In this document: one piece after another, positions 1-64,000 of the stretch
Layout of the letters: every line of letters begins with the position of its first letter
Numbering within the stretch: position 1 is the stretch's first letter
From: an uncultured Methylomirabilota bacterium
GTDB taxonomy: Bacteria; Methylomirabilota; Methylomirabilia; Methylomirabilales; 2-02-FULL-66-22
Direction of reading: 5' to 3'
NCBI GenBank assembly: GCA_963705305.1
Contig: OY970067.1
Coordinates: 224,001 to 288,000, forward strand
DNA: 64,000 nucleotides
Made by a program: the position numbers and the translations under genes
The notes under the pieces: generated by a model
Databases searched by the model: none
What the model was told of the DNA's origin: nothing
The model's input: only the letters and a program-made list of their open reading frames with translations

Positions 1-21
1 CCGTCTTCCGTGCCTGCAGAT

Positions 22-251
22 GGGCACGCAGCATCGTCTATCAAATGACGGTACTACCTGCCCCGTCATGCCCCGTCAAGGCCGCTTGGACGGTCCGGGC
101 GCCCTCCACCGGACGATGCTACCGGGGCTAGAGCGGCGCGCCATCCTTCAGGATGGCACGGACCGCACGGATCTCGTAGTCCGCCTCGCGGTGCCGTCGC
201 GTCCATCCCCTGCCGCCGGCGCGCCAGGAGTGTCCGGGTGCAACGCCCTCC
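22..251 (+). mobile_element. RAYT/Y1-transposase-derived non-autonomous element, copy A
   Basis: ATG at 68 reads MPRQGRLDGPGALHRTMLPGLERRAILQDGTDRTDLVVRLA, resembling RAYT N-termini (MPRxxRLDxPGxxHHVxxRGxERxxIFxDxxDR). Ends GGGCACGCAGCATCGTCTATCA and GTGCAACGCCCTCC match the TIR consensus of the other copies. Confidence 0.75.
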
Positions 252-315
252 ATTTCCGGTCGAGTGACCTGCCCCCTCGAAAATGGGGGGCGGTTTTCGA
301 CTCGCCCCTCCTCCT

Positions 316-1509
316 CTACTTATAGTGGATTGAGCCGACGGTGTGCTTGGCGATGTAATCCCAGTTATAGGAGACTCCCAGACCGGGCCCCTGGGGAATC
401 GGAACGCAACCCGCTGCATCGATCCCGTCGAAATCCCCGTCCGCGTAGCCGTCCGTGTACAGGCCCTCGGTGTAAAAGGGATGCGAATGCCGGTCGATCT
501 TCGGATGGACCAGCCCCCATTCGTAGTAGTTGGAATTGCGGATTGCCGCGAGGCAATGGCGGGTCGGGGGATCCCCCAGATGAATCTCCACATCGATGCC
601 GAGGCTCTCGGCGGCGTGGGCGAGTTTCATCGTCCCGGTGATCCCGTCCAGCCTCACATCGCCCCGCACGAAATCCGTCGCCTCGGCGAGGAGGACGTTC
701 ATCCGTTGTTCTACGCCGCGGACATGCTCTCCCTGGAGGAGGGGGGTCTTGATCATCTGGCGCAATCTCCGGTGCGCGAAGTTGGATTGCCCCATGTCCT
801 GGAAGGGATCTTCCAGCCAGAAGAACCCCTCCTCGTCGCAGGCCCGCCCGACCTTCAGGGCCTCCCCGAAGGTCGCATAGGCATTGGCCGGATCGAGCAT
901 CAGGTCCATCCGGCCCCCCACGCGCTTCCCGACCGCGTGGATCAGCGCGACCTCGCGGGCAATCGGGCCCTGCCACCACGGATGAATCTTGAACCCGCGG
1001 TAGCCCTTCTCGAGGCAGACCTGGGCGAAATCGGCAAAGGCCTCTGGAGAATCCAGGCCGCCGCGCTCATCGCCGAAAGCCGTGCTCGCATACACGGGGA
1101 GCTTCTGTCGGAACCCCCCCAGCAGCTCGTAGATCGGCGCGCCATAGTACTTTCCCGCGATGTCCCAGAGCGCGATATCCACCGGCGCACTGCCCATGCG
1201 TCCGAGATGCCTGAGGATCCGGTTGACCTCGTTGTAGATCTTCTCCCGCTCTAGCGCGTTCTGACCAATGACAATTGACGCAATCCCCGCCATGGCGGCT
1301 GGCTCGATGACGGTGAAGGTCGATACGTATTCTCCCGTGATGCCGGCGTCTGTATGGATCTTGATGGCGTGCGACTTCCGACGAGTCACGGTGCCGGGCT
1401 CGTACACTTCTCGGGTCTCCAGCGTGCCAAAGTCTCGTCTCTCGCGCTCAAACTCGCAGAGTTCGATCCCGGTGATCTTGAGGTTTCTCTGGGCTGTCGC
1501 GTCTGTCAT
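316..1509 (-). CDS. Mandelate racemase/muconate lactonizing enzyme family (enolase superfamily)
   Basis: VDIALWDIAGK, GFKIH, LMLD, WLEDP and GE motifs; GGAAGGAG RBS upstream of MTDATAQ. Confidence 0.9.
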   Translation of the reverse strand: MTDATAQRNLKITGIELCEFERERRDFGTLETREVYEPGTVTRRKSHAIKIHTDAGITGEYVSTFTVIEPAAMAGIASIVIGQNALEREKIYNEVNRILRHLGRMGSAPVDIALWDIAGKYYGAPIYELLGGFRQKLPVYASTAFGDERGGLDSPEAFADFAQVCLEKGYRGFKIHPWWQGPIAREVALIHAVGKRVGGRMDLMLDPANAYATFGEALKVGRACDEEGFFWLEDPFQDMGQSNFAHRRLRQMIKTPLLQGEHVRGVEQRMNVLLAEATDFVRGDVRLDGITGTMKLAHAAESLGIDVEIHLGDPPTRHCLAAIRNSNYYEWGLVHPKIDRHSHPFYTEGLYTDGYADGDFDGIDAAGCVPIPQGPGLGVSYNWDYIAKHTVGSIHYK

Positions 1510-1743
1510 CCAAGTGCTCCTTCCGCCATGAACCGCGGGGCTCGAAAGTGGTTCGTCGGGGGGCCCGACCGGTTGCCCGTCGGCACGCGGCGAGACCGGC
1601 TCCGCCATTCGGAGGGTGCCGCGCCCGCCCTGCCGGGTGACTCAAAGAGGGTGGCAGTTCCAGGAGAATTGGCAAGCCCTGTGGGGCCGTGCACCGCGCA
1701 CAGCTCACGTCATCCTACGAGGCGTTCCCTGGACGCGAGCGAG

Positions 1744-1772
1744 AGCATAGCCCGCACCCGGTGCGAGTGCAA
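1744..1772 (-). promoter_or_regulatory. Putative sigma70 promoter of the enolase-family gene
   Basis: TTGCAC-17 nt-TATGCT on the minus strand. Confidence 0.35.
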
Positions 1773-1779
1773 GCAATAC

Positions 1780-2020
1780 GGCGCGTTGGATTAATTGTCA
1801 TATCTTGCCGCCGCCCGCCTCGCCAGGCTTCGGTACGCGGAATGCGGCGGCCTGCGAGGCATCCGTACCGTGATTGTGCCAGGGCTGGAGTGCTGGATCA
1901 TCTTCCGAGACGATCGGGGCCGCGCGGAATTCGGTTTCTGGCGGCTTGGCAAGGCCTTGCTTCGCTGTTGCTGAGGACACTGTCGCTGAGGATACTTGAC
2001 AAATAAAGAGAACGTCTCTC
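1780..2020 (+). mobile_element. RAYT-derived element, copy B
   Basis: Left end GGCGCGTTGGATTAATTGTCA, right end TTGACAAATAAAGAGAACGTCTCTC; internal frame reads GGLRGIRTVIVPGLECWIIFRDDRGRAEF. Confidence 0.7.
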
Positions 2021-2021
2021 A

Positions 2022-2420
2022 TCACATCCGCGGCAGGGGCTTCACATCGGCGTCGGCACCCGCCGACCGCTCAACCGGATACCCGCATCGCACCCATGCC
2101 TCCATGCCGCCTTCGAGGTTGTAGACCCGCTCGCCGCCGAGCAAGGCGAGAACCTCGGCGCCGAGGGCGCTGATTGCTCCAATGCGGCAGACCACCACGA
2201 TGTCGCGCTCGAGGGCGAGCTCGGCGTGGTGCTTGAAGAGCTCGTCTACCGGAAGGTTCCGGGCCCCGGCGATATGCCCCTGGGCGTACTCCCCCGGCAG
2301 GCGCACATCCACCACCTGGGCCCCGCCCGTCTCGATGAGGGGTCGGGCGTCCGAAACCTCGATCCGGCTGAAGGGCTCCTCGGGGTCAGCCTCCCCCCCT
2401 CCCAGGGGACCGGTCCTCAT
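2022..2420 (-). CDS. Rhodanese-like domain protein
   Basis: VVDVRLPGEYAQGHIAGARNLP, VVVCRIG active-site loop, NLEGGMEAW. Confidence 0.85.
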   Translation of the reverse strand: MRTGPLGGGEADPEEPFSRIEVSDARPLIETGGAQVVDVRLPGEYAQGHIAGARNLPVDELFKHHAELALERDIVVVCRIGAISALGAEVLALLGGERVYNLEGGMEAWVRCGYPVERSAGADADVKPLPRM

Positions 2421-2449
2421 GACTCCCGCGTCCTTCTTTCTCCCCTTTC

Positions 2450-2510
2450 GCCCGGACTTCGTTTCCCGGCGGCTTGCCAGAAACTCGCTTTGGTGCCGCT
2501 GAAGATATGA
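2450..2510 (+). repeat. Partial copy of the RAYT-derived element between rhodanese and DsbA
   Basis: CGGACTTCGTTTCCCGGCGGCTTGCC matches CGGACTTCATTTCCTGGCGGCTTGCC of copy F (~8010-8036). Confidence 0.55.
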
Positions 2511-2520
2511 TTTTGCTAGA

Positions 2521-3180
2521 TCAGCCCTTCCGCGCTGAGGCATCCAGCATCGCCTGGAGCAGCGTTTCCGGCGGCTGCGCTCCGGACACCGCGGCGCGGC
2601 GATTGAAGATGAAGCAGGGCACCGCGTTGATGCCGGCCTGCCGGGCTTCGAGGTCGACTCGCAACACGTCCTCCCGGCCGTCCTCGGACGCCAGGTAGGA
2701 GGCCAAAGCGGCGCGATCCAGGCCGGCACGCTCGCCGACGCTCGCCAGCGCCGCCTGGTCGGTGAGGTCGGCGCCATCCAGGAAATAGGCGCGGAAGAGC
2801 CGCTCCGCGACCGCGTCTTCATGCCCCTGCGTCGCACCGTAGAGCATGAGCCGGTGCGCGTTCAGCGTGTTCGGCTGCACCGTGATGCGGTCGAAGGCGA
2901 AGTCGATACCGACTTCCCGGCCCACGCCCGCCACGCGCGCGTAGCTGTGGGCGTGGCCGGGGCCGAACTTGCGCTCGAGGTAGTCCTGGCGCGGCATGCC
3001 CGCGTCCGGCAGGTCCGGGTTGAGCTGGAACGGCAGCCAGCGCACGGCCGGCTTTCCCCCATCGGGCACGCGCTCCTGGTATAGCCGCAGTGCGGCTTCC
3101 AGGCGCCGCTTGCCGATGAAGCACCAGGGTCAGACGATGTCCGAGACGATTTCGATGGTAAGCGTGGGTTGAGCTTGCAT
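2521..3180 (-). CDS. DsbA/FrnE-family oxidoreductase with in-frame UGA, probable selenoprotein (UPWC)
   Basis: MQAQPTLTIEIVSDIV-TGA(3130-3132)-PWCFIGKRRLEAAL continues in frame into PFQLNP, PNTLNAHRL and GINAVPCF. The TGA occupies the first Cys of the CPWC motif. Confidence 0.85.
3092..3109 (-). promoter_or_regulatory. Candidate bacterial SECIS hairpin
   Basis: GCGGC-GCCUGGAA-GCCGC stem-loop starting 20 nt 3' of the UGA, with a G-initiated loop. Confidence 0.45.
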
Positions 3181-3322
3181 GCGCCGGTCCTTTCTGCTGG
3201 GAGTGGCCCCGATGTGTCCTGGCGCGGCGTGCGGGGTGCCGGACGGGGCCATTATACCGTCGGAAGGGGCCTTTGTGGATCTCTTCATGGCCGCGAGCGT
3301 TCTTGCTCGTAATGGACGCAAT

Positions 3323-3515
3323 GGGGGACGTTGCCAATTTCGTCAACTCGCGACGGCAACGGTCACGCCCACTCACCGCGCCTCTATCTTTCAGGGACAC
3401 CGGCCTCTACGAACCCAACAGCCCCCTGGGATCCCGTGATCCGCCGGGGGCTGTTGGGTTCGCACGCCAGGAGCTTTCCGGTCGGCATCTTCGCCTCCCT
3501 CAGGCCACCTAGCTG
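3323..3515. repeat. Type II element: GGGGGACGTTGCC end, hairpin and conserved core (copy 1)
   Basis: Homologous to 8956-9146; 17-bp perfect stem CGAACCCAACAGCCCCC/GGGGGCTGTTGGGTTCG; 43-nt core identical between copies. Confidence 0.8.
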
Positions 3516-3606
3516 AGAGCGAATTGATTGCGACATGACGCTACCGCCTGTCGGAGGGCGAAGTCAAGATGGAAATGCGGGGGCCAGAAATCGGCTTTCA
3601 GAAATA

Positions 3607-3832
3607 CGGGACGCCGCATTCCCTCCCAGACTTTGCCAACGTCCGCCTCGCGAGGTTCCCGCAAGCAGAACTCGATGGCCTGCGAGCCCTCCACAAAGTG
3701 ATGGTGCCAGGCCTGGAGTTTCGGATCATTTTCTGGGAGGACACGGACCGTGCAGATTTCGTTCTCCGCCGGCAAGCCGGGACCCCGCGCTGGTACCGAT
3801 GGAAAGATTCGACGGAGAATGCTACGTCTCCT
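3607..3832 (+). mobile_element. RAYT-derived element, copy C
   Basis: Internal frame LDGLRALHKVMVPGLEFRIIFWEDTDRADFVLR; ends CGGGACGCCGCATT and GACGGAGAATGCTACGTCTCC; near-identical to copy D over its 3' part. Confidence 0.8.
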
Positions 3833-3847
3833 CTTTCGGCGATACGC

Positions 3848-3890
3848 GGGGAGGTCGTTAGCAATTAGGACAATTAGGCCACAACGTCCC
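3848..3890. repeat. 43-bp mini inverted element, copy 1
   Basis: GGGGAGGTCGT...CAATTAGGACAATTAGGCC...ACAACGTCCC; repeated at 6334-6377. Confidence 0.7.
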
Positions 3891-3903
3891 TTTTACGCGG
3901 TTC

Positions 3904-4069
3904 ACAATTCCGGCGTACGAGAACGCGTGAGGACCCGCCCCGGGCCGGGAGGCGCGGCTGACTCTGCATGGGGTGGCCCCGGACCCCACGCCCGCAGGCT
4001 CCTCTGCCGCCGGGGCGCCCGGAGTGCCGGGAGGCTGCCTCCCTCCGAGAAGTTGTTTCAGAACCTACG
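3904..4069. repeat. Direct repeat upstream of the MFS gene (long form)
   Basis: ACAATTCCGGCGTACGAGAA...TTCAGAACCTACG, also at 5396-5479. This copy has 82 extra nt bounded by GCCGGGAGGC at 3944-3953 and 4026-4035. Confidence 0.8.
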
Positions 4070-4070
4070 T

Positions 4071-4124
4071 CCCGTATTACGTTGGTCTCGTCGGGAGGAT
4101 TTGACAGATAATGCAACGTCCCCC
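4071..4124 (+). repeat. Isolated right end of the RAYT-derived element
   Basis: TTGACAGATAATGCAACGTCCCCC at 4101-4124, the best match to the TIR consensus. Confidence 0.7.
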
Positions 4125-4210
4125 ATTACTGAGGCCGAGGGACGATGCGCCGCCCGCCGATCCGACCTCGCCTGCGGCCGCCACCGGCGGGATCCCCGGG
4201 ACCGGCCGGC

Positions 4211-5422
4211 ATGCGTGAAGCGCCCGCCTTCCCGGGGCCGGCCCGATCCCGGGCGGTCGTGGTGACCGCCCTGGGGACGGCCCAGACCTTGGCCTGGGCG
4301 TCAAGCTACTACCTGCCGGCGATCCTCGCCCATCCGATTGCCGCGGGGCTGGGCGTCCCGCACGCGTGGGTCTTCGCGGCCTTCTCGGCCGCCCTGCTCA
4401 TCGCCGCCCTTGCCGGCCCCGTCGTGGGGCGAGGGATCGATCGCCACGGGGGGCGGGGCGTGCTCGTCCTCTCGAACCTGGTGTTCGCCGGCGGACTGCT
4501 CGCGCTCGCCGCGGCCACGGGCCCCCTCAGTCTCTTCGGGGCCTGGGCGGTGCTCGGCGTCGGGATGGCGCTGGGGCTGTACGACGCCGCGTTTGCCACG
4601 CTGACAAACCTCTACGGCCGCGCGGCCCGCGGCCCAATTACCGGCATCACCCTCTTCGCCGGTTTCGCGTCGACGGTGAGCTGGCCGGTGTCCTCGCTCC
4701 TGATTGATATGCTGGGGTGGCGCGAGACCTGCCTCGTCTGGGCCGCCCTCAACCTGGGAATCTGCCTTCCGCTCAATCGCTTCCTCGTGCCGCTCGCCAC
4801 GGAGCAGGCGCCTCCGCGCCGCGTGCCGGGAGCCCGGGTGGGGTGGAAGCCGCGCAGGGAGATGTTCCTGCTCGCCTTCGTGTTCGGGGCCGCCTGGTTC
4901 GTCACCGGCTCGATGGCGGCCCACCTGCCGCGCCTCCTCGAACGGGCGGGGGCGACGCCCCTCCGGGCGGTCGCCATTGCCGCGCTGGTCGGGCCGGCCC
5001 AGGTCGCCGCGCGGCTGGCCGAGTTCTTCCTTTTGAAACGGACACACCCGGTGGTCTCGGCGAGGATCGCGACGACGCTCCACCCCATCGGCGCGGTCGC
5101 CCTGGCCTGTTGTCCGGGCCCCCTGGGGACAGTGAGCTTTACTGTCCTGTACGGGGCCGGGAATGGCCTGCTAACGATCGCTCGGGGCACGGTCCCGCTC
5201 GCCATCTTCGGTCCTCACGGCTATGGCGAGCGCACCGGCCTCCTCGGCGCCCCCGCCCGCGCCGCCCAGGCGTGCGCCCCGCTGGTGTTCGGGCTCTTGT
5301 TTGACGCCATGGGGCTTGCAGTCATCCTGGTCTCGGCGGGATTGAGCCTGGCCGCGCTGGGCGCCCTGCTGTGTCTGCGCGCAACCCCGGATCGGACAAT
5401 TCCGGCGTACGAGAATGCGTGA
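4211..5422 (+). CDS. MFS transporter
   Basis: About 12 hydrophobic segments; QTLAWASSYYLPA, GRGIDRHGGR, ITGITLFAGFAST. Confidence 0.9.
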   Translation: MREAPAFPGPARSRAVVVTALGTAQTLAWASSYYLPAILAHPIAAGLGVPHAWVFAAFSAALLIAALAGPVVGRGIDRHGGRGVLVLSNLVFAGGLLALAAATGPLSLFGAWAVLGVGMALGLYDAAFATLTNLYGRAARGPITGITLFAGFASTVSWPVSSLLIDMLGWRETCLVWAALNLGICLPLNRFLVPLATEQAPPRRVPGARVGWKPRREMFLLAFVFGAAWFVTGSMAAHLPRLLERAGATPLRAVAIAALVGPAQVAARLAEFFLLKRTHPVVSARIATTLHPIGAVALACCPGPLGTVSFTVLYGAGNGLLTIARGTVPLAIFGPHGYGERTGLLGAPARAAQACAPLVFGLLFDAMGLAVILVSAGLSLAALGALLCLRATPDRTIPAYENA

Positions 5423-5479
5423 GGGCCCGCCCCGGGCCGGGAGGCTGCCTCCCCTCGAGAAGCTGCTTCAGAACCTACG
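5396..5479. repeat. Direct repeat overlapping the MFS 3' end (short form)
   Basis: Matches 3904-3953 joined to 4036-4069; supplies the last codons and stop of the MFS gene. Confidence 0.8.
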
Positions 5480-5603
5480 GCCTTATTCGATGGCTCAAGA
5501 CTTCCCGCAACCGCAGAGCGACCGGAGTCGGCCTGGCGAATTCCCCGGCCGCATCTGCTATACTCCCGGCAAATCTGCGGCCCATTCCTACTGGAGGGCG
5601 CCC

Positions 5604-6098
5604 ATGGACGAACCGGTATTCATCGAGTCACGGGACGAGATGGAGCAGATCCTGCGGGAGGAGGTGCTGGGTCACCTGGGCCTCGCGGGCGACGGGCAGC
5701 CGTACGTGGTGCCCGTCAATTACGCCTACCTGGCCGGGAGGATCCTGTTCCACTGCGCGCTCGCGGGCCAGAAGCTCGACGCCATCCGCCGCAATCCCCA
5801 CGTCTGTTTTACCGTCAGCCGGCAGCGGGGGGAGATGCGGGACCACACCGGCGCCCCCTGCCACATCGACAGCGACAGCGTGATCTGCTACGGCCGGGCG
5901 AGGCTCCTCGAGGACCTCACGGAGCGGGCCGCCGCGCTGAACGCCTTCAACCGCCGCTACCGGCCCGATGCGCCCGATCTCCCGGTGGATCGGGTGGCGC
6001 AGTGCATGGCAGTCGAGATCACGATTGCCGTGATGACCGGGCGGCGGGAGCGAGACCGCCACCGCACGTACTGGCGCGCCATCTTCCATCCGCAATAG
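5604..6098 (+). CDS. Pyridoxamine 5'-phosphate oxidase-like flavin-binding protein (NimA family)
   Basis: GHLGL, PYVVPVNY, FHCALAGQKLDAIRRNPHVCF, SVICYG, MTGR. Confidence 0.85.
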   Translation: MDEPVFIESRDEMEQILREEVLGHLGLAGDGQPYVVPVNYAYLAGRILFHCALAGQKLDAIRRNPHVCFTVSRQRGEMRDHTGAPCHIDSDSVICYGRARLLEDLTERAAALNAFNRRYRPDAPDLPVDRVAQCMAVEITIAVMTGRRERDRHRTYWRAIFHPQ

Positions 6099-6319
6099 GG
6101 GCCGCTGCATTATCTGTCCTGCCGGCGCCCGTCCCGCCAGCCCGCGCCAGGCGCAACTCGACGGCCTGCGAGCTCTCCACAACGTGATGGTGCCAGGCCT
6201 GGAGTTTCGGACCATTTTCTGGGAGGACACGGACCGTGCAGATTTCGTTCTCCGCCGGCAAGCCGGGACCCCGCGCTGGTGCCGATGGAAAGATTCGACG
6301 GAGAATGCTACGTCTCCCC
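6097..6319 (+). mobile_element. RAYT-derived element, copy D
   Basis: Left end AGGGGCCGCTGCATTATCTGTC overlaps the upstream gene's TAG; internal LDGLRALHNVMVPGLEFRTIFWEDTDRADF; right end GAGAATGCTACGTCTCCCC. Confidence 0.8.
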
Positions 6320-6333
6320 TTTCGGCGACACGC

Positions 6334-6377
6334 GGGGAGGTCGTCAGTGATTAGGACAATTAGGCCACAACGTCCCC
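6334..6377. repeat. Mini inverted element, copy 2
   Basis: GGGGAGGTCGT...ATTAGGACAATTAGGCCACAACGTCCCC. Confidence 0.7.
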
Positions 6378-6664
6378 TTTTCATGAGATTCGGTGACGGA
6401 CAAGGGCAATTCGGCTAGCAGTCTGTCGAAGTCACCCAAATACCTCTCGAAGAGATCGATAAAGAATCCGACGTAGGCAGCTATATTATCCGGCCAATCG
6501 AGATGCGCACGATGAGACTGCACCTCACCTTGGAGTCCCTTGAGGGTCTCGATGCACTTGGCAGTTTCAGCCCGCCAATCTCGGATGTGCGCAAGGATCG
6601 TGTCCATGGAGACACCGGTGTAATCAGTCATCCCAGCCATGAGAGAACGCTCTCTGACAGTCAT
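6344..6664 (-). pseudogene. Hypothetical helical protein, apparently 3'-truncated where it runs into the mini element
   Basis: Protein-like sequence (MTDYTGVSMDTILAHIRDW...LLAELPLSVTESH) reads directly into GGGGACGTT; visibly lower GC than the backbone. Confidence 0.5.
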
Positions 6665-6784
6665 TGGCCGTCAATCCTCCGCCCCAACTCCACGAAAAAT
6701 AATCCTTTGCGTGGCAAGCTGCACGTAGAACAGCACCCCGACCGGTGCCGGGTGGAGTCGAGCATACCAATAAAGCAGTGCTGA

Positions 6785-7007
6785 GGGAGGCCGCACTATT
6801 TGTAATATGCCGCCGCCGCCCGCCTACCAGGCTCTTCTAGACAGGACTTGATGGCACGTAATGCCTCCACTCCGTGATGGCGTCAGGACTGGATCCGCGG
6901 ATCGTTTGCCAAAGGGCACAGGCCGCGCGGATTTCGTTCCCTAGCGACCTGCCGGGATCCCACTTCGGTGCTGTTGGAAAGATTCCACAGATAATGCTAT
7001 TTCCCCC
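6785..7007 (+). mobile_element. RAYT-derived element, copy E (more degenerate)
   Basis: Left end GGGAGGCCGCACTATTTGTAA; internal CTCCACTCCGTGATGGCGTCAGGACTGGA...GGCCGCGCGGATTTCG; right end ACAGATAATGCTATTTCCCCC. Confidence 0.7.
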
Positions 7008-7031
7008 ATTACAGGAATCAACCCATTATCT

Positions 7032-7865
7032 TCAGGCAATTCGTGCTAAAGCCTTTGCTGCGATCGCCTTATAGGCGAGCGCCTCCATGAGACTGTCCTC
7101 GGTGCCAAAGAGGGTATATGCGTCAATGTTCATGAGCGAAAGTCTCTCAAGGAAGGGACCGCGCTGACTTCTTGGGAGCCGATATTTCACAAGAACATCC
7201 TGATGGGCATCGGCTTTTTGAAACACTTCCTCGTGACTAGCGTAACTGCACCAACTATTCCGGATGACCCTGCAAATCGTGTACTCGCTCTGCTGCCGGA
7301 AATGCAGGGGAGTAGTTACGATATTGGGCCCCAGCCCCATAATATGTGGCTCATTCTCATCCCATATCTTCGCTTCCCCCGTATATTCCTGAAAGTAATA
7401 GACGGCGACTTCCTCATCAGGATCTTCGTGGGTCCTCTTTGCACATGCTGCCGATCGGAAAGCAAAGAAAGCAGCGACATATGGAGACTCCGACCAGTCG
7501 AGAAGCGGAGACGGGAATCCGTGATGTCTTAGGTAGACCATGAATTCGTATCCAAAAGGTGCCTGGTAAGGTTCCGGCCCCTCCTCTGGGTATGCGCCGA
7601 TGTCCCAGCGTTTCTCCGTCACAGACTCGACGGGTTTCTGGAGAAAGTTGCGGAGCACCCTCCAGCATTCCTTCGTCGTATACGGGTGGTCCGTATACCT
7701 CTCTAGCGTCGTTTTTAGCGGCCAGGAGGCCTTCTCTTGCCCCCGAAATAGAGGCGGGGGGATATAGAGACCCGGAGCCTTCTTGCATGTCTCCGAATAC
7801 CGACGCAAAACCTCACCGACCGCGCGCCCAAAGTCCTCCCAACTCGAAAGCACTAATTCTTTCAT
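7032..7865 (-). CDS. FRG domain protein
   Basis: LFRGQ, RHHGFPSPLLDWSESPYVAAFFA, QQSEYT, NIDAYTLF. Confidence 0.9.
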   Translation of the reverse strand: MKELVLSSWEDFGRAVGEVLRRYSETCKKAPGLYIPPPLFRGQEKASWPLKTTLERYTDHPYTTKECWRVLRNFLQKPVESVTEKRWDIGAYPEEGPEPYQAPFGYEFMVYLRHHGFPSPLLDWSESPYVAAFFAFRSAACAKRTHEDPDEEVAVYYFQEYTGEAKIWDENEPHIMGLGPNIVTTPLHFRQQSEYTICRVIRNSWCSYASHEEVFQKADAHQDVLVKYRLPRSQRGPFLERLSLMNIDAYTLFGTEDSLMEALAYKAIAAKALARIA

Positions 7866-7881
7866 TGAATTTTCCTATGGT

Positions 7882-8089
7882 GAGAGACGTCGCATTACTT
7901 GTCATATTTTGTCGGATCCACCAAGCGGATGGATGGCCAGCTAGCCCTCTACGGCGTGATGGTGCCAGGACTGGAGTTTCGGATCATTTCCTGGGAGAAC
8001 ACGGGCCGCGCGGACTTCATTTCCTGGCGGCTTGCCGGGACCACGCCCTGGTGTCGATGGAAAGATTCGACAAACAATGCAACTTCCCC
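7882..8089 (+). mobile_element. RAYT-derived element, copy F
   Basis: Left end GAGAGACGTCGCATTACTTGTCA; internal MDGQLALYGVMVPGLEFRIISWENTGRADFISWRL; right end GACAAACAATGCAACTTCCCC. Confidence 0.8.
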
Positions 8090-8118
8090 TGTCATTCACC
8101 CGATCGGATCGTTCCTAG

Positions 8119-8817
8119 TCAATGAATCCAGGCCACCCGGAATGGTTTCTGCCAGTCGTACTGAACTACCGGAACCACCCGAGAGAGACCAGCAGCTTCA
8201 ATAAGAAGTTTGTAGTCCTTCAAAAGGCGCTCCAAAAGATCGAGACACGCGTCAAGATCTCCGTAGGTCGGCAAGTGCCGCATTGGGTGCATACTGCGGT
8301 GCGCCACATGCCTGTTCACAAAGCGTCGCAGCTTTCTTTCTGCCGCAAGGAGTTCGCGCTCGTGTTTGCGAACTACAGCAGGATTGATTTGGTCCGTACC
8401 CCTTTTTGCATAGTGCTCAAAGGATCGATTCCCCAACGTCCGCATCCGTCCCGAGCGATAGAGGCCAACATAGCGGCGCCGGCTAATTACCTCGGGATGG
8501 TCTCTGACGTCCTGGATTAGCCTGAGTAGTGAAATTGAGCGGCTGTCTTTGTCCGTCTGTCGCCTGATGGCGACCGCCATGTCAGCCACGTACGCGCGGT
8601 TCATCCAACTGTAGAAGACGCTGGGCACCTGAAGTTCGGGATTGGAGGCAATCATTGCCTGGACTTCCCGGTACACGTGGCGGTCGAGCGCCATCTCGAC
8701 AATCTCGTCATAGATGCACCGAAGCCAGCGCTTCCAGCGCAGATATACGCTGCGCCGTCTGGATGCAGACGTGATCGCCTGAGGCTTCGGGGGGGCCTTT
8801 TTCCTCTTCCTGCTCAT
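8119..8817 (-). CDS. Hypothetical protein, HEPN/AbiU2-like
   Basis: Helical protein with IRRQTDKDSRSISLLRLI and a C-terminal RRFVNRHVAH resembling the HEPN R-x4-6-H region. Confidence 0.6.
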   Translation of the reverse strand: MSRKRKKAPPKPQAITSASRRRSVYLRWKRWLRCIYDEIVEMALDRHVYREVQAMIASNPELQVPSVFYSWMNRAYVADMAVAIRRQTDKDSRSISLLRLIQDVRDHPEVISRRRYVGLYRSGRMRTLGNRSFEHYAKRGTDQINPAVVRKHERELLAAERKLRRFVNRHVAHRSMHPMRHLPTYGDLDACLDLLERLLKDYKLLIEAAGLSRVVPVVQYDWQKPFRVAWIH

Positions 8818-8955
8818 GCTGACCTCGTCTGGCTGCGGCGGACCCGAACGATTAGATCAGAACTCCTTTGGGCGACCGGTGGCCGTTCGATTTGACCGTC
8901 CGCTGGCGTATGGCACCCACTACCTAGCCCTTGTTTAAGGGGACGCGTATTTGAT

Positions 8956-9146
8956 GGGGGACGTTGCCACTTTCGTCACGTTGCCGCAAGCATCATGCAT
9001 CGCTGGGCGCGTGCCATCCTCCCAGGTTCCCGTTCCTACAAAAACACAACAACCCCATAGGATCCCAAGATCCGCCGGGGACTGTCGGGTTCGCACGCCA
9101 GGAGCTTTCCGGTCGGCATCTTCGCCTCCTTCAGGCCGCCTAGCTG
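8956..9146. repeat. Type II element (copy 2)
   Basis: GGGGGACGTTGCCACTTTCGTCA ... GGGTTCGCACGCCAGGAGCTTTCCGGTCGGCATCTTCGCCTCC ... CCTAGCTG; homologous to 3323-3515. Confidence 0.8.
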
Positions 9147-9209
9147 GTGTCTGAATTCATTCGGGCAAGACGCTACCTCTCACCGGAGGGGGAAGGCAAG
9201 GGAAAAATA

Positions 9210-9383
9210 CAGAGGACGGGGGACCGGAGACGGGAGACAGAGGTCAGGAGTCAGAGGTCGGGGGTCGGGGGTCAGCCAAGGAATGACTACGGACCACGGA
9301 CCTGGGACAGGGGACCGAGGACCGGAGACGAGGGAGGGGAGACGGCCAGAGGATGACCACAGACTACTGACTACTGACCACGG
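9210..9383. repeat. Degenerate heptamer tandem-repeat tract
   Basis: CAGAGGA CGGGGGA CCGGAGA CGGGAGA CAGAGGT CAGGAGT CAGAGGT CGGGGGT...; later GACTACT GACTACT GACCACG. Confidence 0.7.
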
Positions 9384-9562
9384 GCCAGAGAGGGGAAAGG
9401 GCCTCCAGCCAGGAGAGGGACCAAACAGGGGGACGTACGCAATTTATTCAACTTACGTGGAGGCTACCATGAAAATCCATCATGGCATGTTCGATTTTCA
9501 TGGTACGTTTCGATCAATCCCCCGGTTGTTGACGACAGGCCGAATTGGGTGGATTCCAGCGC

Positions 9563-9799
9563 CTAGGCCGCATCCAGGGTGTAAACGGGCACCTCCGCGA
9601 CACGGCTGGGGGTCGGCTCGGACGCCAGCAGGGCCTCAATGCGCTTCACCGTCTCTGCCGAGAACGTCTCCTCCCCGCACTGCCTGCACACTAGCGCCGG
9701 CACCTGCTCAATCGAGACGAGCTTTCCGTGAACGTCGGCGGTGAAGGTCACCCGCCTGGAATCCTCGGTTCCTCCGCATACCGGACACCTACTATCCAT
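9563..9799 (-). CDS. YgiT-type zinc finger protein (MqsA-like antitoxin domain)
   Basis: CPVCGG ... IEQVPALVCRQCGEETFSAET. Confidence 0.85.
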   Translation of the reverse strand: MDSRCPVCGGTEDSRRVTFTADVHGKLVSIEQVPALVCRQCGEETFSAETVKRIEALLASEPTPSRVAEVPVYTLDAA

Positions 9800-10130
9800 T
9801 ATCAATCCTCCGGCTCCGCCAGTTCGACCACTCATGCGGATCGGGCTCGTAGACTGTTACAATCCGCGTCCGGGCGAGCGCAATCTGGATGTGGAGCGGC
9901 CGGCCCGTTTCAGTAAAACCCAACAACAAGAGGCTTGGACCGTACTTATCTTGGAGGTACTCCTCGACAACTTCCGCATTGGCAATCGCCTGCTCGATTT
10001 CGTCCGTCCGGATTCCCTGCCGAAGCATGCGACCTACCGCATGCCGAGAGATCTCGTAGCGGCCCGAGCGGAAAGCAGCGCGAATCGCCTCCAGCTGTTC
10101 CCGGCTTTCGTCAGGCACAATTGGAATCAT
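9792..10130 (-). CDS. DUF4258 domain protein (putative toxin partner of YgiT)
   Basis: SRHAVGRMLRQGI, EEYLQDKYGPSLLLLG, RPLHI, IVTVYEPD; overlaps the YgiT start. Confidence 0.8.
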   Translation of the reverse strand: MIPIVPDESREQLEAIRAAFRSGRYEISRHAVGRMLRQGIRTDEIEQAIANAEVVEEYLQDKYGPSLLLLGFTETGRPLHIQIALARTRIVTVYEPDPHEWSNWRSRRIDNG

Positions 10131-10204
10131 ACCAAAAACGGGCGAGGCGGTCCAATCCCCGGCGGACACAGAACGGAATGGAGGCAGGGAGAACGGAAGG
10201 AGAT

Positions 10205-11728
10205 CTACAGCCGGGAGAGGGCGTGGGATTCCAGGTCGACGCGGATGTACCTGGCCAGCAGGGGCTGGACGCGCTCCAGCTCACGGAAGACGTCCTGGGC
10301 GATCTGCCGGTACGAGGGGTGGCCCTGCTTGCCCGAGCGCAGCTCGACGAAGTGGTAGATCTCGCGCAGGTTCCAGGTGAACAGGACCCGCTTCCGGAAG
10401 GCCAGGGGCAGGACGTACTGGGCCTCGCGCGGGAAGCCGGACGCGATCGTCCGGTAGGCCGACTCGGCGCGCGCCATGCACTCGTCGTAGGGGGCCGTGA
10501 GGCCGTAGCGGGCGATCTCGGGCGGCGTGCTGTAGCCGTGCAGGTCGGTGGACTCCTGCGGGATCTGGGTGGCCATGCGGTGCCGCTGGATGTCCCGGAA
10601 GGCTCCGAAGTCCACCAGGATGTCGAAGGTGTAGGTGAGGTGCTCCAGCGCCCGCAGGGGCGCGTCGTGCGGCCCCCGCCGCGCCAGGTACTCCTCGACG
10701 ACCTTCTCCCGCGCCTCCCCGCCCATCGCCGCCGCCCGCGCCTGCACCTGGCGGAAGGGAAGATGGCCGTAGCCGTACAGGATCGCGGCCGCGAGCTGCA
10801 CCTCGGCGTCCTCGGGATACCGGACCAGCGACACGGCCGGCGCCTCCGCGGGGGCGGTCCCCGCGAGCTCCGCGGCGGCCAAGCGTTCCATCGCCTCCGC
10901 CGTCTCGGCCAGGTAGGAACTCTTGTCGGCGTACTTGATCAGGGTGGGAATGACCTGCTGCGCCTCGGTCTTCAGCCGGGCGCCTACCTCCTGCGCCTCG
11001 GCCAGGGGGTGGGAGAGGAGCTTCACGATCAGGTGCTCGAGGAGGCGCCCGTTGATCGTCATCCCGATGTTGGTCAGGGTGGCCGCGGGCAGGACGTAGC
11101 GCAGGATGTCGCAGCTCTTGGCCCGGCAGGCCGCCTCGTGGGCCCGCTCGCTCTGCCCCGCCTCGCGCGGCACCTCCGCCTTGACGGCGGCCGTCACCTG
11201 CTCGATGAGCCGCGTGTAGGTCTCCAGCAGGAAGGCGCAGGTCTCCCGGAAGAGGGCGCCGTGCCTGGACGCGGTCAGGCGCGGCTCGCGGTAGAACTTG
11301 CCCCGATCGAAGACGACGTAGCGGGTGGATTTTTCGGTGTACGAGGCGAGGCGCGTGTCCTCGATGATCTTGCTGGCTACGATGGAGACGTCCTCGACGG
11401 CCAGGTGGGCCACGGCGTGTTCCGCCACCGAGGCGTGGCCGTAGCCGACGACCCACTTCTCGTGGAACTCCTTGGCCTTCTGCCGGGCCCGGGCCAGCTC
11501 GTCCTGCCCTGTGGCGGCCCAGGTCAGCCGCTCCGCCAGGTCGAGGTCCCGGTCCTGGATCAGCTTCAGGAGATTCCGCCGCAGGCTCTCCCGGCTGCGG
11601 CTGTAATAGGCGAACAGGACGGCCACCACCTCTTCCGGGAGATTCTTCAGGGCGAAGATGGGCCGCTCTACATTTGTCACGTAGGGACGGAGGATCGCCG
11701 TCTCTTCCGGCGTGAAGACCTCGCTCAT
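10205..11728 (-). CDS. thyX: FAD-dependent thymidylate synthase, two-domain form
   Basis: YGHASVAEHA, EKSTRY, DIQRHR, NLREIYHFVELRS. Confidence 0.85.
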   Translation of the reverse strand: MSEVFTPEETAILRPYVTNVERPIFALKNLPEEVVAVLFAYYSRSRESLRRNLLKLIQDRDLDLAERLTWAATGQDELARARQKAKEFHEKWVVGYGHASVAEHAVAHLAVEDVSIVASKIIEDTRLASYTEKSTRYVVFDRGKFYREPRLTASRHGALFRETCAFLLETYTRLIEQVTAAVKAEVPREAGQSERAHEAACRAKSCDILRYVLPAATLTNIGMTINGRLLEHLIVKLLSHPLAEAQEVGARLKTEAQQVIPTLIKYADKSSYLAETAEAMERLAAAELAGTAPAEAPAVSLVRYPEDAEVQLAAAILYGYGHLPFRQVQARAAAMGGEAREKVVEEYLARRGPHDAPLRALEHLTYTFDILVDFGAFRDIQRHRMATQIPQESTDLHGYSTPPEIARYGLTAPYDECMARAESAYRTIASGFPREAQYVLPLAFRKRVLFTWNLREIYHFVELRSGKQGHPSYRQIAQDVFRELERVQPLLARYIRVDLESHALSRL

Positions 11729-11782
11729 ACCCCGGCCGCCCTGCGGAGCCCCCCGTCGGCCCCCTCCCGAATCACGGCCGCC

Positions 11783-12214
11783 TCACTCCTCGTCCTCCTC
11801 GCTCTCGACCTCCTCCATCAGATTGAGAAAATCCTGGTACCAGTCGGTCCGGTATTGCAGGAGGAAGGCGATGCCGTCCTTGATCCAGCCCATGCGGATC
11901 TCCCCGACGGCCCCCACGTAGCGCTCGAACTCCCGCAGCTTGGCGCGGTCGCCGTTGGCCGACCCCGGCCCGCTGTGCTCCTCCACCCAGTCCGCCAGAT
12001 CGTGGAGGTCGTCGGGCTCCAGGCCGGCCCGGCCCACGAAGAGCGTCCGGACGCCCTCCGTCTTGGCGATGCCCAGGAAATCCGGCCAGTTGTCGGGATC
12101 CCCCTGCCACCAGACCTCCGGCATCTCCTCCCCGATGTAGCCGGGAAAGACCAGAAATCCCTGCCGGTCGGCGGCCGCCGCGATCTCGTCGAAAAGTGCC
12201 GTAAGATCCGTCAT
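11783..12214 (-). CDS. Hypothetical acidic protein
   Basis: Co-oriented ORF with host-like codon usage, between thyX and the RNase H-like gene. Confidence 0.65.
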   Translation of the reverse strand: MTDLTALFDEIAAAADRQGFLVFPGYIGEEMPEVWWQGDPDNWPDFLGIAKTEGVRTLFVGRAGLEPDDLHDLADWVEEHSGPGSANGDRAKLREFERYVGAVGEIRMGWIKDGIAFLLQYRTDWYQDFLNLMEEVESEEDEE

Positions 12215-12272
12215 CTGTCCCACCTGTCGGTTCCCTCCCCTGGTGACCAGCACAGCCCCTCGGGCCGTCGCC

Positions 12273-12815
12273 TCACGCGTCCCACGCCACGTACACCGTC
12301 ATCTCGCGGCCCTGCGAGGGCACCTTGACAAAGCCCTCGCGCCGGCCATAGACCACGATCTTCCGCAGGATCTCCACATCCATCCGGCAGTAGTCCACCA
12401 CTCGCTGCCGCAGGGCGGGGTCGCCGGATCTCCACCACTTCACCGCATCCAGCCCCGAGCCCGTCTTCCCCTGCCCCAGAGTCGCCTGGGCCAGGGCCTG
12501 GAGGCTCACGCGAAAGCCCAGGCGTCGCTTCAGATCCTGCAGCAGGTCCAGGCTTTTGGTCTTGAGCTCGCGGACATCGCCGTAGGCCGAGAGCACCTCC
12601 AGGTCGAAGCGCAGCCCGTTGAAGGTCACGATGCGGTCAAAGGTCCGCAGCTCGCCGATCAGCCGGCCGGCGTCGGCCTCGTACCAGTCGCGGAAATCGC
12701 TCGCCTCGTCCCAGGTCACGGCCACGGTCAGGCCGAACGCTCGGATGTTGTCCCAGCCGCCGGACACCTCTTCGGCCAGTCGCTGCGTCTCCACGTCGAG
12801 AAAGATCTCGGCCAC
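12273..12815 (-). CDS. RNase H-like (YprB/MrfB-type) exonuclease domain protein
   Basis: FLDVETQR, TFNGLRFDL, DLL, SLQALAQATLG, YCRMDV. Confidence 0.85.
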   Translation of the reverse strand: MAEIFLDVETQRLAEEVSGGWDNIRAFGLTVAVTWDEASDFRDWYEADAGRLIGELRTFDRIVTFNGLRFDLEVLSAYGDVRELKTKSLDLLQDLKRRLGFRVSLQALAQATLGQGKTGSGLDAVKWWRSGDPALRQRVVDYCRMDVEILRKIVVYGRREGFVKVPSQGREMTVYVAWDA

Positions 12816-12889
12816 GGCTCACCTGCCGGTGGAGCGTTATCTACACATCCTATTACGCTCTCGGCGGGAAGGGCAAGGGGAATTGAGAG

Positions 12890-13172
12890 GCGGGGCGAGG
12901 GGGCGCTGGGGAGCTCCGGAATTCGAAATTGGAGAACACGTATCTCACGCAAAGCACGCAAAGGTCGCAAAGAAAAGCCGAATAGGAAGGTGGATTACAG
13001 GACCACTGACCAGTGACTACTGACCCCCGCCTACTGCATACTGGAAATGGCGATCTTTGCGTGAGATCAGGCTCGGATTTTTCCTCACGCCAAGACGCAA
13101 AGGGCGCAAAGTAGAAAAGGGGCAAATGGAGGGAAACGGGGAAACGAGTCAATTCGAAGTTCGAAATTGAAA
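12890..13172. repeat. Composite intergenic repeat, copy 1
   Basis: Blocks TTCGAAATT, CACGCAAAG x3, GACCACTGACCAGTGACTACTGAC and GCGATCTTTGCGTGAGATCAGGCTCGG; shared with 17049-17278, 27278-27504 and 35560-35740. Confidence 0.8.
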
Positions 13173-13177
13173 GGAAG

Positions 13178-14986
13178 CTACTCCAGCAATTCCTCCCCGG
13201 CGATGATGTCTTCGGCGGCCAGGGTGCTGAGGAGGTAGTGGCGCACCCGGTAGGTCAGGTGATCGTCCTTCTCCAGGCTGCCCGGTTTCAGCACCAGACC
13301 GTAGCAGTTCTTGGCCTGGTCCCGGCCGATGAGGCCGCGGGCCAGATCCTCTTCCAGGCGCATGAGCGAGCGCTGGAAGCCCATGCTCCAGCCGCCGCCC
13401 CCGCCGCTCGCCAGGGTCAGGCGGTGCCCGGCCCGCAGGCCGCACGAGATGCGCGCAGGCCCGACCTCTTCCCGCGTCCCCTCCTCCGGCGACCACAGCG
13501 CGAGGCGGGCCTCGGCCCCCCGCATCCCGCCGCGCAGCCCCATGGCCCGCCCGGGCAGCAGTACGTCCGCCTCCGCCCGTCCTTCCAAGAGCGTCAGCTC
13601 CAGCAGCGCGCCCAGGCCGCCCCGGTACTGGCCCGGGCCAGCCGAATCCGGCCGCAGCTCGAGGCGCGAGATCCGCACCGGCACGGCCCGCTCGATCTCC
13701 TCCACGGGACGGACGCGCAGCGGGGAGAACGACGGAGCCGCGTGGCTCAACCCGTCGCCGAAGACCGAGGCCCCCAACCCCCCGCCCAGCCCCAGCCGGA
13801 TGCGGTAGCGGCTGCCGTCGGCCCGCTCGCCGCGGAGGTCCAGCAGGCAGCAGCCTGCGTCCGGCGCCTGCGAGAGCTGGGCCAGCGTGTCGGCGAAGGC
13901 GGCCCGGACAGCCTCGGCCACGGCCTGCGCCGCCCCCTGGCGTGTCCGCTCGGGCGCGCCCTCTCCGGCCTCGTCTCCCCAGCCGATCTCGATGGAGAGC
14001 GCCTCGGCCACGCCCCCCAGCACGCTCTGGGCCGGCGACTCCGCCGCCAGGATCCGCCGGAAGGCCGCGCGGACCGCTGCCCGCGCCGCGGCCGGCGTGA
14101 GATCCGGCCCCCGGCCCTCCGCGATGTGCTCGACGGCCACGCGGGCCTGGTCGGCCTCGCGCCAGATCCGGACGGCGAAGGGGGCCACGCGGCCCTGGAT
14201 GCTCTCCACCTCCAGCCGGTCCAGCAACTTCTGCAGGCCCCGCCGGCAGCCATCCTCCAGCGCCGACCGGATGGCCGCCACAACCCCCGGCCCGAAGCGA
14301 ACCAGCATCTCTTCCATCACCGCCCGCCCCTGATGCAGGGCGTGGAGCTGCGCCGACAGATCCTCCAGCAGCTCTTCGGGCCGCTCCGCATTGGCGGCCA
14401 GGACCTCCAGAATCTCGGGCCGGACGGCGCCGTTGCGGCCGACGCACGTCCAGGGAAGGACCAGCCCCTCGCGCCGCAGGCTCGGAGCGGGCCCCAGGCT
14501 GGATCGCCCCAGGGCCGGATGGCTCGCCGACAGCACCGCGAAACAGACCGCCGAGCCCTCCCGGACGATCGGGACCGCCAGCAGCAGGTCCTCCAGCCCG
14601 GCGACCGCCGCGCGCGGGTCGTTCGTCCAGTAGATGGCGCCGGCGGCCAGGGCCCGGCCCTCCGCCGCCTCCCGGCGGATCAGATGTCCCAGGGCCTCTC
14701 CCGCGGCCTCCAAGAGCAGGGGGTGGCTCTCTCGGCCCCCGATGAGCACCGATCCCGTCGGCCCGTAGAAGCCGGCCGCCGTCCCGCCGGATCGCGCGAT
14801 CCCCGTAGAGACCGCCGCCCTCCGCAGCGTGGCGTCCATCGCCGCCGCGGCCTCCTCCAGCTGCTGGCGCACGGCCAGCAGGATGCCCGGCGTCAGCCCT
14901 CCCATGGGGGCCTCGGAGAGCGGGACCGGCTCTGCCGGATGCTCGGCGGGGATCTCCCCCTCGCCGCGGATGTCCATGAGCGTCAC
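13178..14986 (-). CDS. Hydantoinase B/oxoprolinase family protein (divergent)
   Basis: WTNDP, REGLVLP, PVEEIER, PDSAGPGQYRGGLG, SGGGGGW; GTGA overlap with the hydantoinase A stop. Confidence 0.8.
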   Translation of the reverse strand: MTLMDIRGEGEIPAEHPAEPVPLSEAPMGGLTPGILLAVRQQLEEAAAAMDATLRRAAVSTGIARSGGTAAGFYGPTGSVLIGGRESHPLLLEAAGEALGHLIRREAAEGRALAAGAIYWTNDPRAAVAGLEDLLLAVPIVREGSAVCFAVLSASHPALGRSSLGPAPSLRREGLVLPWTCVGRNGAVRPEILEVLAANAERPEELLEDLSAQLHALHQGRAVMEEMLVRFGPGVVAAIRSALEDGCRRGLQKLLDRLEVESIQGRVAPFAVRIWREADQARVAVEHIAEGRGPDLTPAAARAAVRAAFRRILAAESPAQSVLGGVAEALSIEIGWGDEAGEGAPERTRQGAAQAVAEAVRAAFADTLAQLSQAPDAGCCLLDLRGERADGSRYRIRLGLGGGLGASVFGDGLSHAAPSFSPLRVRPVEEIERAVPVRISRLELRPDSAGPGQYRGGLGALLELTLLEGRAEADVLLPGRAMGLRGGMRGAEARLALWSPEEGTREEVGPARISCGLRAGHRLTLASGGGGGWSMGFQRSLMRLEEDLARGLIGRDQAKNCYGLVLKPGSLEKDDHLTYRVRHYLLSTLAAEDIIAGEELLE

Positions 14987-16986
14987 GATCCGATCTCCAG
15001 GGTGAGGTTCCCCCACCGGTCCACGCGATAGGCCACGGCCGGCGGCACGAAGGCCGTCGCCCCCGGCAGGACGACCAGGGCCGGGCCGGTCGCGCTCGCC
15101 CCGACCTCCAGGGATTCCACCGGGATCTGCGGGGTGCCGTTGCCGGCGGCCGATTCGACCGCCCGGGGGCCGGAGCGCCGGCGATCGAAGGTGGCCCGCA
15201 GCGCCGGCTCCAGCGCGATGGCCGAGCCGCCCTCCTCCAGGACCCCCAGCAGGCGGATCACCCGCACCGACTCGGGGGACGGCTGGATGCCGTAGGCCTT
15301 CCGGGTGAAGGCGTGGTAGCGGGCGACGCGCGCCCCGGCGGACTCCAGGGGATCCCGCACGGCCAGAAGATCCGCCTGGGGATTGTCCCCGCGGACCAGC
15401 ATGAGGTGCAGCCGCAGCCGACCCTGCGCCGGGCCGGGGAAGGCCCGCTCGACCAGCTCGCGCAGCCGCCCGGGGCCCAGGGCGGCCAGCGTCTCCTCGA
15501 CGGCGATCATGGCGGTCCGCGCCGGGGGCGACAGCAGGCACCCCAGGGCCGAGAAGCCGGAGGCCAGGTACGGGATCACCACCCGGGGGACGCCCAGTTT
15601 CTGGGCCACCGCCGCCGCCTGGATCGGTCCCGCGCCGCCGAAGGCGATCAGCGAGGCCTCGCCGGGCGCCACCCCGCAGGCCGCGAGCTGGGTCCGCAGG
15701 AAAGAGGCCATGCGCGCCTCGGCCACGTCCAGCACCACGCGGGCCGCCGCCAGCGGGTCCAGCCCCAGCCCCGGGCAGACCTCGTCCAGCATGGCCCGCC
15801 CCGCGGCCGCCGCATCCAAGGGCGGCAGGCCCAGGTCCGTCCGCTCGCCCAGGAGGCGCCCGAGCAAGAGGTTCGCGTCCGTGACGGTCGGCCGCCGCCC
15901 GCCGCGGCCGAAGCAGGCCGGTCCCGGATGGGCGCCGGCGCTTTCCGGCCCCACCTGAAGCCCGCCCGCGACGGACTCGTCCACCCACACCAGGCTCCCC
16001 CCGCCGATCGCCGCGGTGTGGATGTCCACCGACGGGACCGCGACGGTCAGGCCGAACTCCAGCGTCCGGTCCCCCCGGAGCCCCGGCTGCCCGTCGCGGA
16101 TGACCGCAACGTCAAAGCTCGTTCCTCCCATGTCCGCGGTGAGGGCGCTGGGAAGGCCCAGTAGCTCGGCCAGGCTGGCGCCGGCCCGGGCGCCGCCCGC
16201 CGGCCCCGAGAGGATGGTCTGGAGCGGCTGCTCGCGCACCTCTTCCGGACGGCAGGAGCCGCCGGCCGACTCGATGAAGCGGAAGTGGGCGGCCGTTCCC
16301 ACCTCGCGGAGGACCCGCCCGAGGCCTTCCACGTACCCCGCCATGAGCGGCGTGAGGTAGGCCGCCAGCGCCGCCGTGGCGGCGCGCAGCCGCTCGTCGG
16401 GAAAGGGGCAGACCTCGCCGCCCAGGACCACGGGACCGCCGGGACAGACGCCGTTCAGGATCTCCCGGGTGCCCCGCTCGTGGATCCCGTTCTGATCGGC
16501 ATGCAGGAAGGAGACGGCCAGGGCCTGGATGCCCTCCCGCCGGAGGATCTCGACGGCCGCCCTGACCTGTTCTTCGTCCAGGGGAGTGAGGACCTTCCCG
16601 CCGGCGTCCAGCCGCTCCGCGATCTCCCAGCGCCACTGCCGGGGGATCAGCGGCTCGAAGGAGGGCTCTTGCGCCCACAGGCCGCGCCGCCCCGCGTCCC
16701 GCAGCTCCAGCAGGTCCCGGAACCCGGTCGTGGTGAAGAGGCCGGTCCGCGCCCCCTTGCGCTCCAGGACCGCGTTGGTGGCCACGGTGGTCCCGTGGGC
16801 GATCTCTTCCATTTCCGCCGCGGGCGCGCCGCAGGCCCGGAGGCCCGCCAGGAGTCCCAGCCCGATGTCGTGGGGGGTGGTGGGAACCTTGTGGAGGGAG
16901 AGGCTGCCGTCGATTCCGTCGCAGACCACGATGTCCGTGAAGGTGCCGCCCACATCGATGCCGATCCGGAATTTTCCCTGACCCAT
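14983..16986 (-). CDS. Hydantoinase A/oxoprolinase family protein
   Basis: IGIDVGGTFTD, HGTTVATNA, SGPAGG, DMGGTSFDV, GPESAGAHPGPAC, FGGAGP. Confidence 0.92.
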   Translation of the reverse strand: MGQGKFRIGIDVGGTFTDIVVCDGIDGSLSLHKVPTTPHDIGLGLLAGLRACGAPAAEMEEIAHGTTVATNAVLERKGARTGLFTTTGFRDLLELRDAGRRGLWAQEPSFEPLIPRQWRWEIAERLDAGGKVLTPLDEEQVRAAVEILRREGIQALAVSFLHADQNGIHERGTREILNGVCPGGPVVLGGEVCPFPDERLRAATAALAAYLTPLMAGYVEGLGRVLREVGTAAHFRFIESAGGSCRPEEVREQPLQTILSGPAGGARAGASLAELLGLPSALTADMGGTSFDVAVIRDGQPGLRGDRTLEFGLTVAVPSVDIHTAAIGGGSLVWVDESVAGGLQVGPESAGAHPGPACFGRGGRRPTVTDANLLLGRLLGERTDLGLPPLDAAAAGRAMLDEVCPGLGLDPLAAARVVLDVAEARMASFLRTQLAACGVAPGEASLIAFGGAGPIQAAAVAQKLGVPRVVIPYLASGFSALGCLLSPPARTAMIAVEETLAALGPGRLRELVERAFPGPAQGRLRLHLMLVRGDNPQADLLAVRDPLESAGARVARYHAFTRKAYGIQPSPESVRVIRLLGVLEEGGSAIALEPALRATFDRRRSGPRAVESAAGNGTPQIPVESLEVGASATGPALVVLPGATAFVPPAVAYRVDRWGNLTLEIGS

Positions 16987-17048
16987 CGGACTCCTCTCAG
17001 GCGGGCGGCATAATACGCAATTTCGGCAGAGGCCGCAAGGCCCATCGA

Positions 17049-17278
17049 CATTTCCAGTATGCAGTAGGCAGGGGTCAGTGGTCAGTGGTCCTGTATTCCA
17101 CCTTCCTATTCGGCTTTCCTTTGCGACCTTTGCGCCTTGGCGTGAGGAGGAATCCGAGCCTGATCTCACGCAAAGATCGCCAAGACAAGCACTTCAATTT
17201 CGAAATTCGAACTTCGAAATTCGAATTGTTCCATCTCCCCTGCTCCCCCTCGCCCGCTCTCCCCCTCTCTCCCTCTCT
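17049..17278. repeat. Composite intergenic repeat, copy 2 (inverted, blocks rearranged)
   Basis: 17049-17130 is the reverse complement of ~12960-13049. Confidence 0.8.
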
Positions 17279-17301
17279 GTAGCCTGAAGCCATCGGACGG
17301 C

Positions 17302-18269
17302 TCACCGCGCCTCCTCGGGCCGCGCCTGGACCGGCGGAAGCGGCCGCTCGTTGACGACGAGCTGGAACACGTCGGGCCGGGCGTAGTGGCCGACGACGTC
17401 GAAATCGAACTTGGCCCGGGCCACGTCCGCCAGATCCAGCTCGGCCGCCAGGATCTCCTCCCTATCGTAGACGGGGCCGGCCAGGACCTCTCCCAGCGGC
17501 GAGACGATCGCGCTTCCTCCGCGGCACAGGATTTCTGGCTGCCCCGCCAGATCCGCCACCCCCTCCAGGTCGGGCGGGTACATGGCCTTGGTGACGAACT
17601 GGTTGCACCCCAGGACGAAGCAGCGGCCCTCGCACGCGATGTGGCGGATGGTCGCCTGCCAGGAGTCGCGGGCGTCGGCAGTCGGCGCCAGATAGATCTC
17701 CACGCCCTTGGCGTACATGGCCATCCGCGCCAGCGGCATGTAGTTCTCCCAGCAAATCAGGCCCCCGACCTTGGCGAACTCCGTCTCCACCGCCGTCAGC
17801 GTGCTGCCATCCCCCTCGCCCCAGATGAGGCGCTCGGCCGCGGTCGGCTTGAGCTTGCGGTGCTTGCCCAAGAGCCGCCCGTCAGGCCCGAAGTAGAGCA
17901 GGGTGCAGTAGAGGGTCCCGCCGCCGAAGTCCCGGTCCCGCTCGATCACCCCGACGACCAGGTACGCGCCCGCCCGGCGGGCCGCCTCCCCCAGGGCCCG
18001 GGTGGCGGGGCCGGGCACCTCCACCGCCCCTTTCCAATAGGCCTCCCACGTCAGCCGCCCCGCCGGTGTGCGGCCGCCCACCACCGTGCCGAAGCTCAGG
18101 CCCCGCGGGTAGGCGGGGACGAAGGCTTCCGGGAACAGCACCAGCCTGGCCCCCGCTCTGCCGCCCGGGCCGTCAGGTCGCAGGCCTTGGCGATCGAGGC
18201 CTCGCGGTCGAACAGAACCGGCGCGGCCTGCACCACCGCCACCGTCACTCGGGGCAACGCATCGCGCAT
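17302..18269 (-). CDS. Nitrilase (carbon-nitrogen hydrolase) with a single-base frameshift near 18150-18165
   Basis: MRDALPRVTVAVVQAAPVLFD in one frame; LVLFPEAF, HRKLKPT and ICWENYMP in the next. The break lies at or beside a G5 run, so it may be a sequencing error. Confidence 0.85.
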
Positions 18270-18463
18270 CGTCGGCCTCCTGCCTCAAAGGTTGGCCCGC
18301 ACCGGGTACCCGCCCGAAGGGTGGGTGCAGGCGCCAGGCGTCGAAAGGGCGCCACGGCCCGACTCCGGTCTGGCCGTCACTTTCCTCTTGCAGGATTCAG
18401 TAAAGCCAAGACCCCGGCAGGCGGCCGGGGTCCGGTTCATCACGGGGCAGCATGGTCATACGG

Positions 18464-18661
18464 CTAGGCGCGGTCGGGAGATTCACGCTTCTTGGAAAGG
18501 ACCAGCACGGTACGCTCGGGGTCCCTGGGGTTGGGGCTCTCCATCACGTCGTATCCTTCCTCGCAGCGCTGGCACCAGATCTCCTCCAGGCCCGGCCGCA
18601 GCACCAGGATCTCCAGGCAGTTGGGGCAGCTCACCTCGGCTTTTTCCCACGGCGTGTCCAT
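18464..18661 (-). CDS. Small protein with two CxxC motifs (zinc ribbon-like)
   Basis: CPNC ... CQRC, 65 aa, G-rich RBS-like sequence upstream. Confidence 0.6.
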   Translation of the reverse strand: MDTPWEKAEVSCPNCLEILVLRPGLEEIWCQRCEEGYDVMESPNPRDPERTVLVLSKKRESPDRA

Positions 18662-18809
18662 GTGGCCCCCCGCTTCGCAACGGCGTCAGCGGTACTGCAT
18701 CTTCTAGAATAGTATAGCGAGCGATAGGACCCGGCGTCGAGCGCTTTCTGGTCCCGTAATGTCCTGCGCCCCGGCGGCGGCCGGGTCTCTTCCCGGGCCG
18801 AGGCCCGGC

Positions 18810-18838
18810 TTGACCCCTTCGGGTGAATGCGCTAGATT
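18810..18838 (+). promoter_or_regulatory. Putative sigma70 promoter
   Basis: TTGACC-17 nt-TAGATT, upstream of AGGAGG and the ATG at 18871. Confidence 0.45.
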
Positions 18839-18870
18839 CGGCCCGGCACACTTCACAGGAGGGCTCGCGC

Positions 18871-19251
18871 ATGGCGACGGAGCGCAAGATTCGGATCACG
18901 GCCGGCCAGGTGAGCGCGGAGGCGGTCCTGAACGACTCGCCGACCGCCGGAAAGATCTGGGAGGCCCTGCCCATCGACGGCCGCGCCAACACCTGGGGGG
19001 ACGAGATCTACTTCTCCATTCCGGTGCAGGCCAAGCAGGAGAAGGACGCCCGCGACATCGTCGCCGTGGGCGAGCTGGGCTACTGGCCGCCCGGCAGCGC
19101 CTTCTGCATCTTCTTCGGCCGGACCCCGGCCAGCACCGACGAGCGGCCCCGCGCCGCCAGCGCGGTCAACATCCTCGGCAAGGTCCAGGGGGATCCCGCG
19201 GCGTTCAAGGCCGTCCGCTCCGGGACGCAGGTGAGACTGGAACGGGCGTGA
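18871..19251 (+). CDS. Cyclophilin-like fold protein
   Basis: TWGDEIYF, GELGYWPPGSAFCIFFGRTP. Confidence 0.85.
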   Translation: MATERKIRITAGQVSAEAVLNDSPTAGKIWEALPIDGRANTWGDEIYFSIPVQAKQEKDARDIVAVGELGYWPPGSAFCIFFGRTPASTDERPRAASAVNILGKVQGDPAAFKAVRSGTQVRLERA

Positions 19252-22200
19252 AGCGCCCGCTCGTCCCCGCCGCCCTTCCGCAGGCCGGCGCCCTTCAAGA
19301 GCTCGACGGCTTTCTGCAGACCCTGCTCCATCGGGAGATGAGCCGGGGGCACGTCGTGCACGTCGAGCGCATTCCCACCCGTGTGCCCCATCACGCCGAT
19401 CCCGATCCCCCGCTGCCCGAGCCGCTGCAGCAGTCCCTGCGGGCCGCCGGGATCGACCGGCTCTACACGCACCAGGTGGAGGCGCTGGAGCACGCCCGGG
19501 CCGGACGCGACGTCTCTGGTGGTCACGGGCACGGCCTCGGGGAAGAGCCTGGCCTACCAGCTCCCCGTCCTGGAGACGCTCCTCCGCGAGCCGGAGTCCC
19601 GCGCCCTCTTCCTCTTCCCCACCAAAGCGCTGGAGCAGGACCAGCTGAAATCCCTGCGCGAGCTCATCCCTGAGGGCGCGGGCATCCGGGCCGAGATCCT
19701 GGACGGCGACACCCCGGCCCACCGCCGCGCGCAGCTCCGGGAGACGCTCCCCCACATCCTGGTCAGCAATCCCGACATCCTGCACCTCTCCCTGCTGCCC
19801 CACCACGCCGCCTGGAAGGGCTTCTGGGAGCGGCTCCGCTTCATAGTCCTGGACGAGCTGCACACCTACAAGGGCATCTTCGGATCGCACATCTCCCACG
19901 TCCTGCGCCGGCTGCACCGGGTGGCGGCCTTCTACGGCAGCCGGCCCCGGTTCATCACCTGCTCCGCCACCATCAGCAACCCCGCCGAGTTCGCCGAGAC
20001 CCTGGTCGGCCGGCCCTTCGTCCCGGTGTCCGACGACGGATCGCCGGCCCGCGGCAAGCGCTTCGTCTTCGTCAACCCGACCGGCAGCCCGTACGGCGAG
20101 GCCACGGAGCTTCTGCTCCACTGCATCCAGGCCGGCTACAAGACCATCGCCTTCGCCAAGGCGCGCAAGATCGCCGAGCTGATCACCATGTGGGCGCACC
20201 AGGCGGCGCCCCAGCTGGCGTCCAAGATCCGCGCCTACCGGGCGGGCTATCGCCCCGAGGAGCGGCGCGCCATCGAGCAGGGCCTGTTTCAGGAGCGGCT
20301 CTCGGGGGTGGTCTCCACCTCAGCCCTCGAGCTGGGGATCGACGTGGGCGGCCTGGACGCCTGCCTGCTGGTGGGCTACCCGGGCAGCATCGCCAGCACC
20401 TGGCAGCGCGGGGGCCGCGTCGGACGGGGCGGGCAGGAGGCCCTGATCATCCTGGTGGCCCTCCCCGACGCCCTGGACCAGTACTTCATGCGGCACCCCG
20501 GGGACTTCTTCGCCCGCTCCCCAGAGGCCGCGGTGGTGGATCCCGGCAACCGGCGCATCCTCCAGGACCACCTGGTGGCGGCCGCGGCGGAGCTGCCCCT
20601 TCGCCCCACCGACACGATCCACTACGGCCCGGACCTCGGCCGGCATATCGCCGATCTGGCCGACGAGCGGCGCCTGGTCCAGAGCGCCGACGGCAGCGAG
20701 TGGTACGCCCGCCGCCGTAATCCGGCCCGCGAGATCAGCATCCGCTCGGTCGGCGAGCCCTTCGCCATCCTGGACCCGGCCGGAAAGAGCGTCGGCAGCG
20801 TGGACGGATTCCGCGCCGTGCGCGAGTGCCACCCCGGCGCAGTCTATCTGCACCAGGGGCGGCAGTTCGAGGTTACCGACCTGGACCTGGCCCAGCGGAA
20901 GGTGCGGGCCCGTCCGGTGGAGGTGGACTACTACACCCAGACCACCGGCGAGAAGGAGACCGAGATCCTCCACTGCCAGGAATTCCGGCAGGTCCGGGGG
21001 ACCGTGGCGCGCCTGGGGCGCCTGAAGGTGACGGAGCGGATCACCGGCTTCGAGAAGCGGCGCATCTTCGGCCAGGACCGGATCGGCAGCTACCCGCTGG
21101 ACCTGCCCCCGCACACCTTCGAGACGCAGGGCTTCTGGTTCGAGATTCCGGAGGTGCTGCGCGACTACGTGAAGTACGGTCCCCGGCCCGGCCTGCACTT
21201 CATGGGGGGGATCCACGCCATCGAGCACGCCACGATCGGGCTGTTCCCCCTCTTCGCCCTCTGCGACCGGGGGGACGTGGGAGGGATCTCCCAGACCTTT
21301 CACCCCCAGGTCGGGCGCCCGGCCATCTTCATCTATGACGGCTACCCCGAGGGCATCGGCCTGGCCGAGCGGTGCTATCGGGTCCTGGAGGAACTCCTGG
21401 CCCACACCCTGCGCCTGCTCCTGGACTGCCCCTGCGAATCGGGGTGCCCGTCCTGCATCCACTCGCCCAAGTGCGGCTCGGGAAACAAGCCACTGGACAA
21501 GGCCGCGGCCGTCTTCATCCTGCAGGGCCTGCTGGGCTTTATCGAGATCCCCGAGGCCGTCGAGGCGCCGCCGCCGGACCGTCTGCTTGCCCCGGCTTCC
21601 GCCGAGCGCCCGCTCCCGGCCGGAGTCGCCGCCTCGCTGCCGGCCGCGCCCCGCATCCTGGTCCTGGACCTAGAAACCCAGCGGAGCGCGGAGGAGGTCG
21701 GAGGCTGGGAGCATGCCGACCGCATGGGGCTGGCCGTGGCCGTCACGGCGGATCTGGCCACCGGCGAGATGCGGGTGTACACGGAGGCGCAGGTTGACGC
21801 CCTGCTGGAAGCGCTGTCCGCCGCCGCCTGCATCATCGGGTTCAACATCCGGCGCTTCGACTTCACCGTCCTCCGCGGGTACCGGCAGATGGACTACGCG
21901 GCCCTGCCGGCCCTGGACATCCTGGAGGAGGTCCACGCCGGCCTCGGATTCCGGCTCAGCTTGAACCACCTGGCCCAGGAGACGCTGGGGGCTCCCAAGC
22001 TGGCGGACGGCCTGCAAAGCCTGGCCTGGTGGAAGGCCGGCGAGACGGAAAAGGTCCTGGAATACTGCAAGGCGGACGTGGAGCTGACCCGGCGGCTGTT
22101 CGAGTTCGGCCACACTCACGGCTATCTGCTCTACCGGGACTACCAGGGTCGGCCGGCCAGACTTCCGGTCCGGTTTCGGGAAAAAATATTGTCGCAGGGA

Positions 22201-22308
22201 GAGGGATTCGGATATAATCCGTCCCCTGCGGACGGACGGCCGTTAGGCGAAGTAATCTTCTTGGCGGATCGCACCAATCTCGGTTCAGCACCCCAGGGAG
22301 GCGGTTGA
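19248..22308 (+). CDS. DEAD/DEAH helicase with DUF1998, fused to a C-terminal RNase H-like domain (MrfA-MrfB-like); frameshift near 19515
   Basis: LYTHQVEA, then TGTASGKS in the next frame; DELHTY, SAT, ALELGIDVG, QRGGRVGR, CPCESGCPSC, then DLETQR, GFNIRRFD, YCKADV. Confidence 0.88.
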
Positions 22309-22314
22309 CGCGAG

Positions 22315-22935
22315 ATGATGGATTACAAGACGATTCAGCGTGCTTACGCCATGCTTTCGCCGGTCTACGATTTTCTGTTCGATAAGGTCTTTTATCCCGG
22401 GCGGGTGGAGGCCGTCAAGCTGTTGGAGATCAAGCCGGGCGATCGGGTCCTGGAGGTGGGCGTGGGCACCGGCCTGAACCTGCCCCTGTACCCAAAGAAC
22501 TGCGAAATCGTCGGCATCGATATCTCGGAGGGGATGCTCAAGAAGGCCTGGGAGCGGGTGAGGGACCTGGACCTCACCAACGCCACGCTCACCGTGATGG
22601 ACGCATCCAAGCTCGAGTTCCCCGACAACAGCTTCGACCGCGTCATCGCCACCTATGTCATCAGCGCCGTGCCGGATCCGGTGAAGACCCTGCTGGAGAT
22701 GCAGCGGGTGTGCAAGCCGAACGGCCATCTGGTGATCTTGAACCATTTCAAGAGCGAGAATCCGATCATCGGAGCCTTCGAGAAGATGCTGGCCCCGGTG
22801 TGCACCCGGATCGGCTTCCAGACCGATTTGAAGCTGAAGCCGCTCCTGGAACGGGTGTCCCTGCGCCCCGAGCGGCTGTATCGGGTCAATTTGCTGAACG
22901 GCTGGCGTCTGGTCCGCTGCATCAATCCGCAATAG
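22315..22935 (+). CDS. Class I SAM-dependent methyltransferase (PmtA-like phospholipid N-methyltransferase)
   Basis: VLEVGVGTGLNLPLY, GIDISEGML, ILNHF. Confidence 0.85.
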   Translation: MMDYKTIQRAYAMLSPVYDFLFDKVFYPGRVEAVKLLEIKPGDRVLEVGVGTGLNLPLYPKNCEIVGIDISEGMLKKAWERVRDLDLTNATLTVMDASKLEFPDNSFDRVIATYVISAVPDPVKTLLEMQRVCKPNGHLVILNHFKSENPIIGAFEKMLAPVCTRIGFQTDLKLKPLLERVSLRPERLYRVNLLNGWRLVRCINPQ

Positions 22936-23072
22936 GCGGATAGACCACCCGCCTTGGCGAAGGCGCAGCTCCACGACCGACGCCCCGGAGAGTCCCCGGC
23001 CGCTGGTGGGGAGCGCTGGCTCTGCCCCAGGTGCTACTGCCCGGGGCATTTGTTTCTGCGGAGAGAGACCCC

Positions 23073-24299
23073 ATGGCGATGAAATTGATGAAGGCCTTCA
23101 TCTCTCTGGACGAGGGGATGCGCATCCTGCTGGAGTGCGTGACGCCCGTCTCCCGGACAGAGCGCATCCCGCTGGGCCAGGCCGCCGGCCGGGTGCTGGC
23201 GGAGCCCGTCGTGGCTGGGATGGACGTGCCGCCGTTCCCGCGGGCGGCCATGGACGGCTATGCGGTCATCGCCCAGGACACGTTCGGGGCTGGGAATTTC
23301 AACCCAGCCCGCCTACGGCGGATCGAGGTGATTCACGCGGCCGAGATCGCAGAGCGCGAGGTCGCGCCGGGAACCTGCATCCAGGTGGCCACCGGCTCTC
23401 CCATCCCGGCGGGGGCCGACGCCGTGGTCCAGGTCGAGGACACCGAGCTGGAGGGAGACTCCCCGGCGGAGGAGACGATTAAGGTTTACAAGCCGGTCTA
23501 TCCGCGCCAAAACGTCTCGCCCCAGGGCCAGGACATCCAGGCCGGGTGCGAGGTCCTGCCGGTCGGCATTCAACTGCACCCCAGCAAGATCGGCGTGCTG
23601 GCCGCCCTGGGCATCGTCGAGGTCGCGGTCTTCGCCAGGCCGGCGGTGGCCGTGATCCCCTCGGGCAACGAGATCGTGCCGCCGGGCGATCCCCTGGTGC
23701 CCGGGAAGATCTACGATATCAACTCCTACACCCTCTCCGCCCTGATCCAAGAGCAGGGGGGGACGCCCAGGCTCTTCCCCGTCATGAAGGACACGCTGGA
23801 GGACGTGCGCCGCACCCTGCGCGAGGCCTTGGCCTGCGACCTGATCGTCCTGTCCGGCGGAAGCTCCGTCGGCGAGCGGGACGTGATGGTCGAGGCGGTC
23901 GAGGGCATGGGCGAGGTGAAGTTCCACGGGATTGCGGTCAAGCCCGGAAAGCCCACCCTCTGCGCCCTCGTGGAGGGAAAGCTGGTCCTGGGGATGCCGG
24001 GGTATCCCACCTCGTGCCTCACCAACGGCTACGGCTTGCTGGCTCCCGCCCTGTGGAAGCTGGCCCGTCTTTCTGCGCCCCGGACGGGCGGCGTGGAACT
24101 GCCCATGTCGCGCCGGTACACCTCCACCATCGGCCGCCACCAGTTCCTGCCGGTGCGGGTGGAGAGCGGCGAGGTCGTCCCGGTCTTCAAGGAGTCCGGG
24201 GCCATCACCTCCATGGCCAATGCCGAGGGCTACATCGAGATTCCAGCCAACGTCGACCTGGTGGAGAAGGGCGAGAAGGTCCGGATAACGTTCTTCTGA
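23073..24299 (+). CDS. moeA: Molybdopterin molybdotransferase
   Basis: DVPPFPRAAMDGYAV, TGSPIPAGADAVVQVE, SGNEI, SGGSSVG, KPGKP, GMPGYP. Confidence 0.92.
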   Translation: MAMKLMKAFISLDEGMRILLECVTPVSRTERIPLGQAAGRVLAEPVVAGMDVPPFPRAAMDGYAVIAQDTFGAGNFNPARLRRIEVIHAAEIAEREVAPGTCIQVATGSPIPAGADAVVQVEDTELEGDSPAEETIKVYKPVYPRQNVSPQGQDIQAGCEVLPVGIQLHPSKIGVLAALGIVEVAVFARPAVAVIPSGNEIVPPGDPLVPGKIYDINSYTLSALIQEQGGTPRLFPVMKDTLEDVRRTLREALACDLIVLSGGSSVGERDVMVEAVEGMGEVKFHGIAVKPGKPTLCALVEGKLVLGMPGYPTSCLTNGYGLLAPALWKLARLSAPRTGGVELPMSRRYTSTIGRHQFLPVRVESGEVVPVFKESGAITSMANAEGYIEIPANVDLVEKGEKVRITFF

Positions 24300-24309
24300 G
24301 GAGGTGGCC

Positions 24310-24843
24310 ATGCATCGCAACTGGTGGCTGCCGGTCTCCGCCATCGGGGCCGCGCTTTTGACGCTGCCCGTGCTGCCCGCGGCGGGCGCACCCGCCCAGG
24401 CCGGTCCCCCGACCTACCAGATGGAGGTGTTGGGGGTCGCGCCCGATCCGCAGTCCGGCGCGCCCGTGCTCTTCCTCCGGGCAAAAGAGGACAAGCGGCA
24501 GCTGTCCATGTTTATCGGCCCCTTCGAGGCCCAGGGAATCGTGCTGGCCCTGGAAGGGAGCCGGACAGAGCGGCCGTACACCCACGAATTGATGCTGGAG
24601 GCGATCCACCGCCTCCAGGCCAAGGTGAAGCGCGTGGTGATCACCGGAGTCAAGGAGGATGCCTTCCTGGCCGATCTGGTCCTGTTGAACGCGGAGGGAC
24701 GGGAAGTCGTCTTGGACGCCCGCCCCAGCGATGCCATCGCCCTGGCCCTCCGGGAGGGGGCCCCCATCCTGGCGGCCGAGCCGGTCTTCGCCCACTCCCA
24801 GAGCCCGCGCGAGTCGCAGCCGAGGCGGGGGAGCAGGCTGTGA
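24310..24843 (+). CDS. Bifunctional nuclease family protein (DUF151) with a signal-peptide-like N-terminus
   Basis: IGPFEAQGI, RPYTHEL, DARPSDAIALAL. Confidence 0.85.
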   Translation: MHRNWWLPVSAIGAALLTLPVLPAAGAPAQAGPPTYQMEVLGVAPDPQSGAPVLFLRAKEDKRQLSMFIGPFEAQGIVLALEGSRTERPYTHELMLEAIHRLQAKVKRVVITGVKEDAFLADLVLLNAEGREVVLDARPSDAIALALREGAPILAAEPVFAHSQSPRESQPRRGSRL

Positions 24844-25766
24844 GGCGCTGGGCTATCGGGCTGCTCCTGGTCGTGCTGTCCGCCACGACGGGAGTGGCGG
24901 CAGAGCCCCCGGCCGAGTCTCCGCCGCCGCCCGCCAAGATCGACCCGCAGATGCAAGAGGCCATTCAGCGCTACAATGCGGGGGTGGCGGCCCTGCAGCG
25001 GCGCGACCTGGACTATGCGCTCTATCAGTTCCGGCAGGCCGTCCGCCTGAATCCCGCCATGGTGGAGGGCTACCACAACCTGGGCATCACCCTGCTGGAG
25101 CTCCGCCAGTTCCCCCAGGCCATCGAGGCCTTCACCCACACCCTGGAGCTCGATCCCAACCACATCGAGGCCCGCCTGGGCCTGGGCATGGCCTATCGCG
25201 GCAACGGCAATTTCCACCGCGCCATCGCGGAGCTGACCCGCGTGCTGCCCTCGAAGGCGGATGATCCGCAGGTCCACCTGGCCCTGGGCGACCTCTACCG
25301 GAAGATCAAAGAGCCCCAGCTGGCGATCGACCAATTCCGCGAGGCCGCACGCCTGAACCCCGACGACGCCTCGGCGCAGTTCCAACTGGGACTCGCCTGC
25401 GCGGATGCCGGCGAGATCGACCCCGCCATCCGGGCCTTCCAGGCCGCCGCCCGCCTTCGTCCAGAGGACGCCGACTCCTACTTCAACCTCGGCGTCGTGA
25501 TGGGAAAGAAGATCCGCAACCTGGTGGACGAAAAGGTCGAGGCCTACCGCCAGGCCGTGGCCCTCCGCCCGACCCAGGCGGACGCCCATTACTACCTGGG
25601 GGTGGCCTACATCGAGAAAGCGCAGCTCAGCCCGGTGGAGGAGAAGCGCGCCCTGCTCCAGCTCGCCCTGGAGCAGTTCCGGCTGTTCCAGCAGTACGCG
25701 CCCGAGGATCCCAAGGCCGCGGCGGCGGCCCACAACATTCGGGTGCTGGAGCCGCAGACGAAATGA
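24840..25766 (+). CDS. Tetratricopeptide repeat protein, probably exported
   Basis: Repeated TPR units (YHNLGITL, HLALGDLY, YFNLGVV, HYYLGVAY); hydrophobic N-terminus; GTGA overlap with the DUF151 gene. Confidence 0.85.
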   Translation: MRRWAIGLLLVVLSATTGVAAEPPAESPPPPAKIDPQMQEAIQRYNAGVAALQRRDLDYALYQFRQAVRLNPAMVEGYHNLGITLLELRQFPQAIEAFTHTLELDPNHIEARLGLGMAYRGNGNFHRAIAELTRVLPSKADDPQVHLALGDLYRKIKEPQLAIDQFREAARLNPDDASAQFQLGLACADAGEIDPAIRAFQAAARLRPEDADSYFNLGVVMGKKIRNLVDEKVEAYRQAVALRPTQADAHYYLGVAYIEKAQLSPVEEKRALLQLALEQFRLFQQYAPEDPKAAAAAHNIRVLEPQTK

Positions 25767-25826
25767 GCCGGGCGGGCGGGACGCCCGCCTGAGCCGATCG
25801 GGGCAAGGCGCACATTGGAGGCGGCC

Positions 25827-26354
25827 ATGGGCTCCGCCCTCCTGATCACGGGCCCACCGGGGGTTGGGAAGACGACCCTGGTCCGCAGCCTGGTCGCCGA
25901 GCTGCCCGTGCGGGCGGGAGGGTTCTTCACCGAGGAGATCCGCGAGAACGACCGGCGCGTCGGGTTCCGCGTCACCAGCCTGGACGGCCGCACGGGGATG
26001 ATGGCCCACGTGAAGGGCGGTGCGGGACCCCGGGTCGGACCCTACTACGTGGACGTGGCGACCTTCGAGGCCGTGGGGGTGGCGGCCCTGGAGGCCGCCG
26101 CGCGCGACGCCGACCTAGTCGTGGTGGATGAGATCGGGAAGATGGAGTTGTGCTCCTCCCGCTTCATCGCCACCCTGGAGGCCGCGCTGGCCTCCCCCAC
26201 GCCGATCCTGGGGACGATCCTCCAGGCCCCCCACCCATGGACGGACGCGCTGAAGCGACGCCCCGGCGTGGATCTGTACCGGCTCACCTCCCGCAACCGC
26301 CAACACCTGCAGGACGCCCTGCTGGCCCGGCTGACGACGGAGGCCGCTTCGTGA
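25827..26354 (+). CDS. NTPase (THEP1/NTPase_1 family)
   Basis: ITGPPGVGKTT, GGFFTEE, VVDEIGKMEL. Confidence 0.88.
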   Translation: MGSALLITGPPGVGKTTLVRSLVAELPVRAGGFFTEEIRENDRRVGFRVTSLDGRTGMMAHVKGGAGPRVGPYYVDVATFEAVGVAALEAAARDADLVVVDEIGKMELCSSRFIATLEAALASPTPILGTILQAPHPWTDALKRRPGVDLYRLTSRNRQHLQDALLARLTTEAAS

Positions 26355-27274
26355 GCTTGCCCTTCGGCGGCCTGGTCACGTTCGTCCAGGTCCCCCGCTA
26401 CGATCCGGGCGAAGCCCCCGCCCCCCAGGCGGCGGTCCTGGGGATTCCCACCGACGAGGCCACCACGCAGCACCCGGGCGCGCGCTACGGCCCTCGGGCC
26501 ATCCGGGACGCCTCCACCCAGTTTCCCTACTTCAAGCGGGGAGGCGGATACTTCGATCCCGAGCGGAGCCGTCCCATGCTCGCCGACCTCACGCTGCGCG
26601 ATGCCGGGGACGTGGAGATCGTTCCCACCCTCCCCCGCGAGAACGGCGCGCGGATCGCCGAAGCGGCCGCCGCGCTGCTGGGCCGCGAGATCTTCCCCAT
26701 CTGTCTGGGCGGCGATCACAGCGTCACCCCGCACATCCTGACCGCCTTCGCGCTCATCCCCGTGCACCTGATCCAGATCGACGCCCACATGGACTTCGTG
26801 GACCGGCTGGGCGGGGCTTCGGCCACGCACGCCAGCCCCATGCGCCGCGCCCGCGAGCTGCCCCAGGTGCGCAGCCTGACCCAGATCGGCATCCGCAGCA
26901 TCGTGTCCGGGGCCGAGGATTACGACGCCGCCCGGGCGGCCGGGAATCGCATCATCACCTCGGCCCGGGTCCTGGAGGGACGGGAGGGGGACTGGTGCGC
27001 CGACCTGGAGGGGGACGCCTACCTCACCATCGATATCGACGCCTTCGATCCCGCCGCCGCCCCGGGGACCGGTTTTGCCGAGCCGGGGGGCTTGCAGTTT
27101 CGCGACGTCGTCCGTCTGGTGCGGACGCTCGCGTCCCGGCTCCGTCTCCGGGGCATGGATCTGGTCGAGGTCAACCCCTACCTGGATCCCAGCCGGCGCA
27201 CCGCCGTTCTGGCTGCCCGCACGATTCTCGAAGTGCTGAGCGGGGTCTTCGATCCGCCGATCCCCCCTGCCTGA
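26351..27274 (+). CDS. Agmatinase/ureohydrolase family protein
   Basis: GARYGPRAIR, GGDHS, DAHMD, TIDIDAFDP, PGTG, EVNP. Confidence 0.9.
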   Translation: MSLPFGGLVTFVQVPRYDPGEAPAPQAAVLGIPTDEATTQHPGARYGPRAIRDASTQFPYFKRGGGYFDPERSRPMLADLTLRDAGDVEIVPTLPRENGARIAEAAAALLGREIFPICLGGDHSVTPHILTAFALIPVHLIQIDAHMDFVDRLGGASATHASPMRRARELPQVRSLTQIGIRSIVSGAEDYDAARAAGNRIITSARVLEGREGDWCADLEGDAYLTIDIDAFDPAAAPGTGFAEPGGLQFRDVVRLVRTLASRLRLRGMDLVEVNPYLDPSRRTAVLAARTILEVLSGVFDPPIPPA

Positions 27275-27277
27275 CGC

Positions 27278-27504
27278 GAGGGCGCTGGGGAGCGGGGGCG
27301 AGGGGGCGCACCGCTTCGCTCGGGCGCAGAGGCGCTGGGGAGCTCCGGAATTCAAAATTGGAGAACACGTATCTCACGCAAAGCACGCAAAGGTCGCAAA
27401 GAGAAGCTGAACAGGAAGGTGGATTACAGAACCACTGACTACTGACCCCTGCCTACTGGAAATGGCGATCTTTGCGTGAGATCAGGCTCGGTTTCTTCCT
27501 CACG
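27278..27504. repeat. Composite intergenic repeat, copy 3
   Basis: 27331-27504 is nearly colinear with 12902-13089. Confidence 0.8.
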
Positions 27505-27587
27505 GTCGCAGCTCTTGCTCCGGTTCACCGGTTCCCCGGCTCACCGATTCGCCGCACGGGAGCCACCGCAGGAGAGCGCACTCTGGA

Positions 27588-28541
27588 TCAGGGCGCGCCG
27601 CCCCCGGTGAATTCCCGATCGGCCAGTTCGGCCGCGTAGCGGGGGAAGACGCGGCGCACGGCCGCCAGGTCCTCGGCCCAGAGGAAGCGGGGGAGCATGA
27701 CCTTGGTGAAAGCCCGGCTGCCGACGAATTGCACGCCCGCAGACGCCACGGGGTGCCCGTCCGGCGTCACGACCATTGCCTGCGTCTGCCACACCCGCTC
27801 CTTGGGATCGTCCGTTCGCACCGCGGACCGCACCCCCAGTGCCAGCAGGGGCGCCTCGTGCGGCACCGGCGGCCCCAGCAGGAGCGACACTCGGTTCGAC
27901 AGCCCGCACTCCCCCTGACGGAGCGCCCCCAGCCACCATCCCAGCTCGTCGCACACGATGGCAAAATACCCGGGAAAGAGGCTGCCGTCGCGGCAGCGAA
28001 AGTGGCCCTGGGGCGCCAGCCGCTTCCACATGAACTCGTCATTGTACGCGAAGCGGATCTGGGCCCCCCGCGGGTTGCGCTGGCCGCACCCCAGGCAGAA
28101 TTCGTAGGCCGGCACCTCGAACGCGTCGTGGCGGGATGCCTCCCAGCCGCGGGGCGCCTCCGGCGCGGGGGCCGGGAGCGAAGCGGCTCCCGGAGAGATC
28201 TCCGCCTCCGCGATCGGACTGCCGTCGCGCAGGATGCGACTGACCCATCCCGCCGGTGTGGCTGCCGCCTCGACCTCCAGAGCCGTCTCCAGCGGAAGCG
28301 CCCGGTGCAGCGTGACATCGACGCGAAGCGGTCGGGGCAGAACGACCTCCCCGCCCCGCTCGCCCGCCAGGAGGCGCACCAGCTCCACGAGCATGGCGGC
28401 CACTCCGCCCCCGTGCCCCGTCTCGGGCGGGCCCTGGAGGTCGGACGGAAACTGCACCCGGGCATGCAGCTGATCCGACCCCATCGCCGTGGCGGCGAGG
28501 CAGTTGCGCAGGTACTCTTCCATCGGCTCACCGCTGGCCAT
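27588..28541 (-). CDS. Hypothetical protein, probable tandem hotdog (thioesterase-like) folds
   Basis: QGPPETGHGGGVAAML and CLGCGQRNPRG ... VCDELG resemble PaaI-like motifs. Confidence 0.6.
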   Translation of the reverse strand: MASGEPMEEYLRNCLAATAMGSDQLHARVQFPSDLQGPPETGHGGGVAAMLVELVRLLAGERGGEVVLPRPLRVDVTLHRALPLETALEVEAAATPAGWVSRILRDGSPIAEAEISPGAASLPAPAPEAPRGWEASRHDAFEVPAYEFCLGCGQRNPRGAQIRFAYNDEFMWKRLAPQGHFRCRDGSLFPGYFAIVCDELGWWLGALRQGECGLSNRVSLLLGPPVPHEAPLLALGVRSAVRTDDPKERVWQTQAMVVTPDGHPVASAGVQFVGSRAFTKVMLPRFLWAEDLAAVRRVFPRYAAELADREFTGGGAP

Positions 28542-28553
28542 TCCTTCTCCCGT

Positions 28554-28979
28554 TCAGCCCCCGCTCGGCGAAGCGGAGGACGCCGGCTGCGCCAGGGACC
28601 GGATGTATGCCACGATGGCCCCGATCTCCGCGTCGGAAAGCTTCATCCCCCAGGCCGGCATGGCGTTGGATCGGCCGAACTGGGACCCGCCCTTCTTGAT
28701 GATTGCCGCCAGGAACGCGTCGTCCACCTTGCGCATGGCGGCGGCATCGCTGAAGTCCGGCAGGCGCTGCCCGATCACCGCGGCGGCTGGACCATCCCCT
28801 TTCCCCGACCGGCCGTGGCACTCGGCGCAATGCTCGGCGTACAGCGCCCGCCCGCCGGGAGACGGGCCGGGGGCGGATCCGTGCCGGCCGCTCAAGAGCG
28901 CGGTGCCCCCCATGATCGCGCCCGCCAGGCCGGCGGCCGCCAGCAATCCGATCAGGGTGCTTCGTCCGGGACGCTGCAT
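28554..28979 (-). CDS. Cytochrome c
   Basis: CAECHG haem motif, distal MPAW, N-terminal hydrophobic anchor. Confidence 0.88.
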   Translation of the reverse strand: MQRPGRSTLIGLLAAAGLAGAIMGGTALLSGRHGSAPGPSPGGRALYAEHCAECHGRSGKGDGPAAAVIGQRLPDFSDAAAMRKVDDAFLAAIIKKGGSQFGRSNAMPAWGMKLSDAEIGAIVAYIRSLAQPASSASPSGG

Positions 28980-29042
28980 GCGCGCTCGAGGCCTCCCGAC
29001 GCGAGAGCAGCGGCCGGCGCCCGCGGCGGGGGACGCAGGCCG

Positions 29043-29237
29043 CTAGCCCTGCTTGACCGCCATCTCTGCGCGCACGTATCCGAGGGTCCGGAGGTATTTC
29101 TCCCCCTCGGCCGACTTCAGGAAGGTCACCAGGTAGTCGCCGAGGTTTCGCAGCATGTGCGGCGGAATCACCGTCGGGGTGCCAAAGGCGTTCCACACCG
29201 TGATCATGTGATGCAGGGTCTTGACGTCGTCGGTCAT
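29043..29237 (-). CDS. Small hypothetical protein
   Basis: 64-aa ORF with AGGAG RBS and host-like codon usage. Confidence 0.5.
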   Translation of the reverse strand: MTDDVKTLHHMITVWNAFGTPTVIPPHMLRNLGDYLVTFLKSAEGEKYLRTLGYVRAEMAVKQG

Positions 29238-29381
29238 CGTCTCGCCGCTCCTGTCTTGAGTTGCGTCGCCGTTCGTCCGTGTCCGGACACCGTGGAATCT
29301 CGCCTCCATCCGCCTGGAGGGCTGCCTCGGCGAGGCTACGCAAACCCGCTGCGGATGTCAAGGATCGCCTTCCGGGCCCAG

Positions 29382-29527
29382 CAGGCTGCTGAAAAAGGCC
29401 CATCTGCGGCGTTGACGCGCTCCCGCGACGCTGCGACGTACGCGTAAGTACGCCTCGCGTCTGCACCCATCCTCACGGATAGGTACCCGGCGCGTCGCCT
29501 TGCATCTGGACCTTTTTGAGCAGCCTG
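29382..29527. mobile_element. MITE-like element, copy 1
   Basis: TIRs CAGGCTGCTGAAAAAGGCCCATCTGC and GCATCTGGACCTTTTTGAGCAGCCTG; homologue at 33166-33332. Confidence 0.75.
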
Positions 29528-29555
29528 GGGGGAAAGCGGGTTTCTCGGCATCCTA

Positions 29556-30566
29556 CTAACCCGGAATCCCCACTACCTTGCACAGCAGGTAGGCCGCCGC
29601 GCCGATGGCCGCAGCCCCGGGAACCGTCAAGACCCAGGCCCAGACGATGCGTCCGGCGACCCCCCAACGCACGGCCGAGAACTTGCGCACGGACCCCGTG
29701 CCCACGATTGCCCCCGTGATCGTGTGGGTGGTGGAGACCGGAATCCCCAGGGTCGTCGCCAGGAACAGCGAGGCGGCGCCGCTCGTCTCCGCACAGAAGC
29801 CTCCGATGGGCGCCAGCTTGGTGATGCGCATACCCATCGTCCGCACGATGCGCCAGCCGCCGCTCATGGTTCCGAGCCCCATGGCCGCGTGACACGACAG
29901 GACGACCCAGAGCGGGATAGGCGCGTGCCCCCCGCCCGGCGCGTACTGGTAGAGTCCCTGGGAGGCCAGCGCCGCCACGATGATCCCCATCGTCTTCTGG
30001 GCGTCGTTGGCCCCGTGGCCGAGCGAATAGAGCGCCGCGGAGACGAGCTGCAGCTTGCGGAACGTGCGATCCAGCGGCCCCGGCGCATGCCCGCCCAGGA
30101 AGAACACCAGGGCCCGCATCACCAGGACGGCCAGCCCCAGGCCGAGCATGGGGGAGACGACGATGAACGCCACGGTCTTGAGGAAAAAAGGGGCGTCCAA
30201 AGAGCCCACGCCCGCCTTCACGATAGCGGCCCCGGCCAGCCCGCCCAACAGGGCGTGGGAGGAGGAAGTCGGCAGCCCCCACAACCATGTCAGCAGGTCC
30301 CAGACGATGGCTCCCGTGAGTCCCGCGGCCACCAGGGTGAGGGTCACCACGCTGGGTTCGACCCCTTTGGCGATGTTGGACGCCACCCGGGTCTCGAAGA
30401 CCAGAAAGGCCACGAGATTGAAGAAGGCCGCCCAGACGACCGCGATCCGGGGAGTGAGGACCCGTGTGGAGACCACGGTGGCGATGGAGTTGGCGGCGTC
30501 GTGAAACCCGTTGATGAAATCGAACACCAGGGCCAGCGCGATGATGGCGATCAGCGTCAGCGTCAT
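29556..30566 (-). CDS. pit: Inorganic phosphate transporter (PiT family)
   Basis: NGFHDAANSIAT, GLPTSSSH, HGANDAQK, PVSTTH. Confidence 0.92.
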   Translation of the reverse strand: MTLTLIAIIALALVFDFINGFHDAANSIATVVSTRVLTPRIAVVWAAFFNLVAFLVFETRVASNIAKGVEPSVVTLTLVAAGLTGAIVWDLLTWLWGLPTSSSHALLGGLAGAAIVKAGVGSLDAPFFLKTVAFIVVSPMLGLGLAVLVMRALVFFLGGHAPGPLDRTFRKLQLVSAALYSLGHGANDAQKTMGIIVAALASQGLYQYAPGGGHAPIPLWVVLSCHAAMGLGTMSGGWRIVRTMGMRITKLAPIGGFCAETSGAASLFLATTLGIPVSTTHTITGAIVGTGSVRKFSAVRWGVAGRIVWAWVLTVPGAAAIGAAAYLLCKVVGIPG

Positions 30567-31183
30567 GAGTACTCCAGAACCAGTCCCCCGATCTGGTCTG
30601 CGACGTCCTCGCACCGATCCAAGGCCGTCTCCAGATGATCGTAGACCTCCCGCCACTTCATGACCTCGAGCGGGTCGTTCTCCCTCCGGTACAGCCTGCC
30701 CAGGACCTGCCGGTACAGCTCGTCGCCCTCGTTCTCGATCTCGTTGAGGGTCTCGCACAGCTTGAGGATCTCCTCGGATCGCTTCATGTCATTCAGGAGG
30801 CTCACGGCCTGATGCATTGCCTGGGACGCCACCAGGATGAACCGGGCCATGGCCACAGCCTCCGGCGGGGTCGTCTGAAATTCGAAGAGCAGCACCCGCT
30901 TGGCCGTAGCATGGATCAGGTCCAGCACGTCGTCCAGCCGCGAAATCAGATCCTGGATGTCTTGCCGATCGAAGGGGGTGATCCAGGTTGCTCGCAGCGT
31001 GCGGACCATATCGTGCAGGATCTTGTCCCCCTGGTGCTCGTCCGCCTCGATCTGCACGGGCAGATCGGCGCGGGTGGGATGCTCGAACAGCTCCAGGAGC
31101 ATCGCCGCCGCCCGGGCCGTCAGCGCCGCGTGCTGGCAGAAGGCATCGAAGAATCGCTGGTCGACTCTCTTGGGTCCCCACAT
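30563..31183 (-). CDS. DUF47/PhoU-like phosphate transport regulator
   Basis: EHQGD, ITPFDRQDI, LDDVLD, ENEGD, DRCEDVA; coupled to pit. Confidence 0.88.
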   Translation of the reverse strand: MWGPKRVDQRFFDAFCQHAALTARAAAMLLELFEHPTRADLPVQIEADEHQGDKILHDMVRTLRATWITPFDRQDIQDLISRLDDVLDLIHATAKRVLLFEFQTTPPEAVAMARFILVASQAMHQAVSLLNDMKRSEEILKLCETLNEIENEGDELYRQVLGRLYRRENDPLEVMKWREVYDHLETALDRCEDVADQIGGLVLEYS

Positions 31184-31405
31184 TGGCTTGTCCTCATGTC
31201 TGATGTTTCTTCGCCCTTCCACGGATCGCCCGGAGGCACCCAGCACAGCTGGGTCGAGCGCGCCCCGCCTGCCGACCTCGGCGCCCGGATCGGAAGCCCC
31301 GACCGCGCGACAACGCTTGACAGATGCGAGACCGGAAGCCTAATCTGCAGGCCGTCAGCCGGACATGCGCCGGCCTACTCTTTCCCTCTGGATGGAGCGT
31401 CCGAC

Positions 31406-31789
31406 ATGAGCAAAGCCCCCGAACGGCGGCAAGGTCGCCGCATCACCATCGCGGGCCGCCCCGGCGGTCGCGTCCGCGTCACCCTGGAGGCCCGCCTCCT
31501 CGATCTCAGCACCAGCGGGGCCCGGATCGAGCACTTCAACGTCCTCCGGCCCGGATTCACCTGCACCCTCGAGTTCCCCGCCGCCCTGGGCCCCCTCGTC
31601 CTCCCCGTGCGGGTCGCCCGCAGCACGGTGGTGGGCACGGATTCCGGCAGCGCAGGCGAGCGGCTCCTCCGCTACGAGAGCGGGGTGATGTTCGTCGGAC
31701 TCACGCCGGAGCAGCAGCGCGGCCTCGACGAGATCCTGTCGCACCTGCTCCCCCGGGAGGATCTTGGGGAAGGGCGGCTCATCCTCTGA
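31406..31789 (+). CDS. PilZ domain protein
   Basis: ERRQGRR and DLSTSGARI motifs. Confidence 0.75.
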   Translation: MSKAPERRQGRRITIAGRPGGRVRVTLEARLLDLSTSGARIEHFNVLRPGFTCTLEFPAALGPLVLPVRVARSTVVGTDSGSAGERLLRYESGVMFVGLTPEQQRGLDEILSHLLPREDLGEGRLIL

Positions 31790-32004
31790 CGATGCCGAAG
31801 TCACCTCCCTGTCCCGCGCCATGCGCCTCCCGCGCGCTCACAGATCGACGGCATGTCCGGTGTGGGTGACAACCCCGGCCGACGCCTAAAGCGCCACGGA
31901 CAACCCCGGCCACCCTGTGATAAGAATATCCGCGTCGTCACGGGCGTCTTGCCGGGGACGGGAATGCGGGCGGGGCGACACCCTGCGCGCAGGAGTCGCG
32001 ACCG

Positions 32005-33066
32005 ATGGGTACAGCCAAGGCAATCCAGCTGGAATCGCTGCGGGGGCAGCTGACGGCGGCCCAGCGGGACGTCATCAACGCCGTGTGGGCCCACCACCTT
32101 GATCAAAACCGGTGGATGCCCCGCAGCCTCCTGCACGAGCGCCTCCAGCCTGCCGCCGTCGGCGCGGCCATCCAGCCCCTGCTGGGTGCCATCCTCCTCC
32201 CCTGCGAGGAGGACGGCGAAGAGCTCTACCGTCTGACCTTCCTCGGCGTGCTCCTGACCGATCAGGGCCCGGAGTCCGAAGAGCTCCTGGCCCGCTACCT
32301 GGAGTACATCCGGGATCGTGTCAGGCGCGACCCGCGCGTCGAGTGGGTGACAAGCCACGAGGTGGAAGCAGCCCTGGGGCTGAGCCCCGAGCGTTCGCGC
32401 TTCCTGCAGCGGCTGATCCGCCTGAGCCACTGGTGGGGCGGCGGCGGCGGATTCGCCGAGCGGGAATGGACGGTGGGCGTGCCCGTCGACGTGGACGACC
32501 TCATGCCCCGGACCGATCTGCGCGCCTATATTCAGGACCACGTCACCAGCCATTTCCTGCCGGAGGCCTCGCGTGGCATCGCCAAGCCGCTCGCGGCCCC
32601 GCCTGCCCCGCGCAGTGTCTTCTGGTTCATCGAGGATGCCGCACTGAGCCGGCAGCTGGCCATGGATTGGCATGAGGCGCAGGAGGTCTACCAGGTGCGG
32701 TGCTGGAAGAGCTGCGTCCTCCTCGCCGGCGGAATCCTGGAGGGAATGCTCCTGAACGCCCTGGCCCGCGGCAAGCCGGCGGCAAGCCGGCCCGCAGACC
32801 GAAAGACCCGCCCCGCCCCGCGCCCTTCCGATCGCTGGCCGCTGGCCAAGCTGCTGGAGGCCGCCGTGCGGCGCCGCATTCTCGCCGTGGGAACCCTGGT
32901 TCTCGGCCCGGCGCTTCAAGAATACGGGACCCTGGCCCACCCGAAGCGCCAGATCGGCCAGGGCCTCGCCATGACCCGTGACGATGCCGACCACGCCCTG
33001 AAAACCGTCCGGAAGTGCGTGCGGCTCCTGGCCGCACGGAAGAGGGGCAAAGCGGCGCGCGCCTGA
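32005..33066 (+). CDS. Hypothetical protein with a C-terminal DUF4145/HEPN-like region
   Basis: WKSCVLLAGGILEGML ... WPLAKLLEAA ... LQEYGTLAHP. Confidence 0.6.
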   Translation: MGTAKAIQLESLRGQLTAAQRDVINAVWAHHLDQNRWMPRSLLHERLQPAAVGAAIQPLLGAILLPCEEDGEELYRLTFLGVLLTDQGPESEELLARYLEYIRDRVRRDPRVEWVTSHEVEAALGLSPERSRFLQRLIRLSHWWGGGGGFAEREWTVGVPVDVDDLMPRTDLRAYIQDHVTSHFLPEASRGIAKPLAAPPAPRSVFWFIEDAALSRQLAMDWHEAQEVYQVRCWKSCVLLAGGILEGMLLNALARGKPAASRPADRKTRPAPRPSDRWPLAKLLEAAVRRRILAVGTLVLGPALQEYGTLAHPKRQIGQGLAMTRDDADHALKTVRKCVRLLAARKRGKAARA

Positions 33067-33165
33067 GCCCGGGCGGCGCCCAGCAGGCTGTCCGCCCCCC
33101 CGGTCTTGCCGTGATCTCTCGGGTTCCCGCCCGTCTAGCAAGATGTTGAAATACCCGTCTTCGCC

Positions 33166-33332
33166 CAGGCTGCTCAAAAAGGCCCAGATGCAAGGCGGCG
33201 TCACCCATCCCTCGGGATGGGTACCCGGCGTGGTGCGAGGCGTACTTAGCTCGTACGCCGCAACGCCACGCGAGCGCGGGGGTACCCGTCTGAAGGATGG
33301 GTCTCGGCAGATGGGCCTTCATCAGTAGCCTG
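33166..33332. mobile_element. MITE-like element, copy 2 (opposite orientation)
   Basis: CAGGCTGCTCAAAAAGGCCCAGATGC ... GCAGATGGGCCTTCATCAGTAGCCTG. Confidence 0.75.
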
Positions 33333-34397
33333 CTAGCGCTGCCCGCCCCCGTGCGGCCCTGCCTCGGCCAACAGTGCGTTCACCTTTCCCATGACCTGGA
33401 AAGCGTCCGCCACGTACAGAACGTCGGCCTTTCCCCGAGCCCAGCCGCAGTTCGGATCGAGGTTCACCGCCCGCCGCTCGCTGATGAACCGCCAGCCCAC
33501 GGTATGAGGCTCTTCCCCATGACAGCAGGTGGACAGCCCGCGGGGATGGCGCGGGGTCGCGCCCGTCTGGCCGATCTGGTTGAGATGGGTCATGAAGGAG
33601 AGCACAGCCTGGCCTTCCCCCTGGAGATCCACCAGGGATTTGCTGCCCCCCAGCGAGGCCTGCGCACGCCGCAGGAACTCGCGGATGAGCCCGGCCGCCT
33701 CCGCCACGTGCGCGGCGCCGTCGGCCTGCACCTTCGTCCAGCCCGCGCCAGCCACGAACAGCAAGGCGGCGTCGGGGCGGATCGTCTGCTCGTCGGCCGG
33801 TGGCGCCTGGATGCCGGTCATGCTCGTGCGCAGCGAGGTCTCCGGGAGACTCGCGCCGACGGCCTCGATCGCGGCTGTTCCCCGATCGCCCCGCCAGGGC
33901 TCGAGACAGCCCGGATCCAAAAGGATCAGCCAGGGCCGCTGCTCCCGCCGGACGGTTGCCTCCATGCGCTGGCGATAGTACCAGCGGCTCACGGCGGGGG
34001 ACCCGCTCTCGATCGGGAGGCCGGTGACATGCGTATCCGCCCGGCCGCCCAGCCGGAGCGCCACGCCCGGGAGCGCCCGGCTCCAGCGCGAGGTCCCCGG
34101 CGCCAGCACGAGGCCGGCCGAGGCCGCCCGGCAGACGGCCTCGGCGGCCGCCGCGTCGCTGGCATAGCGCGGCTTTGCAAACGCCGGTCCCGCGACGCCG
34201 AGGAACCGGTGGGCGCCGCAGCCCGCCAGAGTGTTGCCCGCCTCCTGCACGTCGGCCCCCACCAGGCCCACCGCCAGCTCTGCGCCGCCTAGAGCCTGCG
34301 CCAGGATCCTGGCGCACCCCACGGCCTCCAGGGCCGCGCGGGACAGTGTCCCGTCCGACTCGGTGTGAACCAGCACGAGGATGCTTTCCATGCTCAC
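33333..34397 (-). CDS. etfA: Electron transfer flavoprotein alpha subunit (divergent)
   Basis: NQIGQTG, AVNLDPNC, ADVLYVAD; operon context. Confidence 0.78.
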   Translation of the reverse strand: MSMESILVLVHTESDGTLSRAALEAVGCARILAQALGGAELAVGLVGADVQEAGNTLAGCGAHRFLGVAGPAFAKPRYASDAAAAEAVCRAASAGLVLAPGTSRWSRALPGVALRLGGRADTHVTGLPIESGSPAVSRWYYRQRMEATVRREQRPWLILLDPGCLEPWRGDRGTAAIEAVGASLPETSLRTSMTGIQAPPADEQTIRPDAALLFVAGAGWTKVQADGAAHVAEAAGLIREFLRRAQASLGGSKSLVDLQGEGQAVLSFMTHLNQIGQTGATPRHPRGLSTCCHGEEPHTVGWRFISERRAVNLDPNCGWARGKADVLYVADAFQVMGKVNALLAEAGPHGGGQR

Positions 34398-34718
34398 TCC
34401 CCTGCCCGACGGCGTCCCTTGTCGGCCGCCGCTTTCGTCCTCAAACCCCCGTGATTAGTGTCCTGAGTTAAAATCGATGAATAGATCCAAGACTCATCGG
34501 GGCACCCCGAGCGCGCCGGACCCGCGGGCCCGCCGGTTTCAGGACGCCGTGGCTATCTAGGTCTCGCCGTGAGCCACCCACACCCGCCCACGGCGCGACG
34601 CGTCCCGTCCGGGACGGCGGCGCCGGAGCAAGGTGGGCCGGTTCTCGACGAGGTCCGGCGCTCGGAGGGGTGGCCCGGTGGGTCGCGGAGTTCGTTACCG
34701 GATTTCTAACTCGGGACA

Positions 34719-35531
34719 CTAATCCGTCGTGATCCAGGCTACGATCTCTCTGGCGATCTCGTCGGGCGTCATGTCCTTCACCACCCGCGTCTCGCGGAGC
34801 TGCTTCGGCAGGGTGACGCCCAGGAAGCTGACGCCGCCGGCCCCCACCTTGGCCGCCTTGGCCCGCTGGAGCGCCGGCATGATGGTCTGCATGTTCGCCA
34901 TGCCGATCTGTGGGTTGTTGGGCGGCTCAGGGAGATTCCCCGTGGCCCACCCCAGGACGGCCGGAGGGCCGGCGCAGGTGGACACCTGGTGCTTGCCCCC
35001 TTCGATCCGCTCGAGGATGCGGAACGTCCCGTCCCCGGAGACCGTGAGCTCATCCACACCCTGGAACTGGTCCAGGATGCCCAGCCGCTCCCCCACCTCC
35101 TGCAGCGTGACGCCGGCCCCGCGCGAGGCGGACTCCCAGCCGCCGAAGACGAGCAGGCGCGACCGATCCAGCCCAGGAATGGCCTGGATGGCCTCGGCCA
35201 GCGCGGCGGCCACTTCGTGCGGCTCAGTGAACCCGCCTCCCGGAGCGTCCAAAGGGACCAGCTCGAAGGGGACCTTCTGTGCCACCGTCATCATCAACTG
35301 CTGGAGCTTTGCCTTGGGGCCGAGGCTCACCAGCCAGACCTTGCTCCCCGGCACGTTCTTGGCCAGATGAGCCGCCTCGTAGAGGGCGTGCGCGGCCCAC
35401 GGATCCAGGACCACCGGCAGCATCATCTCGTTCTTGAGGGCCGGGCCGGCCGGTCCCGCGATCGGCTCGAGGGTTTGCAGGGGATCCGGCACGATGCCGG
35501 CGCAGACGACGATCTGATATCCTGTGCTCAT
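34719..35531 (-). CDS. etfB: Electron transfer flavoprotein beta subunit (divergent)
   Basis: IVVCAGIVPD, LDPWAAHALYEA, VSLGP, ERIEGG; operon context. Confidence 0.75.
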   Translation of the reverse strand: MSTGYQIVVCAGIVPDPLQTLEPIAGPAGPALKNEMMLPVVLDPWAAHALYEAAHLAKNVPGSKVWLVSLGPKAKLQQLMMTVAQKVPFELVPLDAPGGGFTEPHEVAAALAEAIQAIPGLDRSRLLVFGGWESASRGAGVTLQEVGERLGILDQFQGVDELTVSGDGTFRILERIEGGKHQVSTCAGPPAVLGWATGNLPEPPNNPQIGMANMQTIMPALQRAKAAKVGAGGVSFLGVTLPKQLRETRVVKDMTPDEIAREIVAWITTD

Positions 35532-35559
35532 GGCTGACACTCCACGCCTCCCGCTCGCC

Positions 35560-35740
35560 TGTGTTTCTCTTGGTGCCCTTTGCGTCCTCGTGTGAGGAAT
35601 GGCCCGAGCCTAATCTCACGCAAAGATCGCCAAGACAGGCCTTCTCCAATTTCGAAATTCGAATTGTTCCTCCGCCCCTGCGCCCGAGCGAAGCGGTGCG
35701 CCCCTACTCTCCCGCTCCCCCGCTCCCCTGCTTCTCTGTG
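35560..35740. repeat. Composite intergenic repeat, copy 4
   Basis: CCGAGCCTAATCTCACGCAAAGATCGCCAAGAC and TTTCGAAATTCGAATTG shared with copy 2; CTGCGCCCGAGCGAAGCGGTGCGCCCC shared (inverted) with copy 3. Confidence 0.75.
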
Positions 35741-35760
35741 CGCCCCCGGCGTTTCCGCAC

Positions 35761-37638
35761 CTAGTTCTCCGCCGAGTGCAGGCCGCCGGTGCCCGCCCGG
35801 AACTCAATGTTGGTGCGCTCCGGATCCTCCGGGTGCGGCTGGACGCAGTTCCAGGTGCAGGCCCCGCAGTGCACGCACTTCTCCCGGTCGAAGGCCGGCA
35901 CACCGCGCTCGCCCGGCGTGATGGCCTGGCCCGAGCAGACCTCGATGCACAGCTTGGTCCCGCACTGCTCGCAGAGATGCGGATACAGGAACACCACGTG
36001 ATCGGCGTATCCCGCCGGCGCCTGGACCTTGCCGCCCAGAAGCAGCGCATCCTGGTGGGAGACCAGGAGGCTCCCGTCGTAGGGAATGGCCGGCCAGCCA
36101 CATCGCTCCATCAGGGCGTCGTGCACCCTGACGCCCCGGGCGGCGCATTCCTCCCGGATCCGCCGGATCTCGGCCGCCGGGATCTTGCCGCGATAATACT
36201 CCTCGGCGGTCGGAATCCGGGCGTACGGCGGCACCGACCGTCCGGGAACGGCCAGCCGGCCCCCCGTCAGGCCCGCCAGCCCCATGCCGAGGAGCCCGCT
36301 CACGACGCCCCGCTGGAAGCCGTCGCGGGCCCGCTCCGCCACCCGGCCCTCGGCCTCGACCCAGCCGGCGCGGCGGCGGCGCACATAGGCTCGCTCCAGA
36401 TTCTCGCGGGTGAAGGCCGCCCCCTCCTTCAGGAGGTCCAGGATCCCCTCGGCCAGGTGGGTGCCCGTCGTCCAGGCCTCGTCCACGCCCGAGCCCGTGA
36501 GCACGTTGGTGCTGCCCGACCCCTCACCGATGCGGGCGTATCCCTCGCCCGCCAGGAACGGCTCGCCCCGGCGTCCGGCCTCCAGCAGCGTCTTCGCCCC
36601 CCAGGACCGCAGCTTTCCCCCTTGCAGGTACCTCCACAGGTAGGGATGCAGCATCCAGTGCTGGAGGTAGCGATAGGAGGTCCGCACGGGGCTGTCGAAC
36701 CAGGAGGGAACGAAGATCCCCAGCGAGGCCACGCGTCCGGGATGGACGTACAGGAAGCCGAAGATCTCCGGCTCGGGAAAGCCGAAGGTGTGCAGGACCG
36801 TGCCGGGGGCCAGGGTGACATCCTCCCGAAGGTCCACGACCATCTTGGCGCCCACCGCCCATTCGCGGCGATGGTGGCCCACCGGCAGGCCGAAGCGCTC
36901 GTCCAACTGCCGCCCGATGGGCCCCACCGGCCCATCCCCCACCACCGTGAGGGCCGCCCGGATGTCCATGCCCGGCATGAAGCCCGCGTCGGGATTCCCA
37001 CGGAGGTCGGTTCCCTGGTCCAGGAGGCGCACCCCCACCACGCGCCCGTCCTCGACCAGCGGGGAAGCCACCGGCGTGCCGGGCCATATCTGCACCGTCC
37101 CGCTGCCCATCACCTGGCCGCCGACCCACTGGATGAACTGGCCGATGGACAGGACCAGCCCTCCCTCTTTCCGGAGGAAGGGGGGGAGGTAGGGCAGCGA
37201 CAGGGCGTGGTACTCGTAGGGAAGCACGGCGCGGAGCCCGCGGATGCAGGCGTCGGCGAGGCGCAGCGCCTTCGACCGGCGGCTGGCCCCGATGGGGTCC
37301 AGGAGGTAGAGGACCTTCTCGTGGACCACGGGGGCCGCCATGGGGATCTGCGCGGGATCCAGGTCCGGGAAGGTCGCGCGGATGCCCCGGGCCCGGCTGA
37401 CGACCCCGGACACGCCGAAGCCGATGTCGTCCGCCCGCTCGTAGCAGATCACCTGGGGCGGCAGCCCGGGGCAGGTCCGGCTCTCGATGAGAGGCGTGCC
37501 GTCCTCGCGGAGCAGGCTCCGCGACAGGGTCGTCAGAAACCCCCCCATGGCCGGCCCGAAGCCGACGCAGACGATGTCGGCCTCCATGCCCTGCCGCTCG
37601 GCAACCGGCATGGAGGCATCCGGTGTGGAAGGTGTCAT
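35761..37638 (-). CDS. ETF:quinone oxidoreductase-like flavoprotein with C-terminal 4Fe-4S ferredoxin (FixCX-like)
   Basis: DIVCVGFGPA, WGAKTL, CEQC...CIEVC and CVHCGAC clusters, FRAGTGG. Confidence 0.85.
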   Translation of the reverse strand: MTPSTPDASMPVAERQGMEADIVCVGFGPAMGGFLTTLSRSLLREDGTPLIESRTCPGLPPQVICYERADDIGFGVSGVVSRARGIRATFPDLDPAQIPMAAPVVHEKVLYLLDPIGASRRSKALRLADACIRGLRAVLPYEYHALSLPYLPPFLRKEGGLVLSIGQFIQWVGGQVMGSGTVQIWPGTPVASPLVEDGRVVGVRLLDQGTDLRGNPDAGFMPGMDIRAALTVVGDGPVGPIGRQLDERFGLPVGHHRREWAVGAKMVVDLREDVTLAPGTVLHTFGFPEPEIFGFLYVHPGRVASLGIFVPSWFDSPVRTSYRYLQHWMLHPYLWRYLQGGKLRSWGAKTLLEAGRRGEPFLAGEGYARIGEGSGSTNVLTGSGVDEAWTTGTHLAEGILDLLKEGAAFTRENLERAYVRRRRAGWVEAEGRVAERARDGFQRGVVSGLLGMGLAGLTGGRLAVPGRSVPPYARIPTAEEYYRGKIPAAEIRRIREECAARGVRVHDALMERCGWPAIPYDGSLLVSHQDALLLGGKVQAPAGYADHVVFLYPHLCEQCGTKLCIEVCSGQAITPGERGVPAFDREKCVHCGACTWNCVQPHPEDPERTNIEFRAGTGGLHSAEN

Positions 37639-37648
37639 GCCGCTCTTC

Positions 37649-39883
37649 TCAGACGGGGTAGTCCAGCGCCTCGGGGATCATGACCTTGGTCAGGGCGGCC
37701 GCCGCCCGGTCCTTGGCTAAGCGTGCGCCGGTGAGGCATCCATCCAGCTTCAACCGCAGCCGGACGAAAGGCTCCAGGCCGTCGAAGCAGACGCAGGGGC
37801 CGGCCTTGATCGTCCCGACACCGGCCGCCTCCCCGGCGTGCGGCTGACCCGGCACCCCCACCAGGGGAATCACGGCCGCCAGCGGGTCGGTCGCCTCGGC
37901 GGCCCGGCAGGCCGCCCCGTCGCCATCCCAGGCCGGATGGCGGTTGTAGCCGAAGACCAGCTCGGCGCAGACGCGCCCGACTTCTCCGGCGGCCCGGGCC
38001 GCCTGGACGTGACAGAGATCCGTGAGGAACGCCAGCAGGCCGGGGAGCCCTTCCGCCACCACCGGATTGTCGGGGCCTTTGGCCTCCACCTCCAGGACAT
38101 CCAGGATCAGGCAGCGGGCCGCCAGCAGCCAGCAGAGCGCATCCGCCAGGGGGAACGTCACTCCCTGCCGCGCCCCCTGATACAGCTTCCCGCCGTCCGC
38201 GTCGGCGGCGCCCTGCAGGTGGATCAGGCTCCACAGCCACATCTGCATGGCCGTCGCCAGCGTGCAGGCCCCGGTGCCCGGCCGCCGGGCGGCGATGCGC
38301 CGCATCTCCGCGATCCATTGCTTGAACTGGGCCAGGAACAGCTCGCTGGTCATGGTGACGGACAGCTGCCGGCGCTGGACCGCCTCGGGCCCCTCGTAGG
38401 TGGCCTCCAGCTGGGCGTCCATCCACTTCTGGCCCAGGAAACCCGGACAGTCCTCCGTGATGCCGTAGCCCCCCATGAGGCTCACGGCCTCCCGCATCAT
38501 GGTGGCGCCGTGCCCCGTGTTCCAGAGCTTGCAGGCGGGGCAGAGAACGTTGGCCAGGGCGTCCAGCACCAGGAACTGGACCAGGGTGTCGCCCCCGAGT
38601 GCGGAATACCGCGCCTCATCGCGCTCCCCCTCCGGCTTGCCCGCGAGGTCGATGGACTCCAGCGCGTCCTTCTGGAGACGCCGGAAGATCCGCAGCTGGG
38701 CCGTTCCGCCCCCGACCCCCTGCGCGGCGAAGATCTCGTCCTTCTTGCGCTCCAGCGGATCCAGCTCGTCGAACAGGCGCGCGGCCGCGAATCCCAGCGA
38801 TGCCGCCGCCTCCCCGGCCGCCCAGACATCCACCAGGCGGTGGAGGGTGTCCTCCTTCTGCTGCAGCCCCAGCTCGTAGCGCGGCGATCCCGGCGCGATG
38901 CTCTCGCCGCCGCGGAACCGCCCCCGCTGGTAGCGGATCACCGGCTCCACCGCCGAGAGCAGCTTGGCGGCGGTCATCAGCCCCACCGTCACCCGCGTGC
39001 GCCGGAAGACGGCCTCGATGATCTCTCCGTGGCTGTAGCGGGGAACGATCACCCCGTCCTTGACCGTGTAGCCGCCGATGATCCGCCCGGCGGGGACGCG
39101 CAGGCTGAACACCGGATCGCAGGTGGAGGAGAGCTGGTGCACCAGCTTCTTGGTGGGGGTTCCGCGGTCGTAGATGCCGGGGTCGGTCTGCTCCAGGATG
39201 ATCATGCAGCTGCCCTTGATCCGCTCGTCCCCGGAATCCACCGCGGCAGTGACGAAGTTGGCGAAGCCCATGTTGGTGATGAAGCGTCCGCGCTTGTCCA
39301 CCTGCAGGATCGGCTCCTCCCCGTCCCGCCACTCCGCGACCCGGACCTTCCCGCTCAGCAGGCCGGTCTCCACCCCGACGTAGGGCAGGGGCTCGGTCAG
39401 GCTGAAGGCACCCCGCCAGATCTGCCGATCCTCGCCGGGCTGCGGCGGCAGGGCGCGCCGCATGTAGGTGTCCCGCTGCTCGGGGGTGCCCCGCTCGTGG
39501 ATCGGCGACAGCGCCAGGTTGCCGGCCAGGCTGCAGGTGGTGGCCCCCGCATCCACCCAGGACAGCTCGAAGGCTACCAGGGCCAAGGCCAGGTTCTTGG
39601 GACCCCCGATGAACCCCCCCTGCTCGGGGTCCATGAAGAGGGCGGTGAGGCCCGACTCGTCAAAGGCCTTCAGCAGAACGGCCTTCTGGTCGTTCCACTC
39701 ATGGGAGTTCCGCGCTCCCTCGGCGACCAGCCGGGCGACGATGCCGCGGGCCACCGAGCGGGCGGCTTGCACCAGCATCTGGAGATCGTACCGATCGGTG
39801 AAGCGCCACATGATCTGCCGGACGTCGTCACCCGGAAGCGTGCGCAATGCCTCTGGACTGCTCCGCTCCACACCGGTTTCCAT
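37649..39883 (-). CDS. Acyl-CoA dehydrogenase family protein (long form)
   Basis: AFSLTEP, RFITN, AVSLMGGYGITED, TYEGPEAVQR. Confidence 0.88.
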   Translation of the reverse strand: METGVERSSPEALRTLPGDDVRQIMWRFTDRYDLQMLVQAARSVARGIVARLVAEGARNSHEWNDQKAVLLKAFDESGLTALFMDPEQGGFIGGPKNLALALVAFELSWVDAGATTCSLAGNLALSPIHERGTPEQRDTYMRRALPPQPGEDRQIWRGAFSLTEPLPYVGVETGLLSGKVRVAEWRDGEEPILQVDKRGRFITNMGFANFVTAAVDSGDERIKGSCMIILEQTDPGIYDRGTPTKKLVHQLSSTCDPVFSLRVPAGRIIGGYTVKDGVIVPRYSHGEIIEAVFRRTRVTVGLMTAAKLLSAVEPVIRYQRGRFRGGESIAPGSPRYELGLQQKEDTLHRLVDVWAAGEAAASLGFAAARLFDELDPLERKKDEIFAAQGVGGGTAQLRIFRRLQKDALESIDLAGKPEGERDEARYSALGGDTLVQFLVLDALANVLCPACKLWNTGHGATMMREAVSLMGGYGITEDCPGFLGQKWMDAQLEATYEGPEAVQRRQLSVTMTSELFLAQFKQWIAEMRRIAARRPGTGACTLATAMQMWLWSLIHLQGAADADGGKLYQGARQGVTFPLADALCWLLAARCLILDVLEVEAKGPDNPVVAEGLPGLLAFLTDLCHVQAARAAGEVGRVCAELVFGYNRHPAWDGDGAACRAAEATDPLAAVIPLVGVPGQPHAGEAAGVGTIKAGPCVCFDGLEPFVRLRLKLDGCLTGARLAKDRAAAALTKVMIPEALDYPV

Positions 39884-40093
39884 GAGTGCGTTCCTCTCTG
39901 TGGAGTTGGGGGGAAAGTCGTTCCGATCCGGCGAGATCGGAAGGCGTGCGGACGTGCGGATCCCGCCGGGGTGCCCTGCGGGTTCCGGCTGCGCCCCCAG
40001 GACGGCAGCCCCTGCCCCGACGCTCTCTTATCGCCGGGATGGGACGGCGCCGTCAAGGTCTTTCAGCCCAGGATCGGAATTTGTCCTACCCGC

Positions 40094-40278
40094 TACACAA
40101 AGGTGTTGAAGATTCGTTTGTCAATAGGCGCGATTCCCCCGTGGTTACAGCGCATTCCGTCCTTTTCGGATTGGGCTGGCATCGAGGAAGATTTCCTCCC
40201 CGACAAGGCGTTCCGATTCGGTCAACCAATTCATGCTGTTACTAGCGAAACGCCGACCGTTATCAACACCTTTGTGTA
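40094..40278. promoter_or_regulatory. Pair of perfect 16-bp inverted sites in the upstream region of the acyl-CoA dehydrogenase operon
   Basis: TACACAAAGGTGTTGA at 40094-40109 and TCAACACCTTTGTGTA at 40263-40278. Confidence 0.6.
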
Positions 40279-40411
40279 ACGGCTAGGAATTTGTCACAAA
40301 CTGGGGAGCAAGTCCGGCCGGGCCCCGGCCGGCCCGGCGCGATCGCTAGATGGGTGCGCCGGGCGGCGCCTCCCGGCGGAGGCGCCGCCCCGTTCTGCAC
40401 TGGTTCGTGCG

Positions 40412-41173
40412 TCAGCCCAGCAGGCGGCCGCCGTCCACGACCATGACGTCGCCGGTCATGAAGTCGCCGCGGATGGCCAGAAACACGGCGGCATCGGCGA
40501 TGTCCTCGGCCGCCCCGACGCGCTTGAGGGGGGCCGTCTGGGCCGCCTTTTGAGCGATTGCCTCCAGATCCGGCCGCCCGACGTTCCATCGGGTCTCCGC
40601 GATGAAGCCGGGGGCGATGACGTTCACCTGGATCTCCGGGCCGAGGGTCCGGGCCAGGCACTTGCTGAGCTGGATCACCGCCGCCTTGGAGCAGCAGTAG
40701 GCGATGGAGCTGCCTTGCGGCGCGAGGCCGGACACGGAGGCCAGGTTGATGATCCGGCCGGCCCCCTGTTTCTTCATGGCCGGCGCCGCGGCCCGGCAGC
40801 AGAAGAAGGTCCCCTTTACGTTCACCGCGTACAGGCGGTCCCACACCTCGTCCGTGAGCCCGTCGAGGTTGGCGAAATCCACGAACCGGGTGATGCCGGC
40901 GTTGTTCACCAAAATATCGACGGCGCCGAATTTCTCCAGGACCGCCGCCACCATGGCCTTGACGGCCGGGTCGGACGCCACGTCGGCCCGGACGAGGAAC
41001 GGCTTGCCGCCGGCCTGCGCCACCAGCGCGGCGGTCTCCTCGGCCTCCTGCTTTGACCGGGAGTAGTTCACGGCCACCTTGGCCCCCTCCCGGCCGTAGG
41101 CCACGGCGATGGCGCGGCCGATGCCCACGGCCGCCCCGGTAACGAGCGCAACCTTCCCATCCAGTTTTCCCAT
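40412..41173 (-). CDS. SDR family oxidoreductase
   Basis: VTGAAVGIG, NNAG, YCCSK, IAPG, VDGG. Confidence 0.92.
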   Translation of the reverse strand: MGKLDGKVALVTGAAVGIGRAIAVAYGREGAKVAVNYSRSKQEAEETAALVAQAGGKPFLVRADVASDPAVKAMVAAVLEKFGAVDILVNNAGITRFVDFANLDGLTDEVWDRLYAVNVKGTFFCCRAAAPAMKKQGAGRIINLASVSGLAPQGSSIAYCCSKAAVIQLSKCLARTLGPEIQVNVIAPGFIAETRWNVGRPDLEAIAQKAAQTAPLKRVGAAEDIADAAVFLAIRGDFMTGDVMVVDGGRLLG

Positions 41174-41441
41174 CGGCCATCTCCTGAGTGAGGTAAGCGA
41201 GAGTTGAACACGCGCGACGGGGAGTCGCAATTGAAACGTATCACCATCCCGTGGGCTGTCAAGACGAAACGCGCGCGGAACAATCGAAGTGCGCCGGCCG
41301 GGTGCGTTGATACGCAGAGTGAAGGGTGCTATGATCCGCCGAAAGCGGGCCCCGGCTCGCCACACTCCAACGGGATGCCGATGCTTTCCGTGGACGGTGG
41401 GCGCGGCGGGATCCCGCCCCGAGGCGCTAGGAGGGTGAACC

Positions 41442-42719
41442 ATGCGGTTCGACATGACCGAGAAGCTGGCAGTCCATGGCGGCCCCCAGGCGAAGCGGAC
41501 CCCCTTCCCCGCCGGAAAGCGGCACGGCGATGTGGAGAAGCGGTACCTCACCGAGGTCATCGACGCCGACATGCTCTTCTACTTCTTCGGCTCCAAGGTC
41601 CGCGACTTCGAGCGGCGCTTCGCCGAGATGTACGGGGTCAGGCACTGCATCGCGTGCTCCAGCGGGACGGCGGCTGTTCACATGGCCGTGGCTGCCCTGG
41701 AACTACCCGTGGGCAGCGAGGTGATCACGCCGGCCATCACCGACATGGGCTCACTCACCGGCATCCTCTACCAGGGGCTGGTGCCCGTGTTTGCCGACGT
41801 GGAGCCCGATACGCTCAATATGAGTCCGGCCTCGGTTCGCGAGCGCATCACCGAGCGCAGCCGGGCCATCCTGGTCGTGCATCACAGCGGGCTGGCCGCG
41901 GACATGGACGCCCTCCTCACGATCGGCCGCGAGACGGGACTCCCCCTTATCGAGGACTGCGCCCAGGCCTACTGCTGCACGTACCGGGGCAAGCTGGCGG
42001 GGACCATGGGCGCCATCAACGCCTTTTCCTTGAACCACTTCAAACACATCACCTGCGGGTCGGGAGGCATGGTGCTCACGGATGACGACCGGCTGCGCTA
42101 CCGAGCCTCCCTGTTCTTGGACAAGTGCTTCCAGCGCGAGGAGGGCATCCGGAACCCCTTCTTCCTGGCCCCGAACTATCAGATGACCGAGCTCCAGGGT
42201 GCCGTGGCCTTGGCCCAGCTGGAAAAGGTGCAGGGGATCGTCGACGCCAGGAACCGCCTGGGGAGCCTGCTGAATCGGCACCTGGCGGAGATCCCGGGCG
42301 TGGTTCCGCAGGCGACGCCCGAGGGCCGGAAGCATGCCTTCTTCCTCTACCTGTTCCGGCTGGACCTGAGCGTGCTGGGCTGCACGGCCGACGAGTTCTC
42401 CAAGACGCTCGCTGCCGAGGGCATCCCGAACAAGCCGCATCTGATCACCGGCGGCCGCCCCGTCTATCTGTACGACATTTTCCGGAACCGCTCCGCCTTT
42501 CCCGGAAGTACCTTCCCCTTCACGCGCCCTGACGGTACGGGCCGCACGTACCGGCGGGGAGACTGCCCGGTGGCCGAAGCCGCCTTCGACACCTGGATCA
42601 CCATGAACATCTACGAGCATTTCACCGAGGACGATATCGCAGAGATAGCCCACGGCGTCGGCAAAGTGGCCCACCATTACACCTCGCGGGTCCCGTCAGG
42701 ACGCATGCCGCGCGGCTAA
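41442..42719 (+). CDS. DegT/DnrJ/EryC1/StrS family PLP aminotransferase
   Basis: SSGTAA, IEDCAQA, FSLNHFKHITCGSGG, NYQMTELQ. Confidence 0.92.
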   Translation: MRFDMTEKLAVHGGPQAKRTPFPAGKRHGDVEKRYLTEVIDADMLFYFFGSKVRDFERRFAEMYGVRHCIACSSGTAAVHMAVAALELPVGSEVITPAITDMGSLTGILYQGLVPVFADVEPDTLNMSPASVRERITERSRAILVVHHSGLAADMDALLTIGRETGLPLIEDCAQAYCCTYRGKLAGTMGAINAFSLNHFKHITCGSGGMVLTDDDRLRYRASLFLDKCFQREEGIRNPFFLAPNYQMTELQGAVALAQLEKVQGIVDARNRLGSLLNRHLAEIPGVVPQATPEGRKHAFFLYLFRLDLSVLGCTADEFSKTLAAEGIPNKPHLITGGRPVYLYDIFRNRSAFPGSTFPFTRPDGTGRTYRRGDCPVAEAAFDTWITMNIYEHFTEDDIAEIAHGVGKVAHHYTSRVPSGRMPRG

Positions 42720-42910
42720 ATCCGCCCGGCCGTTGAAGGGCACGCCGGGACGTAAGCCAAGTGAATCCTGTCGGCGTCCCGCCTCACGAGGCCACGCGCC
42801 GCGGCCCAGTCCCGGGCGTGAACAGTCGCCCGGTCGAACGGGCGCACCCAAGGGGGAGCCTCGCCCAGCAGCAGACCGATCTCCATCGCCCTGCCGATTT
42901 TTTCCTCCAT
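42716..42910 (-). CDS. Small hypothetical protein
   Basis: 64-aa ORF with GGAGG RBS; no recognisable motif. Confidence 0.3.
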   Translation of the reverse strand: MEEKIGRAMEIGLLLGEAPPWVRPFDRATVHARDWAAARGLVRRDADRIHLAYVPACPSTAGRI

Positions 42911-43101
42911 GATACCCCTCCGGTAGTAGGCCAGCGTGACTGCACCTTCATGCAACGATCAAAGCACGGGGTGTGCCGCCGCTGATAGCGTGTTAAACTA
43001 AGCGGCAGACTCGGTGAATCTCGATGCCCCGTGGGCCTGTGCAGGAGGCGGAGGGTATCCCCGAGAAAAACGGCTGACGAAAAAGAGCGGGCAACCCCAC
43101 C

Positions 43102-43608
43102 ATGCAGTGGACAAAAGTACTCCAGGCATCGATGTTGATACTCGTCGGAGTATTCCTCTCGGCCTGCACGGCGGAGAGGCCGATGTGGCATCCGGTAGGT
43201 GAGGCGGCGGCTCCTCCCCCGAGAGCCTATCGGCACGAACGAACCACCGAGGACCTGAAGCTGTACTGGAATTGCGAGCCGACTCCCGGGAGATTGCGGG
43301 TGGACGGCTTTGTGGAGAATGTGGGCAAAGGCGAGGTCCGCACCCTGCTGCTGCAGGTCAACGGACTGGATTCGGTCCAGCACCGGATCCTGCAGGCCGG
43401 AGCGGGCATTCCGGACATCGTGCTCTATCCGGGGGACCGCGTCCCATTCCACCTCGACGTACAGCCGACCGGGGCCGAAGAGCGGTTCGATTTCGTCTAC
43501 CAATACCGGGTCCAGGTGGTTTCCCGGGCCCTTCCGCCCGTGCCTCCCGTGCTTAAGGAGTTCACGATCGCGAATGTCTGCGCCCCCGGCGTGGACCGAC
43601 CCCGCTGA
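43102..43608 (+). CDS. Putative lipoprotein
   Basis: Hydrophobic stretch followed by lipobox LSAC. Confidence 0.7.
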   Translation: MQWTKVLQASMLILVGVFLSACTAERPMWHPVGEAAAPPPRAYRHERTTEDLKLYWNCEPTPGRLRVDGFVENVGKGEVRTLLLQVNGLDSVQHRILQAGAGIPDIVLYPGDRVPFHLDVQPTGAEERFDFVYQYRVQVVSRALPPVPPVLKEFTIANVCAPGVDRPR

Positions 43609-43726
43609 GGAGCGACGCTGTCTTCCGGAGCCATCGCCGCATGTCGACGGCGGCCGGTGACGATCCTTCTCTCAGGCGGCGGGAGGCTGCGCCGATTTCC
43701 CCGCAGCGAACCCTGGAGGCATCTCG

Positions 43727-45862
43727 ATGAAGCCTCGCGACCTGCGTGACCCGGCCTCGCTCAGCCGGATGTCCTTCTCGGGAACCGGCCCCGACGCACC
43801 GGATGCCTCGGGGGCGAGGGCGCCCGATCGGCCGGTGTCCGCCGCCCGTCTACCCGACCTGATTCCCCGGGCCATTCTTTTTGGCAACCCCGACCGGGCA
43901 GCCGTTCGCATCAGCCCGGACGGCCTGCACCTTTCTTACCTGGCCCCCGTCAACGGAGTCCTGAACGTCTGGGTGGCGCCGGCGGGTCGGGTCGAGGCGG
44001 CGAAGCCGATCACCCGGGACACCGGACGCGGCATCCGCATCTACTTCTGGGCGTACACCAACCGCCACATCCTGTACCTCCAGGACCAGGGGGGCGACGA
44101 AAACTGGAAGGTGTACGCCGTGGACATCTCGACGGCACAATCCAGAGACCTCACCCCCTTCGAGACCATCCCCGGCCCCGATGGCAAGCCGATCACGCTT
44201 CCCGGCGGACAGCCCATGCGGCCCGCGGCCCGCATCGAGAACGTCAGCCACCGGTTTCCGGACACCATCCTGGTCGGCCTGAATAACCGCGACACCCGTT
44301 ACCATGACGTCTACCGGGTGAACATCATCACCGGCGAGATGGCCCTGGTGCAGGCAAACCCCGACTTTGCAGGATTCGTCACCGACAACGACTACCGCGT
44401 CCGGTTCGCCAGCCGGATGACCGCCGACGGCGGCACGGAACTCCTGCAACCCGCCTCCGGGGATCAGGCCGGGATCCAGAGCTGGGAGCCGTTCCTTCGT
44501 GTCGGCCTGGAAGACTCCCTGACGACTCACCCGGTGGGATTCGACAAGTCGGGGCAGGCCCTGTACCTGGTGGATTCCCGCGGACGGGACACGGCGGTCC
44601 TGAGCAGGCTCGACCTCGGCACGGGGGCCCTCCGCGTTCTGGCCGCAGACCCCCGCTCGGATGTCGCCGGCCTGCTGGTGCACCCGACCGAGGAGACGGT
44701 CCAGGCCGTCGCTTTCAACTACACGCGGCCCGAGTGGACGGTCCTGGACGCGGCCATCCGTCCCGACCTGGAGTACCTCGGGACGCTGGCGGACGGGGAG
44801 GTCACCGTCACCAGCCGCACGCTGGATGACACGAAGTGGACGGTCGCCTTCCTCCCGGACGACGGGCCGGTGCATTTCTACCTGTACGACCGACAGGCCC
44901 GCCAAGCGATCTTCCTGTTCACCAATCGCCGGGACCTGGAGGGCCTGCCCCTGGCCAAGATGCAGCCGGTCGTGATCAGGAGCCGTGACGGATTGGATCT
45001 CGTGTCATACCTCACGCTGCCGGCGGACGCGGCCCGGGGCGCCGGCGGGCGCCCCGCCGCTCCCCTGCCGCTGGTTCTGAATGTGCATGGAGGGCCCTGG
45101 GCCCGCGACACGTGGGGATTCGACCCCCAGCACCAGTGGCTCGCCAACCGCGGCTACGCGGTCCTCAGCGTCAACTACCGGGGATCCACGGGGTTGGGCA
45201 AGGGAACCGTCAACGCCGCCACTCGCGAGTGGGCCGGCAAGATGCACGACGACCTGATCGACGCCGTCCGCTGGGCGATAGGCGAGGGGATCGCGGATCC
45301 CGCCCGGATCGCGATCGTGGGCGGCTCTTACGGCGGGTACGCCGCCCTGGTGGGCCTCACGTTCACGCCGGACGTCTTCGCCTGCGGGGTAAGCATCGTC
45401 GGGCCGTCCAACCTGGTCACGCTGCTCAACACCATCCCCCCCTACTGGGAGCCGGGGATCGCCATGTTCACGACCCGGGTGGGCGACCATCGCACCGAGG
45501 AGGGTCGGGCCTTCCTCACCAGTCGCTCGCCGCTGACGTTCGTCGACCGGATCCGACGGCCGCTGTTGATCGGCCAGGGGGCCAACGATCCTCGAGTCAA
45601 ACAGAGCGAGTCGGACCAGATCGTGGCCGAGATGCAGCGGAGGCGGATCCCGGTCACGTACGTCCTTTACCCCGATGAGGGCCACGGCTTCGTCCGGCCG
45701 GAGAACCGGATGTCGTTCAGCGCGGTGGTCGAGGCTTTTCTCAGCCGGCACCTGGGCGGGCGCTTCGAGCCCGTCGGGAGGGACTTCGAGGGGTCCACGA
45801 TCACCGTCCCGACGGGCGCCGGGAATGTCCCCGGTTTGGAGGCTGCCCTCGCGAATCGGTGA
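43727..45862 (+). CDS. S9 family peptidase (dipeptidyl/acylaminoacyl peptidase)
   Basis: [27 protein letters not shown]. Confidence 0.92.
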
Positions 45863-46084
45863 GCGCGAGCCCGCCCCCGCCTCTCCTGCCGCTTCCGACC
45901 GGCCAGCACTTCTGGATTGACAATCGCCCGCGTCGAGAAAAGAATCGCCGCGAGACAACACGGGAACGACCCTGCTCGCGGACGGGGGGCATCGCGACGG
46001 CCATCACGCCGCGGCCCACAGAGGAGCCGCTCCCCGCCCCCGGATCCGGCAGGCGGCACACACCTACCCAGGAGGAGACGACTC

Positions 46085-46567
46085 ATGGTACGCGACGAAG
46101 CACGCTGGGCAAGCGGACACTTCGGGCGAATGCTGCCGGTGCGCCTCCGGACCGGCACGGATCTCACCAATGGACTCAAGAAGGTCTGCGATGAGGCCGG
46201 CCTCCGGTACGGGGCGGTGCTCATCGGCATCGGCAGCCTTCGGCGGCTCAGCTACCAGGTCCTGACCCCCAAGCCGGACACGAAGCTCGGCGCCGGCTAT
46301 ACGGACCCGACCCTGGTCCCCGGGCCGGTGGAAATCCTCAGTCTCCAGGGGGTGATCTTCCAGTCGGAGGAGGGCGAGACGCTGCTCCACCTCCACGGAA
46401 CCTTCTCAGACAAGACCGGGAAGGTGTACGCCGGACACGTGGTGGCGGGCGAGAATCCCGTCCTGGCCACGTTGGATGGGGTGATCGCGGAGGCGGCCGG
46501 CGTCCGGATGGTTCGCAGGATGGACGAGGAGGTGGGGCTGGGCCTGTGCACCCCGGAGGCCGCCTAG
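46085..46567 (+). CDS. PPC/DUF296 domain protein
   Basis: GIGSL, EILSLQG, HLHGTF, AGH; AGGAGG RBS. Confidence 0.85.
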   Translation: MVRDEARWASGHFGRMLPVRLRTGTDLTNGLKKVCDEAGLRYGAVLIGIGSLRRLSYQVLTPKPDTKLGAGYTDPTLVPGPVEILSLQGVIFQSEEGETLLHLHGTFSDKTGKVYAGHVVAGENPVLATLDGVIAEAAGVRMVRRMDEEVGLGLCTPEAA

Positions 46568-46619
46568 CAGCTGGGCCCTTTTGAGCAGCCTGCCGCAACG
46601 TGAGTTTTTCAGGAGCCTG
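46567..46619. repeat. Remnant ends of the MITE-like family
   Basis: GCAGCTGGGCCCTTTTGAGCAGCCTG and TTTTTCAGGAGCCTG. Confidence 0.55.
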
Positions 46620-46686
46620 CTAGGGCTTGACGGGCGGGCGTCGCGGGCCCTGTGACCCGGTGCCGGGGAATGGCGGGGAGGAAGAC

Positions 46687-47655
46687 ATGCCGGCCCACAG
46701 AGCACTGTGTCTCGCTATGTACGAGCAGATGCTGACCATCCGCAGGTTCGAGGAGAAGGCCATCGAGCTGTTCGAGCACGGGCTCATCCGCGGAAACGTT
46801 CATCCCTGCATCGGCCAGGAGGCCGTCTCCGTGGGAGTCTGCGCCGCCCTGCGCCCACGGGACTACATGACGAGCACCCACCGCGGCCATGGCAATTGCC
46901 TCGCCAAGGGGGCCGATGTGAAGCGGATGATGGCCGAGCTTTTGGGAAAGGCCACCGGGTACTGCAAGGGGAAGGGCGGCTCGATGCACATCGCCGACTT
47001 CGAGGGCGGCAATCTGGGCGCCAACGGGATCGTGGGGGGCGGCTTTCCCATCGCCGTGGGGGCGGCCATCAGCATCCAGAACTGCGGCACCGACCAGGTC
47101 GCCATTTGCTTCTTCGGGGACGGGGCCGCCAGCCAGGGCACGTTCCACGAGAGCCTGAACCTGGCCGCCCTCTGGAAGCTCCCCGTGATCTTCGTCTGCG
47201 AGAACAATCAGTACGCCCTCTCCACGCCGGTTCGCGAGTCCATCGCCCACCCGCAGCTTGCCGACCGGGGCAAGGCCTACGGCATCCCCGGCCACGCCGT
47301 GGACGGCAACGACGTCCTAAAGGTCCATGCCCGGACCAGGGAGGCGGTCGCCCGCGCCCAGGCCGGCGGGGGGCCGACCCTTCTGGACTGCCTCACCTAC
47401 CGCTTTTACGGCCATTTCACCGGCGATCCGGGCCGCGGTGCCGCGTACCGGACCAGGGACGAGATCGAGGAGTGGCAGGCTCGTTGCCCCCTGCGCCGGT
47501 TCGGCGACTGGCTGCGGAGCCAGGGATGGATGGCCCCCCAGGTGGAGCGGGCTATCGAGGCCAGGGTGAGCGCCGCCATCGAGGCGGCGGTCCAATTCGC
47601 GCAGGACAGCCCGTGGCCGTCCCCGGACGAGGCTCTGCAGGATCTCTTCTGTTGA
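46687..47655 (+). CDS. TPP-dependent dehydrogenase E1 alpha subunit (pyruvate/acetoin type)
   Basis: GQEA, THRGHG, GKGGSMH, GDGA...ENNQY, TYRFYGH. Confidence 0.92.
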   Translation: MPAHRALCLAMYEQMLTIRRFEEKAIELFEHGLIRGNVHPCIGQEAVSVGVCAALRPRDYMTSTHRGHGNCLAKGADVKRMMAELLGKATGYCKGKGGSMHIADFEGGNLGANGIVGGGFPIAVGAAISIQNCGTDQVAICFFGDGAASQGTFHESLNLAALWKLPVIFVCENNQYALSTPVRESIAHPQLADRGKAYGIPGHAVDGNDVLKVHARTREAVARAQAGGGPTLLDCLTYRFYGHFTGDPGRGAAYRTRDEIEEWQARCPLRRFGDWLRSQGWMAPQVERAIEARVSAAIEAAVQFAQDSPWPSPDEALQDLFC

Positions 47656-47677
47656 GGCGGTGGGAGGGAACAGCGCC

Positions 47678-48661
47678 ATGCCGGATGTCACGTTTGTCGA
47701 AGCGCTCCGGATGACCCTGCGAGAGGAGATGGTGCGCGATCCCTCTCTCATGCTCATCGGGGAGGACATCGGCCGCTTCGGCGGGATCTTCGGGGTGACC
47801 AAGGGGCTTCTGGAGCAGTTTGGCCCGAAGCGGGTGCGCAGCACCCCCATCTCCGAATCCGCCATCATCGGCTCGGCCCTGGGGGCGGCCATGACCGGCA
47901 CCCGCACGGTAGCCGAGCTGATGTACGTGGACTTCGCCGGCTGCGCCATGGACCAGATCCTGAACCAGGTCGCCAAGATGCGCTACATGTCGGGGGGGAA
48001 GCTCCGAATCCCCCTGGTCATCCGCACGCACGAGGGCGGCGGGAGGGGCAACGCCGCACAGCACTCGCAGAGCCTGGAGTCCCTCTTTCTCCACATCCCG
48101 GGCCTGAAGATCGTCCTTCCGTCCACGCCCCGCGACGCGCGGGGCCTGCTGAAGAGCGCTATCCGCGACGACAATCCGGTCATCTTCATCGAGCACAAGC
48201 TCCTCTATGCGACGAAGGGCCCGATCCCGGACGGCGAATACCTCATCCCGCTGGGCCAGGCCGAGGTCAAGCGGCCGGGGAAGGATGCCACTCTCTTGAC
48301 CATCTCTCACATGGTCCTGAAGGCGTTGAAGGCTGCAGACCGGCTGGCGGACGAGGGGATCGACGTCGAAGTCATCGACCTCCGGACGCTCGTCCCCTTG
48401 GATCTGGAGGCCGTCCTCCGGTCGGTCCGGAAGACCAACCGTGTGGTCGTCGCCCACGAGGCCTGCCGCCGGGGAGGCTTCGGCGCCGAGCTGGCGGCGC
48501 AGATCGAGGAGGAGGCCTTCGACTTCCTGGACGCGCCCGTGGAGCGGGTCGGGGCGCCGGATGTCCCCATCCCCTACAGCAAACCCCTGGAGGATGCCGT
48601 GATTCCCAACGAGGACGGCATCGTCGCCGCCGTGAGAAAGGTGTTCGGCCGAACGTCGTGA
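47678..48661 (+). CDS. TPP-dependent dehydrogenase E1 beta subunit
   Basis: GEDIG, TPISE, QHSQ, EHKLLY, DLRTLVPLD. Confidence 0.92.
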   Translation: MPDVTFVEALRMTLREEMVRDPSLMLIGEDIGRFGGIFGVTKGLLEQFGPKRVRSTPISESAIIGSALGAAMTGTRTVAELMYVDFAGCAMDQILNQVAKMRYMSGGKLRIPLVIRTHEGGGRGNAAQHSQSLESLFLHIPGLKIVLPSTPRDARGLLKSAIRDDNPVIFIEHKLLYATKGPIPDGEYLIPLGQAEVKRPGKDATLLTISHMVLKALKAADRLADEGIDVEVIDLRTLVPLDLEAVLRSVRKTNRVVVAHEACRRGGFGAELAAQIEEEAFDFLDAPVERVGAPDVPIPYSKPLEDAVIPNEDGIVAAVRKVFGRTS

Positions 48662-48856
48662 CGGGCCGGCCTGGAGTGGCCCCGCCCGCGGGCAGGCGAC
48701 GCGCCGCCGCGAGCCCGAATGGTGCAGTGCAGCCGCAGGGCATGTAAAGACCGCTGCCTCCCTCCCGGGCGCTTGACACCCGGACCCAGGCACCCCAGGA
48801 TAGAATCTGCCGGGTCCGCCGGCCGATCACCTCCGGCGCATTATCCGGACCATTCC

Positions 48857-49810
48857 ATGAACCGAACCGAACGGGCATTCGAAGGAGACCCGGGCACCCA
48901 GACGCGACACCCCCGCGATGCGCGAAGGCGGAGGCTCCCCTGGCCCGTCGCTCTCTCGGAGCTGGCCGGAACGGCGCTCCTCGTGGCCGTGGGTCTGTCG
49001 GTGGTCATCCTCGACTTCGCTCCCGGCAGCCCCGTGGCGACCCTACTGCCCGGCCCGGGCGCCCGCCGCCTCCTGACGGGGTTCCTCTTCGGAACGATCG
49101 GGGTGCTCGTCGCCGTCTCGCCTGTCGGTCGGATCAGCGGCGCGCACATCAACCCCGCCGTGACACTGGCGTTCTGGCTGCGAGGAAGGATGCGGGGGAG
49201 CCACGCCGTCGGCTACGTCCTGGCCCAGCTCGCCGGCGCCGTCCTCGGATCCCTCCCTCTGCTCCTGTGGGGCCGGATGGGCAAGGCCGTGCAATTCGGA
49301 GCGACAGTGCCCGGCGCCGCTTATGGACCGTCCGTCGCCATGGCGGGCGAGACCGTCGCCACCGCAGCCCTCATCGTGGGGCTGTTCTTCTTCCTGAGCC
49401 GGCGCGAAATCCGCCACTTCACCCCGCTCCTCTTCCCATTTCTGTACGCCGTCATGGTGTATCTCGAGGCCCCCATCTCCGGCACCAGCACCAATCCGGC
49501 GCGAAGCCTGGGACCGGCACTGATCTCGGGAGACTGGCAGGGGTGGTGGGTGTACTGGCTGGGACCCGCCCTGGGAACCATGCTGGCGGTCGGGACCCAC
49601 GGCATGGGATGGCTCGGCCGATTCGAGGTCGAAGTCGCCAAGCTTTTCCACTTCGAGCACGATCCCTACGGCGTGTTCCACCCCCGCCGCGACCAGGCGG
49701 CGCCCCCGGAAGGCCCGCCGATGGATCCCGGAGGGGCGCCGCAGGCATGCCGGGAAGGCGCCCCGACCGGGAAAAAGGAACCCCGCCCCCCGGAGGGGGC
49801 GGGGCGATAG
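48857..49810 (+). CDS. MIP/aquaporin family channel
   Basis: SGAHINPAVT and STNPARSLGP (two NPA motifs). Confidence 0.9.
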   Translation: MNRTERAFEGDPGTQTRHPRDARRRRLPWPVALSELAGTALLVAVGLSVVILDFAPGSPVATLLPGPGARRLLTGFLFGTIGVLVAVSPVGRISGAHINPAVTLAFWLRGRMRGSHAVGYVLAQLAGAVLGSLPLLLWGRMGKAVQFGATVPGAAYGPSVAMAGETVATAALIVGLFFFLSRREIRHFTPLLFPFLYAVMVYLEAPISGTSTNPARSLGPALISGDWQGWWVYWLGPALGTMLAVGTHGMGWLGRFEVEVAKLFHFEHDPYGVFHPRRDQAAPPEGPPMDPGGAPQACREGAPTGKKEPRPPEGAGR

Positions 49811-49832
49811 AGGGCGTCGTGACCGTCCGCCG

Positions 49833-50993
49833 TCAGAGCGCCTGCTCGAAGATCGCCCGGGCGTCTTCTGACCGCACCCGCCGCGGATTGTTGGCCAAGA
49901 GCCGCGTCACTTTCATGGCCCCCTCCACCAGGGCATCCAGGTGCCCGGCGCCGATCCCCACCTCGCGCATCTTCTGCGGGATTCCCACGTCCTCCGACAG
50001 CAGCCGGCAGGCCTCCGCGCTCTTGGCCGCGGCCGCGCGCGGCGACAGGCCGGCGACCGGCTCGCCCAGGGCCTCGGCCACCCGGCCGAACTTGGGCAGA
50101 TGGCTCAACGCATTGAACGCCATGCCGTAGGGCAGGAGCAGCGAGTTGGCCACCCCGTGGGTGATGTGGTGCTGTCCCTGGAGGGGATAGGCCAGGGCAT
50201 GGACGATGTTGGTTCCAGCATTGCCGATGGCGATCCCGGCATACAGGCTGGCCTTGGCCATTCCTTCTCTCGCCTCCAGGTCGCTCCCGTTGGCGACGGC
50301 CGTGCGAAGGTGGGTGCCGATCAGCCGGATCGCCTCCAGGGCATACAGATCCGTGAGGGGAGAGGCATTTATGGAGGTGTAGGCCTCCACGGCGTGGCTC
50401 AGGGCGTCCATGCCGGTGGCCGCCGTCACCTTCGGCGCCACCGTCAGCGTCAGGGTCGGGTCCACGATGGCCACATCGGGGATGATGTGCGGACTCACGA
50501 TGGCCTTCTTCTCTTTGAGCGCCGGGACGAGAAAGAGGGCGTTGGGCGTGATCTCGGCCCCCGTCCCGGATGTGGTCGCCATGAGAATCGAGGGGACTCC
50601 GCGCTGCTTCACCAGGCCGATCCCCAGGTAGTCCTCCAGCGATCCATCGTTCCTGAGCAGCACGGCCACCGCCTTGGCCGTATCCAGGGTCGTGCCGCCT
50701 CCCAGCCCCACCACCAGATCGCAGCGGCAGTCGCGCGCCATGACGAGACAGGGCGGAACGCAGGCCACCGAGGGCTCGAACTCCATCTCTGTGTACACGG
50801 CCGTCTGGATTCCCTTGCCTGCCAGCGAGGCCAGGATCCGGTCGGTGGTGCCCAGCTTCTGGAGATTGGGATCGCTCACCACGAAGGCGCGGGTGGCCCC
50901 CAGTCTCTGGGCCTCCGCCCCCACCGCCTCCGCCGCGCCGGAGCCGAGGATGATCTGCCCGGGAACCCTGAACGCCGCCACTTTGCCTGACAT
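49833..50993 (-). CDS. Iron-containing alcohol dehydrogenase
   Basis: GGGTTLD, TTSGTGAE, GMDALSHAVE, HALAY, HGVAN. Confidence 0.92.
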   Translation of the reverse strand: MSGKVAAFRVPGQIILGSGAAEAVGAEAQRLGATRAFVVSDPNLQKLGTTDRILASLAGKGIQTAVYTEMEFEPSVACVPPCLVMARDCRCDLVVGLGGGTTLDTAKAVAVLLRNDGSLEDYLGIGLVKQRGVPSILMATTSGTGAEITPNALFLVPALKEKKAIVSPHIIPDVAIVDPTLTLTVAPKVTAATGMDALSHAVEAYTSINASPLTDLYALEAIRLIGTHLRTAVANGSDLEAREGMAKASLYAGIAIGNAGTNIVHALAYPLQGQHHITHGVANSLLLPYGMAFNALSHLPKFGRVAEALGEPVAGLSPRAAAAKSAEACRLLSEDVGIPQKMREVGIGAGHLDALVEGAMKVTRLLANNPRRVRSEDARAIFEQAL

Positions 50994-51218
50994 GAAGCTC
51001 CTCCTTTTCATTCCGAGCGATCGAACTGTCCGAGAGCGCTGAATCGCGATGTCCTATCCCTCTGGTGCCGCCGACTGCTCGCCGTCTATCGTCCGGCGCC
51101 TGTCAAGCCGGCAGCTCGGTGAGACCTCATGGTCGCGCAGCCTCCGCCGGCTGTCAAGGGAGACGGGACCGTGGGCGCGACCTGGGTGGTCTGGTGTCTG
51201 CCGAGAGGCCGCCGCGCT

Positions 51219-51986
51219 TCACAGCGCGGCCAGCATCCCGCCGTCCACGTACACGACCTGGCCGGTCACGAAATCCGAGGCGGGCGAGGCCAGGAACACG
51301 GCCGCCCCCGCCAGCTCCGACGGGTGCCCCCACCTGGCCATGGGCGTCCGCGAGCAGATCCAGGCATTGAACTCCGGCTCTTTGGAGAGCTTCTCGCCCA
51401 TGCCGTGCAGGAAGTATCCGGGGCCGATCCCGTTCACCTGAATGTTGTGCTTCCCCCACTCCACGGCCATGGCCTTGGTGAGCATCTTCACGGCCCCCTT
51501 GGAGGCCGTGTAGGGGGCTATGGTCGGGCGGCCGACCTCGCTCATCACCGAGCAGAGATTAATGATCTTCCCCGCTCGGCGCGCGATCATGCCGCCCACC
51601 ACCTGGCGGGTCACCAGGAAGATCCCCGTCACGTTCACGTCCAGCACCTGGCGCCACATCGACTCCTCGAACACCTCCAGCGGACCGCGGCGCGTGATCC
51701 CCGCATTGTTCACCAGGATGTGGATGGGCCCCACCTCCCGCTCCAGCGCCGGGATCTGCCGCCGGACCTGTTCTGCGCTGGTGACGTTGAAGGCGGCGGC
51801 GCATACGGTCAGGCCCTCCCCGGACAATGCGGCCTTGGCCTTTTCCAGGACGCCCGCGTCGATGTCGTTCAGGATGAGGCTCGCGCCCGCTCGGCCCAGT
51901 CCCCGGGCGATGGCAAAGCCCAGCCCTTGTCCGGATCCCGTGACCAGGGCGATCTTGCCGGTCAGATCAAAGAGTGCGTTCGCCAT
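51219..51986 (-). CDS. SDR oxidoreductase, gluconate 5-dehydrogenase-like
   Basis: LFDLTGKIALVTGSGQGLG, IAPYTASKG, NGIGPGYF, YVDGGMLAAL. Confidence 0.88.
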   Translation of the reverse strand: MANALFDLTGKIALVTGSGQGLGFAIARGLGRAGASLILNDIDAGVLEKAKAALSGEGLTVCAAAFNVTSAEQVRRQIPALEREVGPIHILVNNAGITRRGPLEVFEESMWRQVLDVNVTGIFLVTRQVVGGMIARRAGKIINLCSVMSEVGRPTIAPYTASKGAVKMLTKAMAVEWGKHNIQVNGIGPGYFLHGMGEKLSKEPEFNAWICSRTPMARWGHPSELAGAAVFLASPASDFVTGQVVYVDGGMLAAL

Positions 51987-52345
51987 TCGGTATTCCTCCC
52001 GCGGGCAAGAGGCCAGGAGATGTCCCGGCCGATGACTGAGGACGGCCGCCCGGCGTGCCGGCGCGGGCCAATGCTGGCCCCGAGCCTTCCTCCTGTCAAG
52101 CATCGCAGTCGACAGCATCGCAGTCGAAACAATCTGCCGAATGAACAAGGCCGGGACAGGCCAGCACCGCGTCGCACCCATCCTCCGGATGGGTACCCGG
52201 CGAGCCAGGAGAGCGGGCAGAATCAAGAATCGATAAGGTCTTGACACCCTTCTCCTCCCCGCATAGCGTAAGCGGACGGCACCGGGACCGCCGGAGCCAA
52301 GGACAATTTTCCATCGGGGTGCGGGGATCCGCGGGAGGGGGCGGC

Positions 52346-52780
52346 ATGCGAACTGTAAAGCAGATCCTGAATCAAAAGGGGGGCACATTCTGGTCGGTCG
52401 CGCCGGATACGATGGTGGTTGACGCGCTGAGGCTCATGGCCGACAAGGACGTGGGGGCCCTGCTGGTCCTCGAAGGGGGGCGGCTGGTCGGCATCCTCTC
52501 GGAGCGCGACTACGCCAGGAAGGTGATCCTGAAAGGGAAATCCTCGCTGCAGACTCCGGTCAAACAGATCATGACCGGGCACGTCCTCTTCGTGCGGCCT
52601 GAGCAGACGGTCGAGGAGTGCATGGCGCTGGTCACCGAGCATCGGTTCCGCCACCTGCCGGTGATGGTCGGGGACAAGGTCGTGGGCATCGTGTCGATCG
52701 GGGACCTCGTCAAGGCCAGCCTCGACGAGAAGGACTTTACCATCAAGCAACTGGAGAACTACATCACGGGAAGCCGCTAG
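52346..52780 (+). CDS. CBS domain protein
   Basis: GILSERDYARKV, RFRHLPV, SIGDLVK; TTGACA-17 nt-TAGCGT at 52241. Confidence 0.9.
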   Translation: MRTVKQILNQKGGTFWSVAPDTMVVDALRLMADKDVGALLVLEGGRLVGILSERDYARKVILKGKSSLQTPVKQIMTGHVLFVRPEQTVEECMALVTEHRFRHLPVMVGDKVVGIVSIGDLVKASLDEKDFTIKQLENYITGSR

Positions 52781-52828
52781 CCGCACGCTGCAGACCGGCG
52801 GCGCCGCCCGGATGGGGCGCCGGCGTCG

Positions 52829-53974
52829 CTACTTCGCCGTCAGGGCCTGGATGATGTCCACGTTGTTGGGCGGGCAGCCCCGCACGTGGCGCGGGAGGCG
52901 CCGCGCCTCGGGCAGCCCGCAGGTGCCGACGCTGACGAGCAGCTCCTGCGGGATGCCCGCCGGAATCGGCGTCGGTCCGGCCACGACGGTGAGACCGCGG
53001 GCGCGCTCGAGGGAGCCATCCGCGCGCATGTCGAACAGGGAGCTCAAGAGGCCGTTCCGGCAGCCCGTGCAGGTCCCCTCTCCGTGAACGATGCGGATGC
53101 CTGCCTGGTCGATGCGGTGGTCCTCCTCGCAGCGAACGAAGCGCCGCCGCACCCCGGCCACGGCTTCGCCCACGACCTCGATCCGCCCCAGGTCCATGCA
53201 GCCCAGCCCGCGCTCGCTCGCGGCCGCCGTGATCGGGACTTCCTCCGGCTGAAAGCCCATGACCCCGCCCGCCACGGCATCCACGGCCACCAGGTCGCGG
53301 CCCGCCAGGATCAGCCCCATCTCCACCGGCAGGCCCATCAGCGGCCCCATGCCCTCTTGACCGATGAGGCCGTCCACCACGGCAAACACCGGCTTGAAGT
53401 GGGCCACCAGATCCACCGCGCCCTCGAACATGCCCAGCAGGTGGATCCGGCGCTTATCGCCGTCGGTGACCAGGCCTTTCAGGTTCTTCAGGGCCAATGT
53501 TGCCTGCCCCTGATCGTGGGTCTTCAGCACCGGAACGCTGATGATCGCATCCGCCCGCTCCGCCAGCTCGAAGGTCGTGATCTCGGTCAGGACCCGTCCG
53601 CCAACGACCGGCACCTGCACAGTCGGGCCCGACTTCAGGTCCACCACCTCGTAGCCCTGATCCCGAAGATCCTCATAGCCCATGATCCGGTAGGCGGCCT
53701 CGGTGTCCGCGCCCCTCGCCGAGGATTCGGCGATGACGGGCCGGGCCCCCAGCTCGCGCACCATGTCCGCCACCGCCTGGCAGACCAGGGCGCTGGTACA
53801 GGCCCCCGCCTCTACCGATGCCGGCGCCGCCACCAGGTTCGGCTTCACGATCACCAGCATGCCGGACCGGACCACGCCAGCCAGGCCTCCGGTCAGACTC
53901 ACGGCCCGCCGCACGGCGGCGGCCACCTGGCCGCGATCGCGTCCCCCGGCCCTGACGATGGACACTCTGGTCAT
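52829..53974 (-). CDS. DUF362 domain protein with Cys-rich C-terminus
   Basis: VKPNLV, PVLKTH, LKNLKG, EGMGP, CTGC, GCPP. Confidence 0.85.
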   Translation of the reverse strand: MTRVSIVRAGGRDRGQVAAAVRRAVSLTGGLAGVVRSGMLVIVKPNLVAAPASVEAGACTSALVCQAVADMVRELGARPVIAESSARGADTEAAYRIMGYEDLRDQGYEVVDLKSGPTVQVPVVGGRVLTEITTFELAERADAIISVPVLKTHDQGQATLALKNLKGLVTDGDKRRIHLLGMFEGAVDLVAHFKPVFAVVDGLIGQEGMGPLMGLPVEMGLILAGRDLVAVDAVAGGVMGFQPEEVPITAAASERGLGCMDLGRIEVVGEAVAGVRRRFVRCEEDHRIDQAGIRIVHGEGTCTGCRNGLLSSLFDMRADGSLERARGLTVVAGPTPIPAGIPQELLVSVGTCGLPEARRLPRHVRGCPPNNVDIIQALTAK

Positions 53975-54269
53975 TTCGCACCCTCTCCGCCAGCCATCGG
54001 TTGTTTCTGCGCTCCGTTTACACTAGTATAACTCCATTCCGAGAATATCTCACCGCCAAGGCGCCAAGAGTGCCACGGCTGGAATGGGCGAAATACCCCG
54101 TGACTCGAGCCGCGTCGAGCTCCCCGGAGGGGGCGTTCCGGAGCGCGGAGTCAAGCCAGCCGAACTCCGTGGAGTGTGGGACCCTGGCGTCATGGCGGTT
54201 CAAGAACTCTTTCGGTTCATGGGAAGAGGGCCCGCAAGGGTCCGCCACATTCTCCCGGAGGATCGTCCC

Positions 54270-55160
54270 ATGACGCTCGACCCGCAGGCGGTTGCGTACC
54301 TCGAGCAACAGGCGACACTCGACATTCCACCCATCCACGAACAGACCCCCCAGGAGGCCCGGCGCCGGATGGAAGAGAGCGCCCCGGCCCAGGCCGGTCC
54401 CGGCGAGGACGTGCGCGTTCAGGACGCCACCATCGCCGGTGTTCCGGTGCGAGTCTTCGAGCCGCACCACACCGCCGATCCGCCCACCCTCCTCTTCTTT
54501 CATGGCGGCGGCTGGGTGATCGGCAGCGTCCGCACCCACGACCGTCCCTGCCGGGCACTGGCGCATCGGGCTGGCTGTCGCGTGGTGTCGGTTGAGTACC
54601 GCCTGGCCCCCGAACACCCCTTCCCGGCCGCCCTCGAGGACTGCTGGGCGGTCACCGAGGCGGTGGGGGCCAACTCCCGCGCCATCGCCGTGGGGGGCGA
54701 CAGCGCGGGCGGCAACCTCGCCGCCGTGGTCGCCATGCGGGCCCGCGACGGAGTGCTGCCGCTCCGCCTCCAGTTGCTGCTCTACCCGGTCACCGACTGC
54801 GACCTGGACCGGCCGTCCTATCGGACCTACGGCACCGGGTACGGCCTCACCCGGGAGGCCATGCGCTGGTTCTGGGCCCACTACATGGGCAGGACACCCT
54901 GGGATCACCCCGAGGCGTCGCCGCTTCGGGCCCGCGACCTATCGGGGGCCGCCCCGGCTCTGGTGATGGTCTGCGAGTACGATCCCCTGCACGACGAGGG
55001 CGCGGCCTACGCCGAGCGCCTCCGGGAATCCAGGACCCCCGTCCACCTCATCCGGCAGCGGGGAATGATCCATGGCTTCCTGCGATTGGGGGCGGTCATG
55101 GATCGCACCACCCCCGCGTACGACCAGTGCGCCGCGGCCCTCCGCCGGGTCTTCGCCTGA
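54270..55160 (+). CDS. Alpha/beta hydrolase (HSL-type esterase/lipase)
   Basis: HGGGW, YRLAPEH, GDSAGG, DPLHD, HGF. Confidence 0.92.
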   Translation: MTLDPQAVAYLEQQATLDIPPIHEQTPQEARRRMEESAPAQAGPGEDVRVQDATIAGVPVRVFEPHHTADPPTLLFFHGGGWVIGSVRTHDRPCRALAHRAGCRVVSVEYRLAPEHPFPAALEDCWAVTEAVGANSRAIAVGGDSAGGNLAAVVAMRARDGVLPLRLQLLLYPVTDCDLDRPSYRTYGTGYGLTREAMRWFWAHYMGRTPWDHPEASPLRARDLSGAAPALVMVCEYDPLHDEGAAYAERLRESRTPVHLIRQRGMIHGFLRLGAVMDRTTPAYDQCAAALRRVFA

Positions 55161-55199
55161 GGCCGACGGGCCGATCGTCCAGGTCGGGTGGCGCGCGCG

Positions 55200-56507
55200 T
55201 TAGATCACGGAATCCTGGATCCGGCTGTCGAATACGCGCTTCGTCTTGCGCTCGGAGCGGGGCAGCGACCCGTAGTCCACCACCTCGATCTCCGGCGTCA
55301 CCAACAGCCTGTGCTTGACGGTGTGGACGATCTCCCGCGCCAGCTCCCCGCCCCGCCCCCCCTCCACCCCTTGGCCCCGCTCCACCACGACTCGCAGGTG
55401 ATCGCGTCCCTCGGCGTCGCGGACGAGGCGGATCTGGTACTCGGAGCCGAGACCGGGGATGCCCGAGAGGACGGCGTCCACGGAGGAGGGATAGATATTC
55501 ACTCCCCGGAACTTGAACATGTCGTCCGTCCGCCCGCTGATCCGCGAGTGGCGCGGCAGGATCGATCCGCAGGTGCAGGGCCCCGGGATGATCCGGGTGA
55601 TGTCGCGGGTCCGGTAGCGGATAAGGGGGGCCGCCTCCTTGGCCAGGCTGGTGACGACCATCTCCCCCCACTCTCCCGGCGGCAGCGGCCGCAGGGTCTC
55701 CGGGTCCAGGATCTCCAGGATGTAGTAGTCGGCCCAGTAGTGAATGCAGTCGTGGTGGGGGCACTCGATCCCCGTGCCCGGGCCGTACAGCTCGGTGAGC
55801 CCCGGGATGTCGAAGAGCTCCACGCCGCCCAACAGGTCCGAGATCTTCTTCCGCATGGACACCGACGAGCGCTCTGCCCCGTAGATGATCTTCCGAAGAT
55901 TGATCTTTTCCGCCAAGCCGCGCTTGTGGACCTCCTCCGCCAAGAGCAGACCCATGGAGGCGGTGCAGCAGAAGACCGTCGGCTGGAGATCCACCAGCAG
56001 CTCGCACTGGAGCTCCATGTTCCCCGGCCCGACCGGGACGGCCAGGGCCCCCAACCGCTCGCAGCCGGCCTGGAAGCCGATCCCGGCCGTCCAGAGCCCG
56101 TACCCAACGGCGATCTGCACGCGGTCCAGGGGCGTCACCCCGGCCATCTCGTAGCAGCGGGCGAAGAGGCGGGCCCAGTCGTCCACATCCTTCCGCGTGT
56201 AGCAGAGGATCTTCCGCTTCCCGGTCGTGCCCGACGAGGAGTGGACGCGCACGATCTGCTCGAAGGGCACCGACCGCAACGGGAACGGGTATTCCTCCCG
56301 CAGATCCTCCGCGGTGGTGAAGGGGAGCCGCTGAATGTCCTCCAGGCAGCGGATGTCCTCCGGCCGGACGGCTGCGCCGTCTAGCCGAGCCCGGTAGCCG
56401 GCCGAGCCTTCCCGGGCGTGGCGCACGGTCCACCGCAGGCCGGTGAGCTGGTGGGCGGCGAGCTCTTCCTCGGAGCGAAAGGACGGCAGGAACGTCACTC
56501 TGCTCAT
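55200..56507 (-). CDS. paaK: Phenylacetate-CoA ligase family
   Basis: HSSSGTTGK, GYGLWTAG, GLTELYGPG, RYRTRD, GRTDDM, GVNIYP. Confidence 0.88.
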   Translation of the reverse strand: MSRVTFLPSFRSEEELAAHQLTGLRWTVRHAREGSAGYRARLDGAAVRPEDIRCLEDIQRLPFTTAEDLREEYPFPLRSVPFEQIVRVHSSSGTTGKRKILCYTRKDVDDWARLFARCYEMAGVTPLDRVQIAVGYGLWTAGIGFQAGCERLGALAVPVGPGNMELQCELLVDLQPTVFCCTASMGLLLAEEVHKRGLAEKINLRKIIYGAERSSVSMRKKISDLLGGVELFDIPGLTELYGPGTGIECPHHDCIHYWADYYILEILDPETLRPLPPGEWGEMVVTSLAKEAAPLIRYRTRDITRIIPGPCTCGSILPRHSRISGRTDDMFKFRGVNIYPSSVDAVLSGIPGLGSEYQIRLVRDAEGRDHLRVVVERGQGVEGGRGGELAREIVHTVKHRLLVTPEIEVVDYGSLPRSERKTKRVFDSRIQDSVI

Positions 56508-56595
56508 GTCTGGCTTCTCCAATCGAATGTCGGTCAGTCCGCCGGCCCCCCAGCGGCTGCGGGCGGGAACATCCTTCGACGCCGCCCCCGGGCGG

Positions 56596-57102
56596 TCACG
56601 GGGATGCCTCGCAGCCCATCCGGAAGGCCGCCAGGGTCCGCTCGAGATGCCGGGCCGGGACGACGGTCCGGAGGACTCCCTCGAAGGACGCCGGATCGGC
56701 AAACAACCCGCCCCGAGCGGCGGCGAATCCCAGCAGCACCACATTGGCCGCCACGGCCGCCCCCGCCTGCCTGGCCAGACCGGAAGCGTCCGCCGCGGCG
56801 CCCCCCGACGAATTCGTCGCGTTGACGAAGACGGCAGCCTCCGGTCTGAGATAGTGGCCGTGCACGGGAAGATTGCCGGCGTCGAGAAAGAGCCCGACCT
56901 CCGCCTCTCCGGAGGCGATGAGGGGGCCGAAGAACGGGCCGACCTTGACCATGGAGACGACCGCCCCTCCCCGCTGGGCCATTCCGTGCGTCTCCGAGGT
57001 GATGACCTCGTGCCCCGCCACGGCGGCCGCCTCCGCCAGCACGCGCGTCAGGGTGAGGACCCCCTGCCCTCCCCGGCCGCTGATGATGATCCGCTGTTTC
57101 AC
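56596..57102 (-). CDS. iorB: Indolepyruvate:ferredoxin oxidoreductase beta subunit
   Basis: GRGGQGVL, SETHGMAQRGG, NVVLLG; GTGA overlap with iorA. Confidence 0.85.
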   Translation of the reverse strand: MKQRIIISGRGGQGVLTLTRVLAEAAAVAGHEVITSETHGMAQRGGAVVSMVKVGPFFGPLIASGEAEVGLFLDAGNLPVHGHYLRPEAAVFVNATNSSGGAAADASGLARQAGAAVAANVVLLGFAAARGGLFADPASFEGVLRTVVPARHLERTLAAFRMGCEASP

Positions 57103-58928
57103 GCCGGGCCTCCCGGATCGGCCACGATGGCCCCGGCCCGGCAGGCGGCGAGGCACACGCCACATCCCCGGCACGCCTCCCGGATGATGCGGGCCATGCC
57201 GGCGGCCTCGTCCCATCCGATGGCGGGGCACTCGAAGTCCGTGAGGCACACCCGGCAGCCGGTGCACTCGTCGGTCACGCGCACGGATTGGAGCGTCTCC
57301 GGCTCCCCGGCCTTGGCCTGGAGGACACAGGGGTGGGAGGCAATGATCACCGCCACCCCTCCGGATTCGCTGCGAATATGGCCGTCGGCCTGGCGGAGGC
57401 AATCGGTGAAACCCTGCACGTCGTAGGGATCCACTTCCCGCAGGAACGTGACACCCGCCGCCCGGACTATGTCCTGGATGTGGACGGGCTGGCTGGGCTG
57501 GCCGAAGGCGTTCCGCCCCAGCTGCGGCGTGGGCTGATGGCCGGTCATGGCGGTGGTGCCGTTGTCCAGGATCACCAGAATAAACCGCGCCCCCTGGGAC
57601 ACGGCGTTCACGAGGGCCGGGACCCCCGAGTGGAAGAAGGTCGAATCGCCGATGCTGGCCACGATGGTGGGGAAGTCTTTCCCGTCCTGGGCGTAGGCGT
57701 GATAGAAGCCCGCCGCCTGGCTGACCCCCGCCCCCATGCAGTGGCAGGTGTCCACCGCCCCGAGGTTCACGCCCAGCGTGTAGCAGCCGATGTCCCCGGG
57801 GAAGATTCCCTGCGGGAACGTCTGCCGGATGGCGTAGAAGGCCGCGCGGTGCCCGCAGCCCGCGCACAGGGTGGGGCGCGCGCCGGCTTCATGCGAAGTC
57901 GGGGCCGGGAGCGCCGCCTCCAGGCCCAGGAACTTCCCCAGGACCCGCCGGATGACCTCGGGCGTCAGCTCTCCCTCATCGGGGACCAGTCCCGACCGCC
58001 TGCCGGCGACCCGCGGGCTCGGAAGCTGCATCTCGATCACTGGGTACGCCTCCTCGAAGACCAGCAGCCGCTCGTAGCCGGGGAGGATCGCGTTCGTGAC
58101 CTCCACCGGCAGCGGATAGGGAGCCGTCACCTGATAGAGATCCACCCTGCCGGAGAGCCCCATCTCGTCCAGGACATCCCGGGTGTGCGCGAAGGCCACG
58201 CCCGAGCCGATGATGCAGCTTCGCGGGAATGTTCCGTCGCCCGGCACGCGGAGCGGGGCCACCCGAGGGTCGGCGGCCAGCCGGTGCAGCTTTTCGCTCA
58301 GGATTCGGTGCAGCTCCAGGACGTAGCGGGGCGTGGCCGACCAACGCTTCGGGTCCCTTTCGAAGCGGGCCGCGCGCGCCTCCCGCACCGGCTCGGCCAG
58401 CGGAACCGCCTGGCGGGCATGGCAGATCCTGGTCGTCAACCGCAGCATGATCGGCAGTTCGTACGCCTCCGACAGCTCCAGAGCCAGCCGGACCATCTCC
58501 TTGGCCTCGCGGGGGCTGGACGGGTCCAGGACCGGGATCTTGGCGAACATGGCGAAGAACCGGCTGTCCTGCTCTGTCTGGGAGCTGTGGGGCCCCAGAT
58601 CGTCCGCCGAGACGACCAGAAACCCCCCTTTGACCCCCAGGTAGGCCGAGCGCATGAATGGGTCGGAGGCCACGTTCAGCCCCACCTGCTTCATGGACAC
58701 GGCGGCCCGCTTGCCCGTGTAGCTGGCGGCCAGGGCGGTCTCGTAGGCAACCTTCTCGTTGACTGACCACTCGGCGTGGATGCGGTGCCCGGTCTCCTGC
58801 GAGAAGGCAACCACCGCCTCCAGGATCTCCGAGGCGGGCGTGCCCGGGTAGGAAGCCGCCGCGGAGCAGCCGCACTCCACGATGCCGCGGCCGACAGCCT
58901 CGTTGCCCATGAGGACCCTGCGCGTCAC
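57099..58928 (-). CDS. iorA: Indolepyruvate:ferredoxin oxidoreductase alpha subunit
   Basis: GNEA, YPGTP, NEKVA, SSQTEQD, LCAGC, GDIGCY, GDSTFFH, two ferredoxin motifs. Confidence 0.92.
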   Translation of the reverse strand: MTRRVLMGNEAVGRGIVECGCSAAASYPGTPASEILEAVVAFSQETGHRIHAEWSVNEKVAYETALAASYTGKRAAVSMKQVGLNVASDPFMRSAYLGVKGGFLVVSADDLGPHSSQTEQDSRFFAMFAKIPVLDPSSPREAKEMVRLALELSEAYELPIMLRLTTRICHARQAVPLAEPVREARAARFERDPKRWSATPRYVLELHRILSEKLHRLAADPRVAPLRVPGDGTFPRSCIIGSGVAFAHTRDVLDEMGLSGRVDLYQVTAPYPLPVEVTNAILPGYERLLVFEEAYPVIEMQLPSPRVAGRRSGLVPDEGELTPEVIRRVLGKFLGLEAALPAPTSHEAGARPTLCAGCGHRAAFYAIRQTFPQGIFPGDIGCYTLGVNLGAVDTCHCMGAGVSQAAGFYHAYAQDGKDFPTIVASIGDSTFFHSGVPALVNAVSQGARFILVILDNGTTAMTGHQPTPQLGRNAFGQPSQPVHIQDIVRAAGVTFLREVDPYDVQGFTDCLRQADGHIRSESGGVAVIIASHPCVLQAKAGEPETLQSVRVTDECTGCRVCLTDFECPAIGWDEAAGMARIIREACRGCGVCLAACRAGAIVADPGGPA

Positions 58929-59475
58929 GCTTCCCCCTTTCCCATCAGGCCGCGGGGCCGGACGAAGAGCACCAGGAGGAGCACAACAAAGGCGATGGTA
59001 TCCTTCCAGGCGCTCGACACGTAGGCCGCGCCAGGGACTCGAGGAGACCCAAGAGCATCCCGCCCAGGATGGCCGCCGCGGCCGGGTTCGAGGCCACCCC
59101 CCGCATGGCCAGGGAGTACTTTCCCCAGATCTGTTCGATGCCGCCGCGCAGGATGATGGACAGGCCGACGGTCAGGAAGATGAGGACGAGATGATGACGC
59201 GACCGGGAGGGTCGCAGGCCCAGAAGCTCCACCAGGGCCCCGACCAGGGTGACTCCGGCCACCGCCGCGGGCAGCGCCACGATCATGGGAAGCCGAGCGG
59301 ACGTGAGCGCGGCGAAGAGCAGCATCCCCCCCAGGCAGACGAAGTCCACCTGGGTAAAATTGACGATCCCCATGGTGTTGTGGACCACACCGAAGCCGAT
59401 GGCCACCATGGCGTAAATGGCCCCGTTGGTGAGCCCCGAGAATCCAAACTGGATGAAATCGTGGACCGACCCCAT
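58925..59475 (-). pseudogene. livH: Branched-chain amino acid ABC permease (LivH-like) with internal deletions and a frameshift
   Basis: GAIYAMVAIG and IVNF N-terminus; a short AMRGVASNPAAA block; ILGGMLLGLLES; then WKDTIAFVVLLLVLFVRPRGL in another frame. Confidence 0.75.
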
Positions 59476-59785
59476 CGGCGGAGGGATTCTGCCCCCTCCT
59501 CGACGCGAAAACGAGCCTGATTCATAGCTGAAATTGCGCGCCCCTGGCAAGGGAAATGCGGCGCCGGCAGCCAAAGGACTGGACCCGTGTCCGGTGGGGG
59601 AGAGTCTGGTGTGCTCCGGGGAGACCGGAGGCGGATCGTCCCCTGCACCGCGCCTGATTATGATCTACTCAGGAGAGCCCGACGCCGGCCGTCCAGCTCT
59701 TCCAGGATCGCCGGGCCGGTTCGCAGAGCGAGAGAAGGCCGGCCCTGCCGCCGGGGCTGCGTGCCGGCCGGAACGAGGGACCGCG

Positions 59786-60178
59786 TCAACGTGCGGGATT
59801 GCCAGGCGCTGCCGGCGGCCCTGCAGTCGATCCCTTGGGGGGCGCAGGCTCCGGCCGGGTCCGGTTGAGGAAATCGGCGTAGGATTCCGTGGGAATCGAG
59901 ACATCGGGCACGCGGAGGAACATCCCCTCCGTGATGCGGTTGGGATCCGGCAGCTGGTCCCGGTTGGCCTCCCAGATCCGCTCCCACTGCCGGCTGTCTC
60001 CATAGTAATACCCGGCTATCAGATGGAGATTGTCCCCCGGCCCTACCTCGTGGATGGCATCCTGATGCCGAGCCGGACCAGGGGCGCCCGCGGCGCTCGG
60101 CCCCCCGCCCAGAAGGGCCAGCGGAAAGAGAACGATGGCGAGACCCCACCGGAGCCGGCAGCGCGTTCGCACATCCAT
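59786..60178 (-). CDS. LysM domain protein with signal peptide
   Basis: HEVGPGDNLHLIAGYYYG...WERIWEANR...PNRITEGMFLRVP. Confidence 0.8.
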   Translation of the reverse strand: MDVRTRCRLRWGLAIVLFPLALLGGGPSAAGAPGPARHQDAIHEVGPGDNLHLIAGYYYGDSRQWERIWEANRDQLPDPNRITEGMFLRVPDVSIPTESYADFLNRTRPEPAPPKGSTAGPPAAPGNPAR

Positions 60179-60354
60179 GGCAAGCCTCCTTCCCCGGGTC
60201 CTTCCCTCTGGGGGCTGGACCGGTCTGCGGGCCCCGGCCCGGCACGCCGACCGGGCACCCGCCTGGGACCCTAGCGAACGCGGCGGGGCGTGTCAAGGCG
60301 CATAGGGAATCGAGTTCCGGGACACCGGGCCCGGAAAGGGGCGGCGCCGTGGGA

Positions 60355-60615
60355 TCAGGATCCGTCCCCGGCCAAGGCGGTGGCGGTGATCTCCACGTGG
60401 GCGCCGGCCGGGAGCCCCTTCACCTCCACTGTCGTTCGGCCCGGCGGGCTGGCCGTGAAATACTCGGCGTAGATCGCGTTCATCTTGTGAAATTCGCCCA
60501 GATCCGTCATAAAGACGAAGCCTCCGGCCCTGATCCCCTGCGAATATGGCCCCGCCGGCGGACCCGCCTTGTCCGTCTGGACGACGTGGATGGCCCTGCC
60601 CGTCCCCCGTGCCAT
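60355..60615 (-). pseudogene. RidA family protein with central deletion
   Basis: GPYSQG...GFVF joined directly to MTDLGEF...MNAIY...PPGRTTV...LP...VEI; the SGQ-containing middle part is missing. Confidence 0.7.
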
Positions 60616-60757
60616 GCTCCCGCCTCCTTTCACACCTGTGGATCGATTCATGTGCCCCCCGGCGAGGTCCCGGAGCGGTCGCATCCAGGCAAGGGGACCC
60701 GCCGCCCGGAGTGGAGAGGCCGGCGGCGTCCGGCCTGCGCAGATTGGCGACCGGAAT

Positions 60758-62068
60758 TCAGAGGATATTGGCGGCCAGCTCGGCGAGCTCGGAGCGTTCG
60801 CCCTTCAAGAGCTCGATGTGCGCGGCGATCGGCAGCGAACGGAACTTGCTCACCACGTAGTTGAAGCCGTTCGACGAGGAGTCCACGTACGGGTTGTCGA
60901 TCTGGTAGGGGTCGCCGGTGAGGACGATCTTCGTGCCGTGGCCCACGCGCGTGATGATGGTCTTGACTTCCAAGGGGGTGAGGTTCTGCGCCTCGTCCAC
61001 CACGATGAACTGGTTGGCGATGTTGCGCCCGCGGATGTAGCTCAGTGCCTCGATGGCGATCGTCCCGGAGCGCATCAGGTCCCCCGCTCGGCGCTGTTCG
61101 TTCCCCATGTTCAGGTCGCTCAGCATCTCCAGCGCGTCCTGGATCGGTTGCATCCAGGGCTCCAGTTTCTCCTCCAGGGAGCCGGGGAGGTACCCCAGCT
61201 CCCGTCCCATGGGGATGGTGGGCCGGGCCACCACCAGCCGCCGGTAGTCCCGATCCTGCACGGTCTTACGCAGGCCGGCGGCCAGGGCCAGGAGGGTCTT
61301 GCCCGTGCCGGCTTTCCCCATCAGCGTGACCAGCCGGATGCGCTCGTCCAGGAGGGCGTCGAAGGTGAAGTGCTGCTCCCGATTGCGGGGACGCACGCCC
61401 CACGCCCCTTCCCGGCTGTCCAGGATCGGCACCAGCCGGTCGCCCAGGCTCCCCACCCGGGCCAGGGCCGTCCGCTTCAGATTGGTCTCGTCGGTGAGCG
61501 TGCAGTACTCATTGGGGCTGTGCGGCCCGTTGCCGTTCAAGGGAAGCTCCCCCTGGACCCGGAAGGCCGCCATGGCCTCGGGACCCACCAGGAGCTCGAA
61601 CACGCCCCTGTACAGGTCCTGGATGTGAACGTGGTCGGTCTCGTAGTCCTCCGCCTGAAGGCCCACCGCGTCCGCCTTGATCCGGAGGTTGATGTCCTTG
61701 GTCACCAGGATGGTGGGAACGAGCGGATCGGCCTGCTGGATGTCGCGGGTCAGGGCGATCAGCCGGTCGTCCACGGTGGTGCCGTTCACCGTCACGGAGG
61801 GGTTGCCGTTCCGGCCGTGGAGGAGGATGCGGATCCGGCCGCCGGCGGGCAGGGCCACGCCTTCGCTCAGGCGTCCCTGGCCCCGCAAGGAATCGAGGAG
61901 CCGCGAGACGGCCCGGGCATTCTGGCCGCGGTCGCTGGACTCCCGCTTGAAGCGGTCGATCTCTTCGATGACCTCGATGGGAATGAGAATACTGTTTTCC
62001 TGGAAGCTGAGAAGGGAGTGGGGATCGTGGAGCAGGACGTTCGTGTCAAGAATGTAATTCTTGATCAA
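60758..62068 (-). CDS. PhoH family protein with N-terminal PIN domain (PhoH2-like)
   Basis: LDTNVLLHDP, TKDINLRIKA, GKAGTGKT, IRGR, DEAQN, GDPYQID; TTG start with GGAGGAG RBS. Confidence 0.9.
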   Translation of the reverse strand: MIKNYILDTNVLLHDPHSLLSFQENSILIPIEVIEEIDRFKRESSDRGQNARAVSRLLDSLRGQGRLSEGVALPAGGRIRILLHGRNGNPSVTVNGTTVDDRLIALTRDIQQADPLVPTILVTKDINLRIKADAVGLQAEDYETDHVHIQDLYRGVFELLVGPEAMAAFRVQGELPLNGNGPHSPNEYCTLTDETNLKRTALARVGSLGDRLVPILDSREGAWGVRPRNREQHFTFDALLDERIRLVTLMGKAGTGKTLLALAAGLRKTVQDRDYRRLVVARPTIPMGRELGYLPGSLEEKLEPWMQPIQDALEMLSDLNMGNEQRRAGDLMRSGTIAIEALSYIRGRNIANQFIVVDEAQNLTPLEVKTIITRVGHGTKIVLTGDPYQIDNPYVDSSSNGFNYVVSKFRSLPIAAHIELLKGERSELAELAANIL

Positions 62069-62255
62069 GGTTCGTTGGGCTCCTCCCGGCGCCGTCGTGC
62101 GTTCTGACCCCTCAATCGTTGGGGTAGTATACACTATGCGCGGGAGGTGTGACAAAATAGTTTCTGCTCTGTGAAGGTTTTCCCCGGAAAGCAAAAGGGT
62201 GAGGCGCCCGGCCCGGCGCCCCACCCCGTGTTGCCGCCCGCGAATAGCCGGCGAC

Positions 62256-63152
62256 CTACTTGGCCTGCTTCTTGACCTCGACCTGGGCTAGTTTCTCATA
62301 GAAGCGGATCATGGCCCCGTGGTCTGCATCACCCATACCGTCCACCTTGAGCGCCTGCATGATCTCCATCGCCACGGCTGTCAGCGGCAGCGGCGCGCCC
62401 ACCGCGTGGCCGGCCGCCAGGGCGTTGGCCAGGTCCTTGATGTGCAGGTTGATCCGAAAGCCGGGCTTGATATTCCGCGCCAGGGCCATGGGGGCCTTGG
62501 CGTTGAGCACTGTGCTGCCGGCGAGGCCGCCCTTGATGGCGTCGAACACCAGCTCGGCATCCACGCCCGCCTTGGTCGCCAGCACCAGGGCCTCGGACAT
62601 GGCCGCGATGTTCAGGGCCACGATGACCTGGTTGGCCAGCTTGGTCACGTTGCCGGCGCCGATGTCGCCGCAGCGAACCACGCTGGCCCCCATGCTCTTC
62701 AGGATCGGAAGCGCCTCGTCAAAATCCTTCTGGGCGCCCCCCACCATGATGGACAGGGTGCCGTCGATGGCCTTGGGCTCGCCCCCGCTGACCGGCGCGT
62801 CCAGGAAGCGGACGCCCTTCTTCTCGAGCGCGGCGCCGACCTCGCGGGCGACCATCGGGTCGATGGAGGACATATCCACCACCAGCGACCCTGCTTTCGC
62901 CCCCTCGATCACGCCCTTGGGCCCCAGCACCGCCTCCTTCACGTGCGGCGAGTTGGGCACGATGGTGATGACGAGCGGGCACTGCTCGGCGACCGCCCTG
63001 GGGGAGTCGACCCCCTTGGCCCCTGCCGCCACGACCTCTTTCACAGGAGCCGGGACGATGTCGTACACCACCAGCTCGTGCCCGGCCTTCAAGAGGTTCT
63101 TGCTCATGGGTTTGCCCATGATTCCCAATCCGATGAATCCGATCTTTGCCAT
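62256..63152 (-). CDS. garR: 2-hydroxy-3-oxopropionate (tartronate semialdehyde) reductase
   Basis: GFIGLGIMGKPM, DAPVSGGEPKA, KLANQVIVALN, PGFRINLHIKDL. Confidence 0.9.
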   Translation of the reverse strand: MAKIGFIGLGIMGKPMSKNLLKAGHELVVYDIVPAPVKEVVAAGAKGVDSPRAVAEQCPLVITIVPNSPHVKEAVLGPKGVIEGAKAGSLVVDMSSIDPMVAREVGAALEKKGVRFLDAPVSGGEPKAIDGTLSIMVGGAQKDFDEALPILKSMGASVVRCGDIGAGNVTKLANQVIVALNIAAMSEALVLATKAGVDAELVFDAIKGGLAGSTVLNAKAPMALARNIKPGFRINLHIKDLANALAAGHAVGAPLPLTAVAMEIMQALKVDGMGDADHGAMIRFYEKLAQVEVKKQAK

Positions 63153-63186
63153 ACCTGTGCCTCCTTTCCAGATGAGAATTCCGGTG

Positions 63187-63975
63187 TCAGGCCAGCTGGC
63201 ACCCGTACTCCTTGATCCAATCCAGGGAGTGCATCGTGTCGGGATTCGGGACGTACTCGCAGCCGACGAAGCCTCCGTACCCGAGATTGTCCAGCTCCGC
63301 GAAAAGGAACGGATAGTTGATCTCGCCCGTTCCGGGCTGGTGCCGCCCGGGGTTGTCCGCGATCTGGATGTGGTCGATCTTGGCAAGATGCTCCCGCAGC
63401 GTGGGGACCAGATTTCCCTCCTCCCGCTGGGCATGGTAGAGGTCGTACTGCACGAACACGTTGGGCCGCCCCACTTCGGCGATCACGTCCACGACCTCCT
63501 GGACGCGGTTGAGGAAGAAGCCGGGAATGTCGTAGTGGTTGATCGCCTCGATGATGAGCTTGACGCCGATCTCCTGGAGGGCGTCCGCGGCGAACCGCAG
63601 GTTCTCCACGAGGGTCTTCCGGTGCTCCTCCCGGGAGAAACCGGGAACCAGTTTGCCAGCCAGGCAGTTCAGGCGCGGGGCGCGGAGAACCTTGGCGTAT
63701 GAGACGGCGGTCTTGACGCCGGCCCGGAATTCCTCGATCCGGTTCGGGCTGGCGCCGATGCCGCGGTCGCCGGCGGCCCAATTGCCGGAGGGCAGATTGA
63801 ACAGGACGACCTGCAGGCCGTTCGCATCCAGCGCCTGCTTGACCTTCTCCGCCGGATGCTCATAGGGGAACAGGAACTCCACGTATTTGAACCCCGCCCG
63901 CTTCGCGGCGGCGAAGCGATCCAGGAACGGGACATCCGTGAACAGCATGGTCAGGTTAGCCGCTACTCTTGGCAT
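63187..63975 (-). CDS. hyi: Hydroxypyruvate isomerase
   Basis: ANLTMLF, VEFLFPY, EAIN, DLYHAQ, HIQIADNPGRHQPGTGEINY. Confidence 0.92.
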   Translation of the reverse strand: MPRVAANLTMLFTDVPFLDRFAAAKRAGFKYVEFLFPYEHPAEKVKQALDANGLQVVLFNLPSGNWAAGDRGIGASPNRIEEFRAGVKTAVSYAKVLRAPRLNCLAGKLVPGFSREEHRKTLVENLRFAADALQEIGVKLIIEAINHYDIPGFFLNRVQEVVDVIAEVGRPNVFVQYDLYHAQREEGNLVPTLREHLAKIDHIQIADNPGRHQPGTGEINYPFLFAELDNLGYGGFVGCEYVPNPDTMHSLDWIKEYGCQLA

Positions 63976-64000
63976 GCGCAATTCCTCCTTCACTCTGGAA

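Follow-up and report, generated by a model that had tools for sequence, protein, structure and literature searches.

Decayed TIRtron copies alternate with accessory genes in a Methylomirabilota island that may have been built by a TIRYT transposase

TIRtrons and their TIRYT transposases were already described in 2013 (Di Nocera, De Gregorio and Rocco, PMC3733652), and the repeats analysed here are not a newly named family. TIRYT corresponds to subclass 2.1 of TnpA-Y1, whose members have a tail with an HTH (Quentin et al. 2018, PMC6006769). Laurenceau et al. (bioRxiv 10.1101/2020.03.09.984088) equate this subclass with RAYT group 1, the properties of which are given in Bertels et al. 2017 (PMC5581495). 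In the portions of this literature on which we draw, as in the genome studied here, the enzyme has a Y1/HUH core with a Y---NP motif and a C-terminal Bac_DnaA_C-like domain, the TIRs start with GGGG, a genome holds several distinct enzymes, each with its own repeat, and ends occur solo, paired or grouped. The majority of published TIRs have the consensus GGGG[AT][CG]A[CG], from which some deviate (PMC3733652, PMC6006769). The end core here, GGGGACGT, fits this at positions 1-6 but differs in the last two. Those portions contain no internally deleted mini-element lineage, cargo-alternating arrays or junction analysis, and none of the papers found reports TIRYT activity.

In marine picocyanobacteria, procA lanthipeptide genes are linked to subclass 2.1 TnpA-REP (bioRxiv 10.1101/2020.03.09.984088). 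There, as here, full-length and truncated subclass 2.1 genes lie among other genes placed tail to tail with them, and mobilization by the transposase was proposed, although a later note by the authors states that causality is not established (bioRxiv 10.1101/2020.03.09.984088). That system has one cargo family and inverted repeats were not found in it, whereas here unrelated genes make up the cargo and explicit ends are present. The closest solved fold (4ER8) comes from the E. coli REPtron/BIME system. According to the parts of two studies used here (Ton-Hoang et al., PMC3333891; Corneloup et al. 2021, PMC8266576), cleavage by TnpA-REP takes place at a dinucleotide, C|T in E. coli, on the 5' or the 3' side of its site and over a range of >400 nt, and circle excision and local tandem amplification have been proposed. 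Comparable loose, variable-distance dinucleotide cleavage with strand transfer may occur here. However, in E. coli the REPs form hairpins on a GTAG foot and their enzyme lacks an HTH tail, whereas the inverted ends here are mostly non-folding and the units extend to cargo of kilobase size. IS26, as covered in the sections of PMC9602291 that we use, moves as one element plus adjacent DNA, makes adjacent deletions and is incorporated preferentially beside a resident copy, with directly oriented copies alternating with genes; all of these have visible or proposed likenesses here. In contrast, IS26 has a DDE transposase and 8-bp target duplications, while the present enzyme is of Y1/HUH type, as judged from its sequence, and its mini-copies are non-coding relics 59-86% alike.

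We analysed a window of 64,000 nucleotides from an uncultured Methylomirabilota genome. A preliminary description had reported six co-oriented repeats (A to F) near its start, and a model built from the copies confirmed them, all on the plus strand and 207-241 bp long (nhmmer, E 2e-37 to 8e-65): A at 22..251, B at 1779..2020, C at 3607..3833, D at 6098..6319, E at 6784..7006 and F at 7883..8089. On sequence evidence these are internally deleted TIRtron copies, derived from a TIRYT (a RAYT-like Y1 transposase) element. The suggested RAYT-type origin was borne out, as the internal frame of A, C and D matches the N-terminal part of a Y1_Tnp protein at 59-63% in tblastn, and an intact gene with the same termini, the existence of which had been anticipated, is present in two identical 1,079-bp parent elements about 250 kb off (genome 480,998-482,076 and 502,028-503,106). 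Their ends are inverted, matching at 21/22 positions, with a 334-aa ORF between them.

The parent protein matched PF01797 (28.3 bits, cut-off 23), and its score against NF047646 was 59 bits, under the cut-off of 80. Residues H60, H62, Y119, N123 and P124, which make up the HuH and Y---NP motifs, were invariant across 50 homologs. Its predicted fold best matched TnpA-REP (4ER8, E 1.5e-6) and, more weakly, the DnaA DBD (3PVP, E 8e-3). Residues 259-311 resembled PF08299 (Bac_DnaA_C-like) at E 0.011, which is under the cut-off, and the same model matched 42 of 50 aligned family members at E<=0.05. Length, motifs, tail and TIRs together point to TnpA-Y1 subclass 2.1. A REPtron (RAYT groups 2/3), in which abundant palindromic REPs with a GTAG foot flank the gene, does not fit, as the gene here is flanked by inverted ends and the mini-copies show no consistent folding. 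The genome has 13 near-full-length transposase genes, for 11 of which an automatic search gave TIRs (17-22/22), and 123 related end motifs remained, scattered genome-wide, after filtering. No copy of the family had been seen beyond about 9.5 kb; this holds for the window, where nhmmer found no further copies between 9.5 and 64 kb, but not for the genome.

Copy B fuses parent positions ~1-155 to ~1019-1079 and has a 15-nt internal insertion. This deletion junction is common to B-F and to a seventh mini-copy at genome 2.411 Mb, and six of the seven full mini-copies lie co-oriented within 8 kb. Copy A is a decayed mini-element in which only the left part is common to the others: its left ~165 nt go back to the left end of TIRYT and to codons of the N-terminus, and its right part is unlike B-F. 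The other pieces reported earlier were also found, namely a right half at 2449..2527 (+, 78% identical to F), the decayed end of which overlaps the DsbA stop codon, a right-end piece at 4076..4123 (+) and an end-like motif at 9429..9450 (+). The 22-bp ends that had been quoted for A-F fared less well, since the perfect form occurs in the window solely at 4102-4123.

B-F have both parental ends, a common internal deletion and no coding capacity, as expected of MITEs. Intact MITE ends are lacking, however: all 12 ends of A-F have lost the exact 11-bp core (the right end of F has one mismatch), and no target-site duplication was seen by eye in the flanks. The ends were not better conserved than the interiors (0.65 versus 0.62-0.75). 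The relic frames, with stops in B and a frameshift plus stops in E, had pN/pS of 0.49-1.14 (10 pairs). None of the six copies had attC core pairs, and folding as ssDNA gave z from -2.39 to +0.53, with 2 of 12 strand tests at or below -2. A young mini-element family in the relative G013 has perfect ends, unlike A-F. With one deletion junction, neutral decay, damaged ends and no attC features, B-F are therefore relics, not maintained sites. The transposase probably no longer acts on A-F, but it could act on the ends that are still intact, at 3324, 4123, 6377 and 8957.

These properties sit poorly with the initial proposal that A-F act as attC-like foldable handles, in other words that the locus is a domesticated integron-like platform on which maintained sites insert, excise and reorder whole-gene cassettes. 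Integrons are recognized by a linked IntI and by attC sites with inverse core and core motifs and a bottom-strand hairpin, and they excise and re-integrate whole-gene cassettes. The resemblance lies in the regular alternation of genes with co-oriented elements, in accessory, defence and toxin-antitoxin cargo, and in promoter-like family-2 ends that face into it. However, neither a linked IntI nor any recombinase lies at the locus, and the closest intact TIRYTs are about 217 and 250 kb off. The sole integron integrase (TIGR02249) match over the cut-off lies at genome 853 kb, 620 kb from the locus, and is split in two pieces, and no tyrosine recombinase match was found between 6 kb and 517 kb. 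Genes are cut within reading frames rather than at ORF boundaries, and none of 20 genus genomes contains a mini-copy spanning the deletion junction. No excised circle appeared in the low-depth contigs of one run that contain the stretch, and their joints are uninformative. Taken with the eroded cores, unprivileged ends and inconsistent folding, this makes such a platform very improbable, and nothing here shows a working integron-like system.

The genes between the repeats are varied, and, as first described, the elements run antisense to six of the eight cargo ORFs. For a mandelate racemase/muconate lactonizing enzyme family gene (316..1509, minus), none of 20 genus genomes gave a DNA homolog at E<=1e-15. 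Beyond B lie a rhodanese-domain gene (2022..2420, minus) and a DsbA/FrnE-like gene (2521..3180, minus), in which an in-frame TGA at codon 17, retained in all five relatives' copies, likely encodes selenocysteine. Family-2 module G (3324..3584, minus) consists of one TIRYT-type end, the core of which is perfect at 3324, joined to a conserved stretch of promoter-like and leader sequence directed at DsbA. Copy C is followed by a 58-bp piece (3834..3891, plus) ending in the motif of another TIRYT subfamily, of which an intact element exists at genome 5.41 Mb, and by repeat P (3904..4075, plus), which closes with a further end-like motif and partly recurs as P' (5396..5485, plus; 89-96% to P). Between them is an MFS transporter gene (4211..5422, plus; ArsK-like, under the family cut-off), the stop codon of which falls within P'. 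A pyridoxamine-oxidase-like flavin protein gene (PNPOx; 5604..6098, plus) has had its last codons replaced. Behind D, a second copy of the 58-bp piece (6320..6377, plus) has an intact end motif at 6377. The interval 6344..6664 (minus), previously listed as a gene, is a GGDEF stub, the N-terminal ~96 aa of a ~337-aa protein (69-76% identity), broken 3-6 nt outside that end. Among 200 further genomes from the class, homologs occur in 4 for an FRG-domain gene (7032..7865, minus; 53% GC) and in 1 for a HEPN AbiU2-family gene (8119..8817, minus; 56% GC). The promoter-like part of family-2 module H (8938..9210, minus), which has a doubled end scar at 8938 and 8957, faces the HEPN gene. A DUF4258 and zinc-ribbon pair (9563..10130, minus; the zinc-ribbon MqsA-like, under cut-off) is a probable toxin-antitoxin module, and a thyX-like (Thy1) core gene (10205..11728, minus), conserved across the genus, is the right-hand anchor.

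The tight junctions of the preliminary description were recovered at the distances claimed: the rhodanese stop is 1-2 nt from B, the PNPOx TAG overlaps D, the left end of which supplies this stop, 24-25 nt separate the FRG gene from E and 16-17 nt separate it from F, and the HEPN stop is 29 nt from F. The simple picture of one gene per gap did not survive, as there is more than one gene to a gap and the island has three additional kinds of end (at 3324 and 8957, 3891 and 6377, and 4075 and 5485).

Comparison with relatives revealed cargo at other loci with breakpoints at element ends, which had been foreseen. DsbA homologs occur elsewhere in 5 of 20 genus genomes, with homology spanning 2526-3309 and halting at an element end on both sides. 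PNPOx occurs in 3 of 20, is 87-89% identical to these copies, and its homology also stops at an element end. At 0.17-0.27, the pS of DsbA and PNPOx was roughly half the 0.42-0.45 obtained for thyX from those genomes, and in the relative G004 it was 0.36 for cargo versus 0.49 for thyX. An end-like motif was present upstream of the DsbA homologs in 2 of 5 cases and at 0 of 3 PNPOx homologs, and inspection by eye of five loci showed no clear end motif within 300 nt of FRG or HEPN homologs elsewhere. Element-to-element pS (0.20-0.45, C/D left out) was at least as large as the distance from cargo to its homologs, a misfit with a site duplicated at every capture. For the divergence between copies, first taken as a log of captures, age together with inter-copy recombination is the better reading.

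Such recombination is visible in C and D, which differ at 24/57 positions in the left part and 6/165 in the remainder (p 2e-11). Homologous recombination might even be the main builder, if elements first inserted beside genes elsewhere and RecA then integrated gene-plus-element circles or incoming DNA into resident copies, leaving direct repeats that alternate with cargo. The direct repeats P and P' flanking the MFS gene, the recurrence of C plus the 58-bp piece as D plus the 58-bp piece, and the co-orientation of all six copies fit this. However, most mini-copy pairs are just 59-78% identical over about 220 bp (full range 59-86%), and repeats of that length and identity are poor RecA substrates; moreover, few free copies exist elsewhere as donors, and the outer-edge joints would still require a transposase. 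We thus regard it as improbable as the main builder.

Joints at element ends are non-random. Across the genome, outer-flank homology ended at -20 to +5 nt of an end in 13/33 cases, compared to 6/119 random intergenic points (p 3e-6) and 9/233 shifted points (p 4e-8). The joints are one-sided, as a search of the surrounding 30 kb gave the rest of the interrupted sequence for none of 14, and they cut inside reading frames, not respecting whole ORFs. Eight of 14 breakpoint joints ended in TG/CG, compared to 15% of 3,676 control HSP ends (p 4e-4), but 100 unique outer flanks had no fixed-position TG/CG signal (at most 23%, background about 17%). A replicate with 55 ends in five relatives was not significant (3/17 versus 7/63, p 0.44), and none of its three near-edge alignments had TG/CG; its breakpoints are blurred because the homologs are only 72-83% identical. 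In a 2,116-bp duplicate, divergence starts exactly 4 nt outside an end, with extra gene-plus-end modules in one copy, and a capD stub adjoining an end is 93% identical to a resident capD copy. Genes breaking right at ends suggest that an enzyme of this family likely joins foreign DNA there.

The same joints could be hotspot debris, in which cargo arrived by other means beside thyX, mini-elements hopped locally, and deletions initiated at ends trimmed the neighbours until halted by selection, producing tight joints and stubs without capture. Adjacent deletion, documented for IS26 in the parts of PMC9602291 used here, should produce truncated genes and one-sided joints; the latter fit it as well as they fit capture by TIRYT. 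The thyX-adjacent region also varies in the 10 relatives compared, containing IS, toxin-antitoxin genes or other operons, and A-F decay neutrally. However, eight unrelated genes would each have to arrive separately and lose native neighbours on both sides, and debris alone leaves unexplained the clustering of six of seven mini-copies in one orientation and the capD stub abutting an end. Nor would it by itself account for two further toxin-antitoxin-rich arrays in this genome, 43 kb apart and facing opposite ways, in which ends co-oriented in 12/12 and 7/7 cases separate toxin-antitoxin modules; such arrays also agree with part of the initial proposal. We consider debris a real but rather doubtful possibility.

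The explanation that we favour, at about even confidence, is that TIRYT built the island by cutting ssDNA near an end motif and joining it to foreign DNA, giving gene-plus-end modules. An enzyme supplied in trans would recognise subfamily-specific inner boxes of the end through its DnaA-like tail and cut single-stranded DNA a few bases outside the motif. The cleaved strand would be the one on which the motif has the orientation of a right end, and the cut would fall at a loosely defined dinucleotide, C|A or C|G. A second cut, at a variable distant site, would release cargo with one end, to be joined preferentially beside an existing end. The joint would ignore reading frames, with selection retaining pieces that hold a whole gene and promoter, and homologous recombination between copies, as in the C/D mosaic, would add shuffling. 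By analogy, TIRYT joints that add or trim gene-plus-end modules in the manner of IS26 translocatable units, rather than of integrons, are the best reading.

More tentatively, TIRYT may be a widespread HUH gene-acquisition system that cuts at CA/CG beside its own end and splices in cargo-plus-end units. If so, genomes would use it to assemble defence, toxin-antitoxin and metabolic genes into polarized arrays, and captured promoters fused to ends would be portable expression modules. The window would then hold an old array, and the loci at 4.32-4.39 Mb would be young ones.

The window spans bases 224,001–288,000 of one 5.65-Mb contig (C1). The six co-oriented copies (A–F) placed by the preliminary description in the first ~8 kb of the window were all present there. 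Pairwise identity was 59–86% among B–F and 49–59% for A. The RAYT/Y1-transposase origin proposed for them was borne out by an intact 1,079-bp element present in identical form at both 481 and 502 kb of the genome; its termini match the left and the right portion of the repeat and enclose a 334-aa ORF. The element belongs to the TIRYT/TIRtron family, named in PMC3733652 and called subclass 2.1 in PMC6006769. In the parent protein, a Y1_Tnp core bearing HuH and Y---NP motifs is joined to a tail whose weak Bac_DnaA_C match recurred in 42 of 50 aligned members. Its predicted structure (pLDDT 81) gave E. coli TnpA-REP as the top structural match and the DnaA DNA-binding domain as a weak one; a sequence search of the PDB returned no match. 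At least 7,337 relatives were found at E ≤ 1e-40 among 8,000 candidates scored, and the labels of homologs suggest a source in the NC10/Methylomirabilota group. The genome itself holds 13 near-full-length transposase genes of this type, each marked by an inner end signature of its own, and 123 end motifs as counted by our filter.

A seventh mini-copy lies at 2.411 Mb. It forms one mini-element lineage with B–F, because all share a deletion junction in which parent position ~155 is joined to ~1019. A blastn search with copy D found no junction-spanning match in 20 other genomes of the genus, several of which are incomplete. In intact elements (locus L002 and others) the left end overlaps a promoter-like TTGCAT-17-TACCAT, read by eye, ~9 nt 5′ of the start codon, which suggests a near-leaderless, self-repressed transposase transcript. 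A ~220-bp one-ended repeat also opens with the parent's 22-bp end, and its five sites (C1:3,156,913; 4,911,108; 4,919,454; 356,566; 1,132,984) are 85–99% identical.

A–F are relics. Their decayed frame gave pN/pS values of 0.49–1.14 in 10 pairs, with no protein-level selection detected. Mean identity was 0.65 for the ends versus 0.62–0.75 for the interior, and the 11-bp end core was intact in none of the 12 ends (exact cores occur 72 times genome-wide, some as chance matches). In contrast, a young mini-element family in the relative G013 has perfect ends around diverged interiors. Such mini-elements, 273–299 bp long, occur at three G013 loci (L033, L114, L115) and one in G006 (L116); one adjoins a DsbA homolog, and no empty sites for them were found among the fetched loci and the source genome. 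C and D form a mosaic, with 24 differences in 57 positions on the left and 6 in 165 on the right, and younger ends of other subfamilies are interspersed among A–F at 3324, 4123, 6377 and 8957. An apparent age gradient along the array (rho 0.78) was left unused because p was 0.07 at n = 6 and indels distorted the scores of A and B.

The preliminary description had likened the copies to attC sites, foldable handles for serial gene capture. This part found no support: A–F contain no attC core pairs, and their single-stranded folds were inconsistent. An Rfam search returned a single chance match (E 0.1). The only integron integrase-like gene in the genome is in two pieces (C1:853,432–854,377), 620 kb from the locus. 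We regard a maintained integron-like platform, which would keep its handles foldable, as very unlikely. Reads were screened for excision or strain variants: one sequencing run, possibly from the source sample, contained 21% of sampled words and gave short, identical, low-depth contigs, and the joints listed came from two further runs at low likeness, so that neither kind of event could be read from them.

The distances between genes and repeats, and the six cargo ORFs antisense to the copies, were as first described. The cargo encodes an enolase-superfamily enzyme, a rhodanese, a DsbA-like protein, an MFS transporter, a flavin oxidase-like protein, an FRG protein and a HEPN AbiU2 protein, with one further ORF without a Pfam match; to the right lie a probable toxin-antitoxin pair and then the core gene thyX. 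The island extends to the left of the window (L001), where it contains one methyltransferase-like and one lipocalin-like gene, a family-2 module (see below) and a split MFS gene, as well as two recent IS copies and a ~200-bp repeat that occurs many times in the genome in near-identical form. A palindromic ~50-bp repeat at 9459–9513 recurs next to thyX in three relatives (G020, G019, G007). Further families of dispersed intergenic repeats, in both orientations, lie elsewhere in the window (12893–13111, 17044–17190, 27273–27504 and 35569–35734, and also 29485–29529, 33135–33202 and 46550–46623).

The thyX flanks of 10 relatives were compared over 5–20 kb each, some contigs ending early. All 10 lacked the cargo genes and A–F there; flank content varied among them, and three carried a family-2 module. 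Close DNA homologs of the cargo in the genus were confined to DsbA (5 of 20 genomes) and PNPOx (3 of 20), both at other loci, as in G005, where DsbA lies 397 kb from thyX. The synonymous distance of both genes was roughly half of the thyX value in those genomes (one core gene as reference), which suggests that they were transferred later than the species split. Homology of both stops at element ends. For DsbA the limits are 3309, immediately ahead of a doubled end scar, and 2526, at the partial copy; PNPOx has lost its last codons at the left end of D. Among the five DsbA loci in relatives, G013 has an independent end ~30 bp nearer the gene, G014 carries an end-like motif of a different type, and the other three have no end motif beside it. 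The DsbA/FrnE-like gene (2521–3180, minus strand) contains a *PWC motif whose in-frame TGA is conserved in all five relatives' copies, and the genome encodes SelA; the gene is likely to encode a selenoprotein.

Of a 337-aa GGDEF protein the N-terminus survives as a 106-aa ORF, which breaks off 3–6 nt outside the end at 6377; full-length homologs with genomic context were found at distant loci only. The stub (6344–6664; homologs P0004–P0020) carries an N-terminal domain without a Pfam match, which in homologs is fused to GGDEF, TIR-family (PF13676/PF01582) or deaminase-family (PF00383/PF14437) domains and may serve defence or signalling proteins as a sensor. FRG homologs occurred in 4 and HEPN homologs in 1 of 200 other genomes of the class, with no clear ends found near them.

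Family 2 comprises six one-ended modules in the genome, at 3324–3584 and 8957–9210 of the window and at 222.4, 516.4, 768.8 and 773.9 kb, with matches in 7 of 20 relatives. Read towards its single end, each opens with the conserved motif TTGACT-18-TAGCGT plus a leader hairpin. Several relatives' copies (among L124–L134) have the same stretch directly 5′ of a gene, with no recognisable end. Family 2 resembles a host promoter that an end has captured, aimed in the window at the DsbA and HEPN genes, a reading drawn from conservation, since a promoter scan did not call the motif. The stretch may be a cis-regulatory leader and portable promoter; the leader had no Rfam match in the window.

Across the genome, ends are clustered. 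Neighbouring ends <5 kb apart formed 51 pairs, compared to 12.6 expected under a uniform null that ignores the clustering of accessory DNA itself (maximum 24 in 2,000 simulations); 34 were co-oriented, and 11 were the two ends of one element. The outer flank had a homolog elsewhere in the genome at 33 of 123 ends, and homology stopped at −20 to +5 nt of the end in 13 of these (one a duplicate), compared to 6/119 random intergenic and 9/233 shifted control points. We inspected 14 joints, the 12 unique ones and two at −24 and −37. Alignments ended in TG or CG at eight, versus 15% of control alignment ends; within sizeable ORFs by our own gene calls, a subset picked afterwards, seven of nine did so. 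Other causes account for at least two of the 14 (a probable IS border and a gene end), and 100 unique outer flanks gave no clear fixed-offset dinucleotide signal. In a replicate of the breakpoint comparison on 55 ends of five relatives, with the breakpoint window kept unwidened after the data were seen, the excess was not significant (3/17 vs 7/63), and none of the three near-end alignments ended in TG or CG. The remainder of the cut sequence was found within 30 kb for none of the 14 joints. The data fit deletion initiated at the ends, at a hotspot locus, as well as they fit the addition of DNA; we consider such deletion a real possibility, though less probable than addition.

Two further arrays (L003, L004) consist of solo ends, 12 in one direction at C1:4,318,659–4,340,637, four of which stem from duplication, and seven in one direction at C1:4,383,165–4,392,700. 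Replichore bias was rejected as the cause of co-orientation in these arrays, because the two face away from each other within one replichore. Their ends separate type II toxin-antitoxin modules (HicA, PemK, Gp49/HTH, DUF433/DUF5615, PIN and nucleotidyltransferase-HEPN) that lie among polysaccharide genes, and low-complexity spacers similar to the dispersed repeats of the window lie 5′ of the solo ends. These arrays are younger and more cassette-like than that of the window. The copies of a 2,116-bp duplicate in this region diverge 4 nt outside its end, and one contains extra modules. RecA-driven assembly of the window's array, by recombination between element copies, is in our view very unlikely.

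What could build such arrays? According to PMC3333891 and PMC8266576, E. coli TnpA-REP cuts single-stranded DNA between C and T, both 5′ and 3′ of its site and across >400 nt, and performs strand transfer; a Marinomonas enzyme also cuts at CA. By analogy, a TIRYT would cut between C and A or C and G, both close to its own end and at distant, loosely defined sites, and a piece of cargo with one end would be joined next to a resident end. One-sided joints, stubs, doubled end scars and co-oriented arrays would be expected from this mechanism; doubled end scars do lie beside several ends. We give the addition of cargo-plus-end pieces by TIRYTs an even chance. The outcome would be closer to IS26 translocatable units, as presented in PMC9602291, than to integrons.

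Already in print are the family, its grouped ends and one association with cargo genes in facing orientation (bioRxiv 10.1101/2020.03.09.984088). In the mostly non-subscription literature, no paper besides this procA preprint dealt with TIRYT-built cassette arrays, and none with junction specificity; the name TIRYT occurs there in two works only, whose accessible parts do not show activity. New at this locus are the single-lineage mini-element array, the junction statistics and the predicted cleavage dinucleotide. The genome offers testable substrates in its cognate enzyme–end pairs, for which that dinucleotide and a cut offset by a few bases are predicted. Should the ends cause deletions only, the locus would be unremarkable debris of mobile DNA. 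If they add DNA, a single-stranded DNA tyrosine transposase would provide a route to cassette-like arrays beside integrons and IS26, and the recurrence of TIRYT ends at island joints would be accounted for.
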